DNA from: a virus | DNA length: 55,782 bases | Reading direction: 5' to 3' (one strand) | Virus record (IMG/VR): IMGVR_UViG_3300045988_088382 | Part shown: positions 1 through 55,782 of the stretch, in pieces | Layout of the letters: each line of letters begins with the position of its first letter | Numbering within the stretch: the stretch's first letter is position 1 | Made by a program: the position numbers and the translations under genes | Notes under the pieces: model-generated | The model's input: the letters and a program-made list of their open reading frames with translations, nothing else | Databases searched by the model: none | What the model was told of the DNA's origin: nothing

Positions 1-55
1 TGCCGTCGTCGGAGAGCTGCACCGCGTTGTCAAGGGTGCGGTAAACGGTCGTGTA
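1..55. repeat. terminal direct repeat copy 1 (identical to 55728..55782)
   Basis: The first 55 nt (tgccgtcgtcggagagctgc...aaacggtcgtgta) recur exactly as the last 55 nt. This is typical of a fixed-k assembly overlap of a circular molecule. Confidence 0.95.
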
Positions 56-217
56 GCCGCTGAAATCGCCGAGCCGGGTCACGCCGTCCATGCGCCACGT
101 CGTAAAGCCTGTTGTTGGAGCGTCGGCGATACCGTCAAGCTCAATAACATGATCGTTAATGCGCGCAAAACCTGCTTCCAGGAATTCATCTGCGCCATTA
201 GATTTTATTTTAATCAT
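1..217 (-). CDS. tail-fibre-module hypothetical protein, N-terminal part of the junction-spanning ORF
   Basis: ATG at 217 (MIKIKSNGADEFLEAGFARIND...). The frame stays open to position 1 and continues in frame through the overlap into 55591..55727. The combined ORF is 117 aa. Confidence 0.6.
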   Translation of the reverse strand, partial: MIKIKSNGADEFLEAGFARINDHVIELDGIADAPTTGFTTWRMDGVTRLGDFSGYTTVYRTLDNAVQLSDDG

Positions 218-229
218 ACATTACCCCAC

Positions 230-1198
230 TTATAGAGCCTTCCAAGCGACTTGTTTATTGCCATTTATTTGCACGCCCGAATATGCTGTGCCATCAGAAG
301 CAACGCCCAAATAGTAGGTATCGCTGACAAAACTTCCCGGCCAACTGCTTCCGGTAATACGGATAAACCCACCATAGTCAGCAGGCATTGTATTCCCCTT
401 ATTTTTTTCGGTGTAAAAACCTCCTTGTTTCAATGATGTAATGTCGTTCTTAATTGTTTTAACAGCGTCCGCCCCAGCTACTTTATTCGTTAGATCGGTG
501 CTTGCAAGAATTTCTTCTAGCGTGAGCACATCAGATTGATTCGTTTTAGCATTAACATCGCTCTTTAGCCGACCAAGCTCTTCTCCGACCTTTTGCGCGT
601 CGGCGGCTTTTCCCATTTCGGTCAGCGTTGCGTCCGTGCCGGAGAGTGCTCCAACGTCCGCCGCCGTCGGCATCCAGTCGTCAGCACGCGCCCCAACGTC
701 CGCCGCTGTCAGCTCGACTTTTCCCGCGCTGTCCGGGGTCTTGCCGTTGATCGTCAGGCTCCCGATGCTGCCCGTGTCGCCGCGCGGGATCGTCAGCTCG
801 ATCACCGGCGCTTCCGCCGTGCCGGTCTGCTTGACGCTCGCCGCCGTTCCCGGCTCGCCGGTCTTTACCTGCACCGTGATCTGAGGCGTTGCGCCTGTGC
901 TGCCACGCGGGATCGTCAATGCGATTACCGGCGCTTCTGCGGTACCGCTCTGTATGACACTGGCCTCTGTTCCCGGTTCACCCGTTTCCACCTGTACCGT
1001 CATTTGCGGCGTTTTACCAGTAAGACCTTGAGGACCCCGAAGTTGTTCGATTTGCGCCTCAGTCAAGTCTTCAAAGCGCATGCTTCCATCCTTGCCGGGA
1101 GGCCCCGGGGGGCCTTGATAGCGGTCATTAAGTTTTGCGGTCACCCGAACGGAAGTATTTAGAATCTCAGCCGCCGCTACTCGTTTTTCGTCGCTCAT
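230..1198 (-). CDS. collagen-like repeat tail fibre protein
   Basis: 322 aa. G-X-Y run GPPGPPGKDG. Two tandem modules TGEPGT.ASV.Q.GTAEAPVI.LTIPRG.TG are also present in 53402..55066. ATGA overlap with the upstream ORF. Confidence 0.75.
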   Translation of the reverse strand: MSDEKRVAAAEILNTSVRVTAKLNDRYQGPPGPPGKDGSMRFEDLTEAQIEQLRGPQGLTGKTPQMTVQVETGEPGTEASVIQSGTAEAPVIALTIPRGSTGATPQITVQVKTGEPGTAASVKQTGTAEAPVIELTIPRGDTGSIGSLTINGKTPDSAGKVELTAADVGARADDWMPTAADVGALSGTDATLTEMGKAADAQKVGEELGRLKSDVNAKTNQSDVLTLEEILASTDLTNKVAGADAVKTIKNDITSLKQGGFYTEKNKGNTMPADYGGFIRITGSSWPGSFVSDTYYLGVASDGTAYSGVQINGNKQVAWKAL

Positions 1199-1530
1199 TC
1201 TTGGCTCACCGCCTTTGCTACCTTAAAATCTCCGGGTTCCAGAATCCGATGCTCGTCTGCGAGCACGAACTCTACTTGCCATTTATAGGTTCCGTCAGGG
1301 TATTCCACAGTGTCCGCGTGTAAAAACGACCACAGAAAGCGATTGTTTTCTAAGTCTGCGGTTTCAATAGCTTGCGCCAGCAGATCTCCGCGACTGCCTG
1401 ACTGCGAAATTTTCCTGATGGATAGTATTGCGTAGTCACCTTCAAGGAGCTTGATATCCGCCATATCGACGACCAGAACGCCGTCGTCGCCAGAAATCAA
1501 GCTGATGTTCAATCCGTCAATCTTAAACAT
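1195..1530 (-). CDS. hypothetical protein (tail module)
   Basis: 111 aa; ATG preceded by GAGGTG; tightly packed in the tail operon. Confidence 0.6.
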   Translation of the reverse strand: MFKIDGLNISLISGDDGVLVVDMADIKLLEGDYAILSIRKISQSGSRGDLLAQAIETADLENNRFLWSFLHADTVEYPDGTYKWQVEFVLADEHRILEPGDFKVAKAVSQE

Positions 1531-1536
1531 CTCAGA

Positions 1537-1737
1537 TCACCTCGCAAACAGCCGCATGTAGGTTTGTATATCCATTTGATTTTCCTTAACCGCGTCTACG
1601 GCTTTATTACGTACCAACCGTCTATACCCCGTCGGAATGTCACAGAACGGCTTGCGTCCTTCTAGCACATCGTTAAACCATGCGTCAGTTACGCCGGCAT
1701 TAGGGGTGTTTTCGGTAGTCGGAATCCTAATCTTCAA
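1537..1737 (-). CDS. hypothetical protein (tail module)
   Basis: 66 aa; TTG start 9 nt after AGGAGTGG. Confidence 0.5.
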   Translation of the reverse strand: MKIRIPTTENTPNAGVTDAWFNDVLEGRKPFCDIPTGYRRLVRNKAVDAVKENQMDIQTYMRLFAR

Positions 1738-1757
1738 TTTGATCCACTCCTATCGCG

Positions 1758-2024
1758 TCACGCGGGCTTTTCAAGCTTCACTAACACGCTACCGTTTTTG
1801 TTGCGCTGGATGATTGTGAGTTCAGTAAATCCTTCGTAGACTTCGGTTACGCCGGGTTTTGCCTTGTCTGTCTTTTCGATTTTGCCGTTGCCCTCAAAGT
1901 CAGCGGCAATTTCCGACAGCAGCCGATTATCGGGGATCTCGATCATCAGGCTTCCCGATGCGCTTGTCGGGCCGAATGCCCAATTTACATCAAGCGTCTT
2001 GCCCTTGCTCGTCGCGATTTTCAT
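1758..2024 (-). CDS. hypothetical protein (tail module)
   Basis: I chose the internal ATG at 2024 (MKIATSKGKTLDV...) because it is preceded by GGGAGGAAAG. The upstream part of the track ORF lacks an RBS. Confidence 0.55.
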   Translation of the reverse strand: MKIATSKGKTLDVNWAFGPTSASGSLMIEIPDNRLLSEIAADFEGNGKIEKTDKAKPGVTEVYEGFTELTIIQRNKNGSVLVKLEKPA

Positions 2025-2175
2025 TTTCACTTTCCTCCCTCTGAACCTTTTCGATTGCATCAACACAATTATTGATTGAACGCATCGCGCCCGCAAGCAA
2101 TTCAGCGTCAGCGCCGAGCACATGGACGCGGGCAAGCGCTGCGTTCACATTGCGCAGAAGTATGTTGATCTTCAT
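1990..2175 (-). CDS. hypothetical protein (tail module)
   Basis: 61 aa; ATG at 2175 preceded by TAAGGAGGAA; 35-nt overlap with the next ORF. Confidence 0.55.
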   Translation of the reverse strand: MKINILLRNVNAALARVHVLGADAELLAGAMRSINNCVDAIEKVQREESENENRDEQGQDA

Positions 2176-2185
2176 AATTTCCTCC

Positions 2186-3031
2186 TTATGCTATCAAAAG
2201 AGTGAACGTGTCAGTGCTTACGCTGGCGCACTCGTAAAACTCCATGTTCGTCGTGCCTGACGGAGCCATTGCATACCGTTTTTTTCTGGTCACGCCGGTC
2301 ACGACCGTCACGCTTTCCCAGCGCGCCTGTTTCCCGCCGATATTGATACTGCTAATCTCCGCATAGTTGGCGCTCAAAGATTTAGTATTCAAGGCTGCTG
2401 TTGTCACGTATGAGCTGTCGGTGATTTTGATTTCCGCAATTTCCGCGTTAAATTTGGACATCGTTACATATCCATCCAGTGTGATCTTGTCCGCCTTCAA
2501 CTCGATTTCGCTGTTCAGACCGTCAATCTTGACCTCTGCGGACTTGATATCCCCTTCTGCTGTTTCGACGCGCCCGACAAGGCCGATCTGCCCGTCTGCG
2601 CCGTTCAGCGTGATCTCCGCTGACGAGATGCGTCCTTCCACCCCATCGACACGCCCGGTAATAAGCTGTATCTGGGCTTTATCCTCGTCAATATCGATTT
2701 CCGCGTAGGACAGGCGGTCTTCCATAGTCTTTTGTTTTTGCCCAAATCCGCGCATCTGTCCGCCGACGGCCTGTCGATAGCCGTATTCGTCGCGCTCTTG
2801 TTTAGGCAAAACCTCACGCGACTTATTGCCGCTGGCAGACAGCGTAGTTCTGGCCGAGCCGTTCCAGCTCATTTGCTGGCTAAACACGGGCAACAGCTCT
2901 TCTCCGCTATCCGTCTGGATTTTTAAGATATCTCCGGGATCAAGGGAGAAATCGCCGAATGTGTTTGCATAGCTAGGCTTATAGCTCGGCATGCTTTTCA
3001 TCCGATCCAAAAGATCATCCGTGTATGCCAC
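2186..3031 (-). CDS. tail/baseplate-associated protein with short-repeat region
   Basis: GTG at 3031, 7 nt after GGGAGGTG; 281 aa. Repeated segments GRVDGVEGRISSAEITLNGADGQIGLVGRVETAEGDIKSAEVKIDGLNSEIELKADKITLDG. Confidence 0.6.
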   Translation of the reverse strand: MAYTDDLLDRMKSMPSYKPSYANTFGDFSLDPGDILKIQTDSGEELLPVFSQQMSWNGSARTTLSASGNKSREVLPKQERDEYGYRQAVGGQMRGFGQKQKTMEDRLSYAEIDIDEDKAQIQLITGRVDGVEGRISSAEITLNGADGQIGLVGRVETAEGDIKSAEVKIDGLNSEIELKADKITLDGYVTMSKFNAEIAEIKITDSSYVTTAALNTKSLSANYAEISSINIGGKQARWESVTVVTGVTRKKRYAMAPSGTTNMEFYECASVSTDTFTLLIA

Positions 3032-3047
3032 GATTTCGCACCTCCCA

Positions 3048-4217
3048 TCAAGTGATAACCGTAGCAATCGGGTTATCGACGATGTACAGGGAGTTCACGC
3101 CAGACCCGGCAATCACGTCATCTCCCGCGCTGTCACGGATGATAAGTTTGTCCACGCCTGCCCTTGTATAATACCCGACATCGTATTCGCTGTAGTCATG
3201 CGCCGTCAGCGAATACCCGGCGTCACTGAACCATTTTAATTCAAGCGCACCGTCTCGGTTAATGTGGGCAAAGCAACCGCCAATCTCCGCGCACCAGCCC
3301 AGAATATCCCGATACGTAGCTTTGGCAAAGGCTTCCGGCGCAGACGAAACCGTTCTTTCGCCGTTCACCATTTGCGTAGAACCAAGGGTAACGCCTACGG
3401 CCTTACACACTTGGCCTACAAGGTTTTGAAGGGTCGTAGGAAAAGCGATAGACCCCTCTTTGTACTGGGTATCGAACAGGCTCATTGCGTCATAGGCGTC
3501 AATAGACAGCGTTTTTCGCGAGTTAAACACCGGCTTTTCTGCGTAAAACACGCCGAGCGGAACCATTTCGTAGATATCGGTGCTCGTCGGAGTGAAAACC
3601 ATAAGATTGTTTTCATCTTTGACGCCCGTGCCGCGTGTGCCCTTATGCCCGAAGCATACGCCGTAGTTCATCGTCTTCCACGCGATAGCCGCTTTTTGAA
3701 TCGGCGGCTCGTAAAACGCGAAATCTCCGGCTGTGAGTTCGCCGTTTCTGAATGTAAACTTCTGTGTTTGATTTTTCGTAAACACCAAGAGTTTATCATC
3801 GAGAAGCGCAAGCGCTTCTACCCGCTCGGTCACACCGCTTACAGCGGCATCGTTGAGCGTGAGAAACGGAGCTTTATCATTTCCGCGAATCCGAAAACTC
3901 CCGGTGTCGATTCTACACACGCAGTTAGGTGATTCGTAAATGACGTTCGTCCGAACCCCAAGATACGCCTTGAAAGCGCCGAAATCATATCCCGTCCATG
4001 TATTGTCATCGTTCAGGAGGTCAAAGGACAGCATCGCCGCCGAGCACCCGCCCGGTGCAAAATCCTCACCCTCATTAACGCTCGCCTGATAGCCGATGCC
4101 GCCGGAAGATATATTGATATCTCGTGGTGTTACAACCGCCTCGTCAAACAGAAGGAGGGGCAGTTGAAGCTCATCTTCTCGGATCGCTTCATGGAACGCC
4201 TCACTTACCGCGTACAT
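3048..4217 (-). CDS. tail-tip (Tal-position) structural protein
   Basis: ATG at 4217 preceded by AGGAGGGG; 390 aa. It is the second gene after the tape measure. Confidence 0.6.
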   Translation of the reverse strand: MYAVSEAFHEAIREDELQLPLLLFDEAVVTPRDINISSGGIGYQASVNEGEDFAPGGCSAAMLSFDLLNDDNTWTGYDFGAFKAYLGVRTNVIYESPNCVCRIDTGSFRIRGNDKAPFLTLNDAAVSGVTERVEALALLDDKLLVFTKNQTQKFTFRNGELTAGDFAFYEPPIQKAAIAWKTMNYGVCFGHKGTRGTGVKDENNLMVFTPTSTDIYEMVPLGVFYAEKPVFNSRKTLSIDAYDAMSLFDTQYKEGSIAFPTTLQNLVGQVCKAVGVTLGSTQMVNGERTVSSAPEAFAKATYRDILGWCAEIGGCFAHINRDGALELKWFSDAGYSLTAHDYSEYDVGYYTRAGVDKLIIRDSAGDDVIAGSGVNSLYIVDNPIATVIT

Positions 4218-4227
4218 CCTACCCCTC

Positions 4228-4602
4228 CTAAATTTCGATGATGTTGACCTTGAAATCGCCGATCCAGCGTTCTCTATTTGCGTCAACGCACTTCTTGGCT
4301 TCCCAATTTCGGTCGCCACAGTACGCGATAATCGTCTGCGCGCCCTCAATAGGGTCTGGATAGGTAAACTGAAATCGGTCGCCCTTATTCATAAGCCCGC
4401 CCATTTCCTTCATGGTCTCCCAGAAAATGCCGTTCCATTCCAGATTGACGTGACACTTCATCGCCACTTTGTTACGGCGAATGTCACCGCTGGCGTCACG
4501 CTCGCCAAGCGTGTCCAAGTCGCTTTGAGCGCCCTTGAAGGAAGAGGGATCAGGGATGGGAACACCGTTAATGGAGAACCCCATTTTGTAGTTGATAGCC
4601 AT
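4228..4602 (-). CDS. small tail component (Dit position)
   Basis: 124 aa; starts 4 nt after the tape-measure stop. Confidence 0.55.
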   Translation of the reverse strand: MAINYKMGFSINGVPIPDPSSFKGAQSDLDTLGERDASGDIRRNKVAMKCHVNLEWNGIFWETMKEMGGLMNKGDRFQFTYPDPIEGAQTIIAYCGDRNWEAKKCVDANRERWIGDFKVNIIEI

Positions 4603-4605
4603 CCC

Positions 4606-7600
4606 TTAACCCCCTGTCGTTCTTGCGTACAGTCTCGCGCTCTGGCTCTGCATGCGCCCCCATGCGGCGCTGGGCTCGGCTCTGGCGACAAATTCCTTGC
4701 TGGCCAGTCTACGCATAGCCTCGGTTTGCTGCTGCTGTGCGGAAACCATGCGTTCAATGGCACGGCTCACGGCGCGCTCGATACCAGCTTCGATCTGGTC
4801 ATTGTTCGCGACGGCGGTATGCCCGTTGATCGTTCCGACCAATTCAGGACCCGCCTCGCGCGCGAGGAACATCTGACCAGCGTCCGGGAAACCGCCGGAT
4901 GCAAAAGACCGGCCAGCCGGATTACCAAAGTTTTTGAAAATCCCGGATATCTTGTTCGCAGTCTTTGTAGACCACGATTTCAACCCGTTTCGGGAGCCGC
5001 CCGATGTGTCAATATTCACACCCGGAATAAGGTTTGCAATCGCCGTCGTGACCGACGTATACCCCTCTGCAATCGCGCCTGTGATGCCGCTGATAACGCC
5101 CTGACCAATGGCGCTACCGAGTGTCTGCGCCGCCGTAATAACCGGGTTATCCGATTTATTAAGCCAGTCTTTGAGCCATACCAAGGGGCTATCTACGCTC
5201 GTAGTAAGCCACGTAAACAGGTCACTGAGGATTTTGCCAAGCGTACCAATCGGATCATTGCCAAAGGTTTCCCAGTCAATGCCGTTTTCCGCAAAGTACG
5301 CTTTGATTTCATTAACGCGGTCTTTAATCCACGTAATTACGGGTCCGAAGATGGAAACGAGCGCGTTTCTACCCTCCGCCATGATCGTGGCAATCGGCCT
5401 GAAACCGAAGGCATCCTCAAAAGCATCATCAAACGGCTGTACGATATTGGTGTCCAGCCAAACACGGATGTCGTTAAAAACCGTGCTGTTTACGATTCCG
5501 TCATACACGCCTTGAATGATGTTGCCGCCCGCGCCGTCAATATACGGCTTAAAGTACGCGACAAGATCAGACCACATCTGCGAAAGAAACGGTGTAAACA
5601 TTTGCGTCGCGGCAACTGCCGCTTCACCCAGCGTGTTAAAGATGCCCGATACAATCTCACGGGCATTCGTCGCGTTAATCAAGCCTGAAAGCTCGGTTTT
5701 GAGGTCTTCCCCGATTTTCGCCCAGTCGGTTTCCTTAAACCAGTTATTAAAGCTGTTCAATGCGCCAGTCACGGTACCGTTGATCGCCCTTCCGATGCTC
5801 GCGCCCCATCCCGGCGTATTGATGAACCCAATGAACGTATCAAAGAGAAGCGTCACTTTTCGCGAGATGATCTCGCCGAGCGCATGGAAATTGATCTGGT
5901 TCAGCCCATTAGTGACGAGCGTCGAGATCTTTTCACCGATTTTTCTGGCATCGAGCTTGTTGAGAAAAGCCGCCAGGGTCTCAATGCCCGCGCTGAGTTT
6001 CTTGCCAAGATTGTTACCTATTTCAAAGGCGTTGACTTTCTCGATAATGCCGTTGACCTTAGCGGCCAGCAGGCTTCCAAGTCCCGCCCAATCTTGAGCG
6101 TTAATCGCGTCGCGAATCTGCTTGGTGAACGCGAGGATATCAGAATCAATACTGGATTCCTCGAACATCCCACTAATAGCCCCGCTACTACCGCCTCCGC
6201 CCCCGCTGTTTTTACTGGCGATGACGTTCAGCTCATCAAAGTCGGCCAATGCACCTTTTGCGGCTTTTCCTGCGCCGGACGCTGCCGCGCCAAACGCGGT
6301 CGCTTGATTCTTGGCTTTAATAAACACGCCGGAGCCGCCGAGCGCTGCAAACAGTTGATTGATTGCGTTGAGGAACTGGACAATTACGTTAGTCGCCGCC
6401 TGAATATAAGGGACGAACATGTTAATCAGCGGAGCCGCTGCCGCGCCAATGCTGTTGCGGATCAGTTGCAGCGCTGTAGACATGCTGTTTAGGCTGCTGA
6501 CAATCTGCTTGGAAAACGCCGATCCGCTAGCCTTAGCAAAGTTATAAAGGTTTGTGATGCCTTCCTTGAGCCCCTTATTGATTTGCGTTACCATTTGTCG
6601 GAACGTGCGCGTCACCGCCAAACGGCCAAGCCGCTTGAAGAACTTTCCAATCGCCGAGTAGGCGTTCATAACAGTCGTTGCAAAACTCTTAAAGGGGTAT
6701 ATCAGCGCTTGACCGACGACTTGCCCGATTTTCAGCACGCTGCTTCCTACGCTGCTAAGGATTTTGCTCACGCCCGAGACAATGCTGCTAAAGGCGCTCT
6801 TAATCACAGAAACCGCGCTGAGGAAGACGCTCTTTAGCGCGCCCGCGACTTTTCCAGCTATGGGTATCACCGCGTTCCCGATTTTACCGAGAACGTTTAT
6901 AACCCCTGAAAAAGCGCTACCTACAGTCTTGACAGCGGACATTGCCTTGCCGCCAAAGCTGTTTTCAAACTCCAAGCGCTTGACCTTTTCCCGCAGTTTA
7001 GGAAGCGTCTCTAGGAGCTTAACCTTTTCGCGCAGATTAGCCAATTCCTGATCCACTTCTGCGGATTGAGAGTACGCGCCGGAGCGGATTGCCTCTTCCT
7101 TGGCCTGCAATTTTTGAAGCGTCAGGTTTTCGGCAATGTATTCACGCATGACTTTAAGCTCCATGCGCCATTCCTCGCCCTTGTCCTGACCGGCAAAGCC
7201 CCATTCCTTTTCTTTTTGGAGCTTCGGAAGCGTTACGTACTCGCGCTTCAAATCCTGGATGGCCTTGATCTGCTCTCGAATCGCTTTAGCATGCTCTTGA
7301 GCGGCCTTTGCGGCTTTCATCTCTTTATCGTAGGCCGCCATGTATGCCGACGGACTGCCCGATTCCATCTGCCGGCCGTACAAGCCCTTGCCGTCATCCC
7401 GGAAAGAAAAATCCTTGATCCCGGACACTCGACGGCTTTTCTGATACGACCGCGCTATGATGTCAGCGATTTCTTCGTCCGACTGCCGCTTAAAGCTAGT
7501 CCTTGCTTCCTCCTGAGCCTGCAACCCGGCGAGCCGTTCTTCGTCCTTGGCAAGCCGAAGCCTGGCTTTTTCTCTCCGCACTTCTGCCGTGCGTTCGCGA

Positions 7601-8010
7601 ATGGCCGCAAGCTCCGGGTCTGCCGGCTTTCTCGACCGCCCTGAACCGCCTGTCGCGCCGCTGACCGTAGCCTTGGCGGCTTTCACGGATTCCTTGAGGT
7701 TTGCGGTAAAACGGGATACATCCTGATTGTTCAGCTTGCTCATGCTGGCCGTCAAGTCATTGACGGCGGCTCCAAGCTGCTCAACAAGCCGGATGGTGTT
7801 CTGCATCCCCTTACCGTTGCTGGATTTATCAATGGCGCTCAAGCCCTTTGCAAGCTCTTTCATAGAGCCTACAAAGCCGGAAACGCCGAAAGACTTCGTG
7901 ATCTGGGAGATTCTGCTGATCGTCTGTTCAAGGCTTTTAATTTTGGTTTCGGCCTCCGCAATTTCAGCAGTAATGCGTATGCTTACGTCATTTACCTGCT
8001 CGTCAGCCAT
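4606..8010 (-). CDS. tail tape measure protein
   Basis: 1134 aa and the largest ORF. Coiled-coil Ala/Glu/Lys-rich N-terminal third and a long Gly/Ala/Ser/Ile-rich central region. It lies directly downstream of the chaperone pair. Confidence 0.9.
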
Positions 8011-8392
8011 TGGCCATCTCCCCTTTCTTTTTTAGATTCTTGTTGATCGGCTTCATAAACATCGCCATGAACATTTCGCAGCTTTCGTCAACCTTTGCTT
8101 CAAGCTCCTGCTCGTTTTCGGTATCCCGCCTCGGCCGGAGGTCAAACGGCTTTTCCAAGTAAGGATCCGCTTTCGGATTACGGCTCCCGAAGGCCAGCAT
8201 CGGCGCGATACACCCCATCGCCTGATAAAAATACGCGCCTAGCAGCCAAGCGTCGGTATTGGCTCTCTCCTGCCTAATCTCATCCGCTTTCCTGTAGGCG
8301 CGTACTAACATGCCGTCCTGATTCCAATATTGGTCATAGGTCATGCCTATGCTCAAATAATAGGGAAACCATTCTTCAAAGCATTCACTCAT
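8003..8392 (-). CDS. tail assembly chaperone, T-frame segment (probably made as a G-T fusion)
   Basis: 129 aa in the -1 frame relative to 8425..8763. The frame is open back to the slippery GGGAAAC. It overlaps the tape-measure start by 8 nt. Confidence 0.7.
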
Positions 8393-8424
8393 TCGAGGTG
8401 ACTTTTTGGGTGTGGCCGCCGCGT

Positions 8425-8763
8425 TTACTCCATCACCCAGCCGAAGTTTCCCTCGTCTTCGTCTTCATCTTCGCCATCTTCGCCAAACATGGCCTTAAAC
8501 GGTTCCAAATACAATTCAGTCAGGGCATGCAGGAGCTTTGTCTTGCCCTTCTGCGCGTCGAAAATCTCATTGACCAGCTCCTGCTTTACCCGGCTATGGT
8601 GCATCAGGAATGCGCCGGAAAACAGCTTAGGGAGCATTGTCATGGGCATAGAATCCATCTCGTCGATGCGAAAGCCCGCCTCTTCCATTGCCTGAACGGT
8701 CTTACGGCTGTATTCAAGGGTATACTTTACGCCGTCATACTCAATCTTGATTCTCTTAGCCAT
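8425..8763 (-). CDS. tail assembly chaperone (G frame)
   Basis: ATG at 8763 (MAKRIKIEYDGVKYTLEYSR...); acidic C-terminus EDGEDEDEDEG; lies between the major tail and tape measure genes. Confidence 0.75.
   Translation of the reverse strand: MAKRIKIEYDGVKYTLEYSRKTVQAMEEAGFRIDEMDSMPMTMLPKLFSGAFLMHHSRVKQELVNEIFDAQKGKTKLLHALTELYLEPFKAMFGEDGEDEDEDEGNFGWVME
8446..8452 (-). promoter_or_regulatory. -1 programmed ribosomal frameshift slippery heptamer G_GGA_AAC
   Basis: The minus-strand codons GAG GGA AAC place GGGAAAC in X_XXY_YYZ phase, 6 codons before the G-frame stop. The -1 frame is open from here into 8003..8392. Confidence 0.7.
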
Positions 8764-8810
8764 GTCCTTCTTCGTCCTCTCTTTCACAGTCGCAGTCTTA
8801 CACAGAATAC

Positions 8811-9245
8811 TTAGGCAATCGGCTCAATCGGCGTAGACGGCGTGACGATGACGTTCATCTGAACGCGCTCGTTGACGCCACCGCCGGAAATCTGCGGGCG
8901 GATATAACCCTTGAAACCGAACTTACCCTTGCTACCGTCCGGGACAGCCGCAGTGCCCTTGCCCGTCGCGCCAAAAAATAGGGCGAGATCATGCTCCGCA
9001 CCGTCGTTCAACGTCTGAACGGAATCGTAGTCTTCCTTGGTATAATTGCTCTCAAAGGTCATGTTGTCATTACCCTCAATGCCGGGTATGAAGGTCTGCA
9101 TGTGATCTGAAAGCGTAGTCGTATCAATCGTCTCCGGAGCCTGACCCAGATCAGGGAAGGAGATAATGTCGATCAGCTTTTCGTAAGTCTCACCCGATTT
9201 CTTAATCATCAGGTAAGTCTGATAGGTGCTAATAGCCTTCGCCAT
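8811..9245 (-). CDS. major tail protein
   Basis: 144 aa from the second ATG, 8 nt after AAGGGGGAA. The size and the position just upstream of the chaperone pair are typical of siphovirus major tail proteins. Confidence 0.7.
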   Translation of the reverse strand: MAKAISTYQTYLMIKKSGETYEKLIDIISFPDLGQAPETIDTTTLSDHMQTFIPGIEGNDNMTFESNYTKEDYDSVQTLNDGAEHDLALFFGATGKGTAAVPDGSKGKFGFKGYIRPQISGGGVNERVQMNVIVTPSTPIEPIA

Positions 9246-9262
9246 AAGCATTTCCCCCTTTA

Positions 9263-9676
9263 TTAACGTCTATAGATAACGCCGTCTGCGTCCACAGCAC
9301 ATCGGTATCGAAGCGTCATCTGGTAAATGGAGTTGTAATTTCGATTTCGCGTAACGCTCGTTGACGAGCGGATAAAACCCAAAGCAATGAATGCCTTGTC
9401 CACCGCATCGGCGATCCTTCTGCACTCTTGCTTCTTTCCGGCCAGACTGTCTGTGAACACGTCAACCTCATAAAGCAAGTTCGCGAAGCACTCCGAATCG
9501 GAGCTGTCCTGAAAGCGCTTGTTCGTAGCGTTGCCGGTTTCGACAATGCTTACAAACGGCAACTGCGGAGGATGCGGGTTATAGGCCGACGCGAAGGTTA
9601 TGTCCTTCGCAAACTCGTTTTCAGCCATTACGCGATCTACAACGGCGCTGTAGACAGCCGCTTCTACGTCAATCAC
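9263..9676 (-). CDS. tail completion / head-tail joining protein
   Basis: 137 aa; GTG start 7 nt after GAGGTGG; position between the connector genes and the major tail gene. Confidence 0.5.
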   Translation of the reverse strand: MIDVEAAVYSAVVDRVMAENEFAKDITFASAYNPHPPQLPFVSIVETGNATNKRFQDSSDSECFANLLYEVDVFTDSLAGKKQECRRIADAVDKAFIALGFIRSSTSVTRNRNYNSIYQMTLRYRCAVDADGVIYRR

Positions 9677-10178
9677 TTAACGTCCACCTCGCTACATCCG
9701 TAATGACTTCACGTCCATACTCAGCCGCGTTGTACATTGGCGCGGCAATCGGTGTGCCGTGCGTAAAGCGCTTCTCACCGTCTCCGTCGATATATACCCA
9801 TGTGTCTCTTGCGCCCTTTCCTTGGCCATACGTGCCAATGGCACTCATGCCCATAGATTCAGCCCACGGATGCGGATAGGAGCCGACCGCGCCTGCACCG
9901 CCGTTGTAAAACTGGCCTGCGCCAAACTCGATCCACGGAACGCTTTCACCTCTGGCTACTACGCGCGCGGCGTCCCCGTCTTCCTCGACGGCTACGTGAA
10001 CGTCTTTTTCCTGCTCGTAAACAGCGCTGTCAAAGTTTTCCTGCGCTTTGTCGCGGATGGCTTCTGCCGTATTCTGGACAATCTGGCGCTTTTTTTCCTT
10101 GAGTTCGTCAAGATAAGCTCCAAGGATCGCGCTCAGGTCATCCAAATGAAACAGATCGACCGTAATTTCTCGGCTCAT
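9669..10178 (-). CDS. head-tail joining protein (HK97 gp10-like position)
   Basis: ATG at 10178 (MSREITVDLFHLDD...), just after the upstream stop; 169 aa. Confidence 0.5.
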   Translation of the reverse strand: MSREITVDLFHLDDLSAILGAYLDELKEKKRQIVQNTAEAIRDKAQENFDSAVYEQEKDVHVAVEEDGDAARVVARGESVPWIEFGAGQFYNGGAGAVGSYPHPWAESMGMSAIGTYGQGKGARDTWVYIDGDGEKRFTHGTPIAAPMYNAAEYGREVITDVARWTLSD

Positions 10179-10182
10179 ATGC

Positions 10183-10593
10183 TCACCGCCCCCGCTGTAC
10201 GCGCGCAACCTGGCAGGCGCGCCAGTTCAGGCTTCCGGCGATACGGTAGATCACATGGTCATAAGGCGTGTCCGTAGTCCCGTCTTCTTTGAGTACAGGC
10301 TTCGTATCGACCCAAAACACACTCATCTCGTCAATCCGACAGTCAGGCGGTAGCGGGTTCAGCGTCATAACATACATGTTCTGCTGTCCGTAGGGCTGGT
10401 ATTCAACCTTACCGGACAGGTTGTTGTTGGTCAGGCCGGATGTTCCCGATATATTGACCCGCATAGCCCGCACCTTCCCGTAGACAGGCAGGCGTTCGCC
10501 GGTTTTGTTTCCGTCGGAATCCACAATCTCGGTCGTTCCCTCATACAACGCATACCACACCGTGCGCTTGTTGCGCTCTGCACCGTTTCGCAT
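10183..10593 (-). CDS. head closure / head-tail adaptor protein
   Basis: 136 aa; the start overlaps the upstream stop (TAATG). Confidence 0.5.
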   Translation of the reverse strand: MRNGAERNKRTVWYALYEGTTEIVDSDGNKTGERLPVYGKVRAMRVNISGTSGLTNNNLSGKVEYQPYGQQNMYVMTLNPLPPDCRIDEMSVFWVDTKPVLKEDGTTDTPYDHVIYRIAGSLNWRACQVARVQRGR

Positions 10594-10943
10594 TACACGA
10601 CACGCCCCTTTGGCGTGATCTGTTGCAGAAACTCGGCCGGAAGATCCATGTAGCCCCCGAATGAACGACTGATGCCGTTTTCGGAATGCAGGGATTCGCC
10701 TTCCATTCCTCGCTTGCCCCAGAGAAACACCGCGATTTCCATTTGTAAATTGAGATAACAGTCTTCAATGACTGCATTCTTCGGTATGCCGAACGGATAT
10801 TGCCTGTTCAGAATCCGCAAGGCCGCCTGATCAAGGTAGTACGGCAACAGCCTGACCAATTTCGCTTCTTCTTCATCCTGCTCGTTAATGCCGACAAGCA
10901 TTTTCATCAGGTCAACCTGATCCTCAGTTACGTAGCTGTCCAC
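10593..10943 (-). CDS. head-tail connector (gp6-like position)
   Basis: GTG at 10943, 10 nt after GAGGAGG; 116 aa. Confidence 0.5.
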   Translation of the reverse strand: MDSYVTEDQVDLMKMLVGINEQDEEEAKLVRLLPYYLDQAALRILNRQYPFGIPKNAVIEDCYLNLQMEIAVFLWGKRGMEGESLHSENGISRSFGGYMDLPAEFLQQITPKGRVV

Positions 10944-10960
10944 TGTTGCCGTACCTCCTC

Positions 10961-11143
10961 TCAAACGTCAGTCTTGCGACTTCTGGGCGCTCGTGTTCTC
11001 TTAGGCGCCTCTTCCGCGCCGTCGCTCACGATCTCACCAAATTCGTTAAGGCTTTCCGCGTCAGCGGGATCAATCGTCACCGATTGACCCGCAGAATGGT
11101 ACTCACCCCCATACCAAACCCAGCAGTTTGGAATGAGCCTCAT
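10961..11143 (-). CDS. hypothetical protein
   Basis: 60 aa; ATGA overlap with the capsid gene stop. Confidence 0.5.
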   Translation of the reverse strand: MRLIPNCWVWYGGEYHSAGQSVTIDPADAESLNEFGEIVSDGAEEAPKRTRAPRSRKTDV

Positions 11144-12207
11144 GCAATCACCTTCAAAACCGCAATCTCATCCATGCGCTCAAAGCTCGGCAGGACGATT
11201 TCGGAAGCAATCGTGTTGATGTTGACCGGGTGCTCCTCAATGATGCGCGTGACCGCAACGCCGGTGTTCACAATGGACACCTCAGCCTTACCGCTGCCCA
11301 TCAGGTCGGCCTCTTCCGGGGTCGTGCCGTACCACGTATAACCCAGGTTGCCATCCGGGATGAGGCACACATAGCCGTCCGGGACGAAAGACTTACTCAC
11401 GCCGTTCTCGTCCTTGAACATCTTGTCGTACACGATGAAGTCAATGCCGACCATATCACGGAACACGTTGGCGATGTCCGCACGGGTCAGGTAGCTGTAG
11501 GATTTGCCGGTAGCCGTCAGGAAACGGTTCTTCACAGCGTCAATCTTCGTCAGCATGTTGAAGGTCGTGTTATTCATAATCGCCGTGGTCAGCTTCGCGC
11601 CGGTAGCCGCAGCGACGGCGTTCTGTGCCTTCTGGATGTCTTCAAACGGATCGGCAGTCGCGGTAGCAGACCACAGCTTCGTGGTGGTCAGGCCGAAGTA
11701 GTTCTTGCTCTTCCAAGCGCCCTCGGGGTCGTAGTCGTAGGCGTACTTCACACCATTAGCCGAGATGTCGATCTTCGCCTCGCCGCCCTCCGGGAACAGC
11801 AGGCTCATAATCATGCGCTCCGGAACGACGTTCGCGCCGTCGATCAGCTCACCCGCGTCGTCGAACACGCGGTCGATGGTCGCACGCGCATACGGATCAC
11901 TGGAATCCTGAACGCGCAGAAGCTCCTGACGGTCATGCTCCTTGATCTTGAAACCCTCGCGGAAGAACGGCATCTCCGTTTCGATCTTCTCAAAGCCGAT
12001 TCGGTCACGGAAAGTCGCCTTCGCGTCAAACGCAGACGGCTTGAGCATGACCGGCAGACCCTTGCTACCCTTGAGCCATTTCAGGTCAAGTCCGGCGCGC
12101 TTCTTGGCCGGGAACAGGCCGGCGCCGAGGTACGGGATCTTGTTGCTCGCAGTCTCCGTCCAGCGGGCGGCGATAACGTCAGGGGTGAAAAAATCAATAA
12201 TGTTCAT
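11140..12207 (-). CDS. major capsid protein (protein-E-like)
   Basis: 355 aa; MNIIDFFTPDVIAARWTE...PYLGAGLFPAKK. Size and position after the scaffold and decoration genes. RBS GGAGGT. Confidence 0.85.
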   Translation of the reverse strand: MNIIDFFTPDVIAARWTETASNKIPYLGAGLFPAKKRAGLDLKWLKGSKGLPVMLKPSAFDAKATFRDRIGFEKIETEMPFFREGFKIKEHDRQELLRVQDSSDPYARATIDRVFDDAGELIDGANVVPERMIMSLLFPEGGEAKIDISANGVKYAYDYDPEGAWKSKNYFGLTTTKLWSATATADPFEDIQKAQNAVAAATGAKLTTAIMNNTTFNMLTKIDAVKNRFLTATGKSYSYLTRADIANVFRDMVGIDFIVYDKMFKDENGVSKSFVPDGYVCLIPDGNLGYTWYGTTPEEADLMGSGKAEVSIVNTGVAVTRIIEEHPVNINTIASEIVLPSFERMDEIAVLKVIA

Positions 12208-12219
12208 GGCTTACCTCCA

Positions 12220-12543
12220 TCAAATGTTTTCGCGGCAGACGATACCCGGAAGCACGGTCAGAAGGTCGCTGGCGGTATAGCTCACGCCGCTGTGCGTGGT
12301 CGCCTTGGTCAGGTTGATAACGCCCTGCACCAGCATTGCGCCGTTCGGGTTACTGGTCGGATCGACGTCATAGAGCAGAATGCCCTGTGCATCGGTCGCC
12401 GCAGAAAGCACGGTTCCGTCAGCCTTGACAGGCGTACCCGCTTTCACAACAGTGCTGCCCTTCACGCTGACCGGGAAGGCGACGAAATCATCAGCGGCCA
12501 GAATCTCAATCGTGCCGCCATACTGCGTCTTTTCATACTTCAT
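12220..12543 (-). CDS. head decoration-like protein (DUF2190-like)
   Basis: 107 aa beta-rich protein between the scaffold and capsid genes; RBS AAAGGAG. Confidence 0.5.
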   Translation of the reverse strand: MKYEKTQYGGTIEILAADDFVAFPVSVKGSTVVKAGTPVKADGTVLSAATDAQGILLYDVDPTSNPNGAMLVQGVINLTKATTHSGVSYTASDLLTVLPGIVCRENI

Positions 12544-12558
12544 ACGGTTTGTTCTCCT

Positions 12559-13104
12559 TTACTTGATCCTGTACGCATCCACAACCGTAGCCGTTGCCTT
12601 GGCAGAAGCCGCCGCCTCGCGGCCCATCTCCTTGGCAAGCGTTACGTTCGCGGATTCCGTCTTTTCCGTACCGCCGCCGGTCGGCGCGTTCATGCGCTTC
12701 ATAGCCTCGGCGCGGATAGACTTCTCACGACTGGCGTTGAACGCCGTTTGAAGCTCGAACACCGTTTTCAGATCGCCCTCCGCAAGCGCTTTCGCCGCAG
12801 CCGCCGCCTGTGTATTGTCGTAGCCCATGGCGATATACTGCGCGGTATGCTGGGAAATAAGGATTTGCTGGCTCAGCTCTGCGTTCCTGTCCTGCAACTC
12901 CTTCAAAGCCGCCGCTGTCTTCTCTTCGGCGCTCATTTTCTCTCGCGCGTCACGCTTTGCCGCCGCAAGCTCAGACGCGGTTTTGTCAAACGTCGCCTTG
13001 GCAATCCAGCCCGTCATGTCCAGCTCGTACCCTTCGAGCGCGGCAACCTTTTCCTCCGGGGTCATCTTTTCATAACCTTCGATATTTTTAGTGTTCAGCT
13101 TCAT
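12559..13104 (-). CDS. capsid scaffolding protein
   Basis: ATG at 13104 after GCAGGAGGAG; 181 aa. Ala/Glu/Lys-rich helical protein between the portal and capsid genes. Confidence 0.7.
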   Translation of the reverse strand: MKLNTKNIEGYEKMTPEEKVAALEGYELDMTGWIAKATFDKTASELAAAKRDAREKMSAEEKTAAALKELQDRNAELSQQILISQHTAQYIAMGYDNTQAAAAAKALAEGDLKTVFELQTAFNASREKSIRAEAMKRMNAPTGGGTEKTESANVTLAKEMGREAAASAKATATVVDAYRIK

Positions 13105-13118
13105 ATGTCTCCTCCTGC

Positions 13119-13165
13119 GTTTTAACGTCTTCTCTGACTTAATGTGTTTTAACGTCTTCTCTGAC
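13119..13165 (-). repeat. 2 x 20-nt direct repeat gttttaacgtcttctctgac (27-nt period) upstream of the scaffold gene
   Basis: Exact copies at 13119..13138 and 13146..13165, between the portal-distal terminator and the scaffold RBS. Confidence 0.8.
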
Positions 13166-13211
13166 AAAAACAAAAGGGGCTATAACGAGAACGTTACTCG
13201 CTATAGCCCCT
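13164..13211 (-). terminator. intrinsic terminator-like hairpin (copy A of a repeated two-hairpin element)
   Basis: Minus strand: GGGGCTATAGCGAG..CTCGTTATAGCCCC followed by TTTTGTTTTTG. Confidence 0.6.
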
Positions 13212-13223
13212 GTTGGCTGTTTC

Positions 13224-13243
13224 CTGCCGCCCGGTTGCGGCAG
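13224..13243 (-). other. 7-bp GC hairpin (first hairpin of element copy A)
   Basis: ctgccgc-ccggtt-gcggcag. Confidence 0.6.
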
Positions 13244-13329
13244 TCAGTTATTCAATTTCGCTCTTATCCCGCAGCTTCCGCGTGATCCTGACCACAACGA
13301 CGCTGCCCTTTTCGACCTTGAGCTCTACG

Positions 13330-14778
13330 TTATTCCCCGCCGTCAGTTCGGCGTTCACCGCTTCCAGTGTCTCCGGCATCCTCGACACGTCCACCCGCAC
13401 CGCTCGTCATCTCCTTTACGGTCTTCTTCTCCATTTCCCAATACCAATCCAAGCCCTGAATCACGGCTTCCTCCGGGTCGGGGAACAGGCCGCAAACCTG
13501 ATAGGCTTGTTTCGGATTCACCTTATCGCACCCCAGCAGCATGGTCAGCACGTTTGCCCGCGTGGAGATGTCCTCATAGTTGCGCCGCGTGAAGCGCTCT
13601 GTGATGTCGTCCTCGCGCAGATCGAAGCCGTCCTTCACCAGCGCACGGGCGATGCTCAGCGCGGCTTCTACGAACCGCTTATCGCTTCTCGCCCACAGGG
13701 TCTCCGTTTCCTTCGCCCTCGCCTCAGCATGCTGCCAGCCGTTGCGGACGATGGTAGAGCCGTTATTCGAGCTGTCAGACGTGTTTCCGTCGCCCGTAGA
13801 GGGCATGCCGACAATCGTCAGAATCTTCTTGTACAGGTCGTTTGTAAGCACCTGCTGGTCGGCCTGCTGCAAGTCCACCATGACGCTTTTGATGTTCGGC
13901 GTAGCGCCGCCCTTCACGGTTTTAGTGAAGATGAAAGCGCTTGGCTTGTTCTGCAACGCCTTGACCTGGTCATCGTCCAGCGCGATATCGTTAAACCACA
14001 TCAGGCTTTGGACGTTCTGCGCTGTCGCCTCAATGCGGTTGCTTTCGAGGATGTTCATGTCATCCAGCAAGTCGATGACCGGCTCGAATGCGCCAAGCCT
14101 GAACTCGTTATGCACATACTCGACAATCGGGATCACGCCCATCGGGTTAGGCTCTTCTTCGATAGTCGCGTCCGTCATCCGAAAATGCGATTCCGGGGTA
14201 TACACGTCGTACACCCGGCCAACACCCGTCTTATTCACATACGTCGCGGCGAACACAGGCTCAGAGTTCTTCGCAGAGCTGTTCCTATACGCCACAAACG
14301 TTGTCATCGGGTTTAGCGTCGTGATGATGAACGGGCTGTTATCCCCGTTATATGCGCTGTTCGGGTATATCATGCGATAACCCAACCCGCATATATGCAG
14401 ATCGTCGGCCAGCTCTTTATCCGTCGCGTTCTTGCCGCTCAGGTGCATGAAGTCGTTAAACTTCTCCACCAGCGTGGACACGCCTGCGCCGTCTTTGCGG
14501 CTGACGTATGTGATCGGCGAGCTGAGAAGATAGCTGCTCTTGAACGACACGATCTCGTTTGCGTGGTTCACGACCGTGTTGTACTGGATATCCGGCCTGA
14601 TCTCTTTGACGCGATCATAGATCGGCTGAATACCGCGCATATAGCCAAACAGGAAATTCTCTTCGGCGGAGTTCATGTCATGCTGCCCCAGCACGCCCGA
14701 GACGGCATTTCGGACATTAGCCGCCGTGACGCGCTCAAAATCCGTAACGACTTTTCGCCGCCCGGTGTACTTCCGCAT
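13330..14778 (-). CDS. portal protein (SPP1 gp6-like)
   Basis: 482 aa; immediately downstream of terL; RBS GGGAGGAGGG. Confidence 0.9.
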   Translation of the reverse strand: MRKYTGRRKVVTDFERVTAANVRNAVSGVLGQHDMNSAEENFLFGYMRGIQPIYDRVKEIRPDIQYNTVVNHANEIVSFKSSYLLSSPITYVSRKDGAGVSTLVEKFNDFMHLSGKNATDKELADDLHICGLGYRMIYPNSAYNGDNSPFIITTLNPMTTFVAYRNSSAKNSEPVFAATYVNKTGVGRVYDVYTPESHFRMTDATIEEEPNPMGVIPIVEYVHNEFRLGAFEPVIDLLDDMNILESNRIEATAQNVQSLMWFNDIALDDDQVKALQNKPSAFIFTKTVKGGATPNIKSVMVDLQQADQQVLTNDLYKKILTIVGMPSTGDGNTSDSSNNGSTIVRNGWQHAEARAKETETLWARSDKRFVEAALSIARALVKDGFDLREDDITERFTRRNYEDISTRANVLTMLLGCDKVNPKQAYQVCGLFPDPEEAVIQGLDWYWEMEKKTVKEMTSGAGGRVEDAGDTGSGERRTDGGE

Positions 14779-14878
14779 GGACTAGCCCTCCTCCCGATTT
14801 TAGTCTCTCCCTAGCTACCATATACAACATATTGTGGTTAATGTCAATAGATACCACAATATTTAGGCAAAAAAGTTT

Positions 14879-16510
14879 TTAGAACAGGCGCTGCATCACT
14901 CTTGGCCTATAAGACGTTTCCTCGTCCATACACACCGCCATGCACAGGCTGTCCGGCGCGTCGTCATTCTTGTTTTTGCCGACGATTTTGAAGCTGTACA
15001 CGTTCTGCATAAAAAGCTGATACGGCTTGCTCCGCTTCCCGTCATCCAAAAAGACCATTCGCTCCCGGATGTCCGGCGCTTTATCGAAAATGCGCTGCGT
15101 TTTGCCGCCGGTCGTCCTCTGCGCAACCCTCGTCGTCAGGTTGATCCGCTTTTTGCGCTTGCGCAGAATCTCGTCTACGCCCTCCGCGTAGTCCTCCGTC
15201 ATCTTCGTCGCTTCCACCTGTAACGCGCCAACGCCGTGCTCAATCACCTTATCCGCCACGAGCGCTTGTGTCACACGCTTATCTCCGTTATCGTACACAA
15301 CATCGTGCACATACAGCTCATTCCCGTACTTGAAGATGACCGGCATCGCGCAGAAGTCGCCGCCGCCCCAGCTCGGGTCAAGCGCCGCGAAGATGCGATC
15401 CGGCTCCCCTTCGGGCAGTACGCCGTTGTAATACCTGAAATCGCCAGGGCTGAACACCGCGCCGTCGCGCTCAATCGGCTCGCCCTGATACTGCGCGTTC
15501 CAGCTCGCCATGTCGTTATTCCGCTCAAACGACGCTCTGCGCTGCTGGTAGTACGACGTGTCAAAGCCTACGCCGTACTTGTAGTGGAAATTGCTCTCGT
15601 CCTTCTCGTTCAAGGCCGGAATGTTGATAATCTTTATCCGCCGCCGCGCAAACTTCGGGTTGTTCAGCACCGTGTCAATGCGCTGGCCAATGGGATCTGT
15701 CAGGCTCCACCGCGTTCCGCACCAGAGAATCTTACACCCGCTCTTTGCGCGCGTCAGAAGGTTATTATCCACCTTGCTCCACGCGGCGGTGAGCCGATCT
15801 TTGCTCATGGCTTCCTCAATGCCGCTGATCAGGTCGTCGCTCATCAGGATGCCGTTGACGTCCACAGCGCCGTTCAGCGTGGAATACAGCGATCTGCACG
15901 TCAGAGACGCATACCGCTTCCTGCGGTCGATGTTCAGCGTCTCGTCCTTGCTGTTCGTCGCCACAAGCTCCGCGCCGGGGAATATCTCATGCCATGTGTA
16001 CGTTACCGGGTCGTTGATAATCTCAAGCACGCCGTTGTAGAACGCGGATGTGATGACGTCGGAGTACGCGCAGTACAGGTTCGCCTGCTCGCTGTTCCGG
16101 CCTATCGTCCACGTCATATAGAACATCAGCAGCGACGTTTTGCCTACTCGCGGCGGACAGCTCAAAAACAATTCGTCCAGCTCGTCATCCGCGAGCGCTT
16201 GCAGGCTCTCGACAAACGGTTTAATCACTCGCCGCCGGGGCAGATAAAACCGCTCCTCCGGCTTTCTGTTCCATTCCAGATAGACCAGATAGCTGTCAAA
16301 GTCCTTAGGTGCCGCCCACAGGTATGTTTGCTTCACCAGCTCATACGCCGCCTCGTCGCCCCGCGTGGCGAGCCGCTGCGCGTAGCTTCGCGCTTTCAGG
16401 CACAGCGCCAGATCGTCGGTGTTCCGCGCCATGTCAAACAGCATGCTTATATTCTTGAGATTTGACAGGTTCGATTTCAAAAGCCTGTCGATGATTCGCG
16501 CGTCTTCCAT
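14879..16510 (-). CDS. terL: terminase large subunit
   Basis: ATG at 16510, 7 nt after GGAGGAGG; 543 aa. Walker-A-like CPPRVGKTS. Followed by the portal gene. Confidence 0.9.
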   Translation of the reverse strand: MEDARIIDRLLKSNLSNLKNISMLFDMARNTDDLALCLKARSYAQRLATRGDEAAYELVKQTYLWAAPKDFDSYLVYLEWNRKPEERFYLPRRRVIKPFVESLQALADDELDELFLSCPPRVGKTSLLMFYMTWTIGRNSEQANLYCAYSDVITSAFYNGVLEIINDPVTYTWHEIFPGAELVATNSKDETLNIDRRKRYASLTCRSLYSTLNGAVDVNGILMSDDLISGIEEAMSKDRLTAAWSKVDNNLLTRAKSGCKILWCGTRWSLTDPIGQRIDTVLNNPKFARRRIKIINIPALNEKDESNFHYKYGVGFDTSYYQQRRASFERNNDMASWNAQYQGEPIERDGAVFSPGDFRYYNGVLPEGEPDRIFAALDPSWGGGDFCAMPVIFKYGNELYVHDVVYDNGDKRVTQALVADKVIEHGVGALQVEATKMTEDYAEGVDEILRKRKKRINLTTRVAQRTTGGKTQRIFDKAPDIRERMVFLDDGKRSKPYQLFMQNVYSFKIVGKNKNDDAPDSLCMAVCMDEETSYRPRVMQRLF

Positions 16511-16533
16511 GCCCTGACCTCCTCCGTCGGCAT

Positions 16534-16566
16534 ACAAAAACAGGGGCTATGCTTTCATAGCCCCTG
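16534..16566 (-). terminator. intrinsic terminator (copy B of the two-hairpin element) between the recombinase and terL
   Basis: Minus strand: CAGGGGCTATGaaagCATAGCCCCTG followed by TTTTTGT. About 70 percent identical to copy A, including the flank atagcccctgttggctgt. Confidence 0.7.
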
Positions 16567-16577
16567 TTGGCTGTATC

Positions 16578-16597
16578 CCTCTGCCCGGTCGCGGAGG
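16578..16597 (-). other. GC hairpin (first hairpin of element copy B)
   Basis: cctctgc-ccggtc-gcggagg, in the same relative position as 13224..13243. Confidence 0.5.
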
Positions 16598-16609
16598 TCT
16601 TTTTTGTGC

Positions 16610-17368
16610 TTAATCCCTCGGCAGAATCGCTTCCTGCTGGCCTTCAACCCATTCGCTGTTCTTGCCGTAACGGTAATACCCCTGATAGGTTTTCTTGTTG
16701 TTGAGGATTCCAGCAACTGTCGCGAGCATGAACGGCTTTCCGCTTCTCGTCGGCCAGCCTTCCTCGTTCAGCTTGGCCACCACATCGCGCATCGTCAATC
16801 CCTGATCCCTAAGCTCGAAGGCGCGAATCACGGACGGTGCTTCGTTCGGGTTGACCACCAAATGCCCGTTGGAAACCGAGTAGCCCATTGGCGCCTTTCC
16901 ACCAGAATACCCGCCCTGCTCGGCTTTCTGAATCCGGCCGGCGCTGGTGCGCTTCATAATGTTCTCGCGCTCCATCTCTGCCACGCAGAGCGTGAACGCC
17001 TCTAGCATGTTCGCAAACACGCCAAACTGCCCGAAATCCTCCGCGATTGAGATCAGCTCAATGCCCTTCATCTTGAGCTGCATTTTGTAATAATAATATA
17101 CATTGATGTCTCGGGCGATGCGGTCTGACTTGGCTACGATCACCGCTTCAATCGGCGGGTTCTGCACGTCGCCGTACACAATCCGGTCAAACTCCGGTCT
17201 GTCCATCTTCGCGCCGCTCTTCGCCTCGTCCTTGTACTCGTGAACGAGCTGCATGTCGTTCCTGCGGCAGTATTCCGCAATCTGCGCGCGCTGCGCGTCG
17301 ATGCCGAACTTGTCCTCTCCAACCTGTCCTTCGGTGGATACCCGGATATAGCTCACTACGTTTTTCAC
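16610..17368 (-). CDS. serine recombinase, short form (resolvase catalytic domain plus recombinase domain, no zinc-ribbon/coiled-coil)
   Basis: 252 aa; GTG start 8 nt after GGGAGGG. Catalytic motif YIRVSTEGQ at residues 7-15; VAKSDRIARD. Recombinase-domain-like GGKAPMGYSV and ILNNKKTYQGYY. Confidence 0.9.
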   Translation of the reverse strand: MKNVVSYIRVSTEGQVGEDKFGIDAQRAQIAEYCRRNDMQLVHEYKDEAKSGAKMDRPEFDRIVYGDVQNPPIEAVIVAKSDRIARDINVYYYYKMQLKMKGIELISIAEDFGQFGVFANMLEAFTLCVAEMERENIMKRTSAGRIQKAEQGGYSGGKAPMGYSVSNGHLVVNPNEAPSVIRAFELRDQGLTMRDVVAKLNEEGWPTRSGKPFMLATVAGILNNKKTYQGYYRYGKNSEWVEGQQEAILPRD

Positions 17369-17414
17369 GGCTGTCGCCCTCCCCCAGTGATGGCTTGTGT
17401 CTGTTTATGGCATC

Positions 17415-17443
17415 AGTATAGCACGGCGTTCGTGTATTGTCAA
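17415..17443 (-). promoter_or_regulatory. consensus sigma-70-type promoter for the recombinase (and downstream terL operon)
   Basis: Minus strand TTGACA-17 nt-TATACT. The operator box GTCTGCATA lies 4 nt upstream of the -35. Confidence 0.75.
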
Positions 17444-17447
17444 GTAG

Positions 17448-17456
17448 TATGCAGAC
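17448..17456. promoter_or_regulatory. operator box TATGCAGAC (copy 1 of 4)
   Basis: The same 9-mer or its complement occurs at 17638..17646, 17669..17677 and 17692..17700. Confidence 0.6.
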
Positions 17457-17637
17457 GTTTTTATTTTTTGCGGGTATTCGGGGGATTACCCCCGCGCCTT
17501 TCGGCCTGCCCCCTTAATACCCCCGCCCCGGGATGCATCCAGGCGCGCCGACCCCACCAGGCCGGACGGATCGTATGCCCCGCGCAAGTGGCCGCCGCCG
17601 TGAAAAGTGGGCGCGATCCGCCGCCGCGTCAAAAAGT

Positions 17638-17646
17638 GTCTGCATA
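17638..17646. promoter_or_regulatory. operator box GTCTGCATA (copy 2 of 4)
   Basis: Exact complement of 17448..17456, about 190 nt away across the GC-rich spacer. Confidence 0.6.
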
Positions 17647-17661
17647 ATCTTAATAATACTA

Positions 17662-17690
17662 TTGACACGTCTGCATAACCGTAGTATACT
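17662..17690 (+). promoter_or_regulatory. consensus sigma-70-type promoter for the plus-strand operon 17743..19217
   Basis: TTGACA-17 nt-TATACT, the same hexamers as the divergent promoter. Confidence 0.8.
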
Positions 17691-17700
17691 ATATGCAGAC
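17669..17700. promoter_or_regulatory. perfect 9-bp inverted repeat operator GTCTGCATA-N14-TATGCAGAC bracketing the -10 element
   Basis: Read directly from the sequence; the palindrome is centred on TATACT. Confidence 0.7.
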
Positions 17701-17742
17701 AAAGGAAAAACACAAGACAGACAATCGAAAGGGGATCATTAT

Positions 17743-17979
17743 ATGACCACTTGCCGCAAACCCGCCCACCGCGCTTATTATGTGCGGTATCCCCGCGACT
17801 TTGCCAACGAGTACAGCCTCCGCTATACCGTTGGCGGCGCTGAACTGTCCACCGATGACGGTTGGGAGCGCATCACCCGGCGCGAGGCCGAGCGACTGGC
17901 GCGCGCTGAACGTGAGCGCCGCCGCTGGGAGCCAGAGCGCAGCGGATACGCTGACGCGGATATATACTCCGCCGATTAA
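17743..17979 (+). CDS. hypothetical Arg/Glu-rich protein (78 aa)
   Basis: ATG at 17743 after GAAAGGGGA. MTTCRKPAHRAYYVRYPRDF...RREAERLARAERERRRWE. First gene after the consensus promoter. Confidence 0.65.
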   Translation: MTTCRKPAHRAYYVRYPRDFANEYSLRYTVGGAELSTDDGWERITRREAERLARAERERRRWEPERSGYADADIYSAD

Positions 17980-18022
17980 CAACAACAACAACAAAGACGA
18001 AATAGAAAGAGAGGATTGCACC

Positions 18023-18739
18023 ATGAAAGCGTATACAGAAATCTTGAAGGATATCGCCACCGCCCGCGCGGGCATAGTTGACACCACGAAGGCCGAAAAA
18101 GACTTTACGCGGAAAGCGATGATTACTGCGCGGAAATCCGGAACTGATGCGGAATTTGACGCGGCCGAGGCCGCGTACAAGGCCGCGGAAGAAAAGTATG
18201 TAGCCGAGTGTAAGCACAACGAAGACCTGCAAATAGCGCTTGAAATCCTGAAAGATAACGCCGCACAAGCGTTTTTCGCGGAAAATATCGGCGTCATCTG
18301 CGATATTTGGAACAAATACGCGGGAAAGCCCCACGGGGAAAAGACCTCTGACAAAATCCGCAAAGAATTGTTTGCGGCTTTGGGTGTCCGGGTTTGGATC
18401 GGCAACAAATACAATGACGCGAGCGTTACCTGCTATTTCGACGCGCCCGCCCCATTCCGTGGCCTTGAATTTTGCGCAACCCGCTCCAACGGGGAAAACG
18501 TCCCCGCGTTGATCGGTAACAAAATCCAGTCACTATGCCCGGAGGTTTTCCGCGTCTACAACTGTGGCGCGTATGTGGACGACGTGCCCGCCCACGTGCA
18601 GGCCATCCGAGAGGCGTACGACAAAGCCCGAGCGGCTGAAGCCGCTTTTGCGGCTGCCGTGTCGGATTATAACGCTTTGACGCGCGGCAACATTGCCCAG
18701 GCGTCCACCCGTGAGGGCGTGAAACGCTGGTTTCTTTAA
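18023..18739 (+). CDS. hypothetical protein (238 aa)
   Basis: ATG at 18023 after AGAGAGGA; MKAYTEILKDIATARAG...; no family recognised. Confidence 0.7.
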   Translation: MKAYTEILKDIATARAGIVDTTKAEKDFTRKAMITARKSGTDAEFDAAEAAYKAAEEKYVAECKHNEDLQIALEILKDNAAQAFFAENIGVICDIWNKYAGKPHGEKTSDKIRKELFAALGVRVWIGNKYNDASVTCYFDAPAPFRGLEFCATRSNGENVPALIGNKIQSLCPEVFRVYNCGAYVDDVPAHVQAIREAYDKARAAEAAFAAAVSDYNALTRGNIAQASTREGVKRWFL

Positions 18740-18760
18740 TTTTTGATGGGGGGTTATATC

Positions 18761-19039
18761 ATGCCCAAATCATACACCCCGACGCGCGAGCAGCGCGCGG
18801 AGCTGGAAAGCCTCGCCTATTGGATAGCGGATCGAGCTTGGAGCCGCGAGCGTGGCGAGCTGGACGAGCACGAGGATCAACGCACGAATAACACGATCCG
18901 CGCCATCTTTGACGCGCTGGATCGGCTGCGCGTCCCGTATTGGGCGCAAAACGCCGTGATCTGCTGGGCGGGGGATTGGCGGCGCACGATGTGCGAGGAT
19001 CTGCGGGACGCGATGCGCGCCCGGTCAATAATCTTGTAA
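18761..19039 (+). CDS. hypothetical protein (92 aa)
   Basis: ATG at 18761 after GGGGGG; MPKSYTPTREQRAELESLAYW... Confidence 0.6.
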   Translation: MPKSYTPTREQRAELESLAYWIADRAWSRERGELDEHEDQRTNNTIRAIFDALDRLRVPYWAQNAVICWAGDWRRTMCEDLRDAMRARSIIL

Positions 19040-19061
19040 TTTTCAGATAGGGGGCATTGCG

Positions 19062-19217
19062 ATGAAATTTGAGCGATTCCCAAAACGCTGCTATTTATGC
19101 GGTAAACCATTTTCACAAGCCGCCAAGGCTATCCCTGTAATAGGCGGGAAATGCGCGCCCGGTTATATTTGCCCCGCCTGCTATGCCAAACTATTTAAGA
19201 CGCCCGAAAGGCTATAA
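19062..19217 (+). CDS. small zinc-ribbon protein (51 aa)
   Basis: MKFERFPKRCYLCGKPF...GYICPACYAKLF with two CxxC pairs. ATG after GGGGCA. Not in the ORF track (under 60 aa). Confidence 0.5.
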   Translation: MKFERFPKRCYLCGKPFSQAAKAIPVIGGKCAPGYICPACYAKLFKTPERL

Positions 19218-19254
19218 GAAGGGGAAAAATGAAATCCTCGTATTCCAAAATTGA

Positions 19255-19277
19255 GGGGTATTGATACCCCTTTTTTT
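19255..19277 (+). terminator. intrinsic terminator of the plus-strand operon
   Basis: ggggta-ttga-tacccc followed by ttttttt. Confidence 0.8.
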
Positions 19278-19302
19278 ATGCCCTCGTTATTCGCCGCCTA
19301 TT

Positions 19303-19380
19303 TGCCCGTGTAGCGGTCTTGCGCGTCCCGATGGTATCTTGGTACCACCCCGACACGCAAGGCCGCTACACGGGCATTTT
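19303..19380 (+). terminator. very long hairpin (25-bp arms, 2 mismatches) followed by TTTT
   Basis: tgcccgtgtagcggtcttgcgcgtc ...24 nt... gacacgcaaggccgctacacgggca tttt. The loop contains a KpnI-like mini-palindrome. Confidence 0.6.
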
Positions 19381-19408
19381 AGACCGTTTCACGGCGTGCC
19401 CCTGACCG

Positions 19409-19665
19409 GCAGCAGGGCTTCACCAGCTCCAGCAGCTCCAGCAGCGCCCGGAACGTCGGCAGGGGCTTCACCAGCTCCAGCAGCGCCCGGATCGTCGGCA
19501 GTGGCTCCACCAGCTCCACCAGCGCCCGGATCGTCGGCAGGGGCTCCACCAGCTCCACCAGCGCCCGGATCGTCGGCAGGGGCTACCAGGACGGCAGGGG
19601 CTTCACCAGCTCCACCAGCTCCACCGGCGCCCGGATCGTCGGCAGCGGCTTCCAGGGCGGCAGGG
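19409..19665. repeat. about 6 tandem copies of a GC-rich 39-nt unit (ggcaggggctccaccagctccaccagcgcccggatcgtc)
   Basis: Read directly. Both strands are open across it only because of the repeat. Confidence 0.85.
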
Positions 19666-19830
19666 GCTACCCGACAACGGCGCGCAACCACAGCCGCGCG
19701 GGCGCAATCGAGCACCGCCCCACGCGCGCATCTGCGCAGCTACGCGGGCACACATAGCTGTGCGAACGCATACGCGCGCAGCCGCACAAGCGATCTCACG
19801 TACAGCCGCGCTGGAGGTGTACGCGCGCAA

Positions 19831-19902
19831 CCACACAGCCGTTCGGGCGCATAGCCACGCGGCCGTTCGGGCACATAGCCACACAGCCGTTCGGACGTAT
19901 AG
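19831..19902. repeat. 3 x 24-nt tandem repeat ccacacagccgttcgggcgcatag
   Basis: Units at 19831, 19855 and 19879 with 2-4 substitutions each. Confidence 0.85.
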
Positions 19903-20113
19903 CCGCTTGATTTTTACGCCTGTCTGTAAACACCTTCGGCAGCATCGCGCGGCGCTTTCCCGGAAAGCAAGCGATAAGACCAAGCGATGGCGTGAAAACA
20001 AGCGATGACGCGATCCCCGCGCCCTCACAGGCTGTTGGTTCACTGCTCAGACAGTTTCCTGCCCGTTCTAGGCGTTTTCCTGCGCCGCGTGATATTCTTT
20101 ATCATCCTACGCG

Positions 20114-20139
20114 GCTAAACGCTCAGACGGGCGTTTAGC
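20114..20139. other. 9-bp perfect hairpin gctaaacgc-tcagacgg-gcgtttagc
   Basis: Read directly. Confidence 0.6.
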
Positions 20140-20153
20140 TACTCTCACGCGCT

Positions 20154-20297
20154 CACGCCGTGGGATTTTGAAAACCATACGCCCACGCCGTGGGATTTTG
20201 AAAATCGCGCATGCCGTGGGCTTTTGAAAACTGTACGCTCACGCCGTGGGATTTTGAAAAGCCCATCAGGCAAAATCATCCTGTGGGCTTTTGATTT
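20154..20297. repeat. 5 direct copies of CGTGGG(A/C)TTTTGA boxes (4 as cacgccgtgggattttgaaaa), 26-39-nt spacing, abutting the terS stop
   Basis: Copies start at 20154, 20184, 20210, 20240 and 20279. The last forms part of the terS terminator. Confidence 0.85.
20251..20290 (-). terminator. intrinsic terminator after terS
   Basis: Minus strand: AGCCCACAGG-atgattttg-CCTGATGGGCT followed by TTTTCAAAAT. Confidence 0.7.
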
Positions 20298-20943
20298 ATT
20301 CAATTGTGTAGTCTGTGTCAACGTCCATCTGCATAAACTCGTCTGGCTCTGGCAAATTCTTTGCGATTTCCTCCGGCGTAAGCGGTTCATTGCTGTCATC
20401 CGCGCTTGCCGAAACAACGATTTCCTGACGGTCACTCATGCCGTAATAGTTCTTAGAACGGAAGATATATGTCACCGGATTCATCTTGCCGGATTCGGTC
20501 AAAACTGCGTCTGTGGCGTGTATCATCTCTAAAGCTTTTTTAGCGATGAGTTTTGTACTTATACCCGGTAAAGGCTCATCACGGAATCCCTTATTCATTC
20601 CACTCCGCCAAGCCCTGAGCGTTTCGGACGTATACCCGCAATACAAACCAAGTTCCTCAACCGTTGGAGGGATGGCGCGATTTTGAATTTGATTGAAATA
20701 GTCATCAAGACGCTCTAGCAGCTCGGCGTTGCTCTGTACAGGCTTCATCAAAAATGCCTTCCGCAGATGGCCTATCGTATCGCCGAGAAGGTTCTTTGTC
20801 TCCGGCTTATCCAGATCCGCATAGCCTTGAGGGGCTAAGGATTCACGGGGCTTAAATTCAAACTCCGTCACCGCGTCTGGGCTTTTCAGAAAATTGCTTC
20901 CCCGATTGCTTACGCGGTTAGAGTTGTCACGCTTCGTCGCCAC
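20296..20943 (-). CDS. terS: terminase small subunit (gp3-type DNA packaging protein)
   Basis: 215 aa; GTG 7 nt after GAAGGAGGTG. Pattern PPTVEELGLYCGYTSETLRAWRSG ... NPVTYIFRSKNYYGMSD resembles the HTH plus IF.LKN..GW.D signature of small terminases. Confidence 0.7.
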   Translation of the reverse strand: MATKRDNSNRVSNRGSNFLKSPDAVTEFEFKPRESLAPQGYADLDKPETKNLLGDTIGHLRKAFLMKPVQSNAELLERLDDYFNQIQNRAIPPTVEELGLYCGYTSETLRAWRSGMNKGFRDEPLPGISTKLIAKKALEMIHATDAVLTESGKMNPVTYIFRSKNYYGMSDRQEIVVSASADDSNEPLTPEEIAKNLPEPDEFMQMDVDTDYTIE

Positions 20944-20958
20944 GTCGCGTCACCTCCT

Positions 20959-21321
20959 TCACACATAGAAAAAATGCAGCCCCTTGATCGCTTTACGTCC
21001 GTAACTTTGGAGCGACTTGTTGATATCACCGGGAGCGATCCCGAAAGCCTTTGAAGCCTCGGACACGCTATCGTATGTCGTATTGTTTTCCCAGCAATGC
21101 ACGGGCTTACGTCTTCCGTCTTGTCTTGGGAGGCTCTTTCGTTCCTCAAGCAGCAAATACCTTCTTTCCCGCAAATATTTTTCAAATAAATTTTCCGGGG
21201 TCATTTTGCAAACCGCCTTTCTCTTCATTTTCCGGGCGCGGCAATCCAATCCGCATCGTGTCCCGAAATGGCCGTTTTCGGGCACTTTCGAGCCTGAAAT
21301 TTTAGTTATGTTTCTATCCAT
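20959..21321 (-). CDS. NUMOD1-like HTH DNA-binding protein (start uncertain: 21321, 21228 or 21204)
   Basis: C-terminal HCWENNTTYDSVSEASKAFGIAPGDINKSLQS...GLHFFYV resembles the DNA-binding module of homing endonucleases. First gene of the terS operon. Confidence 0.5.
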   Translation of the reverse strand: MDRNITKISGSKVPENGHFGTRCGLDCRARKMKRKAVCKMTPENLFEKYLRERRYLLLEERKSLPRQDGRRKPVHCWENNTTYDSVSEASKAFGIAPGDINKSLQSYGRKAIKGLHFFYV

Positions 21322-21348
21322 ACTTTGACCAAGGCTGAAACGGGGTCT

Positions 21349-21804
21349 GGTGTAGGGTGGTGTAGGGTTTACCCAAGGGGCCCTAACGCGGGGCTAGGGG
21401 CAGATGTAATTAGCTTTTAGGGTGTGCAGACCCTACACCGCCTACACCAACTTCACGCCGCTCCGTAAAAAGTTCTGTGCAGACCCTACACCGCCTACAT
21501 TTTTAGTGCATCTTACACAAAGGATTGTCTACCCGGATTGTGCATCTGGTTTTTCAAATTAACAACTGCTCCCGTGACTACCCTACACCGCCTACACCGC
21601 TACCCTACACCTTGCCTACACCTTGCCTACACCACCCTACACCACCCTACATCTTATAACAAGTGGCCTCAATCAAAAGTTTGTGCAAATGCCTACACAC
21701 CCTACACCAGCGCATATTCGCACGAAAAAGTTTGTGCAAATGCCTACACTGCCTACACCCGTTTTATCTGTAACGCATGTCATTTGGTGTAGGGTGGTGT
21801 AGGC
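21349..21804. repeat. array L1: 19 CCTACAC(C)-type boxes (15 forward, 4 inverted at the two edges) plus two aaaagtttgtgcaaatgcctacac units
   Basis: Counted by eye. The 24-nt left edge ggtgtagggtggtgtagggtttac equals the reverse complement of 44960..44983. ORF-free 540-bp gap. Confidence 0.9.
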
Positions 21805-21861
21805 AAATTTTCCCGAAAAACCGCCCCTCAAACAGGGTCAAAACTCGTTTTATCGGGCTAG

Positions 21862-22068
21862 TTATTTATCCTCGGAATTACTTATCGTTTCATTCTCTTT
21901 TTTCTGGCATTCCCGCGCCTGTTTGATTAGGGAAATCGTCTCCTCGAAGAAGCTGTTTGACATAAACACGAGCGCCTTAACCGCCCGGCGTTGACCGACG
22001 GCTCTACCCGCCATGAACCCGGCCAGCAAAAGGCCGATGTCCGTAATCACCCAAAGCATCAGATTCAT
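21862..22068 (-). CDS. small membrane protein
   Basis: ATG at 22068 (ATGA overlap with the upstream stop). N-terminal hydrophobic helix LMLWVITDIGLLLAGFMAG. Confidence 0.55.
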   Translation of the reverse strand: MNLMLWVITDIGLLLAGFMAGRAVGQRRAVKALVFMSNSFFEETISLIKQARECQKKENETISNSEDK

Positions 22069-22322
22069 GCGCAATCACTCTCCACTTTCAGTCTCTTAAA
22101 CTCCTTAAAGGCGTAGGCTTGGCTTGACGTCGTGAGAAGCCATTTATCGCCCTTCCAGACGTGCCAGAGCGGCAGGCGACCTAACGGGTTATCCGTTCTG
22201 GCGGCGCTGTAGAACAGCCTTAAATCCTTGTAAACCTCCACTCGCGCCAGCCCAGGCTTTCCGTCTGTCCGACTGAGATCTCCGTTAAACGTCGCCGCCC
22301 ATCTTTCAAGCATCTTTCCCAT
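22065..22322 (-). CDS. hypothetical protein (85 aa)
   Basis: ATG 4 nt after the SPFH stop; RBS GAGGG. Confidence 0.55.
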   Translation of the reverse strand: MGKMLERWAATFNGDLSRTDGKPGLARVEVYKDLRLFYSAARTDNPLGRLPLWHVWKGDKWLLTTSSQAYAFKEFKRLKVESDCA

Positions 22323-22323
22323 G

Positions 22324-23199
22324 TCAGCCCTCGGGGTTAATCAAATCGCCCATGTCCACAATCGGCGTCGCGCCAGATCCGCTGATAATAGGAAGCTGAC
22401 CGTTCCACTTTTTAATGTACTCCTTCTGGATCACTTTATCGGTAATGCTCTTTGCTTCCATTTCGAGGCGGTAACTTTCTGCATCGGCCTGAATCCTGAC
22501 GGCTTCCGCGTCCGCTTCCGCAGCGATTTTCTTCATCTCAGCATCAGCCTGAGCCTTGATCTTTTCGCGCTTGGCCTCGGCCTCCGCGATGATGGTCTGC
22601 TGCTCCTGTTCAGTCTGCGTTTGCAGTTTCTTCTGAGTGGCCACTTGCTTGGCCTCCACCGCGTCGGTGAAAGCATCGCTAAAGTCGATATCCGTGATCG
22701 CCACGTCTTGGATTTTTACATCGTAGATTTCCATTTTAGAGTAGACCGCTTCGTAGACTTCGGTGGAAATGCCGTCACGTTCGGAAATCAGCTCTTCTGC
22801 CGTATATTTTGAGAATACGGCTTTAACCGCATCCAGAATACACGGCTCCATGATCTTGCTCCCGTAATCAGTGCCGACCTGTGAATAGATACGCCTCGCG
22901 CCGTCTTCGGACAGCTTGTAATTGCAGGTCATCTTGATATCGACCTGTTGGATATCCTTGCTAAATGCCGAGCAGGCGACCTCGTACTTCTGCCAGCGGC
23001 AATCCATTTTAATAACGGATTTCCACGGCGGCGTGAGGTAAAATCCGGGTTTCAGGATATCCGGCTCGGCTTTGCCAAAGGTCAGTACGATGCCGACAAA
23101 GCCCTCTTTGATCGTGGTTGCCGAGGCTTGGCGCACAGTAACGCAGGCGCCGACAGCAAGGGCCGCAATCAGAAAAACCAAAGCGATAATCTTTTTCAT
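22324..23199 (-). CDS. SPFH / band-7 (prohibitin-HflC-like) membrane protein
   Basis: 291 aa. N-terminal signal/anchor MKKIIALVFLIAALAVGAC. SPFH-like core (EGFVGIVLTFGK...) followed by a long Ala/Glu/Lys coiled coil. RBS GGAGGAA. Confidence 0.8.
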   Translation of the reverse strand: MKKIIALVFLIAALAVGACVTVRQASATTIKEGFVGIVLTFGKAEPDILKPGFYLTPPWKSVIKMDCRWQKYEVACSAFSKDIQQVDIKMTCNYKLSEDGARRIYSQVGTDYGSKIMEPCILDAVKAVFSKYTAEELISERDGISTEVYEAVYSKMEIYDVKIQDVAITDIDFSDAFTDAVEAKQVATQKKLQTQTEQEQQTIIAEAEAKREKIKAQADAEMKKIAAEADAEAVRIQADAESYRLEMEAKSITDKVIQKEYIKKWNGQLPIISGSGATPIVDMGDLINPEG

Positions 23200-23212
23200 A
23201 AATATTCCTCCA

Positions 23213-23626
23213 TTAAATTTTTCGTTTTTGTTGTTCCTCCCAATACGGAAGGCTCATTTTGTTATACCACTCATTCCATTTTTCGTATTCATCGTCATAT
23301 CTCGGCTTGAATCGGTCTAAATGCGCGCTTTGCATACATTCTTCGCACCGCGTATGCTTTGTCAGCGAATTGTGCGTATGGTATTTGCACATACTGCAGG
23401 TTTTGTATGGATTACATACCCATAGCTGACTTATCCAGATACATTCTTCCAGCGTTAATCTGGGTGTTGTCCATCCGCAGAATTTCCATCCGTTCAGCTC
23501 AACTTCATATGCACATTTGCTGCACCGATCTTTTTCCCAAGAGTTCCGCAACACGCCAAATTCATTCTTTGGGCATAAGGGTTCTTCGCTTGCTATCCGA
23601 TTCGACCGAACAATTCTTGCCGCCAC
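23213..23626 (-). CDS. Cys-rich protein (137 aa)
   Basis: GTG at 23626, 7 nt after GGGAGGA. Multiple CxxC/CxxH pairs (CSKCAYE, CSMCKYH, CEECMQSAH). Confidence 0.5.
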   Translation of the reverse strand: MAARIVRSNRIASEEPLCPKNEFGVLRNSWEKDRCSKCAYEVELNGWKFCGWTTPRLTLEECIWISQLWVCNPYKTCSMCKYHTHNSLTKHTRCEECMQSAHLDRFKPRYDDEYEKWNEWYNKMSLPYWEEQQKRKI

Positions 23627-24087
23627 GGGTGTTCCTCCCTGTTGATATGTTTTCTGGCGTTCGCTATGCTTTTTTGAGCAATCAGCAGGTGCTTTTCGCA
23701 CAGCTTTTTTCCTTCCGCGTGTGGCTCTGTGCAGTACAGGCATTCTCCCGGCGGCTTCCATTCCGCATGTTTATGATTTCTAGCGTCTTTGAACAAGTGA
23801 AATTGACAGCGCACTTTTCCCGGCACGGCCGGCCTAGCACACGCTATGCACTGACCTTTTTCCTTTCTGATCGCCACCCTGCGCGCGTTGGCTTGTTTTT
23901 TCGAGGCTTTGTAACCTTTTCTTTCACGATAACGCCCTTGGCGTTTCCTTTCTTTTTCAAGGCAATCAAAGCATCTGACGCGACCCAGCATTGCGTCTTC
24001 GCGGCCGCAAGTAACGCAGATCCCGTGAGCCTTGTACCACGCATACCTTTCAGCGCTTTTCGCGTGCTGACGTTCCTCGGCAATCAC
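23593..24087 (-). CDS. triple zinc-ribbon-like protein (164 aa)
   Basis: GTG at 24087, 6 nt after GAGGTG. Three repeats of CxxC...CxxC/H (CVTCG..CFDC, CIAC..CQFH, CLYC..CEKH). Confidence 0.55.
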   Translation of the reverse strand: MIAEERQHAKSAERYAWYKAHGICVTCGREDAMLGRVRCFDCLEKERKRQGRYRERKGYKASKKQANARRVAIRKEKGQCIACARPAVPGKVRCQFHLFKDARNHKHAEWKPPGECLYCTEPHAEGKKLCEKHLLIAQKSIANARKHINREEHPWRQELFGRIG

Positions 24088-24097
24088 GGTATTCACC

Positions 24098-24271
24098 TCA
24101 CATCCGCATTCCCAGCGCGGCGCAAAGTCCATACACCATGTAATATACGCAGACGCAAAGCGTATATTTGAAGAGCTCATTGACTTTGTCATGCGCGATT
24201 GCAAAATCATAGATTACAAAGAACACGCAGGTGCAAATCGCCGGAATTATAGGGAACTCAAGCGTAATCAC
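24098..24271 (-). CDS. small membrane protein (57 aa)
   Basis: GTG at 24271, 7 nt after GGAGGAG; hydrophobic IIPAICTCVFFVIYDFAI and LCVCVYYMVYGLCAAL. Confidence 0.5.
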   Translation of the reverse strand: MITLEFPIIPAICTCVFFVIYDFAIAHDKVNELFKYTLCVCVYYMVYGLCAALGMRM

Positions 24272-24405
24272 GGCTTTTTCTCCTCCGTTTCCCACGCATC
24301 AATACAAGCTCGCGGAAGTTTCGCAACGAAGCTTCGACCGCACTTCGCGCAAACGTAAGTAAAAAAGTAATACTCTTCATCGTGCCTCGTTTTGGTCTGT
24401 ACCAT
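24268..24405 (-). CDS. possible small protein (45 aa)
   Basis: MVQTKTRHDEEYYFFTYVCAKCGRSF...; no clear RBS. Confidence 0.35.
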   Translation of the reverse strand: MVQTKTRHDEEYYFFTYVCAKCGRSFVAKLPRACIDAWETEEKKP

Positions 24406-24446
24406 CGCGAAGCGATGTCGGCATAGCTTCTGCCGGATTCACGTCA

Positions 24447-24875
24447 TCAGCTTTCCCACGGTGTCGCCTCCATCTCTTCCTTGGTTGGCTTGCGCAGCCA
24501 GCAGCGCCAGTTTTCCCCATAGGCCGGTTCAAAAAATTGGCTATTCACCAAACGCTTTACCGTTGTCGTGCGGTCGAAAGCAAGCTCCGGAAGGTCAATC
24601 GCCATCCATCGACTTACGCTGCTACGAACCTTGTCTTCATACCACAGCGGCGCAGCATCAGCGCCCTCTGTGCAATATGCTTTCAACTCTTCTAGCGTTA
24701 GCACGCGATTCTTCGGCTCGACGCGGCGCATCGCCATTCGGAACGCCGATTCAGGATCAACGCCGACTGGCGAATCCCAGCCGCATTTCGTGCAGACGTA
24801 GCAAAATGCGTCTTTACACAAATGCATCAACTCCATGTCAGCCCCGCATCCGGGGCATTTGGGCGTTTCACTCAT
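24447..24875 (-). CDS. protein with N-terminal Lar-like zinc ribbon (142 aa)
   Basis: ATG at 24875 after GAGGGAAAG; MSETPKCPGCGADMEL...CYVCTKCGWDSP. Confidence 0.55.
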   Translation of the reverse strand: MSETPKCPGCGADMELMHLCKDAFCYVCTKCGWDSPVGVDPESAFRMAMRRVEPKNRVLTLEELKAYCTEGADAAPLWYEDKVRSSVSRWMAIDLPELAFDRTTTVKRLVNSQFFEPAYGENWRCWLRKPTKEEMEATPWES

Positions 24876-25041
24876 CGCTCTTTCCCTCTCTTTCCTCTTC
24901 AAGCTGCTTGATGTAGGCGAGCGCGTCAGCATTCAGCGCGGACATACATCCCGTCTCGCTCTCGCAATACGGGCAATCCGTGCATCTCTCACACAAAAGG
25001 CACAAACTCACGGCTTTCTTGATCTCATCAGGCGTTTTCAT
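24868..25041 (-). CDS. small Cys-rich protein (57 aa)
   Basis: ATG at 25041 after AAAGGAGGAAG; CLLCERCTDCPYCESETGC. Confidence 0.55.
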   Translation of the reverse strand: MKTPDEIKKAVSLCLLCERCTDCPYCESETGCMSALNADALAYIKQLEEEREGKSDE

Positions 25042-25295
25042 CGTTCTTCCTCCTTTTCCGCTCCTTCTCGATCTCCGCATCTCCCGGATTTAAGTTGCAA
25101 AACCAGGCTTACAAGCTCCTTATTCGTAACATTCTCCTTGCCAAATAAGGATTTTTTAAGTTGACGGCAAGTTTCAATCGCCGAAATCGCCGTTTGTTGT
25201 CGCTCAATCCACTCGTCATAGGTGGCGGTTTGATTGGCGTTAAAGTCAATGTTGTCATTTAGCCATTTAAGCGTACGCTCCTCGGTGGTGCTCAT
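25038..25295 (-). CDS. hypothetical protein (85 aa)
   Basis: ATGA overlap with the upstream stop. Confidence 0.55.
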   Translation of the reverse strand: MSTTEERTLKWLNDNIDFNANQTATYDEWIERQQTAISAIETCRQLKKSLFGKENVTNKELVSLVLQLKSGRCGDREGAEKEEER

Positions 25296-25819
25296 TGCTT
25301 TTCCTCCTTCGGCGGTTCGGGCAGCGGCATCCAGTGGGTGATCTTATAGTCAGCCGAAAAATATTGCCACGGTTCATTCCAGCCAACGATATCAAACCCA
25401 TACTTATGGTTCGTGTAACTTGTAATCGCAATAGCCGTCTGTCCTTCAAATCCATATTTCGGAAGCCCGACACCATAGACCAACACATTCTGATTAAATT
25501 CGGGCAGACGTTCCTCAACGCTGATCCACTCCGGCTTCTTCGCGTCCTTCTCCGCCGCCAGCTTTTCCAGCATGTCAGCGGCTTGCCGCTTTAAGATACT
25601 TCCGCAGCCGGAAAACTCATAAAGCGTGCAAGCGGGACAACCCTCGGTACTGCAGATCCTCAGTGTCTTTACCAGCTCTTCCACGCTCAGCTGTGGTGCT
25701 TCCTCCCCATACTTGCACACCTCCGGGTGCTCGATCATCGGGCACCAAGCGCCGCGATACGGGCACTTGTTATTGGTGCAGACCCTCTCAAACTCGGTGT
25801 AGTACCATTTACATTTCAT
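25292..25819 (-). CDS. DUF551-like protein with Cys-rich N-terminal half
   Basis: C-terminal WISVEERLPE...ITHWMPLPEPP is the DUF551 signature. The N-terminal part has several Cys clusters. RBS GGAGGG. Confidence 0.65.
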   Translation of the reverse strand: MKCKWYYTEFERVCTNNKCPYRGAWCPMIEHPEVCKYGEEAPQLSVEELVKTLRICSTEGCPACTLYEFSGCGSILKRQAADMLEKLAAEKDAKKPEWISVEERLPEFNQNVLVYGVGLPKYGFEGQTAIAITSYTNHKYGFDIVGWNEPWQYFSADYKITHWMPLPEPPKEEKQ

Positions 25820-25822
25820 CGG

Positions 25823-26743
25823 TCATCCCTCCGTTTCATCAAAAATCCCAAGCTGCAACTCGTCTTTGCTCTCTCCGCCTTTTCCGATCCACCAGCGCAA
25901 GACCGATTCGCCGTCCGTCCAATGCCTATTGATGGGTTTTCCCGCTTTTCGCCGTGCGTCCAGCATCTCGTCAAAGGTGCGAATATAAAATGACTTGAAT
26001 TGTGGGAAAAACTCAAGCTCTCTTTGCATGCTCGCAGAGCCGCCCAGCGGGCAGGCCACGCAGCCAAGCCGTTTGAATCCGAAATCGTATAGCTCGCAAT
26101 ACGGTACGTTGTAGAGCCGTATGAACTCCCACACGTCTTCGTCCGTCCAGTCAATAATCGGATTGACAAGCGTTTCGTGTGTCCGATAGCACATCTCAAC
26201 CATTCTGCGGCTCTCGTCGTTATCGGTATTGAGTATCAGCCCGTTTTTGCTCGTTCGATTCGGCTCTGCACCGCTCAAATCCGCTACGTTGTGTAGGCTT
26301 TTGGGCACTTTTGGAATCGTCACAATCCCTTGGTTGTTTTTTCTGTTCCTGCTTTCTGCCCATCTTACGCCCGTAACCACGACGTGCCCGATTCCCTTTG
26401 GTTCTTTTAGTTCGGCGCAACAATAGCGTTGTGTCCTCAGTGGCGGGAATTGCTTTTTGACGATCAGCTCTCGCATGGTATATTCAGGCTTTTCGATTTC
26501 TGTTTTGGGGTGATTCTTCCGGATGAAGCGTACAAGCTGTGGCGGGTCAACTGTCGTCGCGTTGTAGTGAGCGTCAAACCTAACCCCTGCCATCTCGCAG
26601 AGCTTGACGACACATGAGCTGTCTTTCCCGCCGCTGTCTGCGACATAGTACCCCTCTTCCGGCTCAAACGCCCGCAGCCGGTCTATTGCCGTCTGCACCT
26701 TGTCCCGCTTTTGCCCGAAAAGGTCGTACTCAACTAACGCCAT
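25823..26743 (-). CDS. phosphoadenosine phosphosulfate (PAPS) reductase family protein
   Basis: 306 aa. PP-loop-like YYVADSGGKDSS near the N-terminus. RBS GGAGGGG. Confidence 0.75.
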   Translation of the reverse strand: MALVEYDLFGQKRDKVQTAIDRLRAFEPEEGYYVADSGGKDSSCVVKLCEMAGVRFDAHYNATTVDPPQLVRFIRKNHPKTEIEKPEYTMRELIVKKQFPPLRTQRYCCAELKEPKGIGHVVVTGVRWAESRNRKNNQGIVTIPKVPKSLHNVADLSGAEPNRTSKNGLILNTDNDESRRMVEMCYRTHETLVNPIIDWTDEDVWEFIRLYNVPYCELYDFGFKRLGCVACPLGGSASMQRELEFFPQFKSFYIRTFDEMLDARRKAGKPINRHWTDGESVLRWWIGKGGESKDELQLGIFDETEG

Positions 26744-28187
26744 CCGCTATCCCCTCCATCACATACAGTACACATGGTAAAGCCATGCCGTTACCCCACA
26801 TCTCGTATCTCGCGCTGTCGCTTCCCGACACGCCGTCCTCCCACCAATCGGGGAAGCCTTGCAGCCGGCAGCACTCAAGCGGCGTAAGCCGGCGGACAAA
26901 GTAGCGCCGCGCCTTTTTCAGCCAACAGGCGATGTCGGGCACCGTGTTGCTTCCGCTTGGAGCGGCTTTGAGCGTCGGCGATACCGTTTCCGAGTAGCCG
27001 ATTCCCCCGGCCTTTGCGCCCTGTCCGCCCATAAATGCGCAGATCATCTGTTGATCGTGTGCGCATGTCAGCGTTCCCGCCGTATCGGTCATGTAAATCT
27101 GGTTGAGCTGGCCGTTTCCGACGGCCAATGCCGTGTAGTCTGTAATACGGTTCTCGTGGTCGCCGGTCAGCGTCGGCACGATTTTTCCGTCTCCGTTGCC
27201 TCGCGCGTCATAAACGACGGGATTCTGGTAGTTCAGGCTATACCCGCCGTTTTCTTTGGCTTGCAGCGTCCCGCTGATTTCTTCGCCCAACCGCATGTTT
27301 CGGCAATCAACTGAGTAAGCTACCACGTTCCCGCCTTGATTGCACTCCGGCGAACCGGTGAACGTGTCGAGCGTCCGCGCCACATTGCGCTCGCGGAAAC
27401 AGCTATCCGGCGTTCGGCTTTTCATGCTGTTGCTTGTCGCTCCCGTTATGTCAAAAACTCGATAGTCTCTACCAGCGCTTCCCACAGCATCAGCGGTAGC
27501 TTCTTTCCCCGCTTCTCGGCTCTGCGCAAAATTCCCTCGCAAGCCCTCGCGCTTAAAAAGTATTTCTCCGGCGCGTCCACCTCTAAGATCGCAGACAAGG
27601 AAGATTCGGCGGCGTCTTTGGGGGACTCCCCAGTATTGGGCGTCCAGCACTCGCCAGGCAATCGAATAGCCCCCTCCCACGATGTAGCCGGCGTTTCGCC
27701 AAGCAAGTCGGTCTGTTCTGCCTTTTCTCGCAGGTTCAGGAACATTATCTCCGTCGCCACCGGCGGCTTCGACGAACGCACGCAGGACGGCGAGGAAGTC
27801 TCGTCCCTGATTGCTTGATAGCGCGCCCGGCACGTTTTCCCAGACGCCGTATCTTGGGTATTTTCCATGTGTAGCCTCCCGCATTTCCATGATGATCCGG
27901 ATCGCTTCAAAGAAAAGGCTGCTCCGTTTTCCGGCAATCAAGCCTTTTTGCGTTCCGGCGACGCTCAAATCCTGACAAGGCGAGCCGAATGTAACGATAT
28001 CCACCGGCTCGATCTCCGCGCCGTTGATCTTCGTGATGTCACCGAGATGTTTCATTTCGGGGAAGTTATTTTTCGTCACCCGGATGGGGTACGGCTCGAT
28101 CTCGCTTGCCCAGACGGGCGTAATGCCGCACATCGTTGCCGCCAGCGGGCAAGTGCCAGAGCCGTCAAACAGGCTGCCCAGCGTCAT
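26730..28187 (-). CDS. dcm: DNA (cytosine-5)-methyltransferase
   Basis: 485 aa; motif I LFDGSG, motif IV GSPCQDLS, motif VI ENVPG. Confidence 0.9.
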   Translation of the reverse strand: MTLGSLFDGSGTCPLAATMCGITPVWASEIEPYPIRVTKNNFPEMKHLGDITKINGAEIEPVDIVTFGSPCQDLSVAGTQKGLIAGKRSSLFFEAIRIIMEMREATHGKYPRYGVWENVPGALSSNQGRDFLAVLRAFVEAAGGDGDNVPEPARKGRTDRLAWRNAGYIVGGGYSIAWRVLDAQYWGVPQRRRRIFLVCDLRGGRAGEILFKREGLRGNFAQSREAGKEATADAVGSAGRDYRVFDITGATSNSMKSRTPDSCFRERNVARTLDTFTGSPECNQGGNVVAYSVDCRNMRLGEEISGTLQAKENGGYSLNYQNPVVYDARGNGDGKIVPTLTGDHENRITDYTALAVGNGQLNQIYMTDTAGTLTCAHDQQMICAFMGGQGAKAGGIGYSETVSPTLKAAPSGSNTVPDIACWLKKARRYFVRRLTPLECCRLQGFPDWWEDGVSGSDSARYEMWGNGMALPCVLYVMEGIADGVS

Positions 28188-28385
28188 TTAGTTATCCTCC
28201 ATCGCGTCCAAATCATCCACCAACTCTAGAAGATGCGCTCTAACCTGTTTCACGCCGCGCTTGATAGCCTCCTTGGAGTGGGTTTTTCGCCCATAGCATC
28301 CCCATCCCGGTTTATAGTGTTCAACGGCTTCAGACAACTCTTGCACTTCCAGCGCAATCATGCGTATTCTTTCTTTTGCTGTCAT
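28188..28385 (-). CDS. hypothetical protein (65 aa)
   Basis: ATG at 28385 in ATGA overlap with the MazG stop; RBS GGAGG. Confidence 0.5.
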   Translation of the reverse strand: MTAKERIRMIALEVQELSEAVEHYKPGWGCYGRKTHSKEAIKRGVKQVRAHLLELVDDLDAMEDN

Positions 28386-28687
28386 TTCCCATGCCTCCAT
28401 TCACGCCCTCGGTTGATCTCCATCTTTGCCCGCACCGCCTTGTCAATGTCGATGCCCAGATACCCAGCGGCAGATAGCGCCGTGATGATAACGTCCGCAA
28501 GTTCCTCGGTGTAATGTTCCGGCTCGTGCACAGCCTTGATGGTTTCCGTCAATTCGTCGCTGATGAGCCGCGAACAGTAAAGCCTTTTTATTACATCGCC
28601 CGCTTCGCCGATTTCAAGGCAATTCCACAGCCCATGTTTCACCGCGTCATCGTAGATTTCGTTGCGCAATTCGTTCAAATCGTTCAT
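28382..28687 (-). CDS. mazG: MazG-like nucleotide pyrophosphohydrolase
   Basis: 101 aa; ELADVIITALSAAGYLGIDIDKAVRAKMEINRGR is typical of the small phage MazG family. Confidence 0.75.
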   Translation of the reverse strand: MNDLNELRNEIYDDAVKHGLWNCLEIGEAGDVIKRLYCSRLISDELTETIKAVHEPEHYTEELADVIITALSAAGYLGIDIDKAVRAKMEINRGREWRHGK

Positions 28688-29112
28688 TTCGTGCCTCCTC
28701 TAAAAATAACCACCATCGACGGAAAAGGCGCGGACGCTTTCGCGTTGCCAAACTTGATCCGCCCTTTCAAAAACCTAATTTCCGCCTGATGATAAATGTA
28801 GTCGTGAAAGGCTCGGGTGTCTGTTCTCGCAGGAATGAGCATCACCACCAGCGCACCTTCCTCAGCCTCGTCATGCGCTTTCTTGATCCACTTCGGGAGT
28901 TCTCGCCCGTAGGGCGGATTGCAAAACACCCTTTTACCCCCCCAATTTTGGGAAAGGCCATTCTCCGCCTTGGTGAAGTGTTCCGCGCATTTCGCGTTCT
29001 CGTGTGTGCAGCACGGGTCAAGGTTGAAATGGAACTCCGCGTCCAGCTCGTCAAAAAGAGCCTGCGGCGTTGCCCACTCGACGGTTGCGCTTGAAAATAA
29101 ACAGCTATTCAT
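28684..29112 (-). CDS. dam: DNA N6-adenine methyltransferase (phage Dam family)
   Basis: 142 aa; VEWATPQALFDELD, FNLDPC, catalytic NPPY, then PARTDT and GRIKF. Confidence 0.85.
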   Translation of the reverse strand: MNSCLFSSATVEWATPQALFDELDAEFHFNLDPCCTHENAKCAEHFTKAENGLSQNWGGKRVFCNPPYGRELPKWIKKAHDEAEEGALVVMLIPARTDTRAFHDYIYHQAEIRFLKGRIKFGNAKASAPFPSMVVIFRGGTK

Positions 29113-29127
29113 GTTTAATCCTCAAAA

Positions 29128-31611
29128 TTACGGGTTTTCGTTTCCAAACGTCGGGTCAATAACCTCTACGCCCTTGAGCATAACGCCCTTCTTTTCCCGA
29201 CAATATTCAAAGCCCTTCTCCTGCATTTTCTTCTTAAATTCCCGGTCACCGCCATACCACTTCATGCCGGATTCCTGCATCCAGCGCGTAAACGTCTGGA
29301 AAACAAGCCCGGTCGGCGTTCGTGCATCGGCGTTATCCAGCGAACAACACTCGTTTACAAATCGCGTGATCACGTCTTCGTTGTCCAAATACTCCTTTGT
29401 CGCTTCCAATACGACCTTCGGTTTTTTGAGCTTCATGTGCTGCGCGTAAAACTTCATCGCGCCCTCGATCATCCATGCGAGAATAGCGGGGCCTTCTTTT
29501 TCCACCAGTACGCCCGCGAAGTCCATGATCTTTTCTTCGGGCTTCAAGCTCATGTTAAACGGGGCTACCGCGATACGCCGCGCAGTACCGCCGTCAACGC
29601 TTTTAAGGCGTGGCAGATGGTTTGTATGCAGGATTAGCGTATGGCTCGGCGTAAACGTAATAGGCTCGTGGAATTTAACGTTTGCGCTGATCGGGTCTTG
29701 AGAGGTTAGCCGCTTGAGCATAGATGACTGCATGGCTTGGTTCGCTTCAAGCTCACTTGTCAGCACAAGGCGCTTGCCACGGAGTAAGTTCTGACCGGCA
29801 ACCTCGCTTCCGTTCCGGCTGCCCGTCAGCACCTCATTTCGAACCGTCGCCGCATAACCGCCTAATAGCGTATGCCAAACGGAGAATAACGTAGACTTAC
29901 CGTTTCCGCCATTGCCGTACACCAGCAGCAAGCCTTCCTCGTACACCTTGCCTACCAGCGCCATCCCGGCTACCGTCTGAATGTATTCGGCAAAGTCCGT
30001 GTCATCGCCGGTCACTTGACGCATGAACTTGTCCCATAGCGGTCTTTGAGCCGTGAAATCGGGCGATAGCCGCGTCATCATCGTGCACATATATTCAGCC
30101 CTATGCGGCTTTTCCTCGCCTGTACGGAGGTCTATAACGCTGTCAGACGTATTCAGCAGCCACGGATCGTTGTCAAATTCATCCGCGTCGCGCACACTCA
30201 TCAAAGACTGAGCGGCTTGAAGCGTATGTGCCATGACGTTATAAGATCGGCTTGCAGTAGCCCACTTGACCGCCGCCACAGCATCCTTGTAATCCTCCGG
30301 CCAATCGTCACGCTTGCAGCCTTTTTCGGGCTTAGGCGCGAGCTGAAATTTGCGGTCAGCCTCGTCCTTCATGCGGTCGTTCAGGCACATAACCAGCATG
30401 ATCGCGTCTGTCTTGGCGTACTGTTGCCAAACAGCGCCGTCCCATACGCACCAGTCCAGCGCGCCACTGTATCGCATGACGTTAAAATTTGAATCCTTTA
30501 GCCTAATAGCATTGCCGGATTCTGTGTAATCGCGGTCGTCGCGACGAAGAATGTCAGCATCCCCGCCGTCAGCGAAATCACGGCTGGCGTTGATCTGGAT
30601 CATGTCTTCCAACTTGTGCCGCACTTCGCTGTCGGACGAGATTAGACTTTTCATTTTTTCAAATGATCGTCCTTCATCGCTGTCCGGGTAAAGGTGGAGG
30701 CGTACAAGGTCAAAGGCATTGCACGTTCGCCCGTGACAAGGATCGCTCTCATGGTGAGAGTATGCAAACAGCCCGTCGTCATAGACTACCAATCCCGCCG
30801 TGGTAGACGCGCCGATGAACGTATATCGGTTCGGCATGCCCTCACAAGGCGAATACACTTTTCCCAGGAACTTCGAAATCGCCTGATGCACGTCGTAGAC
30901 CGAGCAGAACGCGCCAACAATGCCATTCTTACTGCGCGGGTCTTGCTGCTTGTCCTTGATCTCGTGTGCTTGTGTGCGCGTCGTGCGCGAAGATATAGGC
31001 CATGAAGCACGATTTTTATAATCGGCATACATGCCCAGCACTTCATCGACATCAACGAAAGCCCCGTCACGCTGTTTGACGATGAACTCACCGTCCCGGC
31101 AAGTGCTCGGCCAGAACATCAGGCGTGATGCCTGATATGTCGTGTCGTCGAACAGCTCAATGTCGATCAGCGATGCGACCATTCGACCTACGGCCTCGTA
31201 CTCGATTTTGTCCACGTCGCGTGACAGCGGCATATACAGCCTGTAACGCGGCTTCTCCCGCGTATGACTGTGCGTGGTGTGCATCAGGCATGTCCAGTCG
31301 TAAAGGTCACACAACCCGTCTACAACGTCCCAAGTGTCGGGCTTGCCATAGTCGATGTCCAAAGAGAGAATCTGACGGGACAAAAGATTCGACCCCCGAC
31401 GGATTCCGTCTTTGAACTCGCCGCCGACAAATCCGCCAACGTCTTTAATGCGGCCTTTTGATTCGCGATCCATGGCCGCGTACTCGACCTCGGTCTCATT
31501 TGTCATGCGCGTATGGGACAGCCGCTCGCAAAGCTCAGGCCATGTCAGGTGTACGGGTCTCCATGACGTAGCGTTTTTGCTCAACCCTTCACTAATCGTC
31601 AGCGTTTGCAT
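29128..31611 (-). CDS. bifunctional primase-polymerase / D5-P4-type helicase
   Basis: ATG at 31611 after GAAGGGAG; 827 aa. AEP-like LSLDIDYG and HTTHSHT..PRYRLYMPL in the N-terminal part. Walker A GNGGNGKST in the C-terminal part. Confidence 0.85.
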   Translation of the reverse strand: MQTLTISEGLSKNATSWRPVHLTWPELCERLSHTRMTNETEVEYAAMDRESKGRIKDVGGFVGGEFKDGIRRGSNLLSRQILSLDIDYGKPDTWDVVDGLCDLYDWTCLMHTTHSHTREKPRYRLYMPLSRDVDKIEYEAVGRMVASLIDIELFDDTTYQASRLMFWPSTCRDGEFIVKQRDGAFVDVDEVLGMYADYKNRASWPISSRTTRTQAHEIKDKQQDPRSKNGIVGAFCSVYDVHQAISKFLGKVYSPCEGMPNRYTFIGASTTAGLVVYDDGLFAYSHHESDPCHGRTCNAFDLVRLHLYPDSDEGRSFEKMKSLISSDSEVRHKLEDMIQINASRDFADGGDADILRRDDRDYTESGNAIRLKDSNFNVMRYSGALDWCVWDGAVWQQYAKTDAIMLVMCLNDRMKDEADRKFQLAPKPEKGCKRDDWPEDYKDAVAAVKWATASRSYNVMAHTLQAAQSLMSVRDADEFDNDPWLLNTSDSVIDLRTGEEKPHRAEYMCTMMTRLSPDFTAQRPLWDKFMRQVTGDDTDFAEYIQTVAGMALVGKVYEEGLLLVYGNGGNGKSTLFSVWHTLLGGYAATVRNEVLTGSRNGSEVAGQNLLRGKRLVLTSELEANQAMQSSMLKRLTSQDPISANVKFHEPITFTPSHTLILHTNHLPRLKSVDGGTARRIAVAPFNMSLKPEEKIMDFAGVLVEKEGPAILAWMIEGAMKFYAQHMKLKKPKVVLEATKEYLDNEDVITRFVNECCSLDNADARTPTGLVFQTFTRWMQESGMKWYGGDREFKKKMQEKGFEYCREKKGVMLKGVEVIDPTFGNENP

Positions 31612-31808
31612 TTCCCGGCTCCCTTCGGTTCTCGCATGCCTCTGCACTCCATGAACGGGTAAGTCGTTGTATAGATGCGCTTGAACCTGTCCATAGCGTC
31701 AAAGGCGTTATCGCCGTGAACGGCGAACAGCAGCGGTTTTTCGCCACGCCGTCGTTTCGCGGCGATGATAAACTCAGGTTTAATCTTCCTGCTGTTCGTC
31801 GGTCTCAT
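31599..31808 (-). CDS. hypothetical protein (69 aa)
   Basis: ORF with ATG 31808; overlaps both neighbours. Confidence 0.4.
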   Translation of the reverse strand: MRPTNSRKIKPEFIIAAKRRRGEKPLLFAVHGDNAFDAMDRFKRIYTTTYPFMECRGMREPKGAGKCKR

Positions 31809-32061
31809 TCGGTTTTACCTTCTTAGCCCTTGCGGGTCTCTGTAGTAGCTTAACAACAATGCGCAGCGAGCCCTTGTTCCGGGAAGTCTGCGTGTGTACC
31901 GCGATGTTCTGACCTTCCCACTTGGTCACTCGACTGTACATGTTCTTTTCCTGCCCGTACTTTTTCCCCAAGCAGACCATCCGAAGCGCATAGTAGAGCG
32001 CTAAGTGATCGGGGATTCCGTCATCAATGCGTAAAATGATGTGTCGCCTGTCATCCCTCAT
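31780..32061 (-). CDS. hypothetical protein (93 aa)
   Basis: ATG at 32061, 5 nt after GGGAGGA. Confidence 0.55.
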   Translation of the reverse strand: MRDDRRHIILRIDDGIPDHLALYYALRMVCLGKKYGQEKNMYSRVTKWEGQNIAVHTQTSRNKGSLRIVVKLLQRPARAKKVKPNETDEQQED

Positions 32062-33412
32062 TGCTATCCTCCCTAAGTATGGCTTTTACCGCTTCCATCA
32101 GCGCATCTTGTCGCAAGTCCTTCTGAGCTAAAATCCGCATAACACGCTCGTCTACCGTGCCTTTGGCCACGATGTGGTGAATGACTACCGCGTTTTTTTG
32201 ACCCTGCCGGTGCAATCTTGCATTGGCTTGCTGGTATTTTTCCAGCGACCACGTTAAACTGTACCAGACAAGGATGTGCCCGCCCGTTTGAAGGTTCAGG
32301 CCGTGGCCGGCGCTGTCCGGGTGACACAGGAGTAGCGGTATCTTTCCGGCGTTCCAGTCTCTCACGTCATTTTCGCCTTTGCCTATCATCCGAGCTTGCG
32401 GGAACTCTTGCATGATTCGCGTGGCTTCATGCCGGAAACCGTAATAGCACAGTACAGGGTTGCCGTTAGCGGCCTCTATAACGTCGTGTAGCGCATCCAA
32501 TTTCTCGCGGTGGATTTCATGGTAAACGCCGTTCTCGTCGTACACAGAGCCGCCAGAAAGCTGTAAGAGCTTGTTACACACGGATGCCGCGTTAAATGCT
32601 GTAATCTCAGTGTCCTTGAGCGGCAGTACCATTTCGCGTTCCATTTGCCGATATGCGTTTTTTGCATCCGACGGAAGCTCTACGCTAATCACATTGTCGA
32701 TTCGTTCCGGCATTTTTAGGTAGTCTCTGGTTTTCATGCTGACAACCAGACCGGCAAGCCGCTTATAAATCGCGTCTTCCGCTCCGGGAAGCAGTTTCCA
32801 TTCAAAAATCACGTTCCCGTTACGCTTTCCCGGCTTAAAATACGTGTCGCGGTAGACTGATAAGGTCTTGCCCAAGGCAGTCCCCTGATCCATCAGGTAC
32901 ATCTGCGGCCACAGGTCAAGCAGACCATTAGGTGCCGGCGTTCCCGTTAAGCCTACAATGCGCTCAATGCAAGGCCGAACTTTTTTCAGCGCCTTAAAAC
33001 GTTCCGCGGATCGGCTTTTGAAGCTGGATAACTCGTCGATCACGACCATATCAAAAGGCCACCGCTTCCCGCACTCTGTCACTAGCCAAGGTATGTTTTC
33101 TCGGTTGATAACGTATACGTCCGCATCAGCCAGCAGCGCACCCCTGCGCTGCTTAGCCGTGCCGAGGATTTTAGAGAATCGGAGGAATTGAGTGTGATCC
33201 CACTTCTCCGCTTCCGCATCCCATACCGTTTGTGCTACCCTTAATGGGGCAATCACCAGCACCTTTGATATATCAAAGCCGATCATATCCGAGATCGCAG
33301 TCAATGTGACGGATGTTTTGCCCAAGCCCATTTCCAGAAAAAGCGCTATCTGCGGCGTTTGCTTGATCGCCTCGATGCAGAATTGCTGATAATCGTGGGG
33401 CTTATACTGCAA
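32051..33412 (-). CDS. SNF2-family helicase
   Basis: 453 aa; TTG start 7 nt after GAGGTG. Motif I LEMGLGKT, motif II DELS, C-terminal helicase motifs (HRQGQ). Confidence 0.85.
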   Translation of the reverse strand: MQYKPHDYQQFCIEAIKQTPQIALFLEMGLGKTSVTLTAISDMIGFDISKVLVIAPLRVAQTVWDAEAEKWDHTQFLRFSKILGTAKQRRGALLADADVYVINRENIPWLVTECGKRWPFDMVVIDELSSFKSRSAERFKALKKVRPCIERIVGLTGTPAPNGLLDLWPQMYLMDQGTALGKTLSVYRDTYFKPGKRNGNVIFEWKLLPGAEDAIYKRLAGLVVSMKTRDYLKMPERIDNVISVELPSDAKNAYRQMEREMVLPLKDTEITAFNAASVCNKLLQLSGGSVYDENGVYHEIHREKLDALHDVIEAANGNPVLCYYGFRHEATRIMQEFPQARMIGKGENDVRDWNAGKIPLLLCHPDSAGHGLNLQTGGHILVWYSLTWSLEKYQQANARLHRQGQKNAVVIHHIVAKGTVDERVMRILAQKDLRQDALMEAVKAILREDSNEG

Positions 33413-33418
33413 GTTTCG

Positions 33419-33799
33419 TCACCTCTTCGACCGCCGTTTAATCTCACGTTCCAGATACCACTTGGCTTTCTCGAGGTCTTCCAGCGGCTTACTTTTATAG
33501 TCTGCCCTCGCGACGTACTTCACCACGTTACCAAGATTAAAGCCCAGTTTCCACGCCTCGATGGCGTCAATGACCTCGATATCACCAACGTTATAGTGTT
33601 TCGGATGGTCAACAGCGCTTCTTTCCGGCTCATCTTTTGAAATCAGGTCATAGGCGCGGTTTACGTCTTCATCTGATGCCGATACAAAGCCTTTTCCCAG
33701 GGACAAGCCATAGCAAAGGCTGCCGAGAGGGCATGTGGCACAAATGTTTTGCGTTTCGCAATACGCATTAATCGTTTTAATCTTGTCCTCGCGTGTCAT
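33419..33799 (-). CDS. DUF3310 family protein
   Basis: ATG at 33799 (ATGA overlap). HPKHYN..IEVIDAIEAW.LGFNLGNVVKYVARA is the DUF3310 signature. Confidence 0.75.
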   Translation of the reverse strand: MTREDKIKTINAYCETQNICATCPLGSLCYGLSLGKGFVSASDEDVNRAYDLISKDEPERSAVDHPKHYNVGDIEVIDAIEAWKLGFNLGNVVKYVARADYKSKPLEDLEKAKWYLEREIKRRSKR

Positions 33800-34170
33800 C
33801 CGCGATCCCCCCAGTTCCTTTTTTCTTCTGTCCATTCTTCAATACCAAAGCCCTCTTTATTGCTTCGGCTTCTTTCGACATACGTAGCAAATACCTCATT
33901 GAGTACCCTTCGCGCTCCTTCTCGCCCGTAAGCGACACGAACCGTCGCGCCCGCTTTTTTCAAGCGCGCGATCTGGATCTCTTGAAGTTTACTCAGCGTT
34001 CCGTGCTCCTGTTTCAGCTCGACAAAGATTGTTTTGCCGTCATGCACGATGATTCTGTCGGGTACACCGACATTTCCCGGGGACGTGAATTTGTAGTACA
34101 GTCCTCCGCGTTTCTGAACCTCTGTTCGAAGGTAGGCTTCCGTCTTACTTTCCAGCTCAGTCTTTGGCAT
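33796..34170 (-). CDS. VRR-NUC domain nuclease
   Basis: ATG at 34170 after GGAGGAA. GVPDRIIVHDGKTIFVELKQ matches the PD-(D/E)xK VRR-NUC core. Confidence 0.75.
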   Translation of the reverse strand: MPKTELESKTEAYLRTEVQKRGGLYYKFTSPGNVGVPDRIIVHDGKTIFVELKQEHGTLSKLQEIQIARLKKAGATVRVAYGREGARRVLNEVFATYVERSRSNKEGFGIEEWTEEKRNWGDRG

Positions 34171-34366
34171 TGTCCGATTCCTCCGACGGCCACCGAGTGT
34201 TCCAGATTTCCGCAGCGCTCTGTAAGAGCTTACAGTGAACCGTACATGGCCGGGCTTTGCAAAAGATTTCGCCGCATGTGATGTATTTAAGGCCAGCGGC
34301 AGTCGATCCGACAACAGCCTTGCCCCCGCAGAAGGGACAGCGTTTAAGCTCGCTAATCTTCATCAT
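34157..34366 (-). CDS. Lar-family restriction alleviation-like zinc ribbon protein
   Basis: ATG at 34366 after GGAGG; MMKISELKRCPFCGGKAV...AAEIWNTRW. Confidence 0.65.
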   Translation of the reverse strand: MMKISELKRCPFCGGKAVVGSTAAGLKYITCGEIFCKARPCTVHCKLLQSAAEIWNTRWPSEESDNAKD

Positions 34367-34379
34367 TAACGCCTCCATA

Positions 34380-35117
34380 TCAGTTTTCAACTTCAAGCAA
34401 AAACTGGCGCGTGATTTGCGGCTGGTATTCCTCAAGCAGCTCGGCAATCGTTTCACACAGCTCAATCACTTCGGGGTTCGCGCCGCTCCCGTCTCTGCGC
34501 ATTTTGTAAACGTGTGCGAACTCCGCAAGATTGCACTTGAAAATGAACCTTGAGGGAATGCATTCCCGATACAGTCCACGCTTTACATCCCGATTCCCGG
34601 CCATATCTTCCCGCACATAACCACCCGGCGAGCGTACATACTCAACGCCGTCGAAACTCGCTTTTTGCGGGATCTCAAGCCCGAGCATCCTGAATACCTG
34701 TTCGGTGGTCAGGATTTTCCCTTTGTAGTAGTCGCTCATTTCGCTTTCATCGAAATCTGCAAGGCGCGTACTCTCGCGGATGATGCGATTGTCAAACCGC
34801 TTTGCGTGGCTGTCCCAGTCATCCTGCCCCGCGCGATGCAGGCCGTCAACGGTTACGCTGATGTCGATAAACTTCAACAGTGTGATGTGCTTTTTGCCGA
34901 TTCGCAGCACCTTTTCCAGACCTTCATCAAACTGCGCGATGGAAGACAAGCAGTGCTCCGGGTCTTTGATGGATACGCGCTTGCCTCGGCCATTGGTGTA
35001 CCGCTGAACGAGGAATGTATTGTGCATCTGCCGTCCGGAATCCCAATGGCGCTTACTCATCAGCAGCGCTGTCATCGCGTCATCCATGCCCGTAATGCTG
35101 TTCAGGTAAACTTCCAA
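34380..35117 (-). CDS. ThyX-like (FAD-dependent thymidylate synthase fold) protein, divergent motif
   Basis: 245 aa; TTG start 8 nt after GGAGGGGG. KHITLLKFIDISVTVDGLHRAGQDDWDSH aligns to the ThyX gH..lE...f.i.G.SR....l.RHR region, but RHR is replaced by DSH. Confidence 0.4.
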   Translation of the reverse strand: MEVYLNSITGMDDAMTALLMSKRHWDSGRQMHNTFLVQRYTNGRGKRVSIKDPEHCLSSIAQFDEGLEKVLRIGKKHITLLKFIDISVTVDGLHRAGQDDWDSHAKRFDNRIIRESTRLADFDESEMSDYYKGKILTTEQVFRMLGLEIPQKASFDGVEYVRSPGGYVREDMAGNRDVKRGLYRECIPSRFIFKCNLAEFAHVYKMRRDGSGANPEVIELCETIAELLEEYQPQITRQFLLEVEN

Positions 35118-35135
35118 TCCGGTTGCCCCCTCCTT

Positions 35136-37097
35136 TTAGTCCTTCATGTAATATGGCGTAATGTAGCCCGCGCCCTTGAGCGGCAGCCCCGGTGCCCATT
35201 CAATCGGTTCCGACATGCAGGCATACATATATTGCAAGGCTTCCTCAGCCTCGTTCTCGGGAACTTCCACGACCATTTCATCGTGGATGTGCATCACGAT
35301 ATCCGGGTATTTCTCCGCCACACGCAACATTGAAACGATGAGACAGTCTCTAGCCACGGCCTGAACCACGTTCTCAAACAGCTTGCCGCCCCACGTTTCC
35401 GTGAGCTGCTCGGTGCGCTTATAAAAGGAACTGTAGCCGACCGATTCTTTACCAAAGCGGTTCGTCGTCATGCACGGCTTGTAATAACGGATACACCGCC
35501 CGGACGGTAGCCGAATATGCAGTAGCCGTCCAGTTCTGAACACCTCCAGCCCATATGGCAGAAAGCCTTGTTCCCGATTGACTACTGAATCCCGGACAAC
35601 TTCTTCGAGCTTATACCAGTAGTTCACGATATGCGGGTTAGCTTCACGCCACGATTTCACGATTTGCGGAAGTTCATCTTCCTTCAAGCCCATCTTCAAG
35701 GCGCCCATTTTCAGCATAGCCCCTTCGGTGCCGCCATAGCCGAGCGCGAGAACAGCGATTTTACCCTTCTGTCTCAGCTCGGCGTTCGGGCCATGCTTTC
35801 CGACGGGTACGCCAAACATCTGACTCGCCGTCTCACAGTAAATATCCTTGCCCTGCTTGAAGGAATCAACCACCCAGTCTTCACCGGCCAACCATGCGGA
35901 CACTCGCGCCTCGATTGCGGAAAAGTCCGCAACGGCGAATACGTGTCCGGGTTTGGCGATAAACGCCGTCCTGACGAGCTGAGACAGCGTGTCCGTTACG
36001 TCGCCATACATGGCTTCTACCACGTCTCTATCGCCCGTCAACACCGCGTTTCGCGCCGTGTCAAGGTCTTCAAAATGGTTCTTCGTAAGGTTCTGTAACT
36101 GTACGCCGCGCCCGGCAAAGCGCCCCGTGCGTCCTGCGCCGTAAAACTGGAACAGCCCCCGGCAGCGGTTATCCCTGCACATGTACCGCTCCATCGCGTC
36201 ATACTTAGCTACCGAGCTTTTGCCAAGCTCTTTACGGATTTTCAGTACTTCCAGTCTGTCACCCGTTTCGGTTGACAGCATCTCTTTGACAACTTCTTTG
36301 TCAAGAGAGCCGGTCACGCCGAACCATGACTTTAACTGCGCCATGCTGTTCGGGTTCGCAAGCCCCGTCAGCGCTTTCATTTTGGCTGTCAGCAGCTTTG
36401 AATGTTCCTCGGCAATCGAGATCGACGCCTCGGCCAGCGGTCTGTCACAGAGTACGCCGCGTCGGTTGATTCGGTAGTCCAGACACCACGCCTCATGCTC
36501 GTTGGCATCTGGCTCATAGGCTTCAAGCCTTTTGCGGATTGCACGCTCTGTCACAACGTCCTGCCGGTTGTACTCGATAAACGTAGCCCATTTATCTGGC
36601 GCATCGCTCGGCATGTTCCGCGTTCTGCCGCCATTAGACTGTGTAGGCTTACACGGCACACAGAAGTACCGAATAAGCTCTTTACCGCGCCTGTCCTTTT
36701 GTGCGTCCTGCGGTAAGTCCAGCGCTTTTCCTGCGCCGCCCAACGACATCGGCAGTCCACAAGTCGCCGCCGTAATCATCGTGTCCGACCACTGTTCCGG
36801 GATCATCTCTTGACCTAGCCAGTGTGTAAAACAGGTCATCTCAAAAGCGGCATTCCACGCCGTCTTTTTAATCGTCGCGTCGAGCAGCCATTCCGTGAAC
36901 TGCCGCTTAATCTGAGCGATATCCGTTACCGGGTCTGTCAGGTCAATGACTTCCACAGGGTCATCATCAAACGCATACCCGATCAGCAGATTCTCAAAAG
37001 AGCTGTCCTCCGCGTATCTGTCAACACCGCATTTGCCGATATCGACCTCGCTATAGGTTTCAAGGTCGATTGAGAGACAACGGGTCATTTCATTCAC
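35136..37097 (-). CDS. family A DNA polymerase with 3'-5' exonuclease domain
   Basis: 653 aa. Exo I motif SIDLETYS. Polymerase motifs including DFSAIEARV and HDE in the C-terminal half. Confidence 0.9.
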   Translation of the reverse strand: MNEMTRCLSIDLETYSEVDIGKCGVDRYAEDSSFENLLIGYAFDDDPVEVIDLTDPVTDIAQIKRQFTEWLLDATIKKTAWNAAFEMTCFTHWLGQEMIPEQWSDTMITAATCGLPMSLGGAGKALDLPQDAQKDRRGKELIRYFCVPCKPTQSNGGRTRNMPSDAPDKWATFIEYNRQDVVTERAIRKRLEAYEPDANEHEAWCLDYRINRRGVLCDRPLAEASISIAEEHSKLLTAKMKALTGLANPNSMAQLKSWFGVTGSLDKEVVKEMLSTETGDRLEVLKIRKELGKSSVAKYDAMERYMCRDNRCRGLFQFYGAGRTGRFAGRGVQLQNLTKNHFEDLDTARNAVLTGDRDVVEAMYGDVTDTLSQLVRTAFIAKPGHVFAVADFSAIEARVSAWLAGEDWVVDSFKQGKDIYCETASQMFGVPVGKHGPNAELRQKGKIAVLALGYGGTEGAMLKMGALKMGLKEDELPQIVKSWREANPHIVNYWYKLEEVVRDSVVNREQGFLPYGLEVFRTGRLLHIRLPSGRCIRYYKPCMTTNRFGKESVGYSSFYKRTEQLTETWGGKLFENVVQAVARDCLIVSMLRVAEKYPDIVMHIHDEMVVEVPENEAEEALQYMYACMSEPIEWAPGLPLKGAGYITPYYMKD

Positions 37098-37147
37098 TCA
37101 TTTCTCAGGCATAGAGCGACGGGATGTGCAGTCCCGCATCGGCTCAA

Positions 37148-37714
37148 TTACAGCTCAAACTCTTCGTCTGCCGCGTCATCGGAGAAACCGTCATCAAAGT
37201 CGCCGGCCGAGCAGCCACCGCCAATCGCCTGGCCATAGCCAAAGGTCTGAACACCGTTAAGCCCGCAGGCAATGCCCTTATTGCCGGAAACGTTATAGAC
37301 GTACAGGCCGACGTTTACGCGGCCATAGCAGCCCGGATAAACGGACAGCTCGTCGGTTACGGGGTTTCGCTGACCGTCCACAACAATCGGCTTGTTCTTG
37401 CTGGACATGTTCAGCACGATGCAGCCCTTGCACTCGTCGCCATAAGCGCCGCCCTTTGGCTTGCGCCCGTCGCCGTCATGGAATGGCTTCTGCACCTCGT
37501 CATAGTTCAGATTGTAGAACGCCTGACCCTTGCCCTTGTTCTCTTCGTAGATTTCCTTGCAGGCCGCAGACAGCTTGTCGAGGGTCGCTTTGTCGCTCTT
37601 CGGGAGAAGCGCGGTCATCGAATACTTAGGCTCCGCGCCTTCGGCGGAAGCGCGCGGCTTAAAAACATTGGGGTACGAGAACCGAACTTTGCCGGTGTTG
37701 AACTTGGTAGCCAT
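37148..37714 (-). CDS. DUF2815 ssDNA-binding-like protein
   Basis: 188 aa; GKVRFSYPNVFKP; acidic tail DDGFSDDAADEEFEL; RBS AAGGAGGA. Confidence 0.75.
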   Translation of the reverse strand: MATKFNTGKVRFSYPNVFKPRASAEGAEPKYSMTALLPKSDKATLDKLSAACKEIYEENKGKGQAFYNLNYDEVQKPFHDGDGRKPKGGAYGDECKGCIVLNMSSKNKPIVVDGQRNPVTDELSVYPGCYGRVNVGLYVYNVSGNKGIACGLNGVQTFGYGQAIGGGCSAGDFDDGFSDDAADEEFEL

Positions 37715-37728
37715 GATAGTTATCCTCC

Positions 37729-38862
37729 TTAGTCGTTAAACATTGTTTCTGCTACGCTTACGGCTTGCCGCTTATCGTCAGCCATAACCAGCGTGAGCTT
37801 TCCTTCCGGCTTGACGATCAGATCGCCCAGCCGTTCCGCGAGCTGTTTTTTGCCCACGATGTCTTCAAGATCAGTCAGGCTTTTCAGTCTGTAGATCGAA
37901 GTACCATAATCCTCTTCCAGCAGCGCTTCTGCCTTTGTTTCGTCCGCGATCTTCCGAATCGACCGCCCACGTACCAGCTTCATACCGGGGTATTCATACC
38001 CGCTGATCGCTCTGCGTGTCATAAAGTCTTTCACGTCATTGACCCAGTTTGTCAGGCGCTCCGCTTTCGGGTAGATGTCCGCAAGCTGCGCATCGGTCAG
38101 CAATTCGGGTTCCTTGAACTCGTACTGCATCAGCTCCGTTGCATACCGCATCCGTTCCGGGCACTGGAAGCGCGCCTTACAATACCGGCACTGTTTTTCG
38201 CCCGGTACGGCCTCGCCAGCGCCCTTTAGCGCCATCTCAGCGCGTGGCTTGACATATTCCTCAGCCCAGCGCAAAAGCGTGTCTATGGTCAAATCCTCGC
38301 TCGTGATACCGTCTGCTCGTGGCTGGATGATGTACAGGTGCAGATTCTTAAACGTGTACAGCGCGCTGAACGCCTCATACACACCGAGCGCGTACAGTCT
38401 GAGCTGCGGGTTGTCTAGCGCTTCAACTACGTGTCGGCCATACTTAAAGTCGATCACATAACATTCACCGTCTGCGATAATCACGGTGTCCGTTGTGCCG
38501 TGCCCGCCGGGAACCCAGCGGTCATAGCTGACGCTCATTTCAGACGCAAGCATCGCGTCCGGGCAAGCGCGCCGCGCGGTTGCCAACAGCTCTTCCACTG
38601 TGTCACAGTAGCTATCTGTGTGATCTTCCATCGCCTTGTTATAAAGCGGGTCTTTCTTCTGAGCGGCGGTAGCCATTCCTCTACGCTTTCCGGCAATGAT
38701 CCGATTCAGCTTAACCTCGACAAGCGCATGCGCCAAGGTGCCTTCTTCGGCATTGACGGAAGTTTCGTCGGGAAGGTCCGCCTCGCGCATGACCGAAGGC
38801 GTACACAATAGCCAGCGATGCGCGCTTGAGGGGCCAAGGTTTGAATGTTTCTTAGGTGGCAT
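37729..38862 (-). CDS. DUF2800 PD-(D/E)xK (Cas4-like) nuclease
   Basis: 377 aa; LGPSSAHRWLLCTPS; C-terminal Cys cluster CRYCKARFQC. Confidence 0.75.
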   Translation of the reverse strand: MPPKKHSNLGPSSAHRWLLCTPSVMREADLPDETSVNAEEGTLAHALVEVKLNRIIAGKRRGMATAAQKKDPLYNKAMEDHTDSYCDTVEELLATARRACPDAMLASEMSVSYDRWVPGGHGTTDTVIIADGECYVIDFKYGRHVVEALDNPQLRLYALGVYEAFSALYTFKNLHLYIIQPRADGITSEDLTIDTLLRWAEEYVKPRAEMALKGAGEAVPGEKQCRYCKARFQCPERMRYATELMQYEFKEPELLTDAQLADIYPKAERLTNWVNDVKDFMTRRAISGYEYPGMKLVRGRSIRKIADETKAEALLEEDYGTSIYRLKSLTDLEDIVGKKQLAERLGDLIVKPEGKLTLVMADDKRQAVSVAETMFND

Positions 38863-39313
38863 TTGCGCCCTCCAGCATCTCGTTTACCCGGCGCATGACC
38901 TCCGGGTATTGGTCTTCGGGAATATCCTGGAACTTGTTCACGCCGAAATCCCGGACGATCTCAAGCATCTTCGCCTTGCCCAGCGACGGCGTTTTAACGA
39001 TTTTCAGGAGCGCCGCGCGAACCTCGTCCGGCTTATACTCCGTTTCGGTCTTCGGTGCTGGGGCGGCGGTCGGCACGTCAGGCGCTTTAGGTGCGTCAGG
39101 CGCTTTGGGTGCGTCGGGCGCTTTGGGTGCTTTGGGTGCGTCAGGTGCTTTGGGCGCTTCAACCGGCTTCTTCGCTTCCTGCGGGCTTTCAGGTTTTTTC
39201 GGGGTTTCCGCAACGGGCATTCGGGCAAAGGCTTCATTCAGGCAAGCGCTGAGTTCAACCGCGTCCCTTAAAAACAGATCCAGCGTTTCCGCTTCGATGC
39301 TCAAACGAATCAT
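38852..39313 (-). CDS. hypothetical protein with APKAPD proline-rich linker
   Basis: 153 aa; RBS AAAGGAG. The central PKAPDAPKAPKAPDAPKAPDAPKAPD is encoded by short tandem DNA repeats at about 39060..39165. Confidence 0.65.
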   Translation of the reverse strand: MIRLSIEAETLDLFLRDAVELSACLNEAFARMPVAETPKKPESPQEAKKPVEAPKAPDAPKAPKAPDAPKAPDAPKAPDVPTAAPAPKTETEYKPDEVRAALLKIVKTPSLGKAKMLEIVRDFGVNKFQDIPEDQYPEVMRRVNEMLEGANAT

Positions 39314-39411
39314 ATTTCTTCTCCTTTTTCTTAAACCATATTTTGTACGCTTGGCTCATATACAAAATGCGTCCTTTCGCATTTGCCGTACACACCAGCT
39401 CTCCTGGCCGC

Positions 39412-39573
39412 TTATCCCTGCTGCTCATCAAGCAATCCATCCACGACAGACGGCACGCCGATCATCAGTACAACGCCTGCGGCGATCTTCGCCAGCTCAA
39501 GCATTTCGCCCGGCAGGCAGAGCGCCGCCGTGTACAGGCTTACGAGCACCCCGAGAATCGCAAGTGCTTTCAT
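39412..39573 (-). CDS. small membrane protein (53 aa)
   Basis: MKALAILGVLVSLYTAALCLPG...AAGVVLMIGVPSVV; ATGA overlap with the upstream stop. Not in the ORF track. Confidence 0.5.
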   Translation of the reverse strand: MKALAILGVLVSLYTAALCLPGEMLELAKIAAGVVLMIGVPSVVDGLLDEQQG

Positions 39574-39809
39574 ACTCGTTTCACCGATCCTTTCTCCACG
39601 CGAACCCGATGGTTTGTGACTGCCGGTTCGTCGATATACCGGGCAACGCTACGAACGTCAATGCGCTTACCGCCGCAGGCTCTTGATATCTTCCCGCGTC
39701 TGAGCAGTGCATACATCGAATTTCGGCTCATGCCGATGATTCTTGCGGCATCCGCTACGGTAACGGTTTCCCCGTACAGACACCGCAGGTCTTCCATGCG
39801 ACTTTCCAC
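39570..39809 (-). CDS. excisionase/MerR-like HTH DNA-binding protein
   Basis: GTG at 39809, 6 nt after AAGGAGGA; TVADAARIIGMSRNSMYALLRRGKI. Confidence 0.6.
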   Translation of the reverse strand: MESRMEDLRCLYGETVTVADAARIIGMSRNSMYALLRRGKISRACGGKRIDVRSVARYIDEPAVTNHRVRVEKGSVKRV

Positions 39810-39819
39810 TGTAATTCCT

Positions 39820-39927
39820 CCTTAAAGGAGCGGCTGGCGGGCTGGTAGCAGGCAGGCGACCTTATTCTTCGTGATGGCGGCTCCTCGTCCCACTTGGGCG
39901 GAATACCCACCCTATCCCGCCAGCCGC
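39820..39927 (-). other. 12-bp perfect inverted repeat enclosing 84 nt (structured leader candidate)
   Basis: gcggctggcggg at 39820..39831 pairs with cccgccagccgc at 39916..39927, in the untranslated gap upstream of 39570..39809. Confidence 0.5.
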
Positions 39928-39937
39928 CGTTCTAAGC

Positions 39938-40096
39938 TCAGAGGGAGGCGTATTTACGCCAGTTCTGCGCGAAGAAGCTGGGCAGTTTACCGAAATCTCC
40001 CGTTCGCGGGCCAATACCGACCCGCCGCTTATTTATGTAGGCGATACCCACCGCCTTCATCGCCGCACGAGCGATGCTACGCTTGAGACTACGCAT
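39938..40096 (-). CDS. small basic protein (52 aa)
   Basis: MRSLKRSIARAAMKAVGIAYINKRR...; ATG 7 nt after AAAGGAGGA. Not in the ORF track. Confidence 0.5.
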   Translation of the reverse strand: MRSLKRSIARAAMKAVGIAYINKRRVGIGPRTGDFGKLPSFFAQNWRKYASL

Positions 40097-40224
40097 GACT
40101 TAATCCTCCTTTGATCGTTTCTTCGGCTTTCATGGTTGCTTTTCCACCCTTTCTGTGGTACAATAACCACGTCATTTTTGTTTTGTCTCTCTGGCCGTTC
40201 CGCGCTGCAACGCGGGACGGCTTT

Positions 40225-40848
40225 TTATTTCACCTGTTCCCATGTGAAGCGCCCGTTCTGCCCGTTGCGCCACTGACCAAGCCCCTTGAACGAACCATAG
40301 TTCAGCGCTTCTTCGACGACGTTCCACGTCAGCGCGGCGCTTTTTGCTGTCCGCTCGTTGTCGATCAGCGTCAGCGTGAACTCGATCTCCCAGTCCGGGC
40401 GGATGATCTCGCTTGCCGATACGCTGACGCGCGGGCCCTGCATGGTCATTGCCCGCAGAGGTCTTTCAAAGATTTCGTCCGCCTCCATTACCGGCTTGCC
40501 GCCGCGCGTGAAGTGGATGTAGTCCGGCTCAACCAGAATCAAGTTGTCTACCTTCGAGGCCGGACTGCCGATCTTTACTTGGCTCTTGAGCACGCCAAGC
40601 GCCTCCTTGAGGAAGCCCTTGACGACGTAATCCGCCAGGCAGAGCACACCGTCGTCCCTCAGAAAGACCGTCAAGCCCTTGGTTTCAAGGTTTTCCTCCG
40701 GCAGCATAGCCGTCTGTTCCTCGCCCTTTGCCAGCTTTGCGGCCTTCGCCGCGATGAACTCACTGTGTACCTTCGGGTTCGCCGCCTGCGCACCAAGGAT
40801 GCGCGTCATGCCGTGCAGACGATACGTCCGCTTTTCCATTCCGATCAT
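40225..40848 (-). CDS. hypothetical protein (207 aa) with C-terminal Gly-rich loop
   Basis: ATG at 40848 after AAGGGTG. Ends ...NYGSFKGLGQWRNGQNGRFTWEQVK. First gene after the 27-nt array. Confidence 0.65.
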   Translation of the reverse strand: MIGMEKRTYRLHGMTRILGAQAANPKVHSEFIAAKAAKLAKGEEQTAMLPEENLETKGLTVFLRDDGVLCLADYVVKGFLKEALGVLKSQVKIGSPASKVDNLILVEPDYIHFTRGGKPVMEADEIFERPLRAMTMQGPRVSVSASEIIRPDWEIEFTLTLIDNERTAKSAALTWNVVEEALNYGSFKGLGQWRNGQNGRFTWEQVK

Positions 40849-40879
40849 TGATTTCACCCTTTCTACTTTTTTCGGTTGC

Positions 40880-41340
40880 TTTGCCGCTGCCCTGCGGCGC
40901 CATGCAATGCCACAACCTCGCTGAGCTAAACTCTGCAATGCCCTCGCAAAGCCGGGCTGCACCGTGCCGTCGCCGTGCATGACTAAACTGTACTTCGCCG
41001 TTGCAGTGCTTAGATGGGCTATACGATGCCCGCGTATTACTGTGCATTGCCCTTACTTTGTGTAGCAGCACTTTGCCCTTGCTGAGCTAAACTCTGCGTT
41101 GCCCTTGCAATACAAAGATGCGCTAGGCCATGCCCTTGCCGAGCTATGCAGTGCAGCGCCCTTGCATGGCTATGCTCTGCAATGCCCTTGCTGAGCTAAA
41201 CTCTGCGTTGCCGTCGCAGAACGTGTCATCGCCATGCCTTTACTACGCATTGTTAGGCAATGCAATGCCCGAGCAACGCGGTGCTTTACCTCTGCTTAGC
41301 TGTGCAGTGCTTTGCCGTAGCAGAGCTTGACTTTTGCGAG
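40880..41340. repeat. degenerate tandem array with about a 27-nt period, core TGCCCTTGC
   Basis: Three near-identical copies of gctgagctaaactctgc at 40920, 41081 and 41190 (spacings 161 and 109 nt, that is 6 x and 4 x about 27). Many weaker units lie between them. No ORF covers the array. Confidence 0.8.
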
Positions 41341-41410
41341 ACGGGGCTCCGCCCTCGCGTCGGAACGCCGTCGCGTTACTTCGCTGCGCCGTCACTCTGC
41401 CGGGCAGGGA

Positions 41411-42163
41411 TCAGGTTTCCATGCCCTCAATCAGTTCCGCAATACGCTGTTTCCCGGCTTCGTTATAACGGAAGCACGGAACCTGCTTATCGGAGTTCCG
41501 GCCTCTATCCAGCACCGTGATTCCGTATTGCTCCGTTTTCAAGCCGTGCTCTTTGGCAATCCTGCCGATCATGTTGGCTGATACGCCGAACATCTGCCCC
41601 AACTCCGTCGCCGTATACGTCTTCTCGACCGGCGGCCTGTACCCGGTCTTCACCCCGGCGTATTCCTCAATCATCGTGATGCCCAGCGTTTCCAGCGCGA
41701 CCGGCGACAGGTTGAAGTTCGATACCGCCTTACTCGCCGCCGCCAGCATCCGTGATTTCGCGTTTAACAGCATCGCCTTTGCCCGAACGTCTGCCGCTGT
41801 CTCCGCTTGCGGAACACTGTAGCTCCCGGTCTTGCGGATGCTCGGGATCACCTCATGCGTGATCCAGCGCTTGAAGGCTTTCGCTTCGGGCTTGCGGGAG
41901 CCGAGGACGAGCGTGTACAGGCCAGGTTCGTTGGTAACGGTCATATTTTGCATTCCGCCAGGGGTGTCGGTTGAAACTACACCCTTTTCATCGTCATCCA
42001 GCCTTGCTATTGCGTCTCGGGAATTGATGATACTCAACGCCCTGCACACATCCGACGCGACGAACCAAGGTTCGCCATTACATTCGACCACGCGAACGGC
42101 GCCAAACCGCTCGTTTTGAAAGGTCTTGACTAAATCGTGGGTTTCGTGATATACTTTATCCAT
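41411..42163 (-). CDS. antirepressor (BRO-N domain plus C-terminal Ant/KilAC-like domain)
   Basis: 250 aa. FGAVRVVECNGEPWFVASDVCRALS...RKPEAKAFKRWITHEVIPSIRKTG is the BRO-N signature. Confidence 0.8.
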   Translation of the reverse strand: MDKVYHETHDLVKTFQNERFGAVRVVECNGEPWFVASDVCRALSIINSRDAIARLDDDEKGVVSTDTPGGMQNMTVTNEPGLYTLVLGSRKPEAKAFKRWITHEVIPSIRKTGSYSVPQAETAADVRAKAMLLNAKSRMLAAASKAVSNFNLSPVALETLGITMIEEYAGVKTGYRPPVEKTYTATELGQMFGVSANMIGRIAKEHGLKTEQYGITVLDRGRNSDKQVPCFRYNEAGKQRIAELIEGMET

Positions 42164-42186
42164 AGAGACCCCCAGTCTTGTGTCTC

Positions 42187-42222
42187 CGCCCGGTGAAGTC
42201 TTGCGCCGGGCGGTCTTTTTTT
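42187..42222. other. GC hairpin ccgcccgg-N12-ccgggcgg with a T7 run on the plus strand
   Basis: Read directly. It sits between the HTH remnant and the antirepressor start. Confidence 0.5.
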
Positions 42223-42340
42223 ATTCCGTGGTTGCGAAAAGATAATCGAAACCGCAAGAAAACATCTCGCACAGCTTTCTACACTCGTTGATCGTAAAAT
42301 GACCGGTTTTGAGTTTGTTTTCATATCCGCGTCGAGCCAA
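42221..42340 (-). pseudogene. possible remnant of a Cro/DUF739-like HTH gene (C-terminal half only)
   Basis: The frame encodes ...YENKLKTGHFTINECRKLCEMFSCGFDYLFATTE, like the C-terminal half of small phage HTH regulators. Only a TTG start is available and there is no RBS. The track ORF 42130..42324 is in a different frame. Confidence 0.3.
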
Positions 42341-42383
42341 ACTGGCTATTCACGAACGTTGACTGGAACGGGAGGGTCTTGTT

Positions 42384-42539
42384 TTAGCTCTCCTTCTTTT
42401 TCTCGGGGCTGTCCATGCTAGTCTTCAACTGGCCAAACAACACGCCCGCCGCAAAAGCGTTCTGAATGGCTTCGGGGAAACTGACGAAAGTCTTGAGAAT
42501 ATCGACTTTCTCGTTTGCGACAACAGTATTTGCCTCCAC
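42384..42539 (-). CDS. small protein (51 aa), first gene of the leftward early operon
   Basis: GTG at 42539, 8 nt after GGAGGTG and 39 nt downstream of a consensus promoter. Not in the ORF track. Confidence 0.5.
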   Translation of the reverse strand: MEANTVVANEKVDILKTFVSFPEAIQNAFAAGVLFGQLKTSMDSPEKKKES

Positions 42540-42577
42540 AGTTGCGTCACCTCCGTTCTTTTTGCGCCTGTGAGTGC

Positions 42578-42606
42578 ATTATAGCTTCCTTTTCTGCGAT
42601 TGTCAA
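42578..42606 (-). promoter_or_regulatory. consensus promoter (leftward early)
   Basis: Minus strand TTGACA-17 nt-TATAAT. Confidence 0.8.
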
Positions 42607-42649
42607 TACATTCGGTTTAAATTTTTGCATTTACAAGTGCATATCACGA

Positions 42650-42678
42650 TTTACATTTTTACAAGTCAGTGATATAAT
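42650..42678 (+). promoter_or_regulatory. promoter of XRE regulator 1 (rightward)
   Basis: TTTACA-17 nt-TATAAT with an extended -10 TG. TTACAAGT-type repeats lie around it. Confidence 0.75.
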
Positions 42679-42709
42679 GGATTCGGAAACACAAAAGGAG
42701 GTGACCATA

Positions 42710-43096
42710 ATGACAATAGGCGAGCGAATCAGACAAGTACGCAAAGAGGCTGGCAGAAAAATAAGTCAAGCAGATTTTGCAGCTTCGCTCGGGCTGACAC
42801 GCCCACAGCTCATGACATATGAGACTGGACGAGTTGTTCCCCAGCGCAGCGTGCTGATGCTGATCAGCCAGCAATACAGCATCCGGATCGAGTGGCTGGA
42901 AACCGGCGAAGAGCCAATGCGACTTCCTCCGAGCGAGGATGACGAGATCGTTGACGAGGTTCTGGCGGGCTCAAACGAGTTTGTTAAAGCCGTCATACGC
43001 GGCATCGCCAAGACCCCCGGCGGCTGGGAGATGATGCGTGAGGTTTTTAACGCCATACAAGCCGAGCTGGACAAGCAAAAGAAGCCGAGCGATTAA
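42710..43096 (+). CDS. XRE-family HTH regulator 1 (candidate CI-like repressor)
   Basis: ATG at 42710 after AAAGGAGGTG; 128 aa; IGERIRQVRKEAGRKISQADFAASLGLTRPQLMTYETG. Confidence 0.8.
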   Translation: MTIGERIRQVRKEAGRKISQADFAASLGLTRPQLMTYETGRVVPQRSVLMLISQQYSIRIEWLETGEEPMRLPPSEDDEIVDEVLAGSNEFVKAVIRGIAKTPGGWEMMREVFNAIQAELDKQKKPSD

Positions 43097-43121
43097 TCGC
43101 CCGGCTTTCCTTTTGCATTTT

Positions 43122-43262
43122 TTAAGTATATTGCCTCTTTTCCGTCTGCGCCGAATATGCGCGTTCAAGGATTTTCCAGACGCGCTGAATAACAGCGTCG
43201 TCCTCCACTTTATCCAGCAGGCTCAAAATACAATGGATCATAACTTCACGCGGATATTTCAT
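43122..43262 (-). CDS. small hypothetical protein (46 aa)
   Basis: MKYPREVMIHCILSLLDKVEDDAVIQRVWKILERAY...; ATG 9 nt after GAGGAGG. Not in the ORF track. Confidence 0.45.
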   Translation of the reverse strand: MKYPREVMIHCILSLLDKVEDDAVIQRVWKILERAYSAQTEKRQYT

Positions 43263-43433
43263 GCAATACCGCCTCCTCTGCTACTATGATACCCACATCG
43301 CAGACAAGATATACAGAAAAATAACGTCGAATCAAGAAAATCGTTCGCTGTATTTCTCAGTTTTGCTCTTCACACTTCGCTGATTCGTCAACTAGTTTTG
43401 GGAAATAAAATTCGCATTTTGCTAATTTCCCCG

Positions 43434-43462
43434 TTGATTTCGCGACTAATCAATGGTATCAT
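43434..43462 (+). promoter_or_regulatory. promoter of XRE regulator 2
   Basis: TTGATT-17 nt-TATCAT with an extended -10 TG. Confidence 0.65.
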
Positions 43463-43488
43463 ATGGGTAGAGAAAAGAGGTGATCTTT

Positions 43489-43857
43489 ATGACATTCGGT
43501 GAACGGCTTATCGAACGAAGAGGCGAAAAAGGCTTTAATCAAAAGGAATTTGCGGCGGCTTTGGGGGTAACTCCGACTAGGCTAAACTATTGGGAAAAGA
43601 ATAAGAGAGAACCCGATGTTGAAATGCTAAAGAAGATAGCATCTATCCTTGAAGTAAGCACCGACGAGCTGATCGGCTTGCCAAGCCGGGACGCAGATCC
43701 CCAAACCAAAGAAGAACTGAAAGAAGAATTTGCGGAGATGGCCTTAAAGTTCCGCAAAGCTGGCGTAAGCAAAAAAAAGTTCATCCTGCAAATCATAGAA
43801 ATGCCGGATGAACTGTTCGATGAATTAGCCGCTTATTTTCAAGGCGGTCTCAAGTGA
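43489..43857 (+). CDS. XRE-family HTH regulator 2
   Basis: ATG at 43489; 122 aa; FGERLIERRGEKGFNQKEFAAALGVTPTRLNYWEKNK. Confidence 0.8.
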   Translation: MTFGERLIERRGEKGFNQKEFAAALGVTPTRLNYWEKNKREPDVEMLKKIASILEVSTDELIGLPSRDADPQTKEELKEEFAEMALKFRKAGVSKKKFILQIIEMPDELFDELAAYFQGGLK

Positions 43858-44050
43858 CATTGGCGTGCCTGTGGGTCTCTGCTTCGTAAAGAAGCATCGC
43901 CTGTGCAGCGCCAAGCAGGCAGTAAATGTTTTCTCCGTCGATTAGCATTTCGGCAATCGCGGAGATTTCCTTTCTTTCCCGATCGAATTCAACGGGAATG
44001 GTTTTCCGTTCCGGGTACATGGGTTTGTCTTTTAAGAAGTTCTCTTTCAT
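43850..44050 (-). CDS. hypothetical protein (66 aa), convergent with regulator 2 and divergent from regulator 3
   Basis: ATG at 44050 after TAAAGGAGAG. 8-nt tail-to-tail overlap with 43489..43857. Confidence 0.55.
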   Translation of the reverse strand: MKENFLKDKPMYPERKTIPVEFDRERKEISAIAEMLIDGENIYCLLGAAQAMLLYEAETHRHANVT

Positions 44051-44096
44051 AGCCAATCTCTCCTTTATCTTAGTATAGTATAGATACACGGCAGGC

Positions 44097-44105
44097 ATTT
44101 TAGCA
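44097..44105 (-). promoter_or_regulatory. extended -10 element TGcTAAAAT (leftward)
   Basis: The reverse complement of attttagca; 47 nt upstream of the ATG at 44050. Confidence 0.4.
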
Positions 44106-44115
44106 CCTACTTTTG

Positions 44116-44124
44116 TGTTAAAAT
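44116..44124 (+). promoter_or_regulatory. extended -10 element TGtTAAAAT (rightward, for regulator 3)
   Basis: Read directly; 31 nt upstream of the ATG at 44155. Confidence 0.45.
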
Positions 44125-44154
44125 GTGTTCAGAAATACAAAGGAGGTATTACAT

Positions 44155-44544
44155 ATGGCCGATATCGGAACGAACATCGCGAACGCAAGGAAAAAAGCAG
44201 GGATGACTCAAGAAGATTTGGCCTTAAAGGTTGGGTATAAAACAAGGTCATCTATCAATAAAATCGAAATGGGAAAACGCGACCTGCCGCAAAGGAAAAT
44301 CGCGGAGATCGCCTACGCTCTTGGCGTGTCCCCTGCGTCCCTTTTAGAAAGTCCCGATGCTGAACAGCAAGAAGCCCCCGCTTCGAGTAAAGCGGAGGCG
44401 CTTGATTCATTCGAGTCGGTCAAGGCCGCACTCATGCGGGTCATCGACGAGCGGACAGGCGGAAGGCCGCTGACCGTTCAGGAGCGAACGGTCATTGAGT
44501 CTGCGTTCAAGCTGCTGTCCACTATGTTCGACGATCCAGAGTGA
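44155..44544 (+). CDS. XRE-family HTH regulator 3
   Basis: ATG at 44155 after AAAGGAGGT; 129 aa; IGTNIANARKKAGMTQEDLALKVGYKTRSSINKIEMGK. Confidence 0.8.
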   Translation: MADIGTNIANARKKAGMTQEDLALKVGYKTRSSINKIEMGKRDLPQRKIAEIAYALGVSPASLLESPDAEQQEAPASSKAEALDSFESVKAALMRVIDERTGGRPLTVQERTVIESAFKLLSTMFDDPE

Positions 44545-44885
44545 TACTTTCACGCCGTGCCGGGTACGCCTGATAAGTTCATCCAGCCAAGTTTGATCCT
44601 CGTGCGTCATCCTAATCGCTCCTTTCAACGGGTTCTATGCGGCCATACGCCGCTTGAATCGAATCGGTGGATGCCTTTGACATCCGCGCCCGTAGAACGC
44701 GCTACAGGGCGAATATCAAAGCCATCGCTTCTTTGTCCAAGTATACCGCTAAACGAGCCGAATATGCGCGCTTCGACAAAGACATTCACAAACCCGTATG
44801 AAAATATAAAAATCGCCAAACACCCCGGATTGTTATGACATATAGCAATCGGCCTGACTCTAAAATCCTATCGTTTTGATTGGTT

Positions 44886-45123
44886 GGTGTAGGGTGTGTA
44901 GGGTTTACACTATAATACTCTAAGGTGCGCGTGGGGGCGCGGGTGTAGGGATTAATTATGTAAACCCTACACCACCCTACACCAGAGGCTAAAATCGCCG
45001 ATTTTCACCGCGTAAAAAGTTCGTGCAGACCCTACACCGCCTACACCCGTAAAAAGTTTGTGCAAATGCCTACACTCCCTACACCCGTAAAAAGTTTGTG
45101 CAAATGCCTACACTCCCTACACC
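44886..45123. repeat. array L2: 11 CCTACAC(C)-type boxes (3 inverted, 8 forward), a 24-bp inverted repeat and a 2 x 37-nt tandem repeat, abutting int
   Basis: The inverted repeat 44886..44909 / 44959..44983 flanks 49 nt. The tandem cgtaaaaagtttgtgcaaatgcctacactccctacac lies at 45048..45084 and 45085..45121. Paralogous to L1 at 21349..21804. Confidence 0.9.
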
Positions 45124-45175
45124 AGCGCGCTTCGTCACGTCGGTTTGGGGTGCGATTTTAAGGAGGATTGAGCGT

Positions 45176-46348
45176 ATGCCCGAGAGGAAAAAGATGTCTG
45201 AAAAGACCGATAAGCGGTATCGCGCGAAGGTCACTGTCCCCGGCATTGACAAGCCCGTTTACATCAGCGCGAAGACCCGCCGGGAGCTCGAGCAAAAGAA
45301 AAAGGACGTACTGGATGAATACGTCCACGGTGTTAAGGTGCAGGATAAGCCGTTTGTCGATATGATCATCGAGTGGTTCACCGTGGTTAAAAAGCCTAAG
45401 ATCAAGCGCAACTCGACGCTTAATAGCTGGCGCTCTACGATCAACTGCCACGTTCTGCCCTGCTTCTCTGACCGCAAGCTGACCAGCGCTGTCACGCGCC
45501 AAGATCTCCAAGCCTGCCTTGACAAGCTCGCGGGTTTCTCGGCGTCCATAATTACCGCAGCCTATTCCGCGCTAAAACAGACCTGTCAATACGCAATCGC
45601 CGAAGGTATTATCCTCCGCGATCCCTCTATTCTGCTGTCTAAACCCTCCACGCCTGCGGCCAAGTCGAGGGACTATCTGACGCAGGATCAGGAACGCGCG
45701 CTCCTGAAAGAAGCGGAATCCTCGGAATACGGCCTGCTGATCTATCTGCTCTACTACACCGGCTGTCGAAGAGGCGAAGCGCTCGGCTTGATGTGGAAGG
45801 ACGTCAACTGGGAGAAGAAGACAATCCGCATTTGTCGGGCGCTGGATGCGACGCTACCAAAGGATTCGCCTGATCGGCTTGCGCATCAGAAGAATAAGGC
45901 CGCTGACCGTGTTGTGCCCGTTCCTGACGCGCTCCTGGCCGTTCTGCGCGCCGAGCGCGGCCTACCTGACCATTATGTGCTGTCCAATGCCAGCGCGCCT
46001 GTAAGCGCCTCCAGCGCCATCACGCGCTGGAATGCGATGATGCTTGACTGCGGCTACGCCCGGAAGCGTGCTGATAACACGCCGAAGGACGGAATCAGAA
46101 CGCACGTGGATGTCGATATTACGCCGCACTGGCTGCGCCACCACTATATAACATCCTGCGTCATGGCAGGCTTGCGCCCGGAGGTTACGATGAATATTGT
46201 AGGTCATTCCGAGTATCAAACGACGCTGGGCATTTATACGCACCTCATGCATAATGACGGCTGGAATCCGACGCTCCTTAGCGACGCGATTAAAAACGAG
46301 GTTGCCGAAAGGTTGCCAGATTCCGCAAAGTTCAAGCTGATTTTCTAA
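45176..46348 (+). CDS. int: tyrosine integrase
   Basis: ATG at 45176 after AGGAGGA; 390 aa. C-terminal catalytic region with RRGEAL..., HWLRHHY and GHSEYQTTLGIYTH (R..HxxR..Y). The N-terminal KRYRAKVTVPG... resembles an arm-binding domain. Confidence 0.9.
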   Translation: MPERKKMSEKTDKRYRAKVTVPGIDKPVYISAKTRRELEQKKKDVLDEYVHGVKVQDKPFVDMIIEWFTVVKKPKIKRNSTLNSWRSTINCHVLPCFSDRKLTSAVTRQDLQACLDKLAGFSASIITAAYSALKQTCQYAIAEGIILRDPSILLSKPSTPAAKSRDYLTQDQERALLKEAESSEYGLLIYLLYYTGCRRGEALGLMWKDVNWEKKTIRICRALDATLPKDSPDRLAHQKNKAADRVVPVPDALLAVLRAERGLPDHYVLSNASAPVSASSAITRWNAMMLDCGYARKRADNTPKDGIRTHVDVDITPHWLRHHYITSCVMAGLRPEVTMNIVGHSEYQTTLGIYTHLMHNDGWNPTLLSDAIKNEVAERLPDSAKFKLIF

Positions 46349-46528
46349 TAATATCTAGAAAAATTGCGATGCGGATGTCTATCTAGAACAAATACGAACA
46401 GGGTTACACCCTGTTACAGCGTTGTGCAGTTTTTCCTTGTAATGCCTAGAAAAAAGTGTCATAGAGTGTAATCTTCTGAATCCTGTTTTAGTTGCCAAAA
46501 AGTTGCCGAAGGTTGCCAAAAGGTTGCC
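46301..46528. repeat. six GTTGCC boxes in two helically phased clusters (candidate Int/accessory sites, attP region)
   Basis: GTTGCC at 46301 and 46312 (inside the int 3' end), and at 46491, 46502, 46512 and 46523 (spacings 11, 10, 11). CTAGAA x3 and the small hairpin cagggt-tac-accctg lie between them. Confidence 0.6.
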
Positions 46529-46530
46529 GG

Positions 46531-46570
46531 GAAAAAGGGCATTGCGCGTATGCAATGCCCTTGAATTTTT
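46531..46570 (-). terminator. bidirectional intrinsic terminator between int and the accessory cassette
   Basis: gggcattgc-gcgtat-gcaatgccc flanked by gaaaaa (a T-run on the minus strand) and ttgaattttt. Confidence 0.75.
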
Positions 46571-46572
46571 AT

Positions 46573-47148
46573 TCAGTTGTGCTTCACAATGTACTCGTAG
46601 TACGCCTGAACTTTGTCCGGGTTCGCGTCCTTATCGTGGATAAATGCCTTAGCCATCTCCGCAAAGAAGCCCGGATCGGTTACGCCGTAACGCTTTGCCA
46701 CTTCGGAGTAATCCGAGTACATAGCGTTCATCATGGCGTAAAACTCGGCAAACTGCTTGCCCGTGGTCTGAATGCCGTATTTCTTGGCAAACGGCCTCAC
46801 GTCATCGGGCTTCCATTTACCACCCCTGCCTACTGCCGGGTCTTCGTTCACCATGCTGGCAACCCATTCCTCGGCAGTCTGCTCTGTAAAAGGCTGGTCG
46901 TCGTCTTCGTACCGTCTGCTCTTTCGATCCCGGTCAGCGTAGCCGCCGTAATACCCGCTATGCCGGCCGTAGTCTTCATAGCGACGACGGTCATAGTCCG
47001 TATAGGGGCGACGGTCATAATCGTCGTAATCGCGATAACGCCCGTAGTCTTCGCGGTCATCATTCCGATCACGGCGAGGGTACTTTTCGGGCATGTCGCT
47101 CTTCGGCTCTCTGCGCATCATAGCCATTTGGAGTGTTTTACTCTTCAT
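46573..47148 (-). CDS. Arg/Asp/Tyr-rich protein with conserved-looking C-terminal domain (191 aa)
   Basis: ATG at 47148, 6 nt after GAGGAGGTG. N-terminal YPRRDRNDDREDYGRYRDYDDYDRRPYTDYDRRRYEDYGR. C-terminal ...FYAMMNAMYSDYSEVAKRYGV...DKDANPDKVQAYYEYIVKHN. Confidence 0.7.
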   Translation of the reverse strand: MKSKTLQMAMMRREPKSDMPEKYPRRDRNDDREDYGRYRDYDDYDRRPYTDYDRRRYEDYGRHSGYYGGYADRDRKSRRYEDDDQPFTEQTAEEWVASMVNEDPAVGRGGKWKPDDVRPFAKKYGIQTTGKQFAEFYAMMNAMYSDYSEVAKRYGVTDPGFFAEMAKAFIHDKDANPDKVQAYYEYIVKHN

Positions 47149-47161
47149 CGCCTTCACCTCC

Positions 47162-47551
47162 TCACGCCTGCACGGGAGCGGTGCCGTTAATAGCGCTCAA
47201 GGCGTTATTCGGCGCACAGCACGGGTCGCCCATTAGTCGGAACGCTCCGCCTGTCGCGGTCGTAACAACTCTTGTGCTGTACCTCGTTCGGGTACGGATC
47301 ATGGCCGCCGTTACCTGTGCGCAGTTACGCTTCGTCAGCGGATAGGTAGCCGTGCCTGTCCCGATGGTAATGACGACGGGCGCGTTGATGATAGTCGCGT
47401 CGGGTATCGCTTGTGCGATGACAAGACAATACTTCTCGCCGTTCTCATAGCTGCCCGCCGGAATATTGACCGTCAGCACGCCGTTAGCATATGTCACGGC
47501 CTGGCTGATCACAAACCGAGGGCATACGCTGCAAATCGGTTTACATGCCAT
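47162..47551 (-). CDS. Cys-capped hypothetical protein (129 aa)
   Basis: RBS TAAGGAGGA. N-terminal MACKPICSVCPRF and C-terminal GDPCCAPNN flank a beta-rich core. Confidence 0.7.
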   Translation of the reverse strand: MACKPICSVCPRFVISQAVTYANGVLTVNIPAGSYENGEKYCLVIAQAIPDATIINAPVVITIGTGTATYPLTKRNCAQVTAAMIRTRTRYSTRVVTTATGGAFRLMGDPCCAPNNALSAINGTAPVQA

Positions 47552-47570
47552 AATAAGTCCTCCTTACTCA

Positions 47571-47600
47571 GGAAGGGTCTCAGCTTCCCGAGACCCTTCC
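47571..47600. other. perfect 11-bp stem-loop in the intergenic gap
   Basis: ggaagggtctc-agcttccc-gagacccttcc; no adjacent U-run on either strand. Confidence 0.7.
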
Positions 47601-47609
47601 GAAAATCAA

Positions 47610-48446
47610 TCAGGCACAACCGCAGCTGTTGCCCGTCGGCGTGCAAACGTTCGGGTTGGGAACGATGTAGGCCGGATACGGGCACGGGCTGAGTTTGTCG
47701 ATGATCGCCTGCGTCTGCGCCGCCTGAGAAGCGGTGATGTAGGCGTTCTGCGCCTGCTGAGAGGCCGCGAATTTCAGATCGCTGTTCTGCGCGGTCAGCG
47801 TGGCAATCTTATCCTGTAGCGCTTCTACGCGGTTCTGCGTCAGCGCATCGAGGATAGCGCGGGTGCCCGCCGACTGATTGTCCGTGATGTTCCGCGCGGC
47901 ATCGGCGATAGCGCGCTGGGTAGCGCAAGTATCGGTTGCCATCGTATACTTCACGTCAGCGATCATCTGCCGGTTCTCGCAGCAGCAATTCGCAAGCTGG
48001 TTAGCAAGCGCCGTCTGCCCGTTAGAGAGCTGCCAAGTGCTGTTCTGGACGGCGTTCTCCAACCCGTTAATCAACTGCGCATTCTGGTAGCCAAGCGTAC
48101 ACACAGCGTTGTTTACGCTGGCAAAACCAGCGGCCAAGTTGCTGTTTACACCGTTGACCTGATCCAACTGGTTATAGCCCAAGTTGCACAGGCCACTGTT
48201 AATGCCGTCCATTTTGCGTTCAAGCGTCGCAAAGTCGGTCGCAAGATTGAAACCTTCCACAGAAGCAGCGCCGCTTCCGCCGCCAAAGCCGCCCCGACCA
48301 AAGCCGTTACCGCCCCAGCCAAACAGCAGGGCAAACACAACGATGATCCAAATCCAAGAGTTGCCACCCCAGCCGTCCATACAGCCGTTGTTATTGTTAC
48401 CCTCATTCTGACCGGCAACGTACCCAGTCATAAAATCGTCACTCAT
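47610..48446 (-). CDS. membrane-anchored Asn/Gln/Ala-rich protein with Cys motifs (278 aa)
   Basis: RBS AGAAGGGAG. N-terminal Gly-rich/TM segment GWGGNSWIWIIVVFALLFGWGGNGFGRGGFGGGSG, a long N/Q/A-rich helical region, the CCCENR motif, and a C-terminal CPYPAYIVPNPNVCTPTGNSCGCA. Confidence 0.75.
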   Translation of the reverse strand: MSDDFMTGYVAGQNEGNNNNGCMDGWGGNSWIWIIVVFALLFGWGGNGFGRGGFGGGSGAASVEGFNLATDFATLERKMDGINSGLCNLGYNQLDQVNGVNSNLAAGFASVNNAVCTLGYQNAQLINGLENAVQNSTWQLSNGQTALANQLANCCCENRQMIADVKYTMATDTCATQRAIADAARNITDNQSAGTRAILDALTQNRVEALQDKIATLTAQNSDLKFAASQQAQNAYITASQAAQTQAIIDKLSPCPYPAYIVPNPNVCTPTGNSCGCA

Positions 48447-48498
48447 AGATTTTTCTCCCTTCTTTATTTGCTAAACGGGCCGTCCGCTCCCGTTCGCA

Positions 48499-48744
48499 TC
48501 ATCTAAGCCCCATTTGCCTAATGAGGTCTTCCGGGTTAATTCCGCGTTCCCGGCACATATTGCGCGCATACTTCTCAATTCCCTGCGGCCCTTGCCTCAT
48601 CATAATGTCAAGGCCAAGTCGCATTTGCGGGTTAGACTGCGCCATCTGGCTGACGATCTGCATCGGGTTTCCCCCGCCTTGCATTGCGCGAGCCATTTGC
48701 CCCAGAGGGGTTGTGCTCAGTAACAGGTTCAGTGGGTTCGTCAT
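48499..48744 (-). CDS. Met/Gln-rich small protein (81 aa)
   Basis: ATG at 48744; NPMQIVSQMAQSNPQMRLGLDIMMRQGPQGIEKYARNMCRERGINPEDLIRQMG. The first 113 nt overlap the upstream ORF. Confidence 0.55.
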   Translation of the reverse strand: MTNPLNLLLSTTPLGQMARAMQGGGNPMQIVSQMAQSNPQMRLGLDIMMRQGPQGIEKYARNMCRERGINPEDLIRQMGLR

Positions 48745-49135
48745 ATGCCTTCAACCTTTCATTCACGTCGTTCACAAATCGGTTAAACTGAGAGACCGTC
48801 ACATACTCTTGCTGCTCAGGCTTCGCGTTCTCAAGCCGATATACGGCTAAATCAGCTTTACCCGTGTTTAGGTTAAATTGGCGGCGATAGATCACGCCAT
48901 GCGCCATATCCCATCCGAAGATCGGCGTTCCGTTGAAATCGACTTGCATTCCGTACATCTCACTAACGTCGCTTACCGCTCGCATGGCATACGACGGTAC
49001 GGATTGCTGTACAGGGGCTTGCTGAACGGGTGCCGACTGAACCGGCATTTGAGCCTGTTGTATGCCGGGCTGCACAGGCGTTTGACCGTACCACTGTTGC
49101 GCCAAATACGGATTGTAATTCGGGTAGTTGGCCAC
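48632..49135 (-). CDS. Gln/Pro-rich protein (167 aa)
   Basis: GTG at 49135, 6 nt after GAAGGAGGTG. ANYPNYNPYLAQQWYGQTPVQPGIQQAQMPVQSAPVQQAPVQQ followed by a globular part. Confidence 0.6.
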   Translation of the reverse strand: MANYPNYNPYLAQQWYGQTPVQPGIQQAQMPVQSAPVQQAPVQQSVPSYAMRAVSDVSEMYGMQVDFNGTPIFGWDMAHGVIYRRQFNLNTGKADLAVYRLENAKPEQQEYVTVSQFNRFVNDVNERLKAYDEPTEPVTEHNPSGANGSRNARRGKPDADRQPDGAV

Positions 49136-49254
49136 GATGCACACCTCCTTCATACCCTCATTTTTGCATAAAAAAAGGACGCGCACCTATCAGATGCACG
49201 TCAGATTTATATCGGTTTTTTGTCAGTCCGTGAACGGAAAGTCTTTAAGGAATT

Positions 49255-49992
49255 TCATTGATTAGGGTCGTCTGATTTGCGCCTATGCGCTGGCGTGATG
49301 GGCAGAGACAGCAGCCCCCAGCCCTTATAGTGATACAAAGATCCCTTGCACGATGGGGCACCTCGCATGCTTGTCGCGATCTTTTTGAAACCGCTTGTTA
49401 TACGTTTTGCGGCGATATCTCGCTCCTCTTCCGGAGTTTGCGGCTCAAAGAGCCGATAATTGTTGCGTGCCCAGTCGAGCAGATTGGTGCATGGTACTTG
49501 ATTCCCGCTCGGATCGACCAGCACCCAGATCTTGCTTCCTCGGTTTTGCGGCCCTCGCTGACCCTCCGGGATCGCAAGCGCCGCTTGCACGCCGCGCGGT
49601 TGCAGCTCGTCCATCTGCGCCTTAACGGAAGCATCTTCCGCGCGTCGCCTTTTCGCATCCTCTCCCCACTTGCGTGGTTTGTCATGTGCCGACTTCGCCG
49701 CGCGGAGACGACGGCAAGCGTCCGAGCACGTCACGCGATTGTCTGACCGATACGAGTCAAACAGCCTCCCGCAGATCACGCATGCTTGTGTGATCTTGCC
49801 AACCGCCTTGCACCCGCATGATGTCGTCTTGCCAGAGATCAGGTTGCTCGCGTAGTACGACTTAACGCTGCCACATCGCAGGCACTCCGCATCGCATCGG
49901 GTCTTAGACGACTCTTCCGGCAAACGCCAGAGCCGTAGGACTTTGAGATCGCCGAACACGTCGCCGACCTCCATATTGAGCTTGCGCGGCAT
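49255..49992 (-). CDS. zinc-finger protein (245 aa)
   Basis: RBS GGGAGG. N-terminal VGDVFGDLKVLRL...CDAECLRCGSVKSYYASNLISGKTTSCGC motif, common in phage DNA-binding proteins; a second Cys cluster CVICG..CSDAC. Confidence 0.65.
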   Translation of the reverse strand: MPRKLNMEVGDVFGDLKVLRLWRLPEESSKTRCDAECLRCGSVKSYYASNLISGKTTSCGCKAVGKITQACVICGRLFDSYRSDNRVTCSDACRRLRAAKSAHDKPRKWGEDAKRRRAEDASVKAQMDELQPRGVQAALAIPEGQRGPQNRGSKIWVLVDPSGNQVPCTNLLDWARNNYRLFEPQTPEEERDIAAKRITSGFKKIATSMRGAPSCKGSLYHYKGWGLLSLPITPAHRRKSDDPNQ

Positions 49993-49994
49993 AG

Positions 49995-50474
49995 TCAGCG
50001 CCTCCCAAACTCGCCGCCGACAAGGATGCGCGGAAGCCCTTTATACATAATGGCTTCTTCGCCGCGGCCATCAACCCAGCGCTGACCCCTGATCTCATCA
50101 ACGGTCATCGGTTGCTCCCCCTGCCAGTCCGCGAGGGTAAACTGCATACCCGCAGACTGGATCACGGCGATGATCCCGACAGCCGGATGATCGATGAGAT
50201 AAAATATCCCATATTCGTCGATCACTGTCTCGGACACGATCGGGAGCGCCAGCGTGCATCCAGTCTTCCAATCGTAGACGGCCAGCTTCGGCGCATCGCC
50301 GCGCAGATATGCCGTCGAAACGCCCAGCGCGTCCGCCAGCGCAGGCAGAATCTTGTTTCCGGGGTTGCGCTGGCCGCTCTCGTAGTTGTTAAGATTCTGA
50401 GCCGATATACCAAGCTTGTCCGCAAGCTCTTTCTGACTCAGGCCGCGCAGGGCGCGCAACTCTTTAATGTTCAT
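49995..50474 (-). CDS. XRE-family HTH regulator 4 with C-terminal domain (159 aa)
   Basis: RBS AAGGAG; IKELRALRGLSQKELADKLGISAQNLNNYESGQRNP. Confidence 0.8.
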   Translation of the reverse strand: MNIKELRALRGLSQKELADKLGISAQNLNNYESGQRNPGNKILPALADALGVSTAYLRGDAPKLAVYDWKTGCTLALPIVSETVIDEYGIFYLIDHPAVGIIAVIQSAGMQFTLADWQGEQPMTVDEIRGQRWVDGRGEEAIMYKGLPRILVGGEFGRR

Positions 50475-50487
50475 GCTTTTCCACTCC

Positions 50488-50516
50488 TTGACAAATATGA
50501 TTGATCGTCTTATAAT
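50488..50516 (+). promoter_or_regulatory. orphan consensus promoter on the plus strand
   Basis: TTGACA-17 nt-TATAAT, perfect hexamers. No plus-strand ORF follows. Confidence 0.75.
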
Positions 50517-50522
50517 GATGGT

Positions 50523-50629
50523 GTCGCGGGGGCGTCGCTCCCGTGTGGGGTTGAAATATTGAATTGTTTAGTAGCGTGGATGCTACAAAGGGGGAAAGCG
50601 GAAGAGTGATCTTCCGCTTTTCTTTTTTT
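50523..50629 (+). ncRNA. candidate small RNA of about 105 nt (promoter-to-terminator unit)
   Basis: Bounded by the consensus promoter at 50488..50516 and the terminator at 50596..50629. Only a 15-codon ORF that starts inside the -10. Antisense to the leader of the minus-strand XRE gene. Confidence 0.5.
50596..50629 (+). terminator. intrinsic terminator
   Basis: aaagcggaag-agtgat-cttccgcttt followed by tcttttttt. Confidence 0.8.
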
Positions 50630-50903
50630 AATCCAGGCGCTTCCACTCGTCCGGGCTTGGGTACTGCCGACCGTCATCATAGGCGGCTTTCAGCATCCGC
50701 ATCACCTCGCCGATGTGCTCGGCACTGTACTTGCTCCACCACTCCGCAGGGATGCGATCAAGCACCGCGGAGCACGTGCCGGGGTAGCGGCGCAGTCCGC
50801 TGCACTCCTTGGCTTGCTCAACCTTGAGCTGCGCGCGGCGCTCCTCGGCAGTCAGGCACTCATACGCTTCGCGGGTCATAACGTCATTCATTTTAAGTTT
50901 CAT
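50628..50903 (-). CDS. hypothetical protein (91 aa)
   Basis: ATG at 50903 after CAGGAGGAAG; MKLKMNDVMTREAYECLTAEERRAQ... Confidence 0.65.
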   Translation of the reverse strand: MKLKMNDVMTREAYECLTAEERRAQLKVEQAKECSGLRRYPGTCSAVLDRIPAEWWSKYSAEHIGEVMRMLKAAYDDGRQYPSPDEWKRLD

Positions 50904-50948
50904 GGTTTCTTCCTCCTGTCGGGTTGTTTCTTTTCTTCTTACAAGTAT

Positions 50949-50977
50949 ATTGTAAATCATATTTGAATATTTGTCAA
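50949..50977 (-). promoter_or_regulatory. strong promoter for 50628..50903 (and possibly the XRE gene)
   Basis: Minus strand TTGACA-17 nt-TACAAT. Confidence 0.75.
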
Positions 50978-51011
50978 GTGTTTTGTAAAGCATTTCTTGA
51001 TTTTTTCAAAT

Positions 51012-51038
51012 AAAAAAGCCCCTGCCATCAGGCAGGGG
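51012..51038 (-). terminator. intrinsic terminator overlapping the stop codon of 51028..51255
   Basis: Minus strand CCCCTGCC-tgat-GGCAGGGG followed by CTTTTTTATTT. The stop codon TGA lies in the loop. Confidence 0.8.
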
Positions 51039-51255
51039 TATTATCATCAGTATGTAAAGATGCAGACATTCGTCTCTTAATCTCGCGAATGCTGCGGCTG
51101 ACGGTCGCCGGAGACATGCCAAGCGTCATGCTGATCTGCACAATGCTGTAACCGCGCCAGAGCAGGTCAAAGACCTGCCCCAGCCGAACGTGAACGTCAA
51201 AGCCGCAGCGGCGGGCGATCTCCTCTTTAGTGCGCCTATCAAAATCAAGGCGCAC
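51028..51255 (-). CDS. sigma-region-4 / LuxR-like HTH protein (75 aa)
   Basis: GTG 9 nt after AAGGAGG; LLWRGYSIVQISMTLGMSPATVSRSIREIKRRM. Confidence 0.6.
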   Translation of the reverse strand: MRLDFDRRTKEEIARRCGFDVHVRLGQVFDLLWRGYSIVQISMTLGMSPATVSRSIREIKRRMSASLHTDDNTPA

Positions 51256-51271
51256 GGGAAACCGCCTCCTT

Positions 51272-51601
51272 TTACACGCTTGCCTCCTCTACCACTACGG
51301 GCGCGGTGCTCTCCAACTTTGCAATCTCAGCGTTCACAAGCTCGACAAGCTCATCTGTATCCAACTTATATCCGTGCGCGTCAAGCCGCTCCTTTACCCA
51401 CGCCAGCTTCTCTTCACCGCGCCCGGAGCCGGTGTACAACTTCTCGGCGGCGAAAACAAGGATAGACACGAGGTCGCGGATTTCACGGCGCTGGTCAAGC
51501 GTCGTCTTGGCCTTGATCCACGGGACGACATACCGCGTAATCAGCGCGGCCACGAGGACGATAAGCGCCTGAAAGATGGGGGTCAGGTCGATACTAGACA
51601 T
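51272..51601 (-). CDS. holin (LL-H-family-like)
   Basis: ATG at 51601, 6 nt after GTGAGG; 109 aa. N-terminal TM IFQALIVLVAALITRYVV followed by GSGRGEEKLAWVKERL. Confidence 0.65.
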   Translation of the reverse strand: MSSIDLTPIFQALIVLVAALITRYVVPWIKAKTTLDQRREIRDLVSILVFAAEKLYTGSGRGEEKLAWVKERLDAHGYKLDTDELVELVNAEIAKLESTAPVVVEEASV

Positions 51602-51640
51602 AAATAGCCTCACTTTCTGCCCGGTCTTTACCGGGCAACG

Positions 51641-52075
51641 TCATAAAAATTTACGCTCCTGCAAACACTTGTGATAAGCGTTTTTGATGATTTCAACGGC
51701 TTCAACCGTCTTGTGGTTTTCAAACTCTGGATGGGCTTTACAGTATATTTCGTATGATTTTACATCGTCAAAGATTTGTTCAAAGTGCTCCTTGCTGTGC
51801 TTGACGCTATTGTAACACTCGTCAGAAAACCGCTGGATTCTGGCGCGTGAGATTTTGGCAAATTCGAGGTCGTTTTTTGCCTCAATCCTGCTCATGCGCT
51901 CTTCGAGCGAGCCGACAAGCGCCTTTCGCAGTCCGCGAAACATCCATGACAGCGGATGCACCTTAGCCGGCGAAATCTCGATCAAGTTGAGCGTGATATA
52001 CACTAGCACGAGCGTCAGCGTGCTGTGCGTCGTGACAGCCGCTTGCAAGACGTCCAGCAGCTTTTGTAGAGTCAT
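51641..52075 (-). CDS. lysis-cassette membrane protein (144 aa)
   Basis: RBS GGAGGA; one TM STLTLVLVYITLNLIEI followed by a helical soluble domain. Lies between the endolysin and holin genes. Confidence 0.55.
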   Translation of the reverse strand: MTLQKLLDVLQAAVTTHSTLTLVLVYITLNLIEISPAKVHPLSWMFRGLRKALVGSLEERMSRIEAKNDLEFAKISRARIQRFSDECYNSVKHSKEHFEQIFDDVKSYEIYCKAHPEFENHKTVEAVEIIKNAYHKCLQERKFL

Positions 52076-52078
52076 CGG

Positions 52079-52849
52079 TCAATCCTCCGCAAGTGCCCAC
52101 GCGCCGCCCAGCGTGATATACACGCCGTCGCTCCTGCGCAGGGTCGTCGTGGTCTGTTCTCCCGGATCGCCCGTCTCGCCCTGATCTCCACTTTCTGGCG
52201 GCGCATCCTCGACCAGATACTCGCTCGACATATACCCGGCCTCGCCGCTTGCCAGCGCGCCGAAGACCCAGCCCGTGCCGCCCGCCTCGCGGATGATGTT
52301 CACCCGCGCGCCGTTCGCGGCTCTGGCGATGACCTTTGACTTTGTGCTTGCGCCCTCGCGGATGTTGAGATATCCGCTGGTGATGTTCACCGCCGCGTTG
52401 CCAAAAATCTTTTCCGATTCGCTCACTTCCGCCTTTCCTCCTTCCGAATAGCCCACACCGATCATCCGATGCACCCCCAGCCCGTTCCACCCCGCTTTTT
52501 CCGTCAGCGCGGTTTCGACCACACCGCCCCGGCTCTTGCTTGAGTGGATCACCGTGCCGCGCTCCGTCACCATCCCGGTGTGATTCACGTCGCCCGTGCC
52601 AACGCCCATGAACGCCAGCATCCCCGGCTTCGCGCCGGAAATGCCCGCCTGCCGCCAGATCAAATGGCGATACTTCGGCGCACTGTCAAAGCTGTTCCAA
52701 AGCTCGTTCGTCCCTGCCGTCGTGTAACGCTTGTCGCCGCCCGGCGCTGTGCGGATGACCTTCTTGATGAGGTTGATGCAGTCCAGCTCGCTGTACGCCG
52801 TCCCGATCAGCCCCCGCGCCGTGCGGATGGCCTCGCTTGTTTCAATCAT
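52079..52849 (-). CDS. endolysin: NlpC/P60 peptidase plus SH3-like wall-binding domain
   Basis: 256 aa; RBS AAAGGAGGAAAAG. Catalytic Cys context YSELDCINLI, His context VNHTGMV. C-terminal SH3-like GYLNIREGASTKSKVIARAANGARVNII. Confidence 0.85.
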   Translation of the reverse strand: MIETSEAIRTARGLIGTAYSELDCINLIKKVIRTAPGGDKRYTTAGTNELWNSFDSAPKYRHLIWRQAGISGAKPGMLAFMGVGTGDVNHTGMVTERGTVIHSSKSRGGVVETALTEKAGWNGLGVHRMIGVGYSEGGKAEVSESEKIFGNAAVNITSGYLNIREGASTKSKVIARAANGARVNIIREAGGTGWVFGALASGEAGYMSSEYLVEDAPPESGDQGETGDPGEQTTTTLRRSDGVYITLGGAWALAED

Positions 52850-52874
52850 TGGCTTTTCCTCCTTTCCGTTTTTT

Positions 52875-53048
52875 TTATCCGAGCAAATGCCCTCGCAGCC
52901 GATGAAACTGTTTCAGCGTCCGTCTGCGGGCTAAAGCATACTTTCGGATGTTCTCTTCTGTCGGTTCAATGTCTGCATAACCAAGGTACCAGACGGCCCA
53001 TTTTCTCGCCCGTTTTTTTTGCATTTCATATTCTTTTTTGCTTTTCAT
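52875..53048 (-). CDS. small basic protein (57 aa)
   Basis: ATG at 53048 in ATGA overlap with 53045..53143. Confidence 0.45.
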   Translation of the reverse strand: MKSKKEYEMQKKRARKWAVWYLGYADIEPTEENIRKYALARRRTLKQFHRLRGHLLG

Positions 53049-53143
53049 TCGTCCCACACACCTCCCGCGCGGATGAAGCAACCAACCAGACAGCCAGCCG
53101 CGAAGATGATCGCGCCGCCGACGATGAGGCCAAGAATAATCAT
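53045..53143 (-). CDS. 32-aa single-TM peptide
   Basis: MIILGLIVGGAIIFAAGCLVGCFIRAGGVWDE; ATG 6 nt after TAAGGAGGCA. Not in the ORF track. Confidence 0.5.
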   Translation of the reverse strand: MIILGLIVGGAIIFAAGCLVGCFIRAGGVWDE

Positions 53144-53155
53144 GGTTTTGCCTCC

Positions 53156-53386
53156 TTAGACGATTGAAAGGCCGTCGTCAGCCTCTCCTCTTTCTGCCGC
53201 GTCCAGCGCGTCATAATATGCCTGCGCAAGGGCTTCAACTTCCTCGATATCATCCTCTGTCAGCAGACCGCTGTCCAGATGGGTGTACGCCTTGTCCAGC
53301 CAGTACGCCACGTCGCGTCCGGCGGTGATCTCGCGCTTGATAGATCGCAGAGTCAGGTCGTGACGGGCTTTGCTTTTGATTGCCAT
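53156..53386 (-). CDS. hypothetical protein (76 aa)
   Basis: RBS AGAGGGGGAAAAG; follows the fibre gene. Confidence 0.6.
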   Translation of the reverse strand: MAIKSKARHDLTLRSIKREITAGRDVAYWLDKAYTHLDSGLLTEDDIEEVEALAQAYYDALDAAERGEADDGLSIV

Positions 53387-53401
53387 ATGCTTTTCCCCCT
53401 C

Positions 53402-55066
53402 TTAGGTAGCGGTCATGGACGCAATCGCGTCCTCAAGATTTTTGATCACGATATTCACATCACGCTGATATTCCAGCTTTACCCCTGCGCCGTCGCTCGC
53501 TTGCACCACGGTGTCGGGCGCGTAGGTAGTCAGCGCTTTGTAGGCGGCAATTTCAGCAGGGGTGAGCGGGGTTTCAATGGGGGTGGCGATCCTGTATACA
53601 ACTCGGCAGGGATTATCTGTAAAGTATTTCACCAATGCGGTTTTTCGTTCATTCACGGTGCTTGCTTCGCTTAGTCCTAAGTAGGAGTTTTCGATTATGA
53701 AATCGACAGAATTATCTTCGACAAAATTTATTGAGTTTACAGCTCTAGCCCACACATCTTTTTTCCATGGCAACACTTCACAAAATACACATTTTTCGAG
53801 TCGTACACCTCTGTCCGTTTTTTGCGGAGTTGCTAAACGTGCACTTGTGGCCGCAGTAACGTTTGTATACATGTTCGTCACAGAAATACCATTTGCATTT
53901 TTAGCATTAATCACGAAACTTGCGATTCTCTGCACCTTCACTCCTCTCTCTAAGTCAATCTCATCGCACACCCACTGCTGTCCCTGCGGGTCAGTGTAGT
54001 TGCCGCCAGAGGTGACAGGAATACCGGGTAGGCCGTTAGGGGTGGGCAGGGTGAGAGTTTGCCGCTCATCCGCCCCATCGCCGATCGTCACCGTGATTGT
54101 CCCGCCGTCTCCCGCGCTCACAATAGGCACAGGGTTGTCCGGGCTGGGCGTGCCGTCCTGCGTGCTTTTGCCGTACACGGTCAGCCCGCGCAGCGGCGCG
54201 GCAAAGGCATCATCAACGGCAATCGGGTTGCCCGTTTCCGTGCCCACAAGGATGTTCTGCCGGGCTGCATCCGCCGCCCCGATGTTCTCCCTTGCTTGCG
54301 CTTTCTGCGCCTCGCCGAGCGTCTGCTCGATGTACAGCACCGCCTCCTGCGGCGCGTCCTTTCCCGGTTCGCCCGGTTCACCCTTCGCGCCGTCCCTGCC
54401 CGGTTCGCCTCTTGGGATTTTAAAAGACAGTGTGGGATTTTCAGGAGTACCGCTTTGAGTGACACTTACTTGAGTGCCGGGTTCACCGGTCACAGCTTCC
54501 GCTTTGATTTGCGGCGTTGCGCCAGTAGCTCCGGCGGCTCCATCCTTGCCCGGCTTTCCATCGACACCGTCTATACCCGGTTCGCCCTTCAGCTCCCCGG
54601 CATCTAGCTTGCGCTTGACCTCGTCGGCAATCGTCTGTGCCGCAGCACCAGAGCGCTCAACGTCGGCCAGCGTGCCAGTTGCTTTGTCGATCCATGTTTT
54701 AACCGGATCGGGCGCTGGGGCAGTTGCGTCGCCAAGAGACTCGCCGATGCGCGTACAGGCAATCGCAGTCTTGATGACTGTGCCATCCGCGTCTTGGATT
54801 GTGATTTGGGCTTGCCCTCTTCCGGTTTTATTGCCGATATCCGCGCTCGTGATCTCCCACGTCAGGATACCGCCCTCTTGCTTCACCGTCGCCGGATACT
54901 CCGCCCGGCCAGGCGGCTTGACCGTGATCGACGCAATAGCATCCGGATATTGGCTCAATATGCTTTTTATGTCGATCAGTACCCGCGTCGCGCGATTTTC
55001 ACCGACGCGCCCAAGCAGCAGCGCTTGATCGCCAAAACGATCAAGCGTCAGAATGATATCACGCAT
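53402..55066 (-). CDS. BppU-like baseplate/tail fibre protein with collagen-like repeats
   Basis: ATG at 55066 after GAGGGGGAG; 554 aa. The N-terminal ILTLDRFGDQALLLGRVGENRATRVLIDI resembles the BppU N-domain. G-X-Y runs GEPGIDGVDGKPGKDGAAGATG and GEPGRDGAKGEPGEPGKD. Shares the TGEPGT..SV.QSGT...P.L...IPRG module with 230..1198. Confidence 0.75.
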   Translation of the reverse strand: MRDIILTLDRFGDQALLLGRVGENRATRVLIDIKSILSQYPDAIASITVKPPGRAEYPATVKQEGGILTWEITSADIGNKTGRGQAQITIQDADGTVIKTAIACTRIGESLGDATAPAPDPVKTWIDKATGTLADVERSGAAAQTIADEVKRKLDAGELKGEPGIDGVDGKPGKDGAAGATGATPQIKAEAVTGEPGTQVSVTQSGTPENPTLSFKIPRGEPGRDGAKGEPGEPGKDAPQEAVLYIEQTLGEAQKAQARENIGAADAARQNILVGTETGNPIAVDDAFAAPLRGLTVYGKSTQDGTPSPDNPVPIVSAGDGGTITVTIGDGADERQTLTLPTPNGLPGIPVTSGGNYTDPQGQQWVCDEIDLERGVKVQRIASFVINAKNANGISVTNMYTNVTAATSARLATPQKTDRGVRLEKCVFCEVLPWKKDVWARAVNSINFVEDNSVDFIIENSYLGLSEASTVNERKTALVKYFTDNPCRVVYRIATPIETPLTPAEIAAYKALTTYAPDTVVQASDGAGVKLEYQRDVNIVIKNLEDAIASMTAT

Positions 55067-55106
55067 CACGCTCTCCCCCTCGTTTAACTCAAGTTCAATT
55101 CTCCAG

Positions 55107-55376
55107 TCACAAATTCTTTTCATTCTTGAATGGATTTCCATTCATATCGAACAAAAAACGTGCTTCTTCAAATCTCATGGAGTTCCAGCTTATTGCAAGT
55201 TTTTCGAGCAATTTGCTAGGCTGTGCGTACCTGATAAACGCGGATACTTTTTTATGCCTGTGGAAGCCATAACCCTTGCAATAAGCCGTGCCTACGTTTA
55301 TGCCGTATAGATTAACATACGGCTTTTTTCCGCAGATAGGGCATGCATAGAATGCTATATCTGATGTCCTTCCCAT
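55107..55376 (-). CDS. Lar-like zinc-ribbon protein inside the tail fibre module
   Basis: 89 aa; YACPICGKKPYVN...CKGYGFHRH...AISWNSMRF, a CxxC ribbon plus the A..WN motif of Lar-family proteins. Confidence 0.5.
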   Translation of the reverse strand: MGRTSDIAFYACPICGKKPYVNLYGINVGTAYCKGYGFHRHKKVSAFIRYAQPSKLLEKLAISWNSMRFEEARFLFDMNGNPFKNEKNL

Positions 55377-55415
55377 CTCAACACCTTATTCGTAGTCAGC
55401 AATAGTTTGCTTGCG

Positions 55416-55547
55416 TCACTCCGTCACGAGGTCTTCGCAACCGCTGTCAATCAGGACTTCCTTGACCTTATCCTTGAGCAGACGTGGAACCTGCGCGTAG
55501 GTCTTCTTGCCAAGCATAATCTGCTGTGCCCATAACATAGCCATCAT
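55416..55547 (-). CDS. CD1375/XkdX-like small tail-module protein (start uncertain: 55547, 55568 or 55598)
   Basis: MMAMLWAQQIMLGKKTYAQVPRLLKDKVKEVLIDSGCEDLVTE matches the ..LI..G.KT...VP..L...V...L pattern of about 45-aa proteins next to Firmicutes phage fibres. The ATG at 55547 follows AAAGGAAG. Confidence 0.5.
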   Translation of the reverse strand: MMAMLWAQQIMLGKKTYAQVPRLLKDKVKEVLIDSGCEDLVTE

Positions 55548-55590
55548 ATCTTCTTCCTTTCCGCTCATTATAATGAGCCGTCCAAAAATG

Positions 55591-55782
55591 TTAAGCATAC
55601 ACAATCTCGCTCATTTCGAGGATGCATTGCAGCAGGGTTTCGTTCTGGTTTTCAAGCGTCTTGATGCGTTCTTCCTGCGTCGGCTTCGGTTCTCCCGGTT
55701 CCGGCACTTCCGGCTCGACGTACACGCTGCCGTCGTCGGAGAGCTGCACCGCGTTGTCAAGGGTGCGGTAAACGGTCGTGTA
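55591..55782 (-). CDS. C-terminal part of the junction-spanning ORF (same gene as 1..217)
   Basis: The frame is continuous with 1..217 once the 55-bp overlap is collapsed (354 nt in total). It ends ...TQEERIKTLENQNETLLQCILEMSEIVYA with TAA at 55591. Confidence 0.6.
   Translation of the reverse strand, partial: YTTVYRTLDNAVQLSDDGSVYVEPEVPEPGEPKPTQEERIKTLENQNETLLQCILEMSEIVYA
55728..55782. repeat. terminal direct repeat copy 2 (identical to 1..55)
   Basis: Exact 55/55 identity. Confidence 0.95.

Follow-up and report, generated by a model that had tools for sequence, protein, structure and literature searches.

The window, that is, the whole 55.8-kb stretch of DNA analyzed here, is the complete circular genome of a temperate phage, in which a tyrosine integrase, repressors, and an antirepressor are encoded at 41 to 46 kb and an SPP1-type portal gene (3e-54) lies downstream of terL. 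The two terminase genes do not abut. The initial annotation described a 3.8-kb gap between them, containing a serine recombinase gene (here called rec), a plus-strand operon (here called the cargo), and a control region in between, and all of the elements it listed were found again at the same coordinates (Table 1). Promoter and terminator predictions also support its description of the interval as transcriptionally self-contained, with promoters and terminators of its own. The terminator hairpin after terS starts 3 nt past the terS stop codon, and at the other end terL is the first gene past the rec terminator, its ATG being preceded by the ribosome-binding site GGAGGAGG. The assignment of the 215-aa protein as the small terminase, also proposed earlier, is upheld by profile search: the window protein alone scores 7.8e-5 against GP3_package, which is subthreshold, and 23 of the 24 members of its family match this profile (best, 4.6e-15). 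The profile of the family also matches the phage protein 2ao9.

Table 1. Positions of the terminase genes and of the features between them in the window
Feature	Position	Strand	Remarks
terL (large terminase)	14879..16510	-	phrog_38 match, 9e-53
Intrinsic terminator between rec and terL	16539..16568	-	13-bp stem, then UUUUUGU; dG -32.6, z -7.35
rec, 252-aa serine recombinase	16610..17368	-	Pfam Resolvase (PF00239), 8e-28; Recombinase (PF07508), 5e-11
Specificity island in rec, aa 150-220	16709..16921	-	RD beta-hairpin and three helices
rec promoter and bracketing half-sites	17399..17456	-	-35 17438-17443; -10 17415-17420
G+C-rich spacer between site clusters	17457..17637	.	90-95% identical in both allele groups
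Distal site cluster and cargo promoter	17638..17700	+	-35 17662-17667; -10 17685-17690
Cargo operon, four ORFs	17743..19217	+	hypervariable; transcribed away from rec
Cargo ORF 1, 78 aa	17743-17979	+	ORF
Cargo ORF 2, 238 aa	18023-18739	+	ORF
Cargo ORF 3, 92 aa	18761-19039	+	ORF
Cargo ORF 4, 51 aa	19062-19217	+	two CxxC pairs
Cargo operon end	19253..19376	+	terminator 19253-19272; 74-nt hairpin 19303-19376, dG -60, z -8
Repeat patchwork, ~1 kb	19426..20294	.	arrays with periods of 39, 24, and 30 nt
Terminator hairpin after terS	20257..20292	-	dG -17.8, z -4.1, then UUUUC
terS (small terminase, GP3_package type), 215 aa	20296..20943	-	homologue profile matches and position beside terL

The protein encoded by rec is a member of the serine recombinase superfamily with the recombinase domain (RD) of the large serine integrases. 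Its architecture comprises a catalytic domain, helix E, and the RD; it aligns to positions 7 to 248 of the 542 of the CcrB model, and its AF2 model matches the Bxb1, SprA, and phiC31 integrases, with a fold that also matches resolvases. The last ~110 residues of the model superpose on the RD of 4kis at 2.0 A. Neither the Pfam domains nor the AF2 model includes a zinc-ribbon or coiled-coil domain, the protein ending at residue 252, and lengths within the family are ~236 to 270 aa. Membership in the small resolvase/invertase type was considered and rejected, as the C terminus is an RD and not a helix-turn-helix and 252 aa falls outside ~180 to 200 aa. The catalytic residues R9, S11, D82, R83, and R86 are invariant among 18 diverse family members, and E133 and R134 are invariant as well. 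Of 126 distinct members, 107 have a near-consensus promoter ahead of rec, versus 2 of 126 shuffles.

In the control region of the window, each promoter agrees with the sigma-70 consensus in 11 of 12 positions (plus strand, 17662-17690; minus strand, 17443-17415), and the 9-bp candidate operator GTCTGCATA is present in four exact copies within 260 bp and in one copy in the rest of the 55.8 kb. The rec promoter is bracketed by the inverted half-sites GTCTGTTTA (17399-17407) and TATGCAGAC (17448-17456). At the distal cluster, a 32-bp palindrome, GTCTGCATA-N14-TATGCAGAC (17669-17700), spans the -10 of the cargo promoter, and the third GTCTGCATA of this cluster (17638-17646) lies 31 bp upstream of the palindrome. 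As the proximal half-sites are spaced N40 and not N14, they may be operators only. The (-)(+)(+) geometry of the sites, with spacings of ~23 to 25 and 31 bp, is found again in many lineages whose motifs are unrelated and is shared by the distal cluster of the cargo-less locus L191. An A-rich tract closes the G+C-rich spacer immediately before the rec -35, and G+C-rich palindromes like those of the spacer precede rec in L191 and in L196, which is also cargo-less.

The four cargo proteins have no above-threshold match in Pfam, PHROGs, NCBIfam, or PADLOC, in keeping with the earlier remark that they resemble no recognized family, and rec likewise has no match among the PADLOC defense models. The model of the 238-aa protein, which is a confident one (pLDDT 88.9), finds structural matches in uncharacterized viral proteins only. 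Comparison of near-identical phages places the exchange of the cargo between ~17770 and ~19239-19267, and other genes replace the operon in phages with an identical rec. The mosaic junctions lie ~70 bp from the 32-bp palindrome, not at it, and the 74-nt hairpin after the cargo is 85 to 95% conserved in close relatives. These comparisons show the plus-strand operon to be real accessory cargo and the only truly variable part of the interval. Across loci the slot holds 671 ORFs in 299 clusters, including antirepressors (Bro-N, Rha, and AntA with an ANT domain) and genes for an FtsK-like ATPase, RtcB, ArdA, a methyltransferase, and Mrr nucleases. An integron-like cassette platform was rejected as a description of this slot: the intergenic spacers of the cargo (21 to 43 bp) contain ribosome-binding sites only and no attC-like sites, the junctions fall in ordinary conserved flanks, and the enzyme is a serine, not a tyrosine, recombinase.

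When the window is placed among its relatives, the arrangement recurs widely. A relative of rec is present on at least 495 viral contigs, and wherever a related viral locus extends far enough downstream (91 of 91), the gene order is rec, terL, portal. Similarly, rec lies just upstream of terL in nearly all Clostridia genome loci with enough sequence, and the genome loci with rec include integrated prophages inside contigs of 110 to 534 kb. The gap between terS and terL is at least 2 kb in 26 of 26 nonredundant terL relatives for which both genes were seen and enough upstream sequence was available; the cultured Clostridium phage Maintenon is among the relatives with such a gap. In minimal, cargo-less forms (e.g., L191 and L202), the region is simply terS, ~310 to 350 bp, rec, and terL. 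The initial annotation had suggested that the unit as a whole could be an insertion or a parasite of packaging, which is contradicted by the recurrent gap and gene order and by the minimal forms. Instead, we favor the reading, with a probability of roughly 0.6, that the 3.8-kb interval is the normal packaging-region layout in a large group of temperate siphophages that infect gut Clostridia (Oscillospiraceae, Ruminococcaceae, and Lachnospiraceae). In this group, terS and terL usually stand apart, with the gap made up of a conserved rec unit and a slot for accessory genes. The rec unit, of ~1.1 kb, comprises the two clusters of candidate 9-bp sites, a near-consensus host-type promoter, rec, and its terminator; it lies directly upstream of terL, on the same strand.

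The candidate sites co-vary with part of the recombinase. Allele A of rec, that of the window, and allele B, that of L002, have 35 amino acid differences, all of which fall within aa 150 to 220, and nucleotide identity in this specificity island is 50 to 68%, versus 98 to 100% in the flanks. Against a background that is 98 to 100% identical, the window differs from L002 and L005 in three islands only, namely, rec aa 150 to 220, the rec-promoter operators, and the cargo-promoter operators; the allele of the first cargo gene assorts independently of all three. In allele B the site motif is GTGCCTATA, and the bracket of the rec promoter is a perfect inverted repeat, GTGTCTTTAC-N38-GTAAAGACAC. Because the close relatives have two specificity alleles only, this cleanest co-variation rests on few events. 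Among 68 nonredundant loci, for which motif calling was automatic and noisy, a motif is shared by 85% of pairs at an RD identity of at least 90% and by 2% of pairs below 40%; sharing follows the identity of the catalytic domain less (51% at 90% or above), and several independent swaps are seen. As the operator co-varies with rec aa 150 to 220 and the geometry is kept across unrelated motifs, rec most likely binds both promoters, and we consider it quite probable from these patterns that it represses them.

From the observed anatomy, synteny, cargo variability, and site-domain co-variation, a mechanism can be proposed. Dimers of rec would use the RD to bind the inverted 9-bp half-sites flanking or overlapping the two promoters, and this binding would limit rec synthesis and gate the cargo promoter. 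Strict conservation of the catalytic residues makes it probable that rec also acts as a recombinase, at the 32-bp palindrome, and we put the chance of some recombination reaction by rec at about even. The window has only one such site cluster, so the partners would need to be two copies of that cluster, as might be supplied by a dimer, by a concatemer, or, after headful packaging, by terminal redundancy. It is conceivable, although unlikely, that rec is instead purely a transcription factor that represses the cargo and perhaps governs read-through into terL, with no biologically relevant recombination. The predicted sites do extend over the -10 or -35 element at each promoter, the antirepressor genes of many relatives sit under the divergent promoter, recalling Mnt, Arc, and Ant of P22 immI, and rec overlaps the start of terL in L191, so that the rec promoter probably feeds terL there. 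However, ~100 clusters at 50% identity show no variation in the catalytic residues, which is unexpected for a protein that only binds DNA, and the distal site cluster is retained in cargo-less forms.

Somewhat less likely still is the view of the initial annotation, by which the interval or, at a minimum, the rec unit would be a selfish mobile cassette, hitchhiking in phage genomes with the slot ahead of terL as its target. Promoters and terminators of its own would suit such an element, as would the similarity of rec between loci, which correlates weakly with that of terL (Spearman, 0.09) and terS (0.25), those of terS, terL, and portal being correlated among themselves at 0.39 to 0.57; this weak coupling to its neighbors suggests that rec evolves as a module of its own. 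The weak correlation may also come in part from the narrow range of rec identity and from domain swapping within rec. The split layout occurs without a recombinase in 14 of 38 nonredundant terL relatives, so rec is dispensable for packaging as such, and some relatives have abutting terminase genes. In other lineages the slot of rec holds a different, ~186-aa serine recombinase, a genuine member of the small resolvase/invertase family, and some lineages carry both. Nevertheless, neither element-end repeats nor a target duplication is present, cargo is exchanged at ordinary conserved flanks, and the distance from rec to terL varies across loci from an overlap to 2.6 kb, sometimes with other genes in between. 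Close relatives all carry the interval, with no empty site among them, which by the test proposed in the initial annotation refutes insertion there, but in the deep relatives L058 and L059 the terS homologue does abut or overlap the start of terL. As such, the idea of an inserted or hitchhiking unit holds for the exchanged cargo operon and for the independent evolution of rec but not for the unit as a whole, and rec itself is not a recent insert.

It is very improbable that rec is a DNA invertase, turning cargo or late genes on and off by flipping either the cargo or the ~260-bp segment between the site clusters. Many lineages have two inverted-repeat sites ~230 to 370 bp apart, each site center falls between a -35 and a -10, and the scaffold L087 has an assembly gap exactly in the intercluster segment. 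Among ~150 assembled loci, however, no inverted arrangement was found, the reverse-strand matches being local palindromes only, which tells against the recombinase-controlled switch suggested at first; moreover, the orientation of the cargo is always the same, and the two sites of the window differ in spacing (N14 versus N40). Least plausible of all is a second integrase or excision factor using a host attachment site, for although rec is related to the large serine integrases and its family is labeled "integrase" in PHROGs, it has no zinc-ribbon/coiled-coil domain, the phage has its tyrosine integrase with repressors and an antirepressor, none of the genome loci examined had a prophage interrupted at the site cluster, and the contiguity of terS, the site clusters, rec, and terL in integrated prophages excludes rec-mediated integration.

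The favored reading, a conserved rec unit beside an accessory slot, has parallels in several known systems. The resolvase of Tn3/gamma-delta binds res, between tnpA and tnpR, and thereby limits its own synthesis. As in that system, and in Sin and beta, rec is a serine recombinase with a multipart candidate region at divergent promoters beside its own gene, binding to which would provide both autoregulation and a recombination site, and its inverted 9-bp motifs with differing spacers and an extra directly repeated copy resemble res. In contrast, rec has an integrase-type RD where resolvases have a C-terminal helix-turn-helix, its predicted site clusters lie 150 to 370 bp apart across lineages, farther than in known res sites (within ~120 bp), and it resides in a phage packaging region rather than a transposon or plasmid. 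With the large serine recombinases (Bxb1, phiC31, SPbeta SprA, Listeria A118 type, and CcrB), it shares the catalytic domain, helix E, and the RD by sequence and fold, but it ends after the RD, without the zinc-ribbon/coiled-coil part (~250 aa versus about 450 to 650 aa), and is not used for chromosomal integration.

The immI region of P22 (mnt, arc, and ant) is a self-contained, operator-controlled module of reversed polarity among late genes. The interval in the window is likewise a reversed-polarity operator module among late genes, with antirepressors under the divergent promoter in relatives, but the part of regulator presumably falls to a recombinase instead of a ribbon-helix-helix protein, and the cargo of the window is not recognizably an antirepressor. 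Phage hotspots for accessory, moron, or defense genes, e.g., in P2-like and P4-like elements, combine a fixed slot with fast-changing content. Here, too, antirestriction, methylase, nuclease, and RNA repair genes turn over in a slot between conserved genes; the difference is that this slot splits terS from terL and, in most lineages, comes with a conserved recombinase and with sites overlapping the cargo promoter.

In P1, the tyrosine recombinase Cre and its loxP site lie near pac. The window offers a similar picture of a recombinase and a single candidate site near the packaging genes of a temperate phage, with host-type promoters, and it is at such a location that a site would most often fall within a terminal redundancy; rec differs in being a serine recombinase, and its role is inferred here. 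By analogy, it could tentatively be speculated that rec serves a Cre/lox-like purpose in the resolution or circularization of phage DNA. An equally speculative extension is that the packaging region of these Clostridia phages harbors a previously undescribed compact recombination system, in which a ~250-aa serine recombinase without a zinc ribbon, acting on a multipart site, would both circularize or resolve the genome and switch accessory genes, swaps of 70 residues retargeting it to new 9-bp motifs. Against such a role for rec, the window phage has genes for a Gp2.5-like annealing protein (2.7e-52) and for an exonuclease and may not need a dedicated circularization system.

The repeat patchwork on the terS side of the interval comprises arrays with units of 39 nt (19426-19668) and 24 nt (~19689-19906), as well as five copies of CAYGCCGTGGGMTTTTGA (20154-20294) that come directly after terS. 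No genes were called in the equivalent stretch of the relatives L084 and L085. One might guess at a part for the patchwork in pac or terS binding. Its repeat copy number differs between relatives, which are ~82 to 85% identical there.

The 3.8-kb interval between the small and large terminase genes (terS and terL) is read here, from sequence comparison, as a serine recombinase gene (rec) with res-like putative sites beside a hotspot for accessory genes, and this arrangement is widespread. As the ends of the window overlap by 55 bp, it represents a complete circular phage genome of about 55.7 kb. On its minus strand, from high to low coordinates, terS is followed by the interval, terL, an SPP1-type portal gene, and the head and tail genes. 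The initial annotation took the 215-aa protein upstream of the interval for a small terminase, an assignment that is borne out through its family. By itself, the window protein matches Pfam GP3_package below the cut-off (7.8e-5); 23 of its 24 homologues match that model, the best at 4.6e-15, the family profile matches the phage protein 2ao9, and the terL start lies within the gene of the homologue in the related loci L058 and L059.

Positions of the features discussed, in the window unless a related locus is named
Feature	Position	Strand	Details
Terminal direct repeat	1-55 and 55728-55782		55 bp
terL	14879-16510	-	phrog_38, 9e-53
rec	16610-17368	-	252 aa
Proximal cluster of putative rec sites	17399-17456		at the rec promoter
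Distal cluster of putative rec sites	17638-17700		at the cargo promoter
Palindrome in the distal cluster	17669-17700		32 bp
Cargo operon	17743-19217	+	78, 238, 92, and 51 aa
Shared start of first cargo gene	17743-17770	+	nine codons, MTTCRKPAH
Cargo exchange junctions	near 17770 and near 19240-19267
Long hairpin	19303-19376
terS	20296-20943	-	215 aa, GP3_package type
Dense GGTGTAGG(G/C) array	21340-21810		more than 20 copies, both orientations
Early-region genes	25823-29112
Lysogeny module	41-46 kb
FtsK/SpoIIIE-like ATPase gene	L036:6787-7530	-	carriers: L011, L014, L016, L033, L036, L038, L039, L056, L081
Gap tRNAs of Clostridium phage Maintenon	L239:4819-4967		tRNA-Trp and tRNA-Gln

The product of rec is neither the integrase of this phage nor a fragment. 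A separate lysogeny module encodes a tyrosine integrase (phrog_1, 3.5e-56), two repressor-like proteins, and an antirepressor. The rec protein comprises two domains known from large serine integrases, the catalytic domain and the recombinase domain (RD), and ends there, aligning with positions 7-248 of the 542 in the CcrB model. Its AlphaFold model matches the Bxb1, SprA, and phiC31 integrases, with the last ~110 residues superposing at 2.0 A on the RD of 4kis in its DNA-bound form. Homologues number more than 1,100 at E <= 1e-10, with lengths of 248-264 aa among the matches listed, and about 100 clusters (50% identity) at E <= 1e-30, mostly of 236-270 aa, rank before true integrases. A DNA search of deposited phages gave no relatives, and a protein search with rec revealed no annotated phage with a close homologue; it returned one unannotated contig at 60% identity, the rest being true integrases at 33% or less. 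Prophage annotation that takes every PF07508 or PF00239 protein as an integrase will mislabel such phages.

What is conserved is the split terS-terL layout and the place of rec within it; variability is confined to the cargo. Among 38 non-redundant loci collected with terL as query, 15 have the rec type, 9 have a different serine recombinase of ~186 aa in the same position, and 14 have neither; terS and terL lie at least 2 kb apart wherever both were seen with enough upstream sequence. Clostridium phage Maintenon, the closest phage in culture, has hypothetical genes and two tRNAs in a gap of 2.65 kb; the 214-aa protein encoded in this gap is no recombinase. With rec as query, relatives are present on at least 495 viral contigs, and rec is followed by terL and then the portal gene in 91 of the 91 loci with enough downstream sequence, one terL type among them sharing only 33% identity with that of the window. 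Genomes and metagenome-assembled genomes from Oscillospiraceae, Ruminococcaceae, Lachnospiraceae, and relatives show this order too, and prophages deep within large contigs also keep the rec-terL order. Candidate cultured lysogens with the family are Dysosmobacter segnis BX15, Dorea ammoniilytica, Criibacterium bergeronii, and Catenibacterium mitsuokai. Minimal forms without cargo, L191 and L202, place terS 313-347 bp from rec. The evidence for a recombinase resident in the packaging cluster spans hundreds of gut phage genomes and, as far as we found, the literature holds no description of a terS-terL region in which a site-specific recombinase has a fixed place.

Variants of this layout were also observed. 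The small recombinase of about 186 aa in the pre-terL slot of L018-L030 and L064 is of the resolvase/invertase type. In L102-L107 and L139, a 195-aa recombinase of that type follows the ~250-aa one with overlapping stop and start codons, hence two serine recombinases stand in tandem before terL. The terL ORFs of L115, L118, L123, L129, L130, and L133 are about 2.7 kb long, ~1 kb above the usual length, which suggests an intein or other insertion within terL.

The initial annotation regarded the whole unit as an inserted or hitch-hiking element; this holds for the cargo, which is accessory, but not for the recombinase, which is a conserved resident. Phages with 99-100% identical rec have exchanged the plus-strand operon, and cargo sets of 77/136/149 aa, 76/130/147/149 aa, and 80/238/151 aa occur under near-identical rec. 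Alleles of the first cargo gene that are unrelated elsewhere have the first nine codons in common and, as the mosaic junction directly follows these codons, the 5' leader and the start of this gene behave as if belonging to the conserved platform. Across all loci the cargo falls into about 299 ORF clusters, a count that is approximate because greedy ORF calling in G+C-rich DNA gives spurious ORFs. Recognisable products include antirepressors (Bro-N, Rha, and AntA with an ANT domain), RtcB, ArdA, a DNA methyltransferase, Mrr-type nucleases, RusA, and GIY-YIG. The commonest cargo gene, in 16 loci, encodes an FtsK/SpoIIIE-like P-loop ATPase of ~245 aa (PF01580, 7e-20) and adjoins terS on the opposite strand. 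The cargo proteins of the window gave no function match in Pfam, PHROGs, NCBIfam, or PADLOC. For the 238-aa protein, a helical bundle with a small sheet is confidently predicted, and Foldseek matched this model with uncharacterised viral proteins alone and with no PDB entry. The 51-aa protein contains two CxxC pairs, and its zinc-ribbon matches are all weak. Integron-like cassettes were rejected, as inter-cassette sites are absent. In phages of uncultured Clostridia, anti-defence and regulatory genes can predictably be sought in the slot beside rec.

A mobile cassette comprising rec itself has some support, in that the similarity of rec is weakly coupled to that of its neighbours, with Spearman values of 0.09-0.25, compared with 0.39-0.57 for terS, terL, and portal among themselves. 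However, no empty sites occur among close relatives, and element ends are absent.

The control elements described in the initial annotation were likewise confirmed. Each of the two promoters agrees with the consensus at 11 of 12 positions, and the operator that they share, GTCTGCATA, is present in four exact copies within 260 bp and in a single further copy in the genome. The terminators after terS, the cargo operon (two hairpins), and rec (16539-16568) greatly exceed shuffled sequence in stability. The arrays of the ~1-kb repeat patchwork are genuine, and relatives have no called genes in the equivalent stretch; copy number differs among close relatives, and the patchwork is missing from more distant ones such as L081. 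The long hairpin is kept only in close relatives, with little variation, and an Rfam scan of 16300-22100 for non-coding RNA gave chance-level matches only. Upstream of rec, 107 of 126 distinct family members have a host-type promoter close to consensus, compared with 2 of 126 shuffled controls.

These operators co-vary with rec. In an alignment of ten near-identical genomes, two operator versions are found at both promoters, each tied to one rec allele: GTCTGCATA/TATGCAGAC, and GTGCCTATA/TATAGGCAC with GTGTCTTTAC at the rec promoter. Between the window and L002 (the second rec allele) or L005, terL, rec codons 1-149, and the last 32 codons are 98-100% identical and the central spacer 90-93%, with three islands at 50-78% identity: rec codons 150-220, which contain all 35 amino-acid differences, the rec-promoter operators, and the cargo-promoter operators. 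Which allele of the first cargo gene is present does not depend on these islands. Across 68 non-redundant loci, a motif is held in common by 85% of pairs with RD identity of at least 90% and by 2% of those below 40%; with catalytic domains at least 90% identical, only 51% of pairs have a motif in common. Several specificity swaps are independent (for example, L011/L015/L056 versus L202, and L159 versus L178). Site geometry is kept while the motif changes (AAACGTAAA in L081, TTATCGTAA in L167, and AAGTGTAAA in cargo-less L191), with the distal cluster oriented (-)(+)(+), its sites starting about 23-25 and 31 bp apart, an inverted pair at the rec promoter, and 150-370 bp between distal and proximal sites. 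This is the pattern expected of a DNA-binding protein co-evolving with its sites, and the operators are accordingly best assigned, as candidates, to rec. The variable segment presumably corresponds to the DNA-contacting part of the RD fold, judging by fold similarity and by solved integrase complexes. The ~250-aa family is a source of small recombinases whose cognate sites are predicted, and the natural swaps, which map DNA-recognition determinants to residues 150-220, could serve recombinase engineering.

It is most likely that rec binds both promoters, which would limit its own expression and control the cargo promoter, much as Tn3 resolvase binds at res between tnpA and tnpR. A role as regulator only is unlikely, as the catalytic residues of the family are invariant, and with catalysis conserved rec probably also recombines at the 32-bp palindrome. 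No second operator cluster was found elsewhere in the window; with one cluster per genome, the recombination partners would therefore be two copies of that cluster, which could sit on multimers or in terminal redundancy. If packaging starts near terS, a site just downstream of it would be the most often duplicated, a logic that would be shared with Cre/loxP of P1. Against such a role, a Gp2.5-like annealing protein and an exonuclease could circularise redundant ends, and many relatives are without any recombinase. Use of rec as an inversion switch is not supported, as the regions upstream of rec, compared all against all on the reverse strand, gave palindromes only, and its use for integration is excluded by prophages in genomes that keep the layout contiguous.

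Further repeats were observed around these genes. In a Dorea, Catenibacterium, and Criibacterium subgroup (L210, L216, L217, L219, L220, and L225), a palindrome of ~110-119 bp lies ~55-170 bp upstream of rec and is composed of two direct and two inverted copies of a 9-mer (e.g., AAGTAGTTG). About 19 tandem copies of an 11-nt CCTGCCTGCTG-like unit lie in the control region of L006/L153, 200-420 bp upstream of rec; this array is non-coding, since its period is not a multiple of three, and G+C-rich tandem arrays seem to recur in terS-terL gaps. In L087, a metagenome scaffold, a run of N falls precisely within the G+C-rich spacer that precedes the rec promoter, which could reflect population heterogeneity or poor coverage of a G+C-rich hairpin. 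The GGTGTAGG(G/C) array sits upstream of the 120-aa gene preceding terS, has perfect 19-22-nt inverted repeats, is kept under either rec allele, and may represent late-regulator binding sites, a pac region, or an origin; two operator near-matches within it do not co-vary with the rec allele and were rejected. Finally, the early region encodes a PAPS-reductase-like protein (phrog_424), two DNA methyltransferase-like proteins, and a pyrophosphatase-like protein, which may function in DNA or nucleotide-pool modification.

Follow-up and report, generated by a model that had tools for sequence, protein, structure and literature searches.

Why should a phage keep, immediately beside its small terminase gene, a kilobase of DNA that consists largely of repeats? 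The tract in question (positions 19280-20297, 1018 nt) adjoins terS in the 55.8-kb genome of a human-gut phage; "the window" below means the whole stretch analysed (55,782 nt), a circular assembly with a 55-bp k-mer overlap. Human-gut metagenomes frequently include this phage: its TerS is indexed, as an exact sequence, in 112 blocks of the assembly collection. With regard to the host, E. coli gave no match. An earlier note had described the tract as ORF-free DNA built from at least six unrelated repeat families and had suggested a platform for protein assembly, be it a packaging site, a replication origin or a partition-like site, or else a structured transcript. As anatomy this description was sound: all of the repeat families are present, at or near the places where the note put them, and both boundaries, the terminator of the plus-strand operon and the terS stop, are right (Table 1). 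The roughly six units of a 39-nt GC-rich repeat correspond to 4.1 copies at 94% in TRF together with a 66-nt period repeated 1.9 times, and the first hairpin needs correction, since its arms are 34 nt long and not 25 bp. The tract is flanked by convergent terminators, its GC content is 63%, and three of the strongest tandem arrays in the genome fall within it.

Table 1. Features of the tract and of the neighbouring genes (window coordinates)
Feature	Position	Strand	Basis or associated signals
terL, large terminase; likely true start is the ATG near 16510	14879..16537	-	
Serine recombinase, 252 aa, own transcription unit	16610..17368	-	promoter 17443-17415, terminator hairpin ~16575-16540
Opposite-strand cargo operon, four small genes without assigned function	17743..19217	+	promoter 17662-17690
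Left boundary of the tract: intrinsic terminator that ends the plus-strand cargo operon	19253..19272	+	
Imperfect 74-bp palindrome, 34-nt arms, 85% complementary, 6-nt centre	19303..19376	.	
39-nt GC-rich array (73% GC) with 9-nt sub-repeat GCTCCA(C/G)CA	~19417..19668	+	TRF
Conserved GC-rich core (69% GC) with ACGCGCGCA(A/G)CC boxes; degenerate continuation of the 24-nt series	19669..19830	.	
24-nt tandem array CCACACAGCCGTTCGGGCGCATAG, 3.1 copies	19831..19904	+	TRF
Three CAAGCGAT boxes (at 19968, 19981, 19999)	19968..20006	+	
Two overlapping alternative hairpins: 20060-20133 (27 pairs) and 9-bp stem 20114-20139	20060..20139	.	
Proposed TerS recognition array: four direct copies of the box CGCCGTGGG(A/C)TTTTGAAAA, which is TTTTCAAAATCCCACGGCG on the terS strand	20154..20257	+	
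Hairpin AAAAGCCCATCAGG...CCTGTGGGCTTTTGA, terS terminator, usable on both strands	20258..20295	.	sequence reading, inverted-repeat search
terS, small terminase, P22 gp3 type	20296..20943	-	Pfam GP3_package E=7.8e-5, PHROG 606

The periods of 39 and 24 nt are multiples of 3, and for that reason coding had been suggested. The claim that the tract is free of genes nevertheless holds: long open reading frames exist in all six frames, yet the substitutions among relatives have no third-position bias, the variable sites being distributed 40/33/33 over the codon positions of the tract (p=0.63) as against 12/45/5 for terS and 4/59/2 for the SPFH gene. The ORFs of the tract have no Pfam or PHROG match, and tblastx of the tract against the cargo genes of relatives found none either. 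The codon-position test, the absence of homology and the 11- and 16-nt array periods of relatives rule out a decayed or repeat-containing gene.

The comparison of repeat copy number that the earlier note had proposed shows that copies do expand and contract. More than 20 close relatives have retained the tract, its length in them being 818-1184 nt, and units are gained and lost quickly between near-identical phages; L103, for instance, is 99.2% identical overall and has one 39-nt unit fewer. A contig from sample SAMN05194731 is 100% identical. Among relatives the 39-nt array ranges from 0 to 8 units and the 24-nt array from 3 to 5, while the number of CAAGCGAT boxes is steady at 3-4. Other elements hardly change: the outer 19 bp of the palindrome are invariant in 10 relatives, the overlapping hairpins next to the box array are kept in 14, and the terS terminator hairpin is invariant (diversity 0.024). 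In the GC-rich core the diversity is ~0.03 at 19710-19829, compared with 0.07-0.17 across the rest of the tract. One alignment had first given the impression that the core was more conserved than the genes; the diversity profile places it merely at coding background. Its ACGCGCGCA(A/G)CC boxes (at 19677, 19771 and 19820) belong to a degenerate series of ~24-nt units that extends over 19677-19910.

Could most of this be functionless? According to such an explanation the 39-nt and 24-nt arrays and the palindromes are slippage-prone minisatellite DNA in a silent gap where only the terminators matter. The diversity of the tract, 2-5 times that of the flanking genes, and the wide range in unit number are what one would expect of such DNA, as is the absence of similarity outside the close clade; moreover, the same interval is occupied in other lineages by GC-rich arrays that are unrelated to these, vary in position and have periods of 11, 15 or 16 nt. 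We nonetheless consider this explanation rather unlikely. Two segments, 19350-19409 and 19710-19829, are as conserved as coding DNA, the palindrome and the second hairpin are kept in all relatives, and more than 20 phages with differing cargo still have a tract of 0.8-1.2 kb. That GC-rich arrays recur in every lineage also suggests selection.

Most of the tract is in any case confined to the close clade. The GC-rich core has no similarity outside the close clade, and a 22-mer from it, compared with a collection of species genomes, gave a single chance match in a marine archaeal MAG. The CAAGCGAT boxes bear a weak likeness to the CAAGCGACTAT boxes found after terS in clade 2, where the orientation is the opposite (E=0.04). 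Of the components other than the box array, the two long hairpins, both GC-rich arrays (24-nt and 39-nt) and the CAAGCGAT boxes all belong to this clade alone and change rapidly as units are gained and lost; probably they are accessory or passenger features of a transcriptionally silent, recombination-prone genome-end region and not machines in their own right. Several metagenomic contigs of relatives break inside the 39-nt array. We considered contig ends as a proxy for virion ends and rejected this, as the ends do not coincide and several are just such breaks. We also rejected the idea that GCTGGTGG, which occurs five times on the minus strand of the 39-nt array, is a Chi site: in relatives it alternates with GCTGCTGG, and it is not enriched elsewhere in the genome.

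The one component of the tract that is old is the box GGGATTTTGAAA, which reads AAAATCCCA on the terS strand and which, within the window, is confined to the tract. Five CGTGGG(A/C)TTTTGA boxes lie at 20154-20294, with spacings of 30, 26, 30 and 37 nt, the fifth being the 3' arm of the terS terminator hairpin. Sequences within two mismatches of TGGGATTTTGAAA number 9 in the window, where 1.7 are expected, and none of 100 shuffles reached 9. The array begins 2 nt past the terS stop and occupies the same position in more than 30 related loci; the copy number is 2-7 among 19 close relatives, and at every locus whose TerS is at least 44% identical the box is found 3' of terS in constant orientation, in 3-7 or more copies. 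At three loci (L029, L030 and L111) it occurs additionally inside the 5' end of terS or upstream of it, so that terS is embedded in the array.

To what extent does this hold beyond the close relatives? Within the wider P22 gp3-like TerS family (42 loci compared), there are 27 in which a 7-mer recurs at least 4 times in the ~410 nt that follow terS, whereas such an array is present in 7% of 501 control windows. Depending on the lineage, the box is AAAATCCCA, CGACTAT, CGACTTT, CGACTCT or GTAACTTTC (in up to 13 copies), and the box types are clade-specific on the TerS tree. At the level of sequence, these comparisons demonstrate that a lineage-specific box array is linked to terS across the TerS family; that box type follows the TerS tree could, however, simply reflect common descent of the whole locus. 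Apart from the box array nothing is shared beyond the close clade, and homology searches with the whole tract gave nothing else in distant relatives. As about 850 of the 1018 nt are without a counterpart outside the close clade, any explanation in terms of packaging covers those nucleotides by association only.

The gene to which the array is tied encodes, by sequence and predicted fold, a small terminase subunit of the P22 gp3 type. PF16677 is weak in this TerS (Table 1) and is precomputed in 14 homologues. With the AlphaFold model of TerS, the top five PDB matches in Foldseek are all the P22 TerS nonamer 3P9A (probability 0.96-0.99), the target-normalised TM being 0.55 at E=0.055. The NUMOD1-like protein that the earlier note had offered as another candidate binder of the tract is unlikely to be one, since lineages that share the boxes do not have its gene.

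The nearest cultured relative is Clostridium phage Maintenon (ON453900), whose terL and terS are 43.8% and 31% identical to those of our phage. For Maintenon, PhageTermVirome reports "DTR Short (478 bp)" at 27,277 on the basis of read starts, with coordinate frame and orientation unstated (PMC10197239, Table 2). In GenBank coordinates this position lies in the 3' end of terS, and in either orientation it lies within the interval between terS and terL. The two phages have in common a gap between terS and terL (2.6 kb in Maintenon, ~3.7 kb here) and direct repeats right after terS (TTTGTTAGCTTATA in Maintenon). They differ in that their non-coding DNA has no similarity, and the Maintenon gap contains tRNAs, no recombinase and no GC-rich arrays.

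Because the array tracks terS across lineages and the termini of the nearest cultured relative fall in the same interval, recognition by the terminase is supported. That the boxes are a TerS recognition site and the tract a region of packaging initiation or of terminal repeats is a reading that we hold with about as much belief as doubt, but it is the likeliest of those considered, and it would make the tract a known kind of site, a packaging start, in a new layout. Of the packaging platform put forward by the earlier note, what has gained comparative support is the CGTGGGATTTTGA box array; six unrelated families acting as one platform have not, as only this array is conserved outside the close clade. 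In mechanistic terms, the tract would be the non-coding packaging-initiation region, probably with a terminal repeat, of a temperate siphophage of Gram-positive gut bacteria. An oligomeric TerS of the P22 gp3 type would assemble on the 4-5 copies of TTTTCAAAATCCCACGG (terS strand, 26-37 nt apart) and then position TerL to cut the concatemeric DNA nearby. The virion ends would consequently be in the tract or next to it, possibly with a short direct terminal repeat as in Maintenon, in which case extrapolation from that phage would put the repeat at roughly 20.0-20.5 kb. TerS binding, cleavage at the tract and the kind of ends are all things that we infer.

How does such a layout compare with the packaging sites of better-known phages? 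P22-type TerS proteins classically recognise a pac inside terS, P22 pac itself being a single asymmetric site of ~22 bp within gene 3, and in lambda cosB the gpNu1 sites R1-R3 belong to a cos upstream of Nu1 that yields 12-nt cohesive ends. In all of these the TerS recognition sites are adjacent to terS or inside it, as proposed here for a TerS with the P22 gp3 fold; the multi-copy direct-repeat array outside terS is, on the other hand, a difference, and an array 3' of terS, where a classical P22-type pac would be within the gene, counts against the packaging reading. Another parallel is the pac of SPP1 (pacL-pacC-pacR), where short repeated boxes that bind the TerS protein gp1 flank the TerL cut and are tied to terS (PMC6316719). 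There too the boxes are physically linked to the terS gene, although the SPP1 site, a few hundred bp long, coincides in part with gene 1 (its promoter, RBS and 5' end) and its TerS belongs to a family different from P22 gp3; in our phage the main array, proposed from sequence, is 3' of terS in a 1-kb tract with additional GC-rich arrays.

T7-like concatemer junctions provide another comparison. In these the terminal repeat is flanked by short repeat arrays, and a hairpin-forming palindrome is used in the duplication of the ends. Our phage resembles them in having a non-coding candidate end region with short repeat arrays and a palindrome, as well as its own family-A polymerase and primase-helicase; it is unlike them in being a temperate, siphophage-type genome with a tyrosine integrase. 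In Pfam its TerL matches the T7 nuclease domain weakly, at a value below the cutoff (E=5.5e-4). The sole DNA match of the tract among GenBank phages is an array of 13 CCAGCAGCG units at the very end of the record of a T7-like Klebsiella phage.

Should the box arrays indeed be TerS sites, there is a simple rule, namely to look for a lineage-specific direct-repeat array just after terS. For a large group of phages of Gram-positive gut bacteria, as yet uncultured, it would reveal where the packaging signals are, and it would aid in predicting genome ends and transduction potential and in designing packaging-competent vectors.

The boxes could alternatively be regulatory or RNA-level elements of convergent transcription units, either operators for a phage regulator or intergenic mRNA elements of the cargo operon; they would then be comparable to mobile regulatory cassettes, such as the PeSL elements of T4-type phages, which also promote a reshuffling of small genes. 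At four loci (L029, L030, L032 and L111) small opposite-strand genes alternate with the boxes, of which 2-5 fill each gap, the last copy running into the RBS (TGGGATTTTGAAAGGAG...ATG), and the sets of genes between boxes differ among relatives (X-A-C-D vs A-B). Such boxes look regulatory or RNA-level, which speaks against a role in packaging, and every box of the window is able to fold into a small hairpin with a T-run behind it (CCCACGCCGTGGGATTTTG). Nevertheless, the arrays of the window clade and of L033 and L034 have no genes between their boxes, the hairpin is not conserved across lineages although the box is, the boxes have no -10/-35 arrangement, and they also occur within the terS coding region. 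We rejected an exchange of box-bounded cassettes in the window clade, where the cargo breakpoints are scattered (17770, 17882 and 17979) and none is at a box. On balance, then, a regulatory function is unlikely.

The other side of the interval raises a different question, that of the serine recombinase, whose gene is the immediate upstream neighbour of terL in many lineages of the group. Two types, of 252 and 189 aa, occupy this one slot, and in the window the gene forms a unit apart, equipped with a terminator and a strong sigma-70-like promoter of its own. The tract might therefore hold the crossover site, for example the 74-bp palindrome, at which the recombinase circularises or resolves the DNA, as Cre-lox does near the pac of P1. 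Serine-recombinase sites are typically imperfect palindromes, and so is this one. P1, too, is a temperate phage; its DNA is terminally redundant, and a gene for a site-specific recombinase adjoins its packaging region. Cre, however, belongs to the tyrosine recombinases and acts on a defined lox site of 34 bp, while here the enzyme is of the serine type and its link to the tract is hypothetical. The palindrome itself proved a poor candidate, and we abandoned it as the recombinase site, since distant loci with the same recombinase type have no counterpart of it. Those loci have no palindrome in common, the Maintenon gap has no recombinase, and among more than 25 relatives there are no inversion or deletion variants bounded by elements of the tract. 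We judge a crossover site in the tract very improbable.

One could go further and regard terS, the tract, the cargo, the serine recombinase and terL together as a functional unit new to phage biology. The virion ends would be in the tract; the recombinase would act on a site in the terminal repeat to circularise or resolve the genome in the manner of Cre-lox in P1; the GC-rich arrays, with Chi-like GCTGGTGG on the terS strand, would protect or recombine the injected linear DNA; and the box array would serve, besides, as a hotspot of recombination through which small accessory genes are exchanged among phages. Taken as a whole, this joint reading is decidedly improbable. Whatever its mechanism, the split arrangement of terS and terL, between which are a cargo slot that varies and a serine recombinase that is conserved, marks a hotspot of accessory genes, and the content of the cargo operon does differ between close relatives.

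With respect to RNA, the tract might be a long structured non-coding transcript or a source of repeat-derived small RNAs (decoys or antitoxin-like repeats). It has terminators on both sides, the four invariant G-U pairs of the second hairpin are workable on the plus strand only, and the segment 19900-20160 (+) folds at z = -2.5; large non-coding RNAs are carried by phages of this group, as the ROOL RNA in L006 attests. Yet neither the tract nor the whole window has an Rfam match even at E <=1, the z-scores of the core are -0.3 and -2.0, and there is no sigma-70-like promoter inside the tract. Covariation is almost absent, with at most one compensatory pair among the 30-34 pairs of each hairpin and none in the overlapping hairpins at 20060-20139, although the relatives are too similar for a strong test. 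There is no adjacent toxN-like or cas gene. The structured transcript of the earlier note thus appears highly improbable. A ToxI-like type III toxin-antitoxin or a CRISPR array was rejected as well: the neighbours are terS, the unassigned cargo and the recombinase, and the gaps between boxes are only 7-11 nt.

There remain the replication origin and the partition site, which we disfavour together with the structured RNA and the decayed gene. Several direct-repeat families at 24-39-nt spacing would suit an iteron-type origin or a plasmid-like partition site, but either is barely credible here. No AT-rich unwinding stretch is available (minimum GC over 40 nt, 0.425), and across lineages the boxes accompany terS and not the replication genes. 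A Pfam scan of 30 ORFs revealed no ParA, ParB or Rep, and the integrase argues against plasmid-like partitioning. The replication genes are at 29-39 kb (polymerase, primase-helicase and SNF2 at 29-37 kb), 9-19 kb from the tract, and a further array, of five 26-nt units, is situated at 41073-41212, near the early region.

The window, a circular assembly in which bases 1-55 recur at 55728-55782, is the complete genome of a temperate phage (about 55.7 kb). Its genes, almost all of them on the minus strand, include those for a tyrosine integrase, a family-A DNA polymerase, a D5-type primase-helicase, an SNF2 helicase and a C5 methylase. Since a gene-free tract, a cargo operon and a recombinase gene are placed between them, terS and terL are about 3.7 kb apart (see the table). 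The terS product is a true P22 gp3-type small terminase: its Pfam and PHROG matches are weak, PF16677 is present in its homologues, and the five best structural hits of its AlphaFold model are all to the P22 TerS nonamer. The four cargo genes, one of which encodes a 51-aa zinc-ribbon protein, have no assigned function, and the terminator hairpin of the recombinase lies just ahead of terL. Transcripts starting at the late promoter upstream of terS could reach terL only through the terminator of terS, the tract, the cargo on the antisense strand and the terminator of the recombinase gene (16537-20296), implying antitermination or an unrecognised terL promoter. Far from this region, a 123-nt x1.9 tandem duplication (779-1013) lies within a minus-strand ORF (230-1198).

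Packaging region, in gene order as read on the minus strand, with the repeats of the tract and the recombinase slot of related loci (L-numbers)
Feature	Position	Strand	Remarks
NUMOD1-like small gene	21321-20959	minus	
terS	20943-20296	minus	
ORF-free tract	20297-19280		between terS and cargo
CGTGGG(A/C)TTTTGA boxes, five	20154-20294		last copy is one arm of terS terminator
9-bp hairpin	20114-20139		overlaps longer alternative hairpin 20060-20133
CAAGCGAT boxes, three	19968-20006		
24-nt x3.1 clean array	19831-19904		
ACGCGCGCA(A/G)CC boxes			part of degenerate series, ~24-nt units
39-nt GC-rich units, ~6	19417-19668		9-nt sub-repeat
Palindrome, 74 bp	19303-19376		34-nt arms
Cargo operon, four small genes	17743-19217	plus	promoter 17662-17690, terminator 19253-19272
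Serine recombinase, 252 aa	17368-16610	minus	sigma-70-like promoter 17443-17415, terminator hairpin ~16575-16540
terL	16537-14879	minus	portal gene next
Recombinase slot, L006	8418-8987		
Recombinase slot, L029	10091-10867		
Recombinase slot, L112	8291-9040		

All of the repeat elements listed in the earlier note were found in the tract, which holds three of the genome's strongest tandem arrays. The CGTGGG(A/C)TTTTGA box occurs far more often than chance would allow, with nine matches in the window against 1.7 expected and nine or more in none of 100 shuffles. The claim that this DNA is non-coding also held: among seven aligned relatives the variable sites of the flanking genes concentrate at one codon position (12/45/5 in terS, 4/59/2 in SPFH) and those of the tract are spread flatly (40/33/33, p=0.63); all six reading frames of the tract have ORFs, none of which matches a protein family. 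The E. coli Chi octamer, GCTGGTGG, occurs five times in the 39-nt array on the terS strand (window 19507-19619, minus) and eight times genome-wide, always on the minus strand, versus 1.4 expected. This may be a coincidence, as no E. coli match was found for the phage and the octamer is that of E. coli, perhaps not that of the host.

Over 20 contigs from metagenomes and IMG/VR whose TerS is 96-100% identical retain the tract in full, and in one of them, L105, identity to the window is 100%. Comparison of copy number among these relatives, as the earlier note had proposed, shows a tract that is retained (818-1184 nt) while the counts of most repeat families vary: 2-7 boxes plus the copy in the terminator, 0-8 of the 39-nt units and 3-5 of the 24-nt units, with the CAAGCGAT boxes steady at 3-4. 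Nucleotide diversity is 0.07-0.17 in the tract versus 0.02-0.05 in the flanking genes, with islands of low diversity (~0.03) at 19350-19409 and 19710-19829. The cargo, from 17770 to ~19267, differs among close relatives with scattered breakpoints, and its slot between terS and terL is an accessory-gene hotspot. One contig whose TerS is identical (L108 4299-5896; ERZ27305715 k141_197254) is homologous to the window only as far as the beginning of the 39-nt array (window 19612), beyond which lies an ORF for the C-terminal portion of a TopB-like bacterial topoisomerase; either the assembly is chimeric at the repeats or the recombination junction is real.

Outside the close clade, no counterparts were found for components of the tract other than the box array. 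The same box lies downstream of terS in every locus whose TerS is 44-57% identical (L029-L034, L111), reading TTTCAAAA(T/G)CCCA on the terS strand in constant orientation. L033 and L034 have a pure array of about nine boxes; in L029, L030, L032 and L111 clusters of boxes stand between small opposite-strand genes, with extra copies within the 5' end of terS or upstream of it. More divergent TerS lineages have other short direct repeats at the same place, CGACTAT, CGACTTT, CGACTCT or GTAACTTTC, the last in up to 13 copies. At least four copies of one 7-mer just after terS were present in 27 of 42 loci versus 7% of control windows, and on the TerS tree the box types are clade-specific. Taken with the terminus published for one relative, these comparisons are read most economically as follows: the box array would be the site on which TerS assembles, and the tract, a transcriptionally silent zone between convergent terminators, would be where packaging starts or the genome ends lie. 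The interpretation in the earlier note is partly borne out, since of the functions suggested there terminase recognition alone has support. The strongest rival is that the boxes are regulatory or RNA-level elements, since some lineages have them interspersed among cargo genes and adjoining ribosome-binding sites.

The published terminus is that of Clostridium phage Maintenon (ON453900), the cultured relative whose terL matches best (43.8% identical) and whose terS is homologous too (31% identical, E=9e-12). Its layout is that of the window: terS, direct repeats just after it, a 2.6-kb gap and terL. PhageTermVirome analysis of virus-particle reads gave 'DTR Short (478 bp)' at position 27,277 (PMC10197239 Table 2). 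The GenBank record places terS at 26,723-27,472 and the terL start at 30,124, so that, in GenBank coordinates, the terminus lies within the 3' end of terS; in reverse orientation it falls ~350 bp upstream of terL. Either orientation puts it inside the interval matching the tract, which is supportive rather than exact since the paper states no coordinate frame. The terS-terL gaps of relatives contain tRNA genes, tRNA-Trp and tRNA-Gln in the case of Maintenon, or a tRNA-like 3' half in that of L112 (L112 ~6900-7040, L100 3819-3967).

The tract is a new variation on an already known type of element. T7-like concatemer junctions are likewise rich in repeats and hairpins, and the only DNA match of the tract among GenBank phages, a (CCAGCAGCG)x13 array that closes the record of a T7-like Klebsiella phage, is a curiosity that fits this parallel. 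For the proposed TerS site one classical parallel is lambda cosB, and the box array resembles the pacL/pacR boxes of SPP1, which are bound by TerS (PMC6316719). The comparative data give no explanation for the GC-rich arrays and palindromes. Every lineage has unrelated GC-rich minisatellites somewhere in its terS-terL interval, a recurrence that suggests either a common role in which sequence does not matter or a mutational tendency of the region.

The other functions put forward in the earlier note fared less well. A replication origin is disfavoured, as the tract lacks an AT-rich segment and lies far from the replication genes; a 26-nt x5.2 intergenic array at 41073-41212, by a Bro-N gene and the early/lysogeny region, is a better candidate for an origin or operator cluster. 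The presence of an integrase and the failure to find ParA/ParB among the ORFs scanned speak against a partition site. An RNA of a known family, or one with a structure backed by covariation, is likewise disfavoured, there being no Rfam match in the window and almost no covariation; clade-2 relatives do have a full-length ROOL RNA (RF03087, 302 bits) downstream of terL (L006 11755-12273, plus).

Many lineages of this phage group carry a serine recombinase directly upstream of terL, some the 252-aa type and others a 189-aa resolvase/invertase type in the same slot. This conserved synteny with the packaging region could point to a part played in circularising or resolving terminally repeated genomes. 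In the window the recombinase is a stand-alone unit that matches a large serine recombinase over the N-terminal half alone (catalytic and 'Recombinase' domains). The palindrome is disfavoured as its site. Upstream of the recombinase promoter, a GC-rich element (...CCGCCTGGGGGAAA.ATGGGGC...GCGGGGTTA.TGGCCAGACCAC.CGCCAAAG) is conserved in L029 (9950-10040) and L032 (2590-2680), with a sequence of similar look at window 17440-17640 (minus).

Finally, a second repeat system of CCCTACACC/GCCTACACC boxes and ~38-nt units (GTAAAAAGTTYGTGCA...CCTACACC) is common to two intergenic sites far from each other, 21340-21800, upstream of the NUMOD1-like/terS operon, and 44880-45130, immediately before the tyrosine integrase gene. 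It probably contains operator or arm-type sites that connect int with control of the late operon. Its segment 21390-21449, invariant among seven relatives (diversity 0.000), is the most conserved stretch of the alignment.

Follow-up and report, generated by a model that had tools for sequence, protein, structure and literature searches.

Two distant box arrays as putative replication-origin iterons of a P4-alpha/SaPI-type primase-helicase in a temperate phage genome

Introduction

What is the function of nineteen copies of one short box that crowd a non-coding gap at the entry to the late operon of a temperate phage, and why do eleven more lie some 23 kb away, against the integrase gene? We addressed this question computationally in the window, the whole 55,782-nucleotide stretch of viral DNA that was analysed, and in related and unrelated viral contigs. 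The comparison leads us to regard replication-origin iterons as the most likely identity of these boxes, rather than integrase, late-promoter or packaging sites.

Results

A circular genome with two box clusters

The two ends of the window are identical in a sequence repeat comparison (1-55 = 55728-55782), and the window is therefore a circular temperate phage genome of 55,727 bp, not an integrated prophage. Megablast searches of deposited phage genomes with segments of 15-30 kb, including 15 kb spanning the array L1, gave no match, and tblastn searches of the same genomes with the integrase (Int) and terS gave distant matches only, at 34% identity or less; the best match to the integrase among deposited phage genomes is only 26% identical. 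No tRNA was found in the whole window, and no Rfam RNA family matched anywhere in it. The arrays and the genes around them are as follows.

20296-20943, minus strand: weak GP3_package/terS-like ORF, which comes after the NUMOD1-like ORF
20959-21321, minus strand: NUMOD1-like ORF, bounding the L1 gap on one side
21349-21804, unstranded: L1, putative iteron array of 19 CCTACAC(C) boxes found by motif scan, conserved in L125-L128
21862-22074, minus strand: small ORF, bounding the L1 gap on the other side
44886-45123, unstranded: L2, putative iteron array of 11 boxes, conserved in L023, L120-L124, L138-L140 and L142
45176-46348, plus strand: tyrosine integrase (int), directly downstream of L2, which fills the int upstream region

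The non-coding gap around L1 extends over 540 bp (21322-21861), which confirms an initial sequence-only reading that had located the array there, upstream of the NUMOD1-like gene and terS. L1 sits at the early/late boundary of the genome, at the 3' end of the early region and bordering the late operon; L2 sits beyond the 5' end of the early region, over the int upstream region, and the two arrays together bracket the early/replication region.

A motif enrichment scan of the whole genome, which the same reading had proposed, returned 30 exact copies of CCTACAC where about 3 would be expected: shuffled sequence gave a mean of 2.95 and a maximum of 7 copies, and none of 100 shuffles reached 30. 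Nearly all exact boxes (28 of 30) fall within the two clusters, about 23.1-23.5 kb apart, with 17 in L1, 11 in L2 and two elsewhere (26291 and 36641). Thirteen of the exact L1 copies are on the plus strand and four on the minus strand (21350, 21360, 21787 and 21797); two degenerate plus-strand copies, CCTACAtt at 21494 and CCTACAtC at 21646, bring the array to 19. The first description of L1, as 15 forward and four inverted boxes with inverted pairs at both ends and longer units that recur in L2 in the same orientation, thus held on recounting, and those longer units are 85-97% identical between the arrays.

Anatomy of the arrays

Neighbouring boxes in both arrays are 9-11 bp apart, with a single interval of 13 bp, and both arrays contain opposed box sets built on a shared module of two inverted boxes, 56-66 bp and two direct boxes. 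L1 begins with two inverted boxes, a 66-bp spacer and two direct boxes, followed by a unit A (A5GTTCTGTGCAGA plus two boxes). An AT-richer stretch then leads to seven direct boxes at 9-13 bp phase (21582-21653), and the array closes with two units of AAAAGTTTGTGCAAATG plus two boxes and a final inverted pair. Two parts of L1 are considered separately below.

21349-21448, unstranded: L1 left module, defined by box layout (two inverted boxes, 66-bp spacer, two direct boxes)
21490-21580, unstranded: most AT-rich part of L1, between box groups, 60-67% AT compared with 46% for the genome

The boxes of the left module are directed outward from its centre, like those of a canonical SaPI/PICI-type origin core, and the same layout follows primase genes in L038, L059, L069, L268, L273 and L354. 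The AT-rich part is a candidate unwinding region. AT enrichment in the spacers of L1 and L2 is only moderate, and at the module centres GC-rich cores lie between short AT stretches.

L2 consists of three inverted boxes at its left and eight direct boxes. Two inverted boxes are followed by a 56-bp centre that holds the third, then by two direct boxes and three 38-bp tandem units, each CGTAAAAAGTTyGTGCAram plus two boxes; 53 bp separate the end of the array from the int start codon at 45176. Both arrays are retained, at 93-99% identity, in all close relatives found, among which substitutions affect 6 of 152 box positions and 26 of 303 spacer positions, a difference that is not significant (p = 0.08). 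A terminator scan also returned weak matches to a hairpin plus T-run on the minus strand, formed by a box and its GTGCA element. We judged these hairpins to be by-products of the repeats and did not retain them as terminators.

A primase-helicase with a predicted winged helix

The early operon encodes two replication proteins that bear on the arrays.

29128-31647, minus strand: primase-helicase of 839 aa, the proposed iteron-binding initiator, identified by Pfam domains and a PDB match
35136-37097, minus strand: family A DNA polymerase, in the same early operon as the primase-helicase

The primase-helicase carries D5_N (residues 383-546), an SF3 P-loop of the DUF5906 type (577-691) and a Pox_D5 C-terminal domain (758-821), a domain order that matches P4 alpha (D5_N + DUF5906 + Pox_D5) and SaPI PriRep. 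Its best sequence match in the PDB is 7OLA, PriRep5 of SaPI5 (E 1e-9). The C-terminal 135 aa were modelled as a winged helix (pLDDT 86, topology H-b-H-H-b-b), and fold comparison of this model returned the P4 origin-binding domain 1KA8, RFX and the Cdc6/Orc1 winged helices, all as weak matches (every E-value above 0.001). Searching with a sequence profile of the domain did not retrieve 1KA8, and the domain alone as a protein query gave one weak match. The predicted structure suggests a winged-helix-like domain.

No array lies beside the primase gene of the window itself, whose stop codon is overlapped by the next gene. The distance from the primase gene is 7.3 kb for L1, on its downstream side, and 13.2 kb for L2, on its upstream side, unlike the arrangement in every sampled relative.

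Similar arrays adjoin primase-helicase genes in other lineages

We collected 238 viral loci solely by two box-pair DNA patterns. Seventeen of them have the 3' end of a P4-type primase-helicase gene within 150 bp of a box, and this adjacency is concentrated among loci with at least five boxes (10 of 38, compared with 7 of the 200 others; Fisher p = 3e-5). The arrays start 0-60 bp downstream of the primase stop and run through inverted boxes, an AT-rich centre and direct boxes. Primase-adjacent arrays were also found with homologues 40-57% identical to the window protein. The CCTACAC box itself forms arrays downstream of primase-helicase genes in L059, L038, L069/L090, L097, L271 and L352, and is common to five independent lineages. 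Chance coincidence was considered for the CCTACAC arrays of L059 and L009 and rejected, the neighbouring genes being P4-type primase-helicases. The sequence-only reading could assign L1 to no known class; the same kind of array follows P4-alpha/PriRep-type genes in unrelated contigs, and that statement no longer applies.

A further link comes from the repeat unit. The window unit of two boxes and ATTTGCACAAACTTTTTACG, 38 bp long, aligns with the primase-adjacent origin repeats of L353 over the box pair and ATTTrCrCAAAACTTTTT, and on this sequence similarity the two units are homologous.

Within 10 kb on either side, the relatives have a single array, adjoining the primase gene, and the sequence sampled upstream of their terminase genes contained zero copies of that array's box. 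Most matches in the alignment-based locus survey covered only the N-terminal 360 aa, with 1.5-kb flanks that end before the arrays, and only L273-L277 were usable. The L129-type contigs have an array of ATCYGTCAT as the first element after the primase gene; a search for a second such array about 8 kb to either side found one array per contig among the matches listed, most of which were chance occurrences. Boxes of ATCCGTCAT likewise follow primase genes without a nearby terS in L185, L229, L145, L239 and L234.

Box sequence changes with the C-terminal domain

When homologues of the primase-helicase are compared, the box varies together with the C-terminal domain of the protein. The boxes are CCTGCAC in L268 and L273, CCTCCAC in L354, GCTACAT in L353, ATGACGG in L269 and L198, and CCGTCCAC in L275, and the near-identical homologues L276 and L277 differ, with GTTACC and GTTACG. 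Across the homologues there are at least seven box classes. The window protein and P0032/L269 form a pair in which the protein body is conserved, the C-terminal domain is swapped and the boxes differ. No single residue of the C-terminal domain could be linked to box identity, and the recognition helices of CCTACAC-class proteins differ among themselves. A rule based on wing residues (Gly-Val with CCTACAC, Gly-Met with CCTGCAC, Gly-Asn with CCTCCAC) was discarded because P0050 breaks it, having Gly-Met together with GCTACAT.

Discussion

We propose that the CCTACACC boxes of L1 and L2 are putative iterons of the phage's own P4-alpha/SaPI-type primase-helicase and form a two-part replication origin, a reading that we consider probable. 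The early operon would supply the 839-aa protein with its N-terminal primase part, D5_N, SF3 helicase and C-terminal winged helix. The C-terminal domain would recognise the octamer, with box pairs 9-11 bp apart presented on one helix face, and at opposed pairs around a spacer of about 56-66 bp a self-loading hexameric helicase would assemble and the DNA would open. The primase part would then prime, and the phage family A polymerase, the presumed elongating enzyme, would extend. L1 and L2 could constitute a bipartite origin of the P4 kind, with an ori and a crr required in cis, or alternative origins like SPP1 oriL and oriR. The initiator bound to L2 may additionally affect int expression. What we infer in this scheme is that the boxes are bound, that the DNA is unwound there and that the arrays act as an origin, together with the parts played by the two copies and a possible influence on int.

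The closest precedent is satellite phage P4. Its RefSeq record annotates 10 type-1 octamers in crr, which adjoins attP/int and follows directly 3' of alpha, and 6 more in ori, which heads the late sid operon some 4.8 kb from crr; TGTTCACC has 11 exact copies in P4, all of them within ori and crr. As in the window phage, the octamer occurs in either orientation, frequently as pairs spaced 9-11 bp and following A/T tracts, and the two clusters lie kilobases apart and bracket the early/replication operon, with one by int/attP and one heading a late operon. The P4 initiator alpha also has D5_N, an SF3 P-loop and a Pox_D5 C-terminal domain. The box itself differs, however, being TGTTCACC in P4 and CCTACACC here, and the primase part of alpha is of the Toprim/zinc-ribbon kind, unlike the N-terminal part of the window protein. 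P4 crr is directly 3' of alpha, whereas both arrays of the window phage are away from the primase gene, although P4 ori is remote too; and the cluster at the 3' end is by int in P4 but by the late operon in the window phage. The scale also differs, with 16 boxes in clusters 4.8 kb apart in an 11.6-kb satellite, compared with 30 boxes in clusters about 23.1-23.5 kb apart in a 55.7-kb phage that has its own polymerase. P4 crr is reportedly required in cis and is said to loop to ori.

Staphylococcal pathogenicity islands offer a second comparison. The 6-12 iterons bound by the C-terminal winged helices of SaPI Rep come directly after rep; each side of an AT-rich centre has at least two, and the two sides point in opposite directions (PMC9371898). 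PICI origins are similar (PMC6092414). The shared elements are two opposed sets of short iterons, a central region and a self-loading SF3 helicase initiator (PMC9371898, PMC6092414). Moreover, the iteron sequence is specific to each Rep, and PriRep5 is the best solved-structure match of the window protein. Exactly the SaPI/PICI arrangement is found in the relatives of the window phage. A SaPI has one origin, placed directly after rep, whose 6-12 iterons are penta- or hexanucleotides and whose centre is clearly AT-rich, whereas the window phage has two remote arrays of 19 and 11 octamers with moderately AT-rich spacers. In Bacillus phage SPP1, oriL and oriR are far apart and G38P binds at both (PMC5737612); by analogy the window phage may likewise have one initiator that serves two discrete, distant repeat regions, binding here being putative. 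G38P is, however, an unrelated replisome organiser without helicase or primase, oriL is embedded in the organiser's own gene, and the SPP1 repeats are AB boxes.

The position of L2 suggests a different role, in which the boxes are arm-type sites of the tyrosine integrase. In that case L2 would be an attP whose core falls between the inverted boxes and the direct ones, and L1 would be a second Int platform. L2 directly abuts int, a circular contig should hold an intact attP, the 56-bp centre between inverted and direct boxes resembles the space between P and P' arms, and some 85 residues of Int precede its core-binding domain. Nonetheless, we judge this role, which the sequence-only reading had also listed, to be very unlikely. 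With thirty sites, of which 19 lie 23 kb away from int, the layout is well outside what is known for attP; the 56 bp separating the arms would leave little room for a core plus bending sites; and CCTACAC arrays adjoin primase-helicase genes in unrelated contigs, where the box tracks the C-terminal domain of those proteins. A more conventional and better-placed attP candidate is a separate phased set of six GGTTGCC copies in one orientation around the int stop codon: 6 of the 10 copies in the genome lie at 46300-46530, flanking a hairpin at 46397-46415. No integrated form was found by an Int search of species-representative genomes or among metagenome and viral contigs with the same Int. In the 15 related stretches that were compared around int and terS, the sequence is collinear throughout with that of the window, L2 included. 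L124 departs from the window 25 bp past the int stop, where it enters a transposase-like ORF and not evident host DNA.

The boxes might instead be operators of a late activator or global repressor that acts on the late operon at L1 and on int at L2, or they might form a titration sponge. Short-repeat operators at several loci exist, as for omega of pSM19035 and P1 C1, the arrays lie at the late-operon entry and in the int upstream region, and several HTH proteins are encoded nearby. This seems highly improbable to us, however: a promoter scan found no sigma-70-like promoter in L1 and placed all those near int outside L2, L1 and L2 face opposite ways with respect to the gene downstream of each, the sequence sampled at the late-operon entry of relatives has no boxes, and operators would predict neither the association with primase genes nor the change of box with the C-terminal domain. 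That same change of box disfavours the sponge suggested at the outset. A packaging recognition site (pac or cosB) for the small terminase or the NUMOD1-like HTH protein, with L2 as a secondary copy, is less probable again, to the point of being barely credible. Some pac sites consist of short boxes in several copies, as in P1; L1 is immediately upstream of the HTH-protein/terS-like pair, and in L129-type contigs the ATCYGTCAT array is just upstream of a small HTH gene and terS. But that array is equally the first element after the primase gene, ATCCGTCAT boxes follow primase genes in contigs that have no terS there, and terminase genes of relatives lack upstream boxes in the sampled sequence. 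Packaging would also leave L2, at int and far from terS, unexplained, and a different repeat set, 5 x CACGCCGTGGGATTTTGA (20150-20294), lies at the terS-like gene itself and has analogues in relatives.

The proposal that a single regulator couples late transcription to integration fares better in part. One motif system, and probably one binding protein, is consistent with what we find; the coupling role is not favoured, given the primase-adjacent arrays elsewhere. In one form of coupling compatible with origin iterons, the initiator would pair L1 with L2 by handcuffing or looping over the 23-kb early region and so tie together replication licensing, int and late-operon entry, with the primase-helicase as the switch protein. 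We consider this unlikely. A regulatory side effect of L2 on int is possible, as is recombination between L1 and L2; direct-repeat recombination between the arrays could shed the replication module.

The design that we propose is already known from the iteron origins of P4 and SaPIs, and what is unusual here is that there is no array at the primase gene and that two remote arrays are present, one of them abutting int. Our findings assign a putative replication origin and initiator to an uncultured, gut-type group of temperate phages that has no cultured relative, and indicate that the SaPI/P4 design, a self-loading primase-helicase with 3' iterons, is widespread in full-size phages. They also carry a caution for annotation, in that such arrays should not be taken for attP arms, late promoters or pac sites. 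The pairing of C-terminal domains with CCTACAC, CCTGCAC, CCTCCAC, GCTACAT, CCGTCAT, CCGTCCAC and GTTACC versus GTTACG provides a natural panel for winged-helix specificity. Finally, the split and remote layout would offer a second natural case, besides P4 ori and crr, in which to ask why an origin should have two distant iteron clusters.

Two related box arrays in a temperate phage genome

The box arrays L1 and L2 are probably iteron arrays on which the phage's own P4-alpha/PriRep-type primase-helicase acts, forming a bipartite (or double) replication origin. The window begins and ends with the same 55 bases (1-55 and 55728-55782); it is thus a closed circular assembly, representing a genome of 55,727 bp, and attP should therefore be intact. 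Its genes are those of a tailed temperate phage, no close relative was found among deposited phage genomes, and searches of the window for tRNA genes and Rfam families found none.

Main features of the window
21349-21804: array L1, 17 exact CCTACAC boxes (13 forward, 4 inverted)
44886-45123: array L2, 11 boxes, 3 inverted (left) and 8 direct
21.3 kb down past the window start, then 55.7 kb to ~47 kb, minus strand: late/structural genes
42.3 to 21.9 kb, minus strand: long early operon
42.5-44.5 kb, plus strand: three XRE-type regulators
45176-46348: tyrosine integrase (int)

The early operon encodes an exonuclease, a Gp2.5-like SSB, a family A DNA polymerase, an SNF2 helicase and an 839-aa primase-helicase, together with an anti-repressor, thymidylate synthase, a VRR-NUC-like nuclease, DNA methyltransferases, a PAPS-reductase-like protein and an SPFH protein. 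L1 occupies the whole 540-bp gap between the end of this operon and a small NUMOD1-like HTH ORF, after which comes a weak GP3_package/terS-like ORF; the int start codon lies 53 bp past the end of L2.

A motif enrichment scan of the window genome found 30 exact copies of CCTACAC, where 2.95 were expected and none of 100 shuffles gave more than 7, in keeping with the high-copy array described in the sequence-only reading, and only two lie outside L1 and L2, by far the strongest short-motif clusters of the genome in a sliding k-mer count. The 15 forward and 4 inverted L1 boxes of that reading are reproduced once two degenerate forward copies (CCTACAtt at 21494, CCTACAtC at 21646) are counted, and box positions bear out its inverted pairs at both ends. 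Boxes are spaced 9-11 bp apart, with one case of 13, and in Tandem Repeats Finder L1 shows a period-11 run of ~7 copies and L2 shows 3.1 copies of a 38-bp unit. The recurrence of L1 units in L2 also holds: AAAAGTTTGTGCAAATG plus two boxes and AAAAAGTTCGTGCAGA plus two boxes are common to both, with 85-97% identity and no change of orientation. Both arrays retain the canonical module of two inverted boxes, 56-66 bp and two direct boxes. The module centres are just moderately AT-rich, with a maximum at 21490-21560 in L1 (60-67% AT vs 46% for the genome). Close uncultured relatives (93-99% identity) retain both arrays; their box positions are less variable than their spacers (6/152 vs 26/303), though not significantly so (p = 0.08).

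Other repeats occur in the early region: about five 26-bp repeats (TTGCCCTTGCTGAGCTAAACTCTGCA) at 41073-41212, between an unknown 251-aa gene and the anti-repressor gene, and three to four 18-bp repeats (CGTCAGGCGCTTTGGGTG) at 39076-39159, within or beside a small gene.

A candidate initiator of the P4-alpha/PriRep type

The primase-helicase contains D5_N (383-546), DUF5906 (SF3 P-loop, 577-691) and Pox_D5 (758-821), the same domains in the same order as P4 alpha, whose Pox_D5 match (670-768) falls in the region containing the known origin-binding domain. The helicase cores of the two proteins align by BLASTP, and the top solved-structure match by sequence is 7OLA, PriRep5 of SaPI5. An AlphaFold2 model presents the last 135 residues as a winged helix (pLDDT 86; helix-strand-helix-helix-strand-strand). 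Foldseek returned no strong match to this model and none at or below E 0.001; the best, all weak, were the C-terminal domain of the ASFV D5-like primase, 1KA8 (the P4 origin-binding domain; probability 0.87, E above 0.001), RFX5 and origin-DNA-bound Cdc6/Orc1. A sequence profile of the domain matches the ASFV primase C-terminus (E 1e-4) and did not retrieve 1KA8.

The P4 genome has a comparable arrangement. In the RefSeq record, crr (4291-4590), directly 3' of alpha and adjoining attP and int, is annotated with 10 octamers of 'ori type 1', which occur in both orientations; ori (9086-9809), ~4.8 kb from crr and flanked by the late sid operon and the beginning of the early operon, holds six type-1 octamers and three type-2 repeats. 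All 11 exact copies of TGTTCACC in P4 lie within crr and ori (0.38 expected), and the boxes are paired at 9-11 bp with A/T tracts ahead of them. The crr is reportedly required in cis and bridged to ori by alpha. In SaPIs, Rep is a self-loading helicase whose C-terminal winged helix recognises short iterons, 6-12 of which lie directly downstream of the rep ORF, with an AT-rich stretch near the centre of the origin and at least two iterons per side in opposite orientations (PMC9371898). PICI origins of Gram-negative bacteria resemble those of SaPIs (PMC6092414), and G38P of SPP1 has two distant binding regions, oriL and oriR (PMC5737612). We infer that the primase-helicase of the window binds the boxes, that the DNA is opened there and that the arrays have origin activity.

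Arrays beside primase-helicase genes in other viral contigs

When viral contigs were scanned for CCTACACNNCCTACAC as a bare DNA pattern, a close relative (L023) and unrelated multi-box contigs (L059, L009) were returned. L129-L134, distantly related in terS, have another box, ATCYGTCAT (9 copies vs 0.14 expected), in the gap upstream of their HTH-terS pair, and a scan for this pattern yielded further contigs. In all these contigs a gene for a large protein ends just upstream of the array, and alignment shows a helicase core and C-terminal domain common to all of these proteins. We built a local HMM from this region and ran it on every ORF of all fetched loci. In 17 of the 238 loci fetched by box pattern alone, the 3' end of a gene matched by the HMM is no more than 150 bp from a box: 10 of the 38 with at least five boxes vs 7 of the 200 others (Fisher p = 3e-5). 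Their arrays begin 0-60 bp past the stop codon and have a single architecture, opening with two to three inverted boxes, which 60-130 bp of AT-rich DNA separates from at least two direct boxes.

This primase-adjacent layout was seen in L038, L059, L069, L097, L145, L185, L198, L229, L234 and L239, and also in L268, L269, L271, L273, L275-L277 and L352-L354. The boxes that follow genes of this type include CCTACAC, CCTGCAC, CCTCCAC, GCTACAT, CCGTCAT, CCGTCCAC and GTTACC/GTTACG.

Box identity changes with the C-terminal domain

A protein search gave many homologues of the primase-helicase at 40-57% identity. We compared the DNA around eight of them and at five loci from a scan of viral contigs. 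An array lies immediately 3' of the stop codon in seven of the eight homologue loci (L270 has none within the 10 kb sampled per side, and the L355 sequence stops at the gene end) and in four of the five scan loci (the exception being L274), and its box differs.

Boxes 3' of primase-helicase genes (P-numbers, homologues)
L268 (P0006) and L273: CCTGCAC
L354 (P0003): CCTCCAC
L353 (P0050): GCTACAT
L269 (P0032): ATGACGG
L275: CCGTCCAC
L271 (P0044) and L352 (P0055): CCTACAC-type

The box changes together with the C-terminal domain. The body of P0032 is 50% identical to the window protein; its C-terminal domain is that of L198, and its locus shares ATGACGG boxes with L198. The near-identical loci L276 and L277 (about 3885-4330) have boxes one base apart, GTTACC vs GTTACG, and their primase C-terminal domains are not alike in predicted recognition helix and wing, a natural putative specificity switch. 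At least five independent lineages (L059, L038, L069/L090, L097, L271/L352) have CCTACAC itself after a gene of this family, and in four of them it is accompanied by a Gly-Val wing. The box could be linked to no single residue; a Gly-Met wing is found with two different boxes.

Alternative roles for the arrays

The sequence-only reading proposed that the boxes might be arm-type sites for Int. L2 directly adjoins int and is laid out like P and P' arms, but 19 boxes sit 23 kb from int and the identical box accompanies primase genes in other contigs; this role is not favoured. A separate box, GGTTGCC, near the int stop codon is a more conventional attP candidate: six of the 10 genome copies of RGTTGCCRR lie at 46300-46530 in one orientation and 10-11 bp phase, two inside the int 3' end and four 140 bp downstream, flanking the stop codon and a hairpin, AACAGGGTTACACCCTGTT (46397-46415), just before a strong bidirectional terminator (46535-46562). 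We consider 46300-46530 a candidate attP carrying arm-type sites for Int. No integrated form turned up in species-representative genomes or in metagenome and viral contigs. In the close relative L124 (4199-7170), similarity to the window ends 25 bp past the int stop and a transposase-like ORF follows, a putative IS insertion or module replacement on the putative attP side.

The position of L1 would equally suit a pac/terS site or a late-promoter operator. However, the sampled sequence ahead of relatives' terminase genes has no such boxes, ATCCGTCAT arrays lie 3' of primase genes with no terS nearby, and L1 and L2 are oriented oppositely with respect to the gene downstream of each. Nor does L1 contain a sigma-70-like promoter, and those near int are all outside L2, so that a late-promoter role is likewise disfavoured.

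Several other features lie near the terminase genes. Five CACGCCGTGGGATTTTGA copies (20150-20294, period 30/56) immediately 3' of the terS-like gene are possibly a pac region or control of an opposite-strand cassette; analogous repeats follow the GP3_package gene in L269 (8296-8697) and L268 (14580-14911). The block at 17780-20140, between the terS-like and resolvase-like genes, has reversed GC skew, plus-strand ORFs, and 39-bp tandem repeats (19426-19668) and 24-bp repeats (19831-19904); at the corresponding place, relatives carry a GP88-family gene in a cassette on the opposite strand. Directly upstream of the large terminase (14879-16537) is an ORF of 252 aa with Resolvase and Recombinase domains (16610-17368, minus strand), shorter than a large serine recombinase would be; the relatives L269 (11311-12063) and L270 (19940-20698) show this pairing too.

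Descent and layout of the putative origin

The repeat unit of the window is homologous to a primase-adjacent origin. On the minus strand it reads GGTGTAGG and nGTGTAGG, then CATTTGCACAAACTTTTTACG; in L353, three 61-bp repeats directly 3' of the primase gene read ATGTAGC and AATGTAGC, then ATTTACGCAAAACTTTTTCGG. A ~20-bp adjoining element is conserved and the box pair is divergent. Because these units align, L1/L2 and the origin of this relative are taken to be built of one module.

Relatives have a single primase-adjacent array within the 10 kb sampled per side. In the window there is no gap 3' of the primase gene, the next ORF overlapping its stop; L1 lies 7.3 kb downstream, past methyltransferase and other accessory genes, and L2 lies 13.2 kb upstream, past lysogeny-control genes. 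Because its position at the early/late boundary matches that of the array in L129-type contigs, L1 may be the ancestral site, parted from the gene by inserted cargo, and L2 may be a partial duplicate. L270, whose primase is 48% identical, has in a 500-bp gap a long palindrome with a GC-rich core (16250-16400; GTGGTGTTATTGTTGTTTTTT ... AAAAAACAACAATAACACCAC), possibly a different kind of origin.

L1 and L2 may divide the labour of replication between them, and either could have some effect on int or late transcription. The sequence-only reading could place the arrays in no known class; they appear instead to belong to a known kind, the iteron origin, and only the split layout, with its two remote arrays, is uncommon.

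Follow-up and report, generated by a model that had tools for sequence, protein, structure and literature searches.

The DNA analysed here, which we call the window, is a stretch of 55,782 nt whose first 55 nt are identical to its last 55 nt; it therefore represents a circular assembly of about 55,727 bp and not a prophage flanked by host DNA. Its genes are those expected of a temperate tailed phage, from an uncultured gut lineage with a probable Clostridia host. Packaging and structural genes, an early and replication block, a group of HTH genes and a tyrosine integrase gene (int) make up the region of interest (Table 1). The two elements described below lie in non-coding DNA of this map. The array that we call L2 is held in a stretch of 630 nt that comes after the XRE-type HTH genes and is followed by int, while the array L1 occupies the DNA that separates the early block from the first of the late genes. 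An Rfam search of the window matched no family, and blastn of the int region against INPHARED phages gave no match.

Table 1. Features of the window discussed in the text (positions counted from the first nucleotide of the window)
Feature	Position	Strand	Remarks
Packaging, head and tail genes	0.2-21 kb	minus	
Portal	13330-14778	minus	
TerL	14879-16537	minus	
TerS	20296-20943	minus	
NUMOD1-like ORF	20959-21321		120 aa
L1, left origin-like core	21349-21448		GGTGTAGG pair (21349-21367), 63-nt centre, CCCTACACC/CCTACACC pair (21431-21448)
L1, composite unit	21464-21500		one
L1, helically phased boxes	21582-21652	plus	seven boxes; spacings 9, 13, 11, 11, 10, 10
L1, composite units	21672-21760		two
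L1, terminal inverted pair	21786-21804		
Early/replication block	22-42 kb	minus	
Methyltransferases and Bro-N antirepressor	within 22-42 kb	minus	in early/replication block
P4/D5-family primase-helicase	29128-31647	minus	839 aa; Pfam, PHROGs; proposed box binder
SNF2 helicase	32051-33412		replication module
Family A DNA polymerase	35136-37097	minus	replication module, with the primase-helicase
Gp2.5-like SSB	37148-37714		replication module
DUF2800 nuclease	37729-38862		replication module
XRE-type HTH genes	42.7-44.5 kb	plus	three genes
L2, origin-like core	44886-44983		two GGTGTAGG boxes (44886-44903) opposed to two CCCTACACC boxes (44965-44983)
L2, tandem composite units	45010-45123	plus	three units of 38 nt; (C)GTAAAAAGTTYGTGCARAYS, then two head-to-tail CCTACAC(C) boxes
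Tyrosine integrase gene (int)	45176-46348	plus	Pfam Phage_integrase 7.7e-18; phrog_1 5e-56
Putative attP	46301-46528	plus	GTTGCC pair in int 3' end (46301-46318); four boxes (46491-46528), period about 11
8-3-8 palindrome	46397-46415		AACAGGGT-TAC-ACCCTGTT; within the ~170 nt between the GTTGCC groups

The window contains 30 copies of CCTACAC, where 2.95 would be expected (100 shuffles gave 7 at most), and outside L1 and L2 this heptamer is found only as two isolated strays, at 26291 and 36641. We found eleven CCTACAC boxes in L2 (44887-45122), of which the minus strand has three (44887, 44896 and 44943) and the plus strand eight; this reproduces the count that the first-pass annotation gave for 44886-45123. 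Its inverted repeat of 24/25 nt, with one indel between the arms and 49 nt enclosed, was also recovered, the left arm (44886-44909) being GGTGTAGGGTGTGTAGGGTTTACA and the reverse complement of the right arm (44959-44983) being GGTGTAGGGTGGTGTAGGGTTTACA, as was the exact 24-nt reverse complementarity of this right arm to the left edge of L1 (21349-21372). One of its measurements had to be corrected. The perfect tandem copies do exist (45048-45085 and 45086-45123), but the unit is of 38 nt and not of 37, and the 37-mers as given differ; TRF returns a period of 38 with 3.1 copies, and a third, imperfect copy is present at 45010-45047. The array lies next to int on its upstream side, and the gap between the last unit and the ATG at 45176, with a ribosome-binding site AAGGAGG at 45160, is 52 nt.

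In the L2 core, a centre of 61 nt is flanked by box pairs of opposite orientation, and it contains an extra GGTGTAGG box (44942-44949). The centre contains 56% AT versus 46% in the genome, with edges of 80-87% AT and a GC-rich middle. The boxes are mostly arranged as head-to-tail pairs, 9-10 nt apart, and are asymmetric; the GTGCARA part of each 38-nt unit corresponds to a degenerate, oppositely oriented box. The matches of a scan for terminator-like structures correspond to GTGCAGA/CCTACAC mini-hairpins of the composite units, and a promoter scan gave no convincing sigma-70 promoter within L1 or L2. The array is nearly invariant in five IMG/VR relatives (Int 93-95% identical), and comparison with relatives places the beginning of the conserved module that contains it only at about 44728. 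L1 is a paralogue of L2 located 23 kb away, with 17 CCTACAC boxes between 21350 and 21803, or 19 when CCTACAT variants are counted. Opposed pairs, with at least two iterons on each side of the centre, are present in both arrays, the centre of L1 having 46% AT, which is the genome average. In the relatives whose sequence reaches this region (L139, L140, L179 and L192), L1 is conserved.

The boxes recur well beyond this phage. A scan of IMG/VR with a three-box pattern matched close relatives and also many contigs without nucleotide similarity to the window in blastn, while a looser pattern with 15 specified bases gave, among the matches listed, mostly chance single ones. At least 15 unrelated viral contigs display a uniform layout of two to four GTGTAGG, a centre of 50-110 nt that is often AT-rich, and two to three CCTACAC, usually at the 3' end of a gene for a P4/D5-family SF3 primase-helicase. 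A helicase of the DUF5906/D5 type was detected at 10 of these 15 array loci versus 6 of the 160 other loci retrieved by the scans (Fisher P 3.6e-9), and all six helicase-positive loci among the 160 have partial arrays as well. An eleventh array locus (L118) encodes a DnaG-DUF927 primase-helicase instead, and for four array loci (L142, L145, L171 and L204) no helicase was found in the contig sequence. These counts come from a seed HMM built on Pfam-defined regions, jackhmmer on the local set having missed divergent DUF5906 helicases. With the window helicase as query, phmmer gave E-values from 7e-37 to 2.5e-28 for L201, L088 and L038; Pfam assigned DUF5906 in L119, L057, L008, L092 and L050, and DnaG with DUF927 in L118. 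The array begins 0-30 nt past the helicase stop codon in L038, L088, L119, L057 and L201, and lies 2.1-2.7 kb downstream of the helicase in one family of array loci. More than one array per genome is also found in L057 and L204. The primase-helicase is the only protein family of the window common to many of these loci, no other protein of the window being common to more of them, and homologues of the 120-aa NUMOD1-like ORF, of Int, of TerS and of the Bro-N protein are absent from the array-bearing contigs. The exact GTGTAGG box is distributed among gut siphophage-like genomes, very AT-rich contigs and one virophage-like contig (L204).

We also examined five loci picked by protein similarity to the window helicase and not by motif. 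All five have, directly after the helicase stop codon, an AT-rich centre enclosed by inverted pairs of boxes of 8-9 nt, and each has a box of its own: GGTTAGGGC in L287 (34% identity to the window helicase), AGTGAAGCT, that is AGTGAAG(C/T)T, in L289 (54%), AGTGACGA in L290 (49%), GGTGGAGGCT, that is GGTGGA(G/A)GCT, in L291 (45%), and GTGMAGGTC, that is GTG(C/A)AGGTC, in L292 (35%). As judged from these sequences, the covariation of the box with the helicase lineage is the signature that would be expected of an initiator and its cognate iterons. The GTGTAGG box is also used with helicases whose C-terminal domains are barely or undetectably similar, closer homologues use other boxes, and no recognition code is visible. 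Downstream of the full-length helicase homologue of Brevibacterium phage LuckyBarnes, which is 25% identical, no comparable array was found.

The primase-helicase of the window combines an N-terminal primase region, D5_N, a DUF5906 SF3 ATPase and a Pox_D5-type C-terminal winged helix, and its homologues carry the source label 'P4 family phage/plasmid primase'. By sequence, it matches SaPI5 PriRep in the PDB (7OLA, E 1e-9). Foldseek with an AF2 model of the ATPase and C-terminal domain (pLDDT 91.9) retrieved ASFV PrimPol, SaPI5 PriRep 7OLA and MPXV E5. The last ~100 residues of this model are arranged as helix-strand-helix-helix-hairpin (pLDDT about 90). Submitted alone, the C-terminal domain has winged-helix DNA-binding domains as its best matches, including that of RFX, the C-terminal domain from ASFV and P4 OBD 1KA8, all with E > 0.1. 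The C-terminal domain is predicted to be a winged helix, although these structural matches are weak, and a sequence search of the domain against the PDB gave nothing meaningful, the similarity to the P4 origin-binding domain being undetectable at this level. Both arrays are distant from the gene, L1 being 7.3 kb downstream and L2 13.2 kb upstream, and only 15 nt separate the helicase stop codon from the next gene. The position directly downstream of the helicase gene, which is that of the array in L038, L088, L119, L057, L201, L287 and L289-L292, is thus not the one seen in the window.

We propose, with a probability of about 0.75, that the boxes are helicase iterons and that L2 and L1 are arrays of the origin type used by self-loading SF3 (P4/D5-family) primase-helicases. 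That L2 itself fires as an origin is a narrower claim, which we believe to be somewhat favored. On the sequence evidence, the best reading of L2 and L1 is that of iteron arrays of the SaPI-ori or P4 ori-crr type which would have been displaced from the helicase gene and duplicated. According to this proposal, the C-terminal winged helix of the 839-aa primase-helicase would bind the octamer GGTGTAGG/CCTACACC, and helicase rings would form on the opposed box pairs of L2 and on the equivalent part of L1 (the two cores of Table 1). The AT-rich edges would then be melted, the N-terminal primase domain would prime, and the family A polymerase of the phage would extend. The three 38-nt units, the composite units of L1 and the seven phased boxes may serve as auxiliary binding regions, in loading or as enhancer or control modules, and could be likened to P4 crr or to the control iterons of plasmids; there may be a division of labour between L1 and L2. 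As a side effect, these auxiliary modules may occlude the regions upstream of int and of the late operon, and in that way they could affect transcription of either. The first-pass annotation had offered, as its second option, an unknown control element shared by int and the late operon. A non-Int element in two places is indeed what we find, but it need no longer be called unknown, since it fits the architecture of an iteron origin, and for transcriptional control as the primary role of the array we obtained no evidence.

The other option of that annotation was to read the CCTACACC boxes as arm-type sites for the tyrosine integrase, with attP at L2. The array abuts the start of int, and short boxes in both orientations around a spacer are often seen among attP arm sites; even so, we reject this reading, which we now hold to be highly improbable, on the basis of the Int homologues, the GTTGCC repeats and the intact L2. 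Distant Int homologues with a conserved N-terminal domain were compared together with their flanks (P0002, 57% identity; P0006, 42%; P0009, 42%), and their genomes have the same layout, with early genes, a cI-like gene, int and a convergent DUF7841/lysis/tail block. Comparison of the regions upstream of int, which had been suggested as a check, revealed no CCTACAC array in any of them. This applies to L130 (57%), L131 (42%) and L132 (42% identity), where the space 5' of int is often minimal (218, 9 and 58 nt, respectively), and the arrays were likewise absent when looked for in L130-L137. Instead, two GTTGCC boxes are found within the 3' end of int in the window (46301 and 46312) and four at 46491-46523, in a single orientation (Poisson P 3e-8), and a bidirectional terminator hairpin comes after these boxes. 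L130 has the 2+4 layout of the window and L131 a 2+2 layout, while L132 has ATTGCC/TTTGCC variants instead of GTTGCC and the most divergent Int N-terminal domain. As GTTGCC-type repeats surround the spacer downstream of int in all of these Int homologues, GTTGCC tracks Int and the CCTACACC box does not. Also, in contig L005 homology to the window stops 25-35 nt past the int stop codon (~46375-46385), between the GTTGCC arms, and what follows in the contig is a type I restriction-modification operon. L005 retains the int-proximal pair of GTTGCC boxes, and over the next 10 kb a cluster of four was not seen. From its sequence, this break 3' of int would look like an attR junction, a cargo swap being the alternative, and L2 is unsplit in 10 relatives. 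The attP is probably located downstream of int (Table 1), and the palindrome between the two GTTGCC groups, degraded in relatives, is only a candidate for its core. Searches for an integrated form were negative: an Int scan of GTDB genomes found no relative, a genome scan with the HsdR that flanks the L005 break gave homologues of at most 73% identity, none with a matching flank, so that attB was not found, an IMG/VR scan for the GTTGCC P' arm returned phage-form contigs only and no attL, and the DUF7841 protein next to the putative attP had no exact match on record. In lambda-type attP, arm sites are short repeated boxes that adjoin int, a description that suits the GTTGCC boxes and not L2; unlike such sites, the CCTACACC boxes do not follow Int, are unsplit in the putative junction contig and are present in int-less contexts, among them unrelated box-bearing phages without a homologous int in their contig sequence. 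Moreover, arm sites at L2 would leave L1 without explanation, whereas an SF3 iteron origin accounts for the second copy. Cox/Apl-like RDF sites and serine-recombinase sites were also rejected for the boxes.

Outside the integrase, the boxes might be operators of a dedicated phage transcription factor other than the helicase, a repressor or a late activator that would co-regulate int and the late operon, with the NUMOD1-like ORF, an XRE protein and the Bro-N protein as candidate regulators. Both arrays are in long non-coding regions 5' of transcription units, L2 in front of int and L1 in front of the late operon of the NUMOD1-like ORF and terS, and the negative promoter scan of L1 would be compatible with an activator-dependent promoter. 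However, arrays of unrelated contigs are found at helicase 3' ends and not at int or late promoters, and no small DNA-binding protein of the window is common to those contigs, which share only replication proteins with it, so we regard such operators as unlikely. For the XRE/CI type in particular, L001-L004, L125 and L129 have other genes in place of the HTH genes of 42.7-44.5 kb, with practically no change in L2, and the boxes form asymmetric head-to-tail pairs and not palindromic half-sites; this type was rejected. Another possibility is that the helicase does bind the boxes but one or both arrays are non-firing, acting in copy control or handcuffing or as replication-coupled switches of int and the late genes, by analogy with SV40 large T antigen at its origin/control region, and that the true origin lies elsewhere. 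The displacement from the helicase gene, the duplication, the direct repeats in surplus of the canonical inverted pairs (three 38-nt units, seven phased boxes) and the L1 centre that is not AT-rich would all agree with it. Nevertheless, the genome has no other box cluster to serve as an origin, just the two strays, and both arrays retain the inverted-pair core of the helicase-adjacent origins, which makes this possibility unlikely to us. We give almost no credence to a partition (centromere-like) or packaging (cos/pac) element, or to a selfish repeat family or MITE. Clustered short direct repeats are a property of parC/parS-like sites, and L1 is upstream of terS; but no ParA/ParM/TubZ-type gene was found among the annotated ORFs, L2 is distant from the packaging genes, and what the array contigs have in common with the window are helicases and not terminases or partition genes. 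Against a selfish repeat or MITE, there are no target-site duplications and no association with a transposase.

These results correct the map of this genome: attP probably lies on the downstream side of int, and the conspicuous arrays are, most likely, the replication origin or origins. Inverted pairs of 8-9-nt GTGnAGG-like boxes with a short, often AT-rich centre, close to genes of P4/D5-family primase-helicases, could be used as an annotation rule to mark origins in many metagenomic phages. The two-array, gene-distal layout raises the question of whether the additional array is a P4 crr-like enhancer, a second origin or a regulatory site, and the origin prediction for this phage lineage can be checked with one purified protein and two DNA fragments. 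A broader and rather doubtful scenario is that the C-terminal winged helix reads GTGnAGG-type iterons by a code that is ancient and common to P4/D5-family primase-helicases; in this phage the origin would have been duplicated and moved so that the arrays bracket the early/replication region, and helicase loading would be coupled to the control of int and the late genes in an SV40-like manner.

Among known systems, the alpha protein of satellite phage P4 is a primase-helicase with a C-terminal winged-helix origin-binding domain (1KA8), and it binds octamers TGTTCACC (reverse complement GGTGAACA) in two clusters, ori and crr. The P4 octamer is similar to GGTGTAGG and also to the GTGnAGG-like boxes found with the homologues, and the window helicase belongs to the same primase-helicase family by database names. 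Both elements have two octamer clusters that are kilobases apart (in the window, 17-19 boxes in L1 and 11 in L2), but ori and crr are separated by about 4.5 kb and the window arrays by 23 kb; the origin-binding domains are also without detectable sequence similarity and match only weakly in structure. A search of the literature for these octamers, and another for P4 crr, yielded nothing relevant. In SaPI elements, the C-terminal winged helices of Rep/PriRep bind iterons of 5-6 nt, and origins consist of 6-12 iterons just 3' of rep, where an AT-rich centre has two or more opposed iterons per side (PMC9371898). The L2 core agrees closely with this description. SaPI1, SaPIbov1 and SaPI5 encode, as the window does, an SF3 initiator helicase that has a winged helix at its C-terminus and that in SaPI5 is fused to a primase, and their origins and L2/L1 are alike in having short iterons, at least two of them opposed on each side of the centre. 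The differences are that the iterons are 5-6-mers in SaPI and 8-mers (GGTGTAGG) in the window, that the window has two arrays 23 kb apart and not directly 3' of the helicase gene, and that it shows extra 38-nt composite tandem units and a centre that is only partly AT-rich. The host element is also different: SaPI is a satellite, whereas the window is a temperate siphophage-like genome of 55.7 kb that encodes a family A polymerase of its own. Cch2 of SCCmec binds direct repeats downstream of its gene (PMC7581432). The likeness lies in a self-loading helicase of the D5 family, in the short intergenic direct repeats of a mobile element and in the adjacent recombinase genes, but only three 5-nt iterons are reported there, with no paired inverted clusters and no second array (PMC7581432). 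Taken together with these systems, the element most likely belongs to the known class of SF3 iteron origins, within which its two-copy, gene-distal layout is unusual.

A 55-nt direct repeat at the two termini (1-55 = 55728-55782) marks the window as a closed circular assembly of about 55,727 bp, in which attP should therefore be intact. The probable attP is the region spanned by six GTTGCC boxes at the end of int, the tyrosine integrase gene, and just past it. Two of the six are part of the int coding sequence, at its 3' end, and encode EVAERLP there; between the boxes there are about 170 nt that include an 8-3-8 palindrome (46397-46415). This layout is kept among homologues of the integrase with 42-57% identity.

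In a relative's contig that shares the module of int and L2, the box array just 5' of int (L005; IMGVR_UViG_3300029702_000167, 5085-15082), similarity to the window ends just past int, and a type I restriction-modification operon (hsdR/S/M) lies beyond the break. The break marks either a junction between prophage and host or the result of a cargo swap. Clostridia MAGs contain homologues of HsdR, at identities of up to 73%. On the other side of int, the block of XRE-type HTH genes is mosaic in close relatives, whereas the neighbouring L2-int module (from ~44728) is constant. Further upstream, a non-coding stretch of about 430 nt (40981-41410) contains degenerate 26-nt repeats (GCCCTTGCTGAGCTAAACTCTGCA; TRF 41073-41212). 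The contigs of several relatives diverge or stop near it, probably through assembly breakage at the repeat.

An insertion-like block (16610-20290) separates the terminase genes terL and terS. Directly 3' of terS, a tandem repeat of ~28-30 nt (CACGCCGTGGGATTTTGAAAA...) is present in four copies (20150-20260), which could be a packaging-related site.

Coordinates of features in the window and of box arrays in three other contigs
Feature	Contig	Coordinates	Strand	Remark
Small serine recombinase	window	16610-17368	minus	phrog_95; in terL-terS block
ORFs	window	17780-19217	plus	in terL-terS block
Pro/Ala-rich tandem repeats, 39-nt and 66-nt	window	19426-19668		in terL-terS block
PAPS-reductase-like gene	window	25823-26743		adjoins C5 cytosine methyltransferase
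C5 cytosine methyltransferase	window	26730-28187		
Second methyltransferase fragment	window	28684-29112		immediately 3' of primase-helicase gene
XRE-type HTH genes, three in tandem	window	42515-44544	plus	low GC
GTTGCC boxes, six	window	46301-46528	all same	
Bidirectional terminator hairpin	window	46533-46562		3' of GTTGCC-box region
Arrays	L204	4050-4158, 7723-7841		
Arrays	L057	962-1247, 7219-7341, 9161-9297		
Arrays	L092	3511-3909		

Inverted GTGTAGG/CCTACAC arrays like those of the window also occur, two to three per contig, in three contigs without nucleotide similarity to it. L057 and L092 are very AT-rich and encode helicases with the DUF5906 (SF3 ATPase) domain, and in both L204 and L057 near-identical array copies flank a few genes. 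L204 is a virophage-like contig, with matches to the Sputnik MCP and V18/19.
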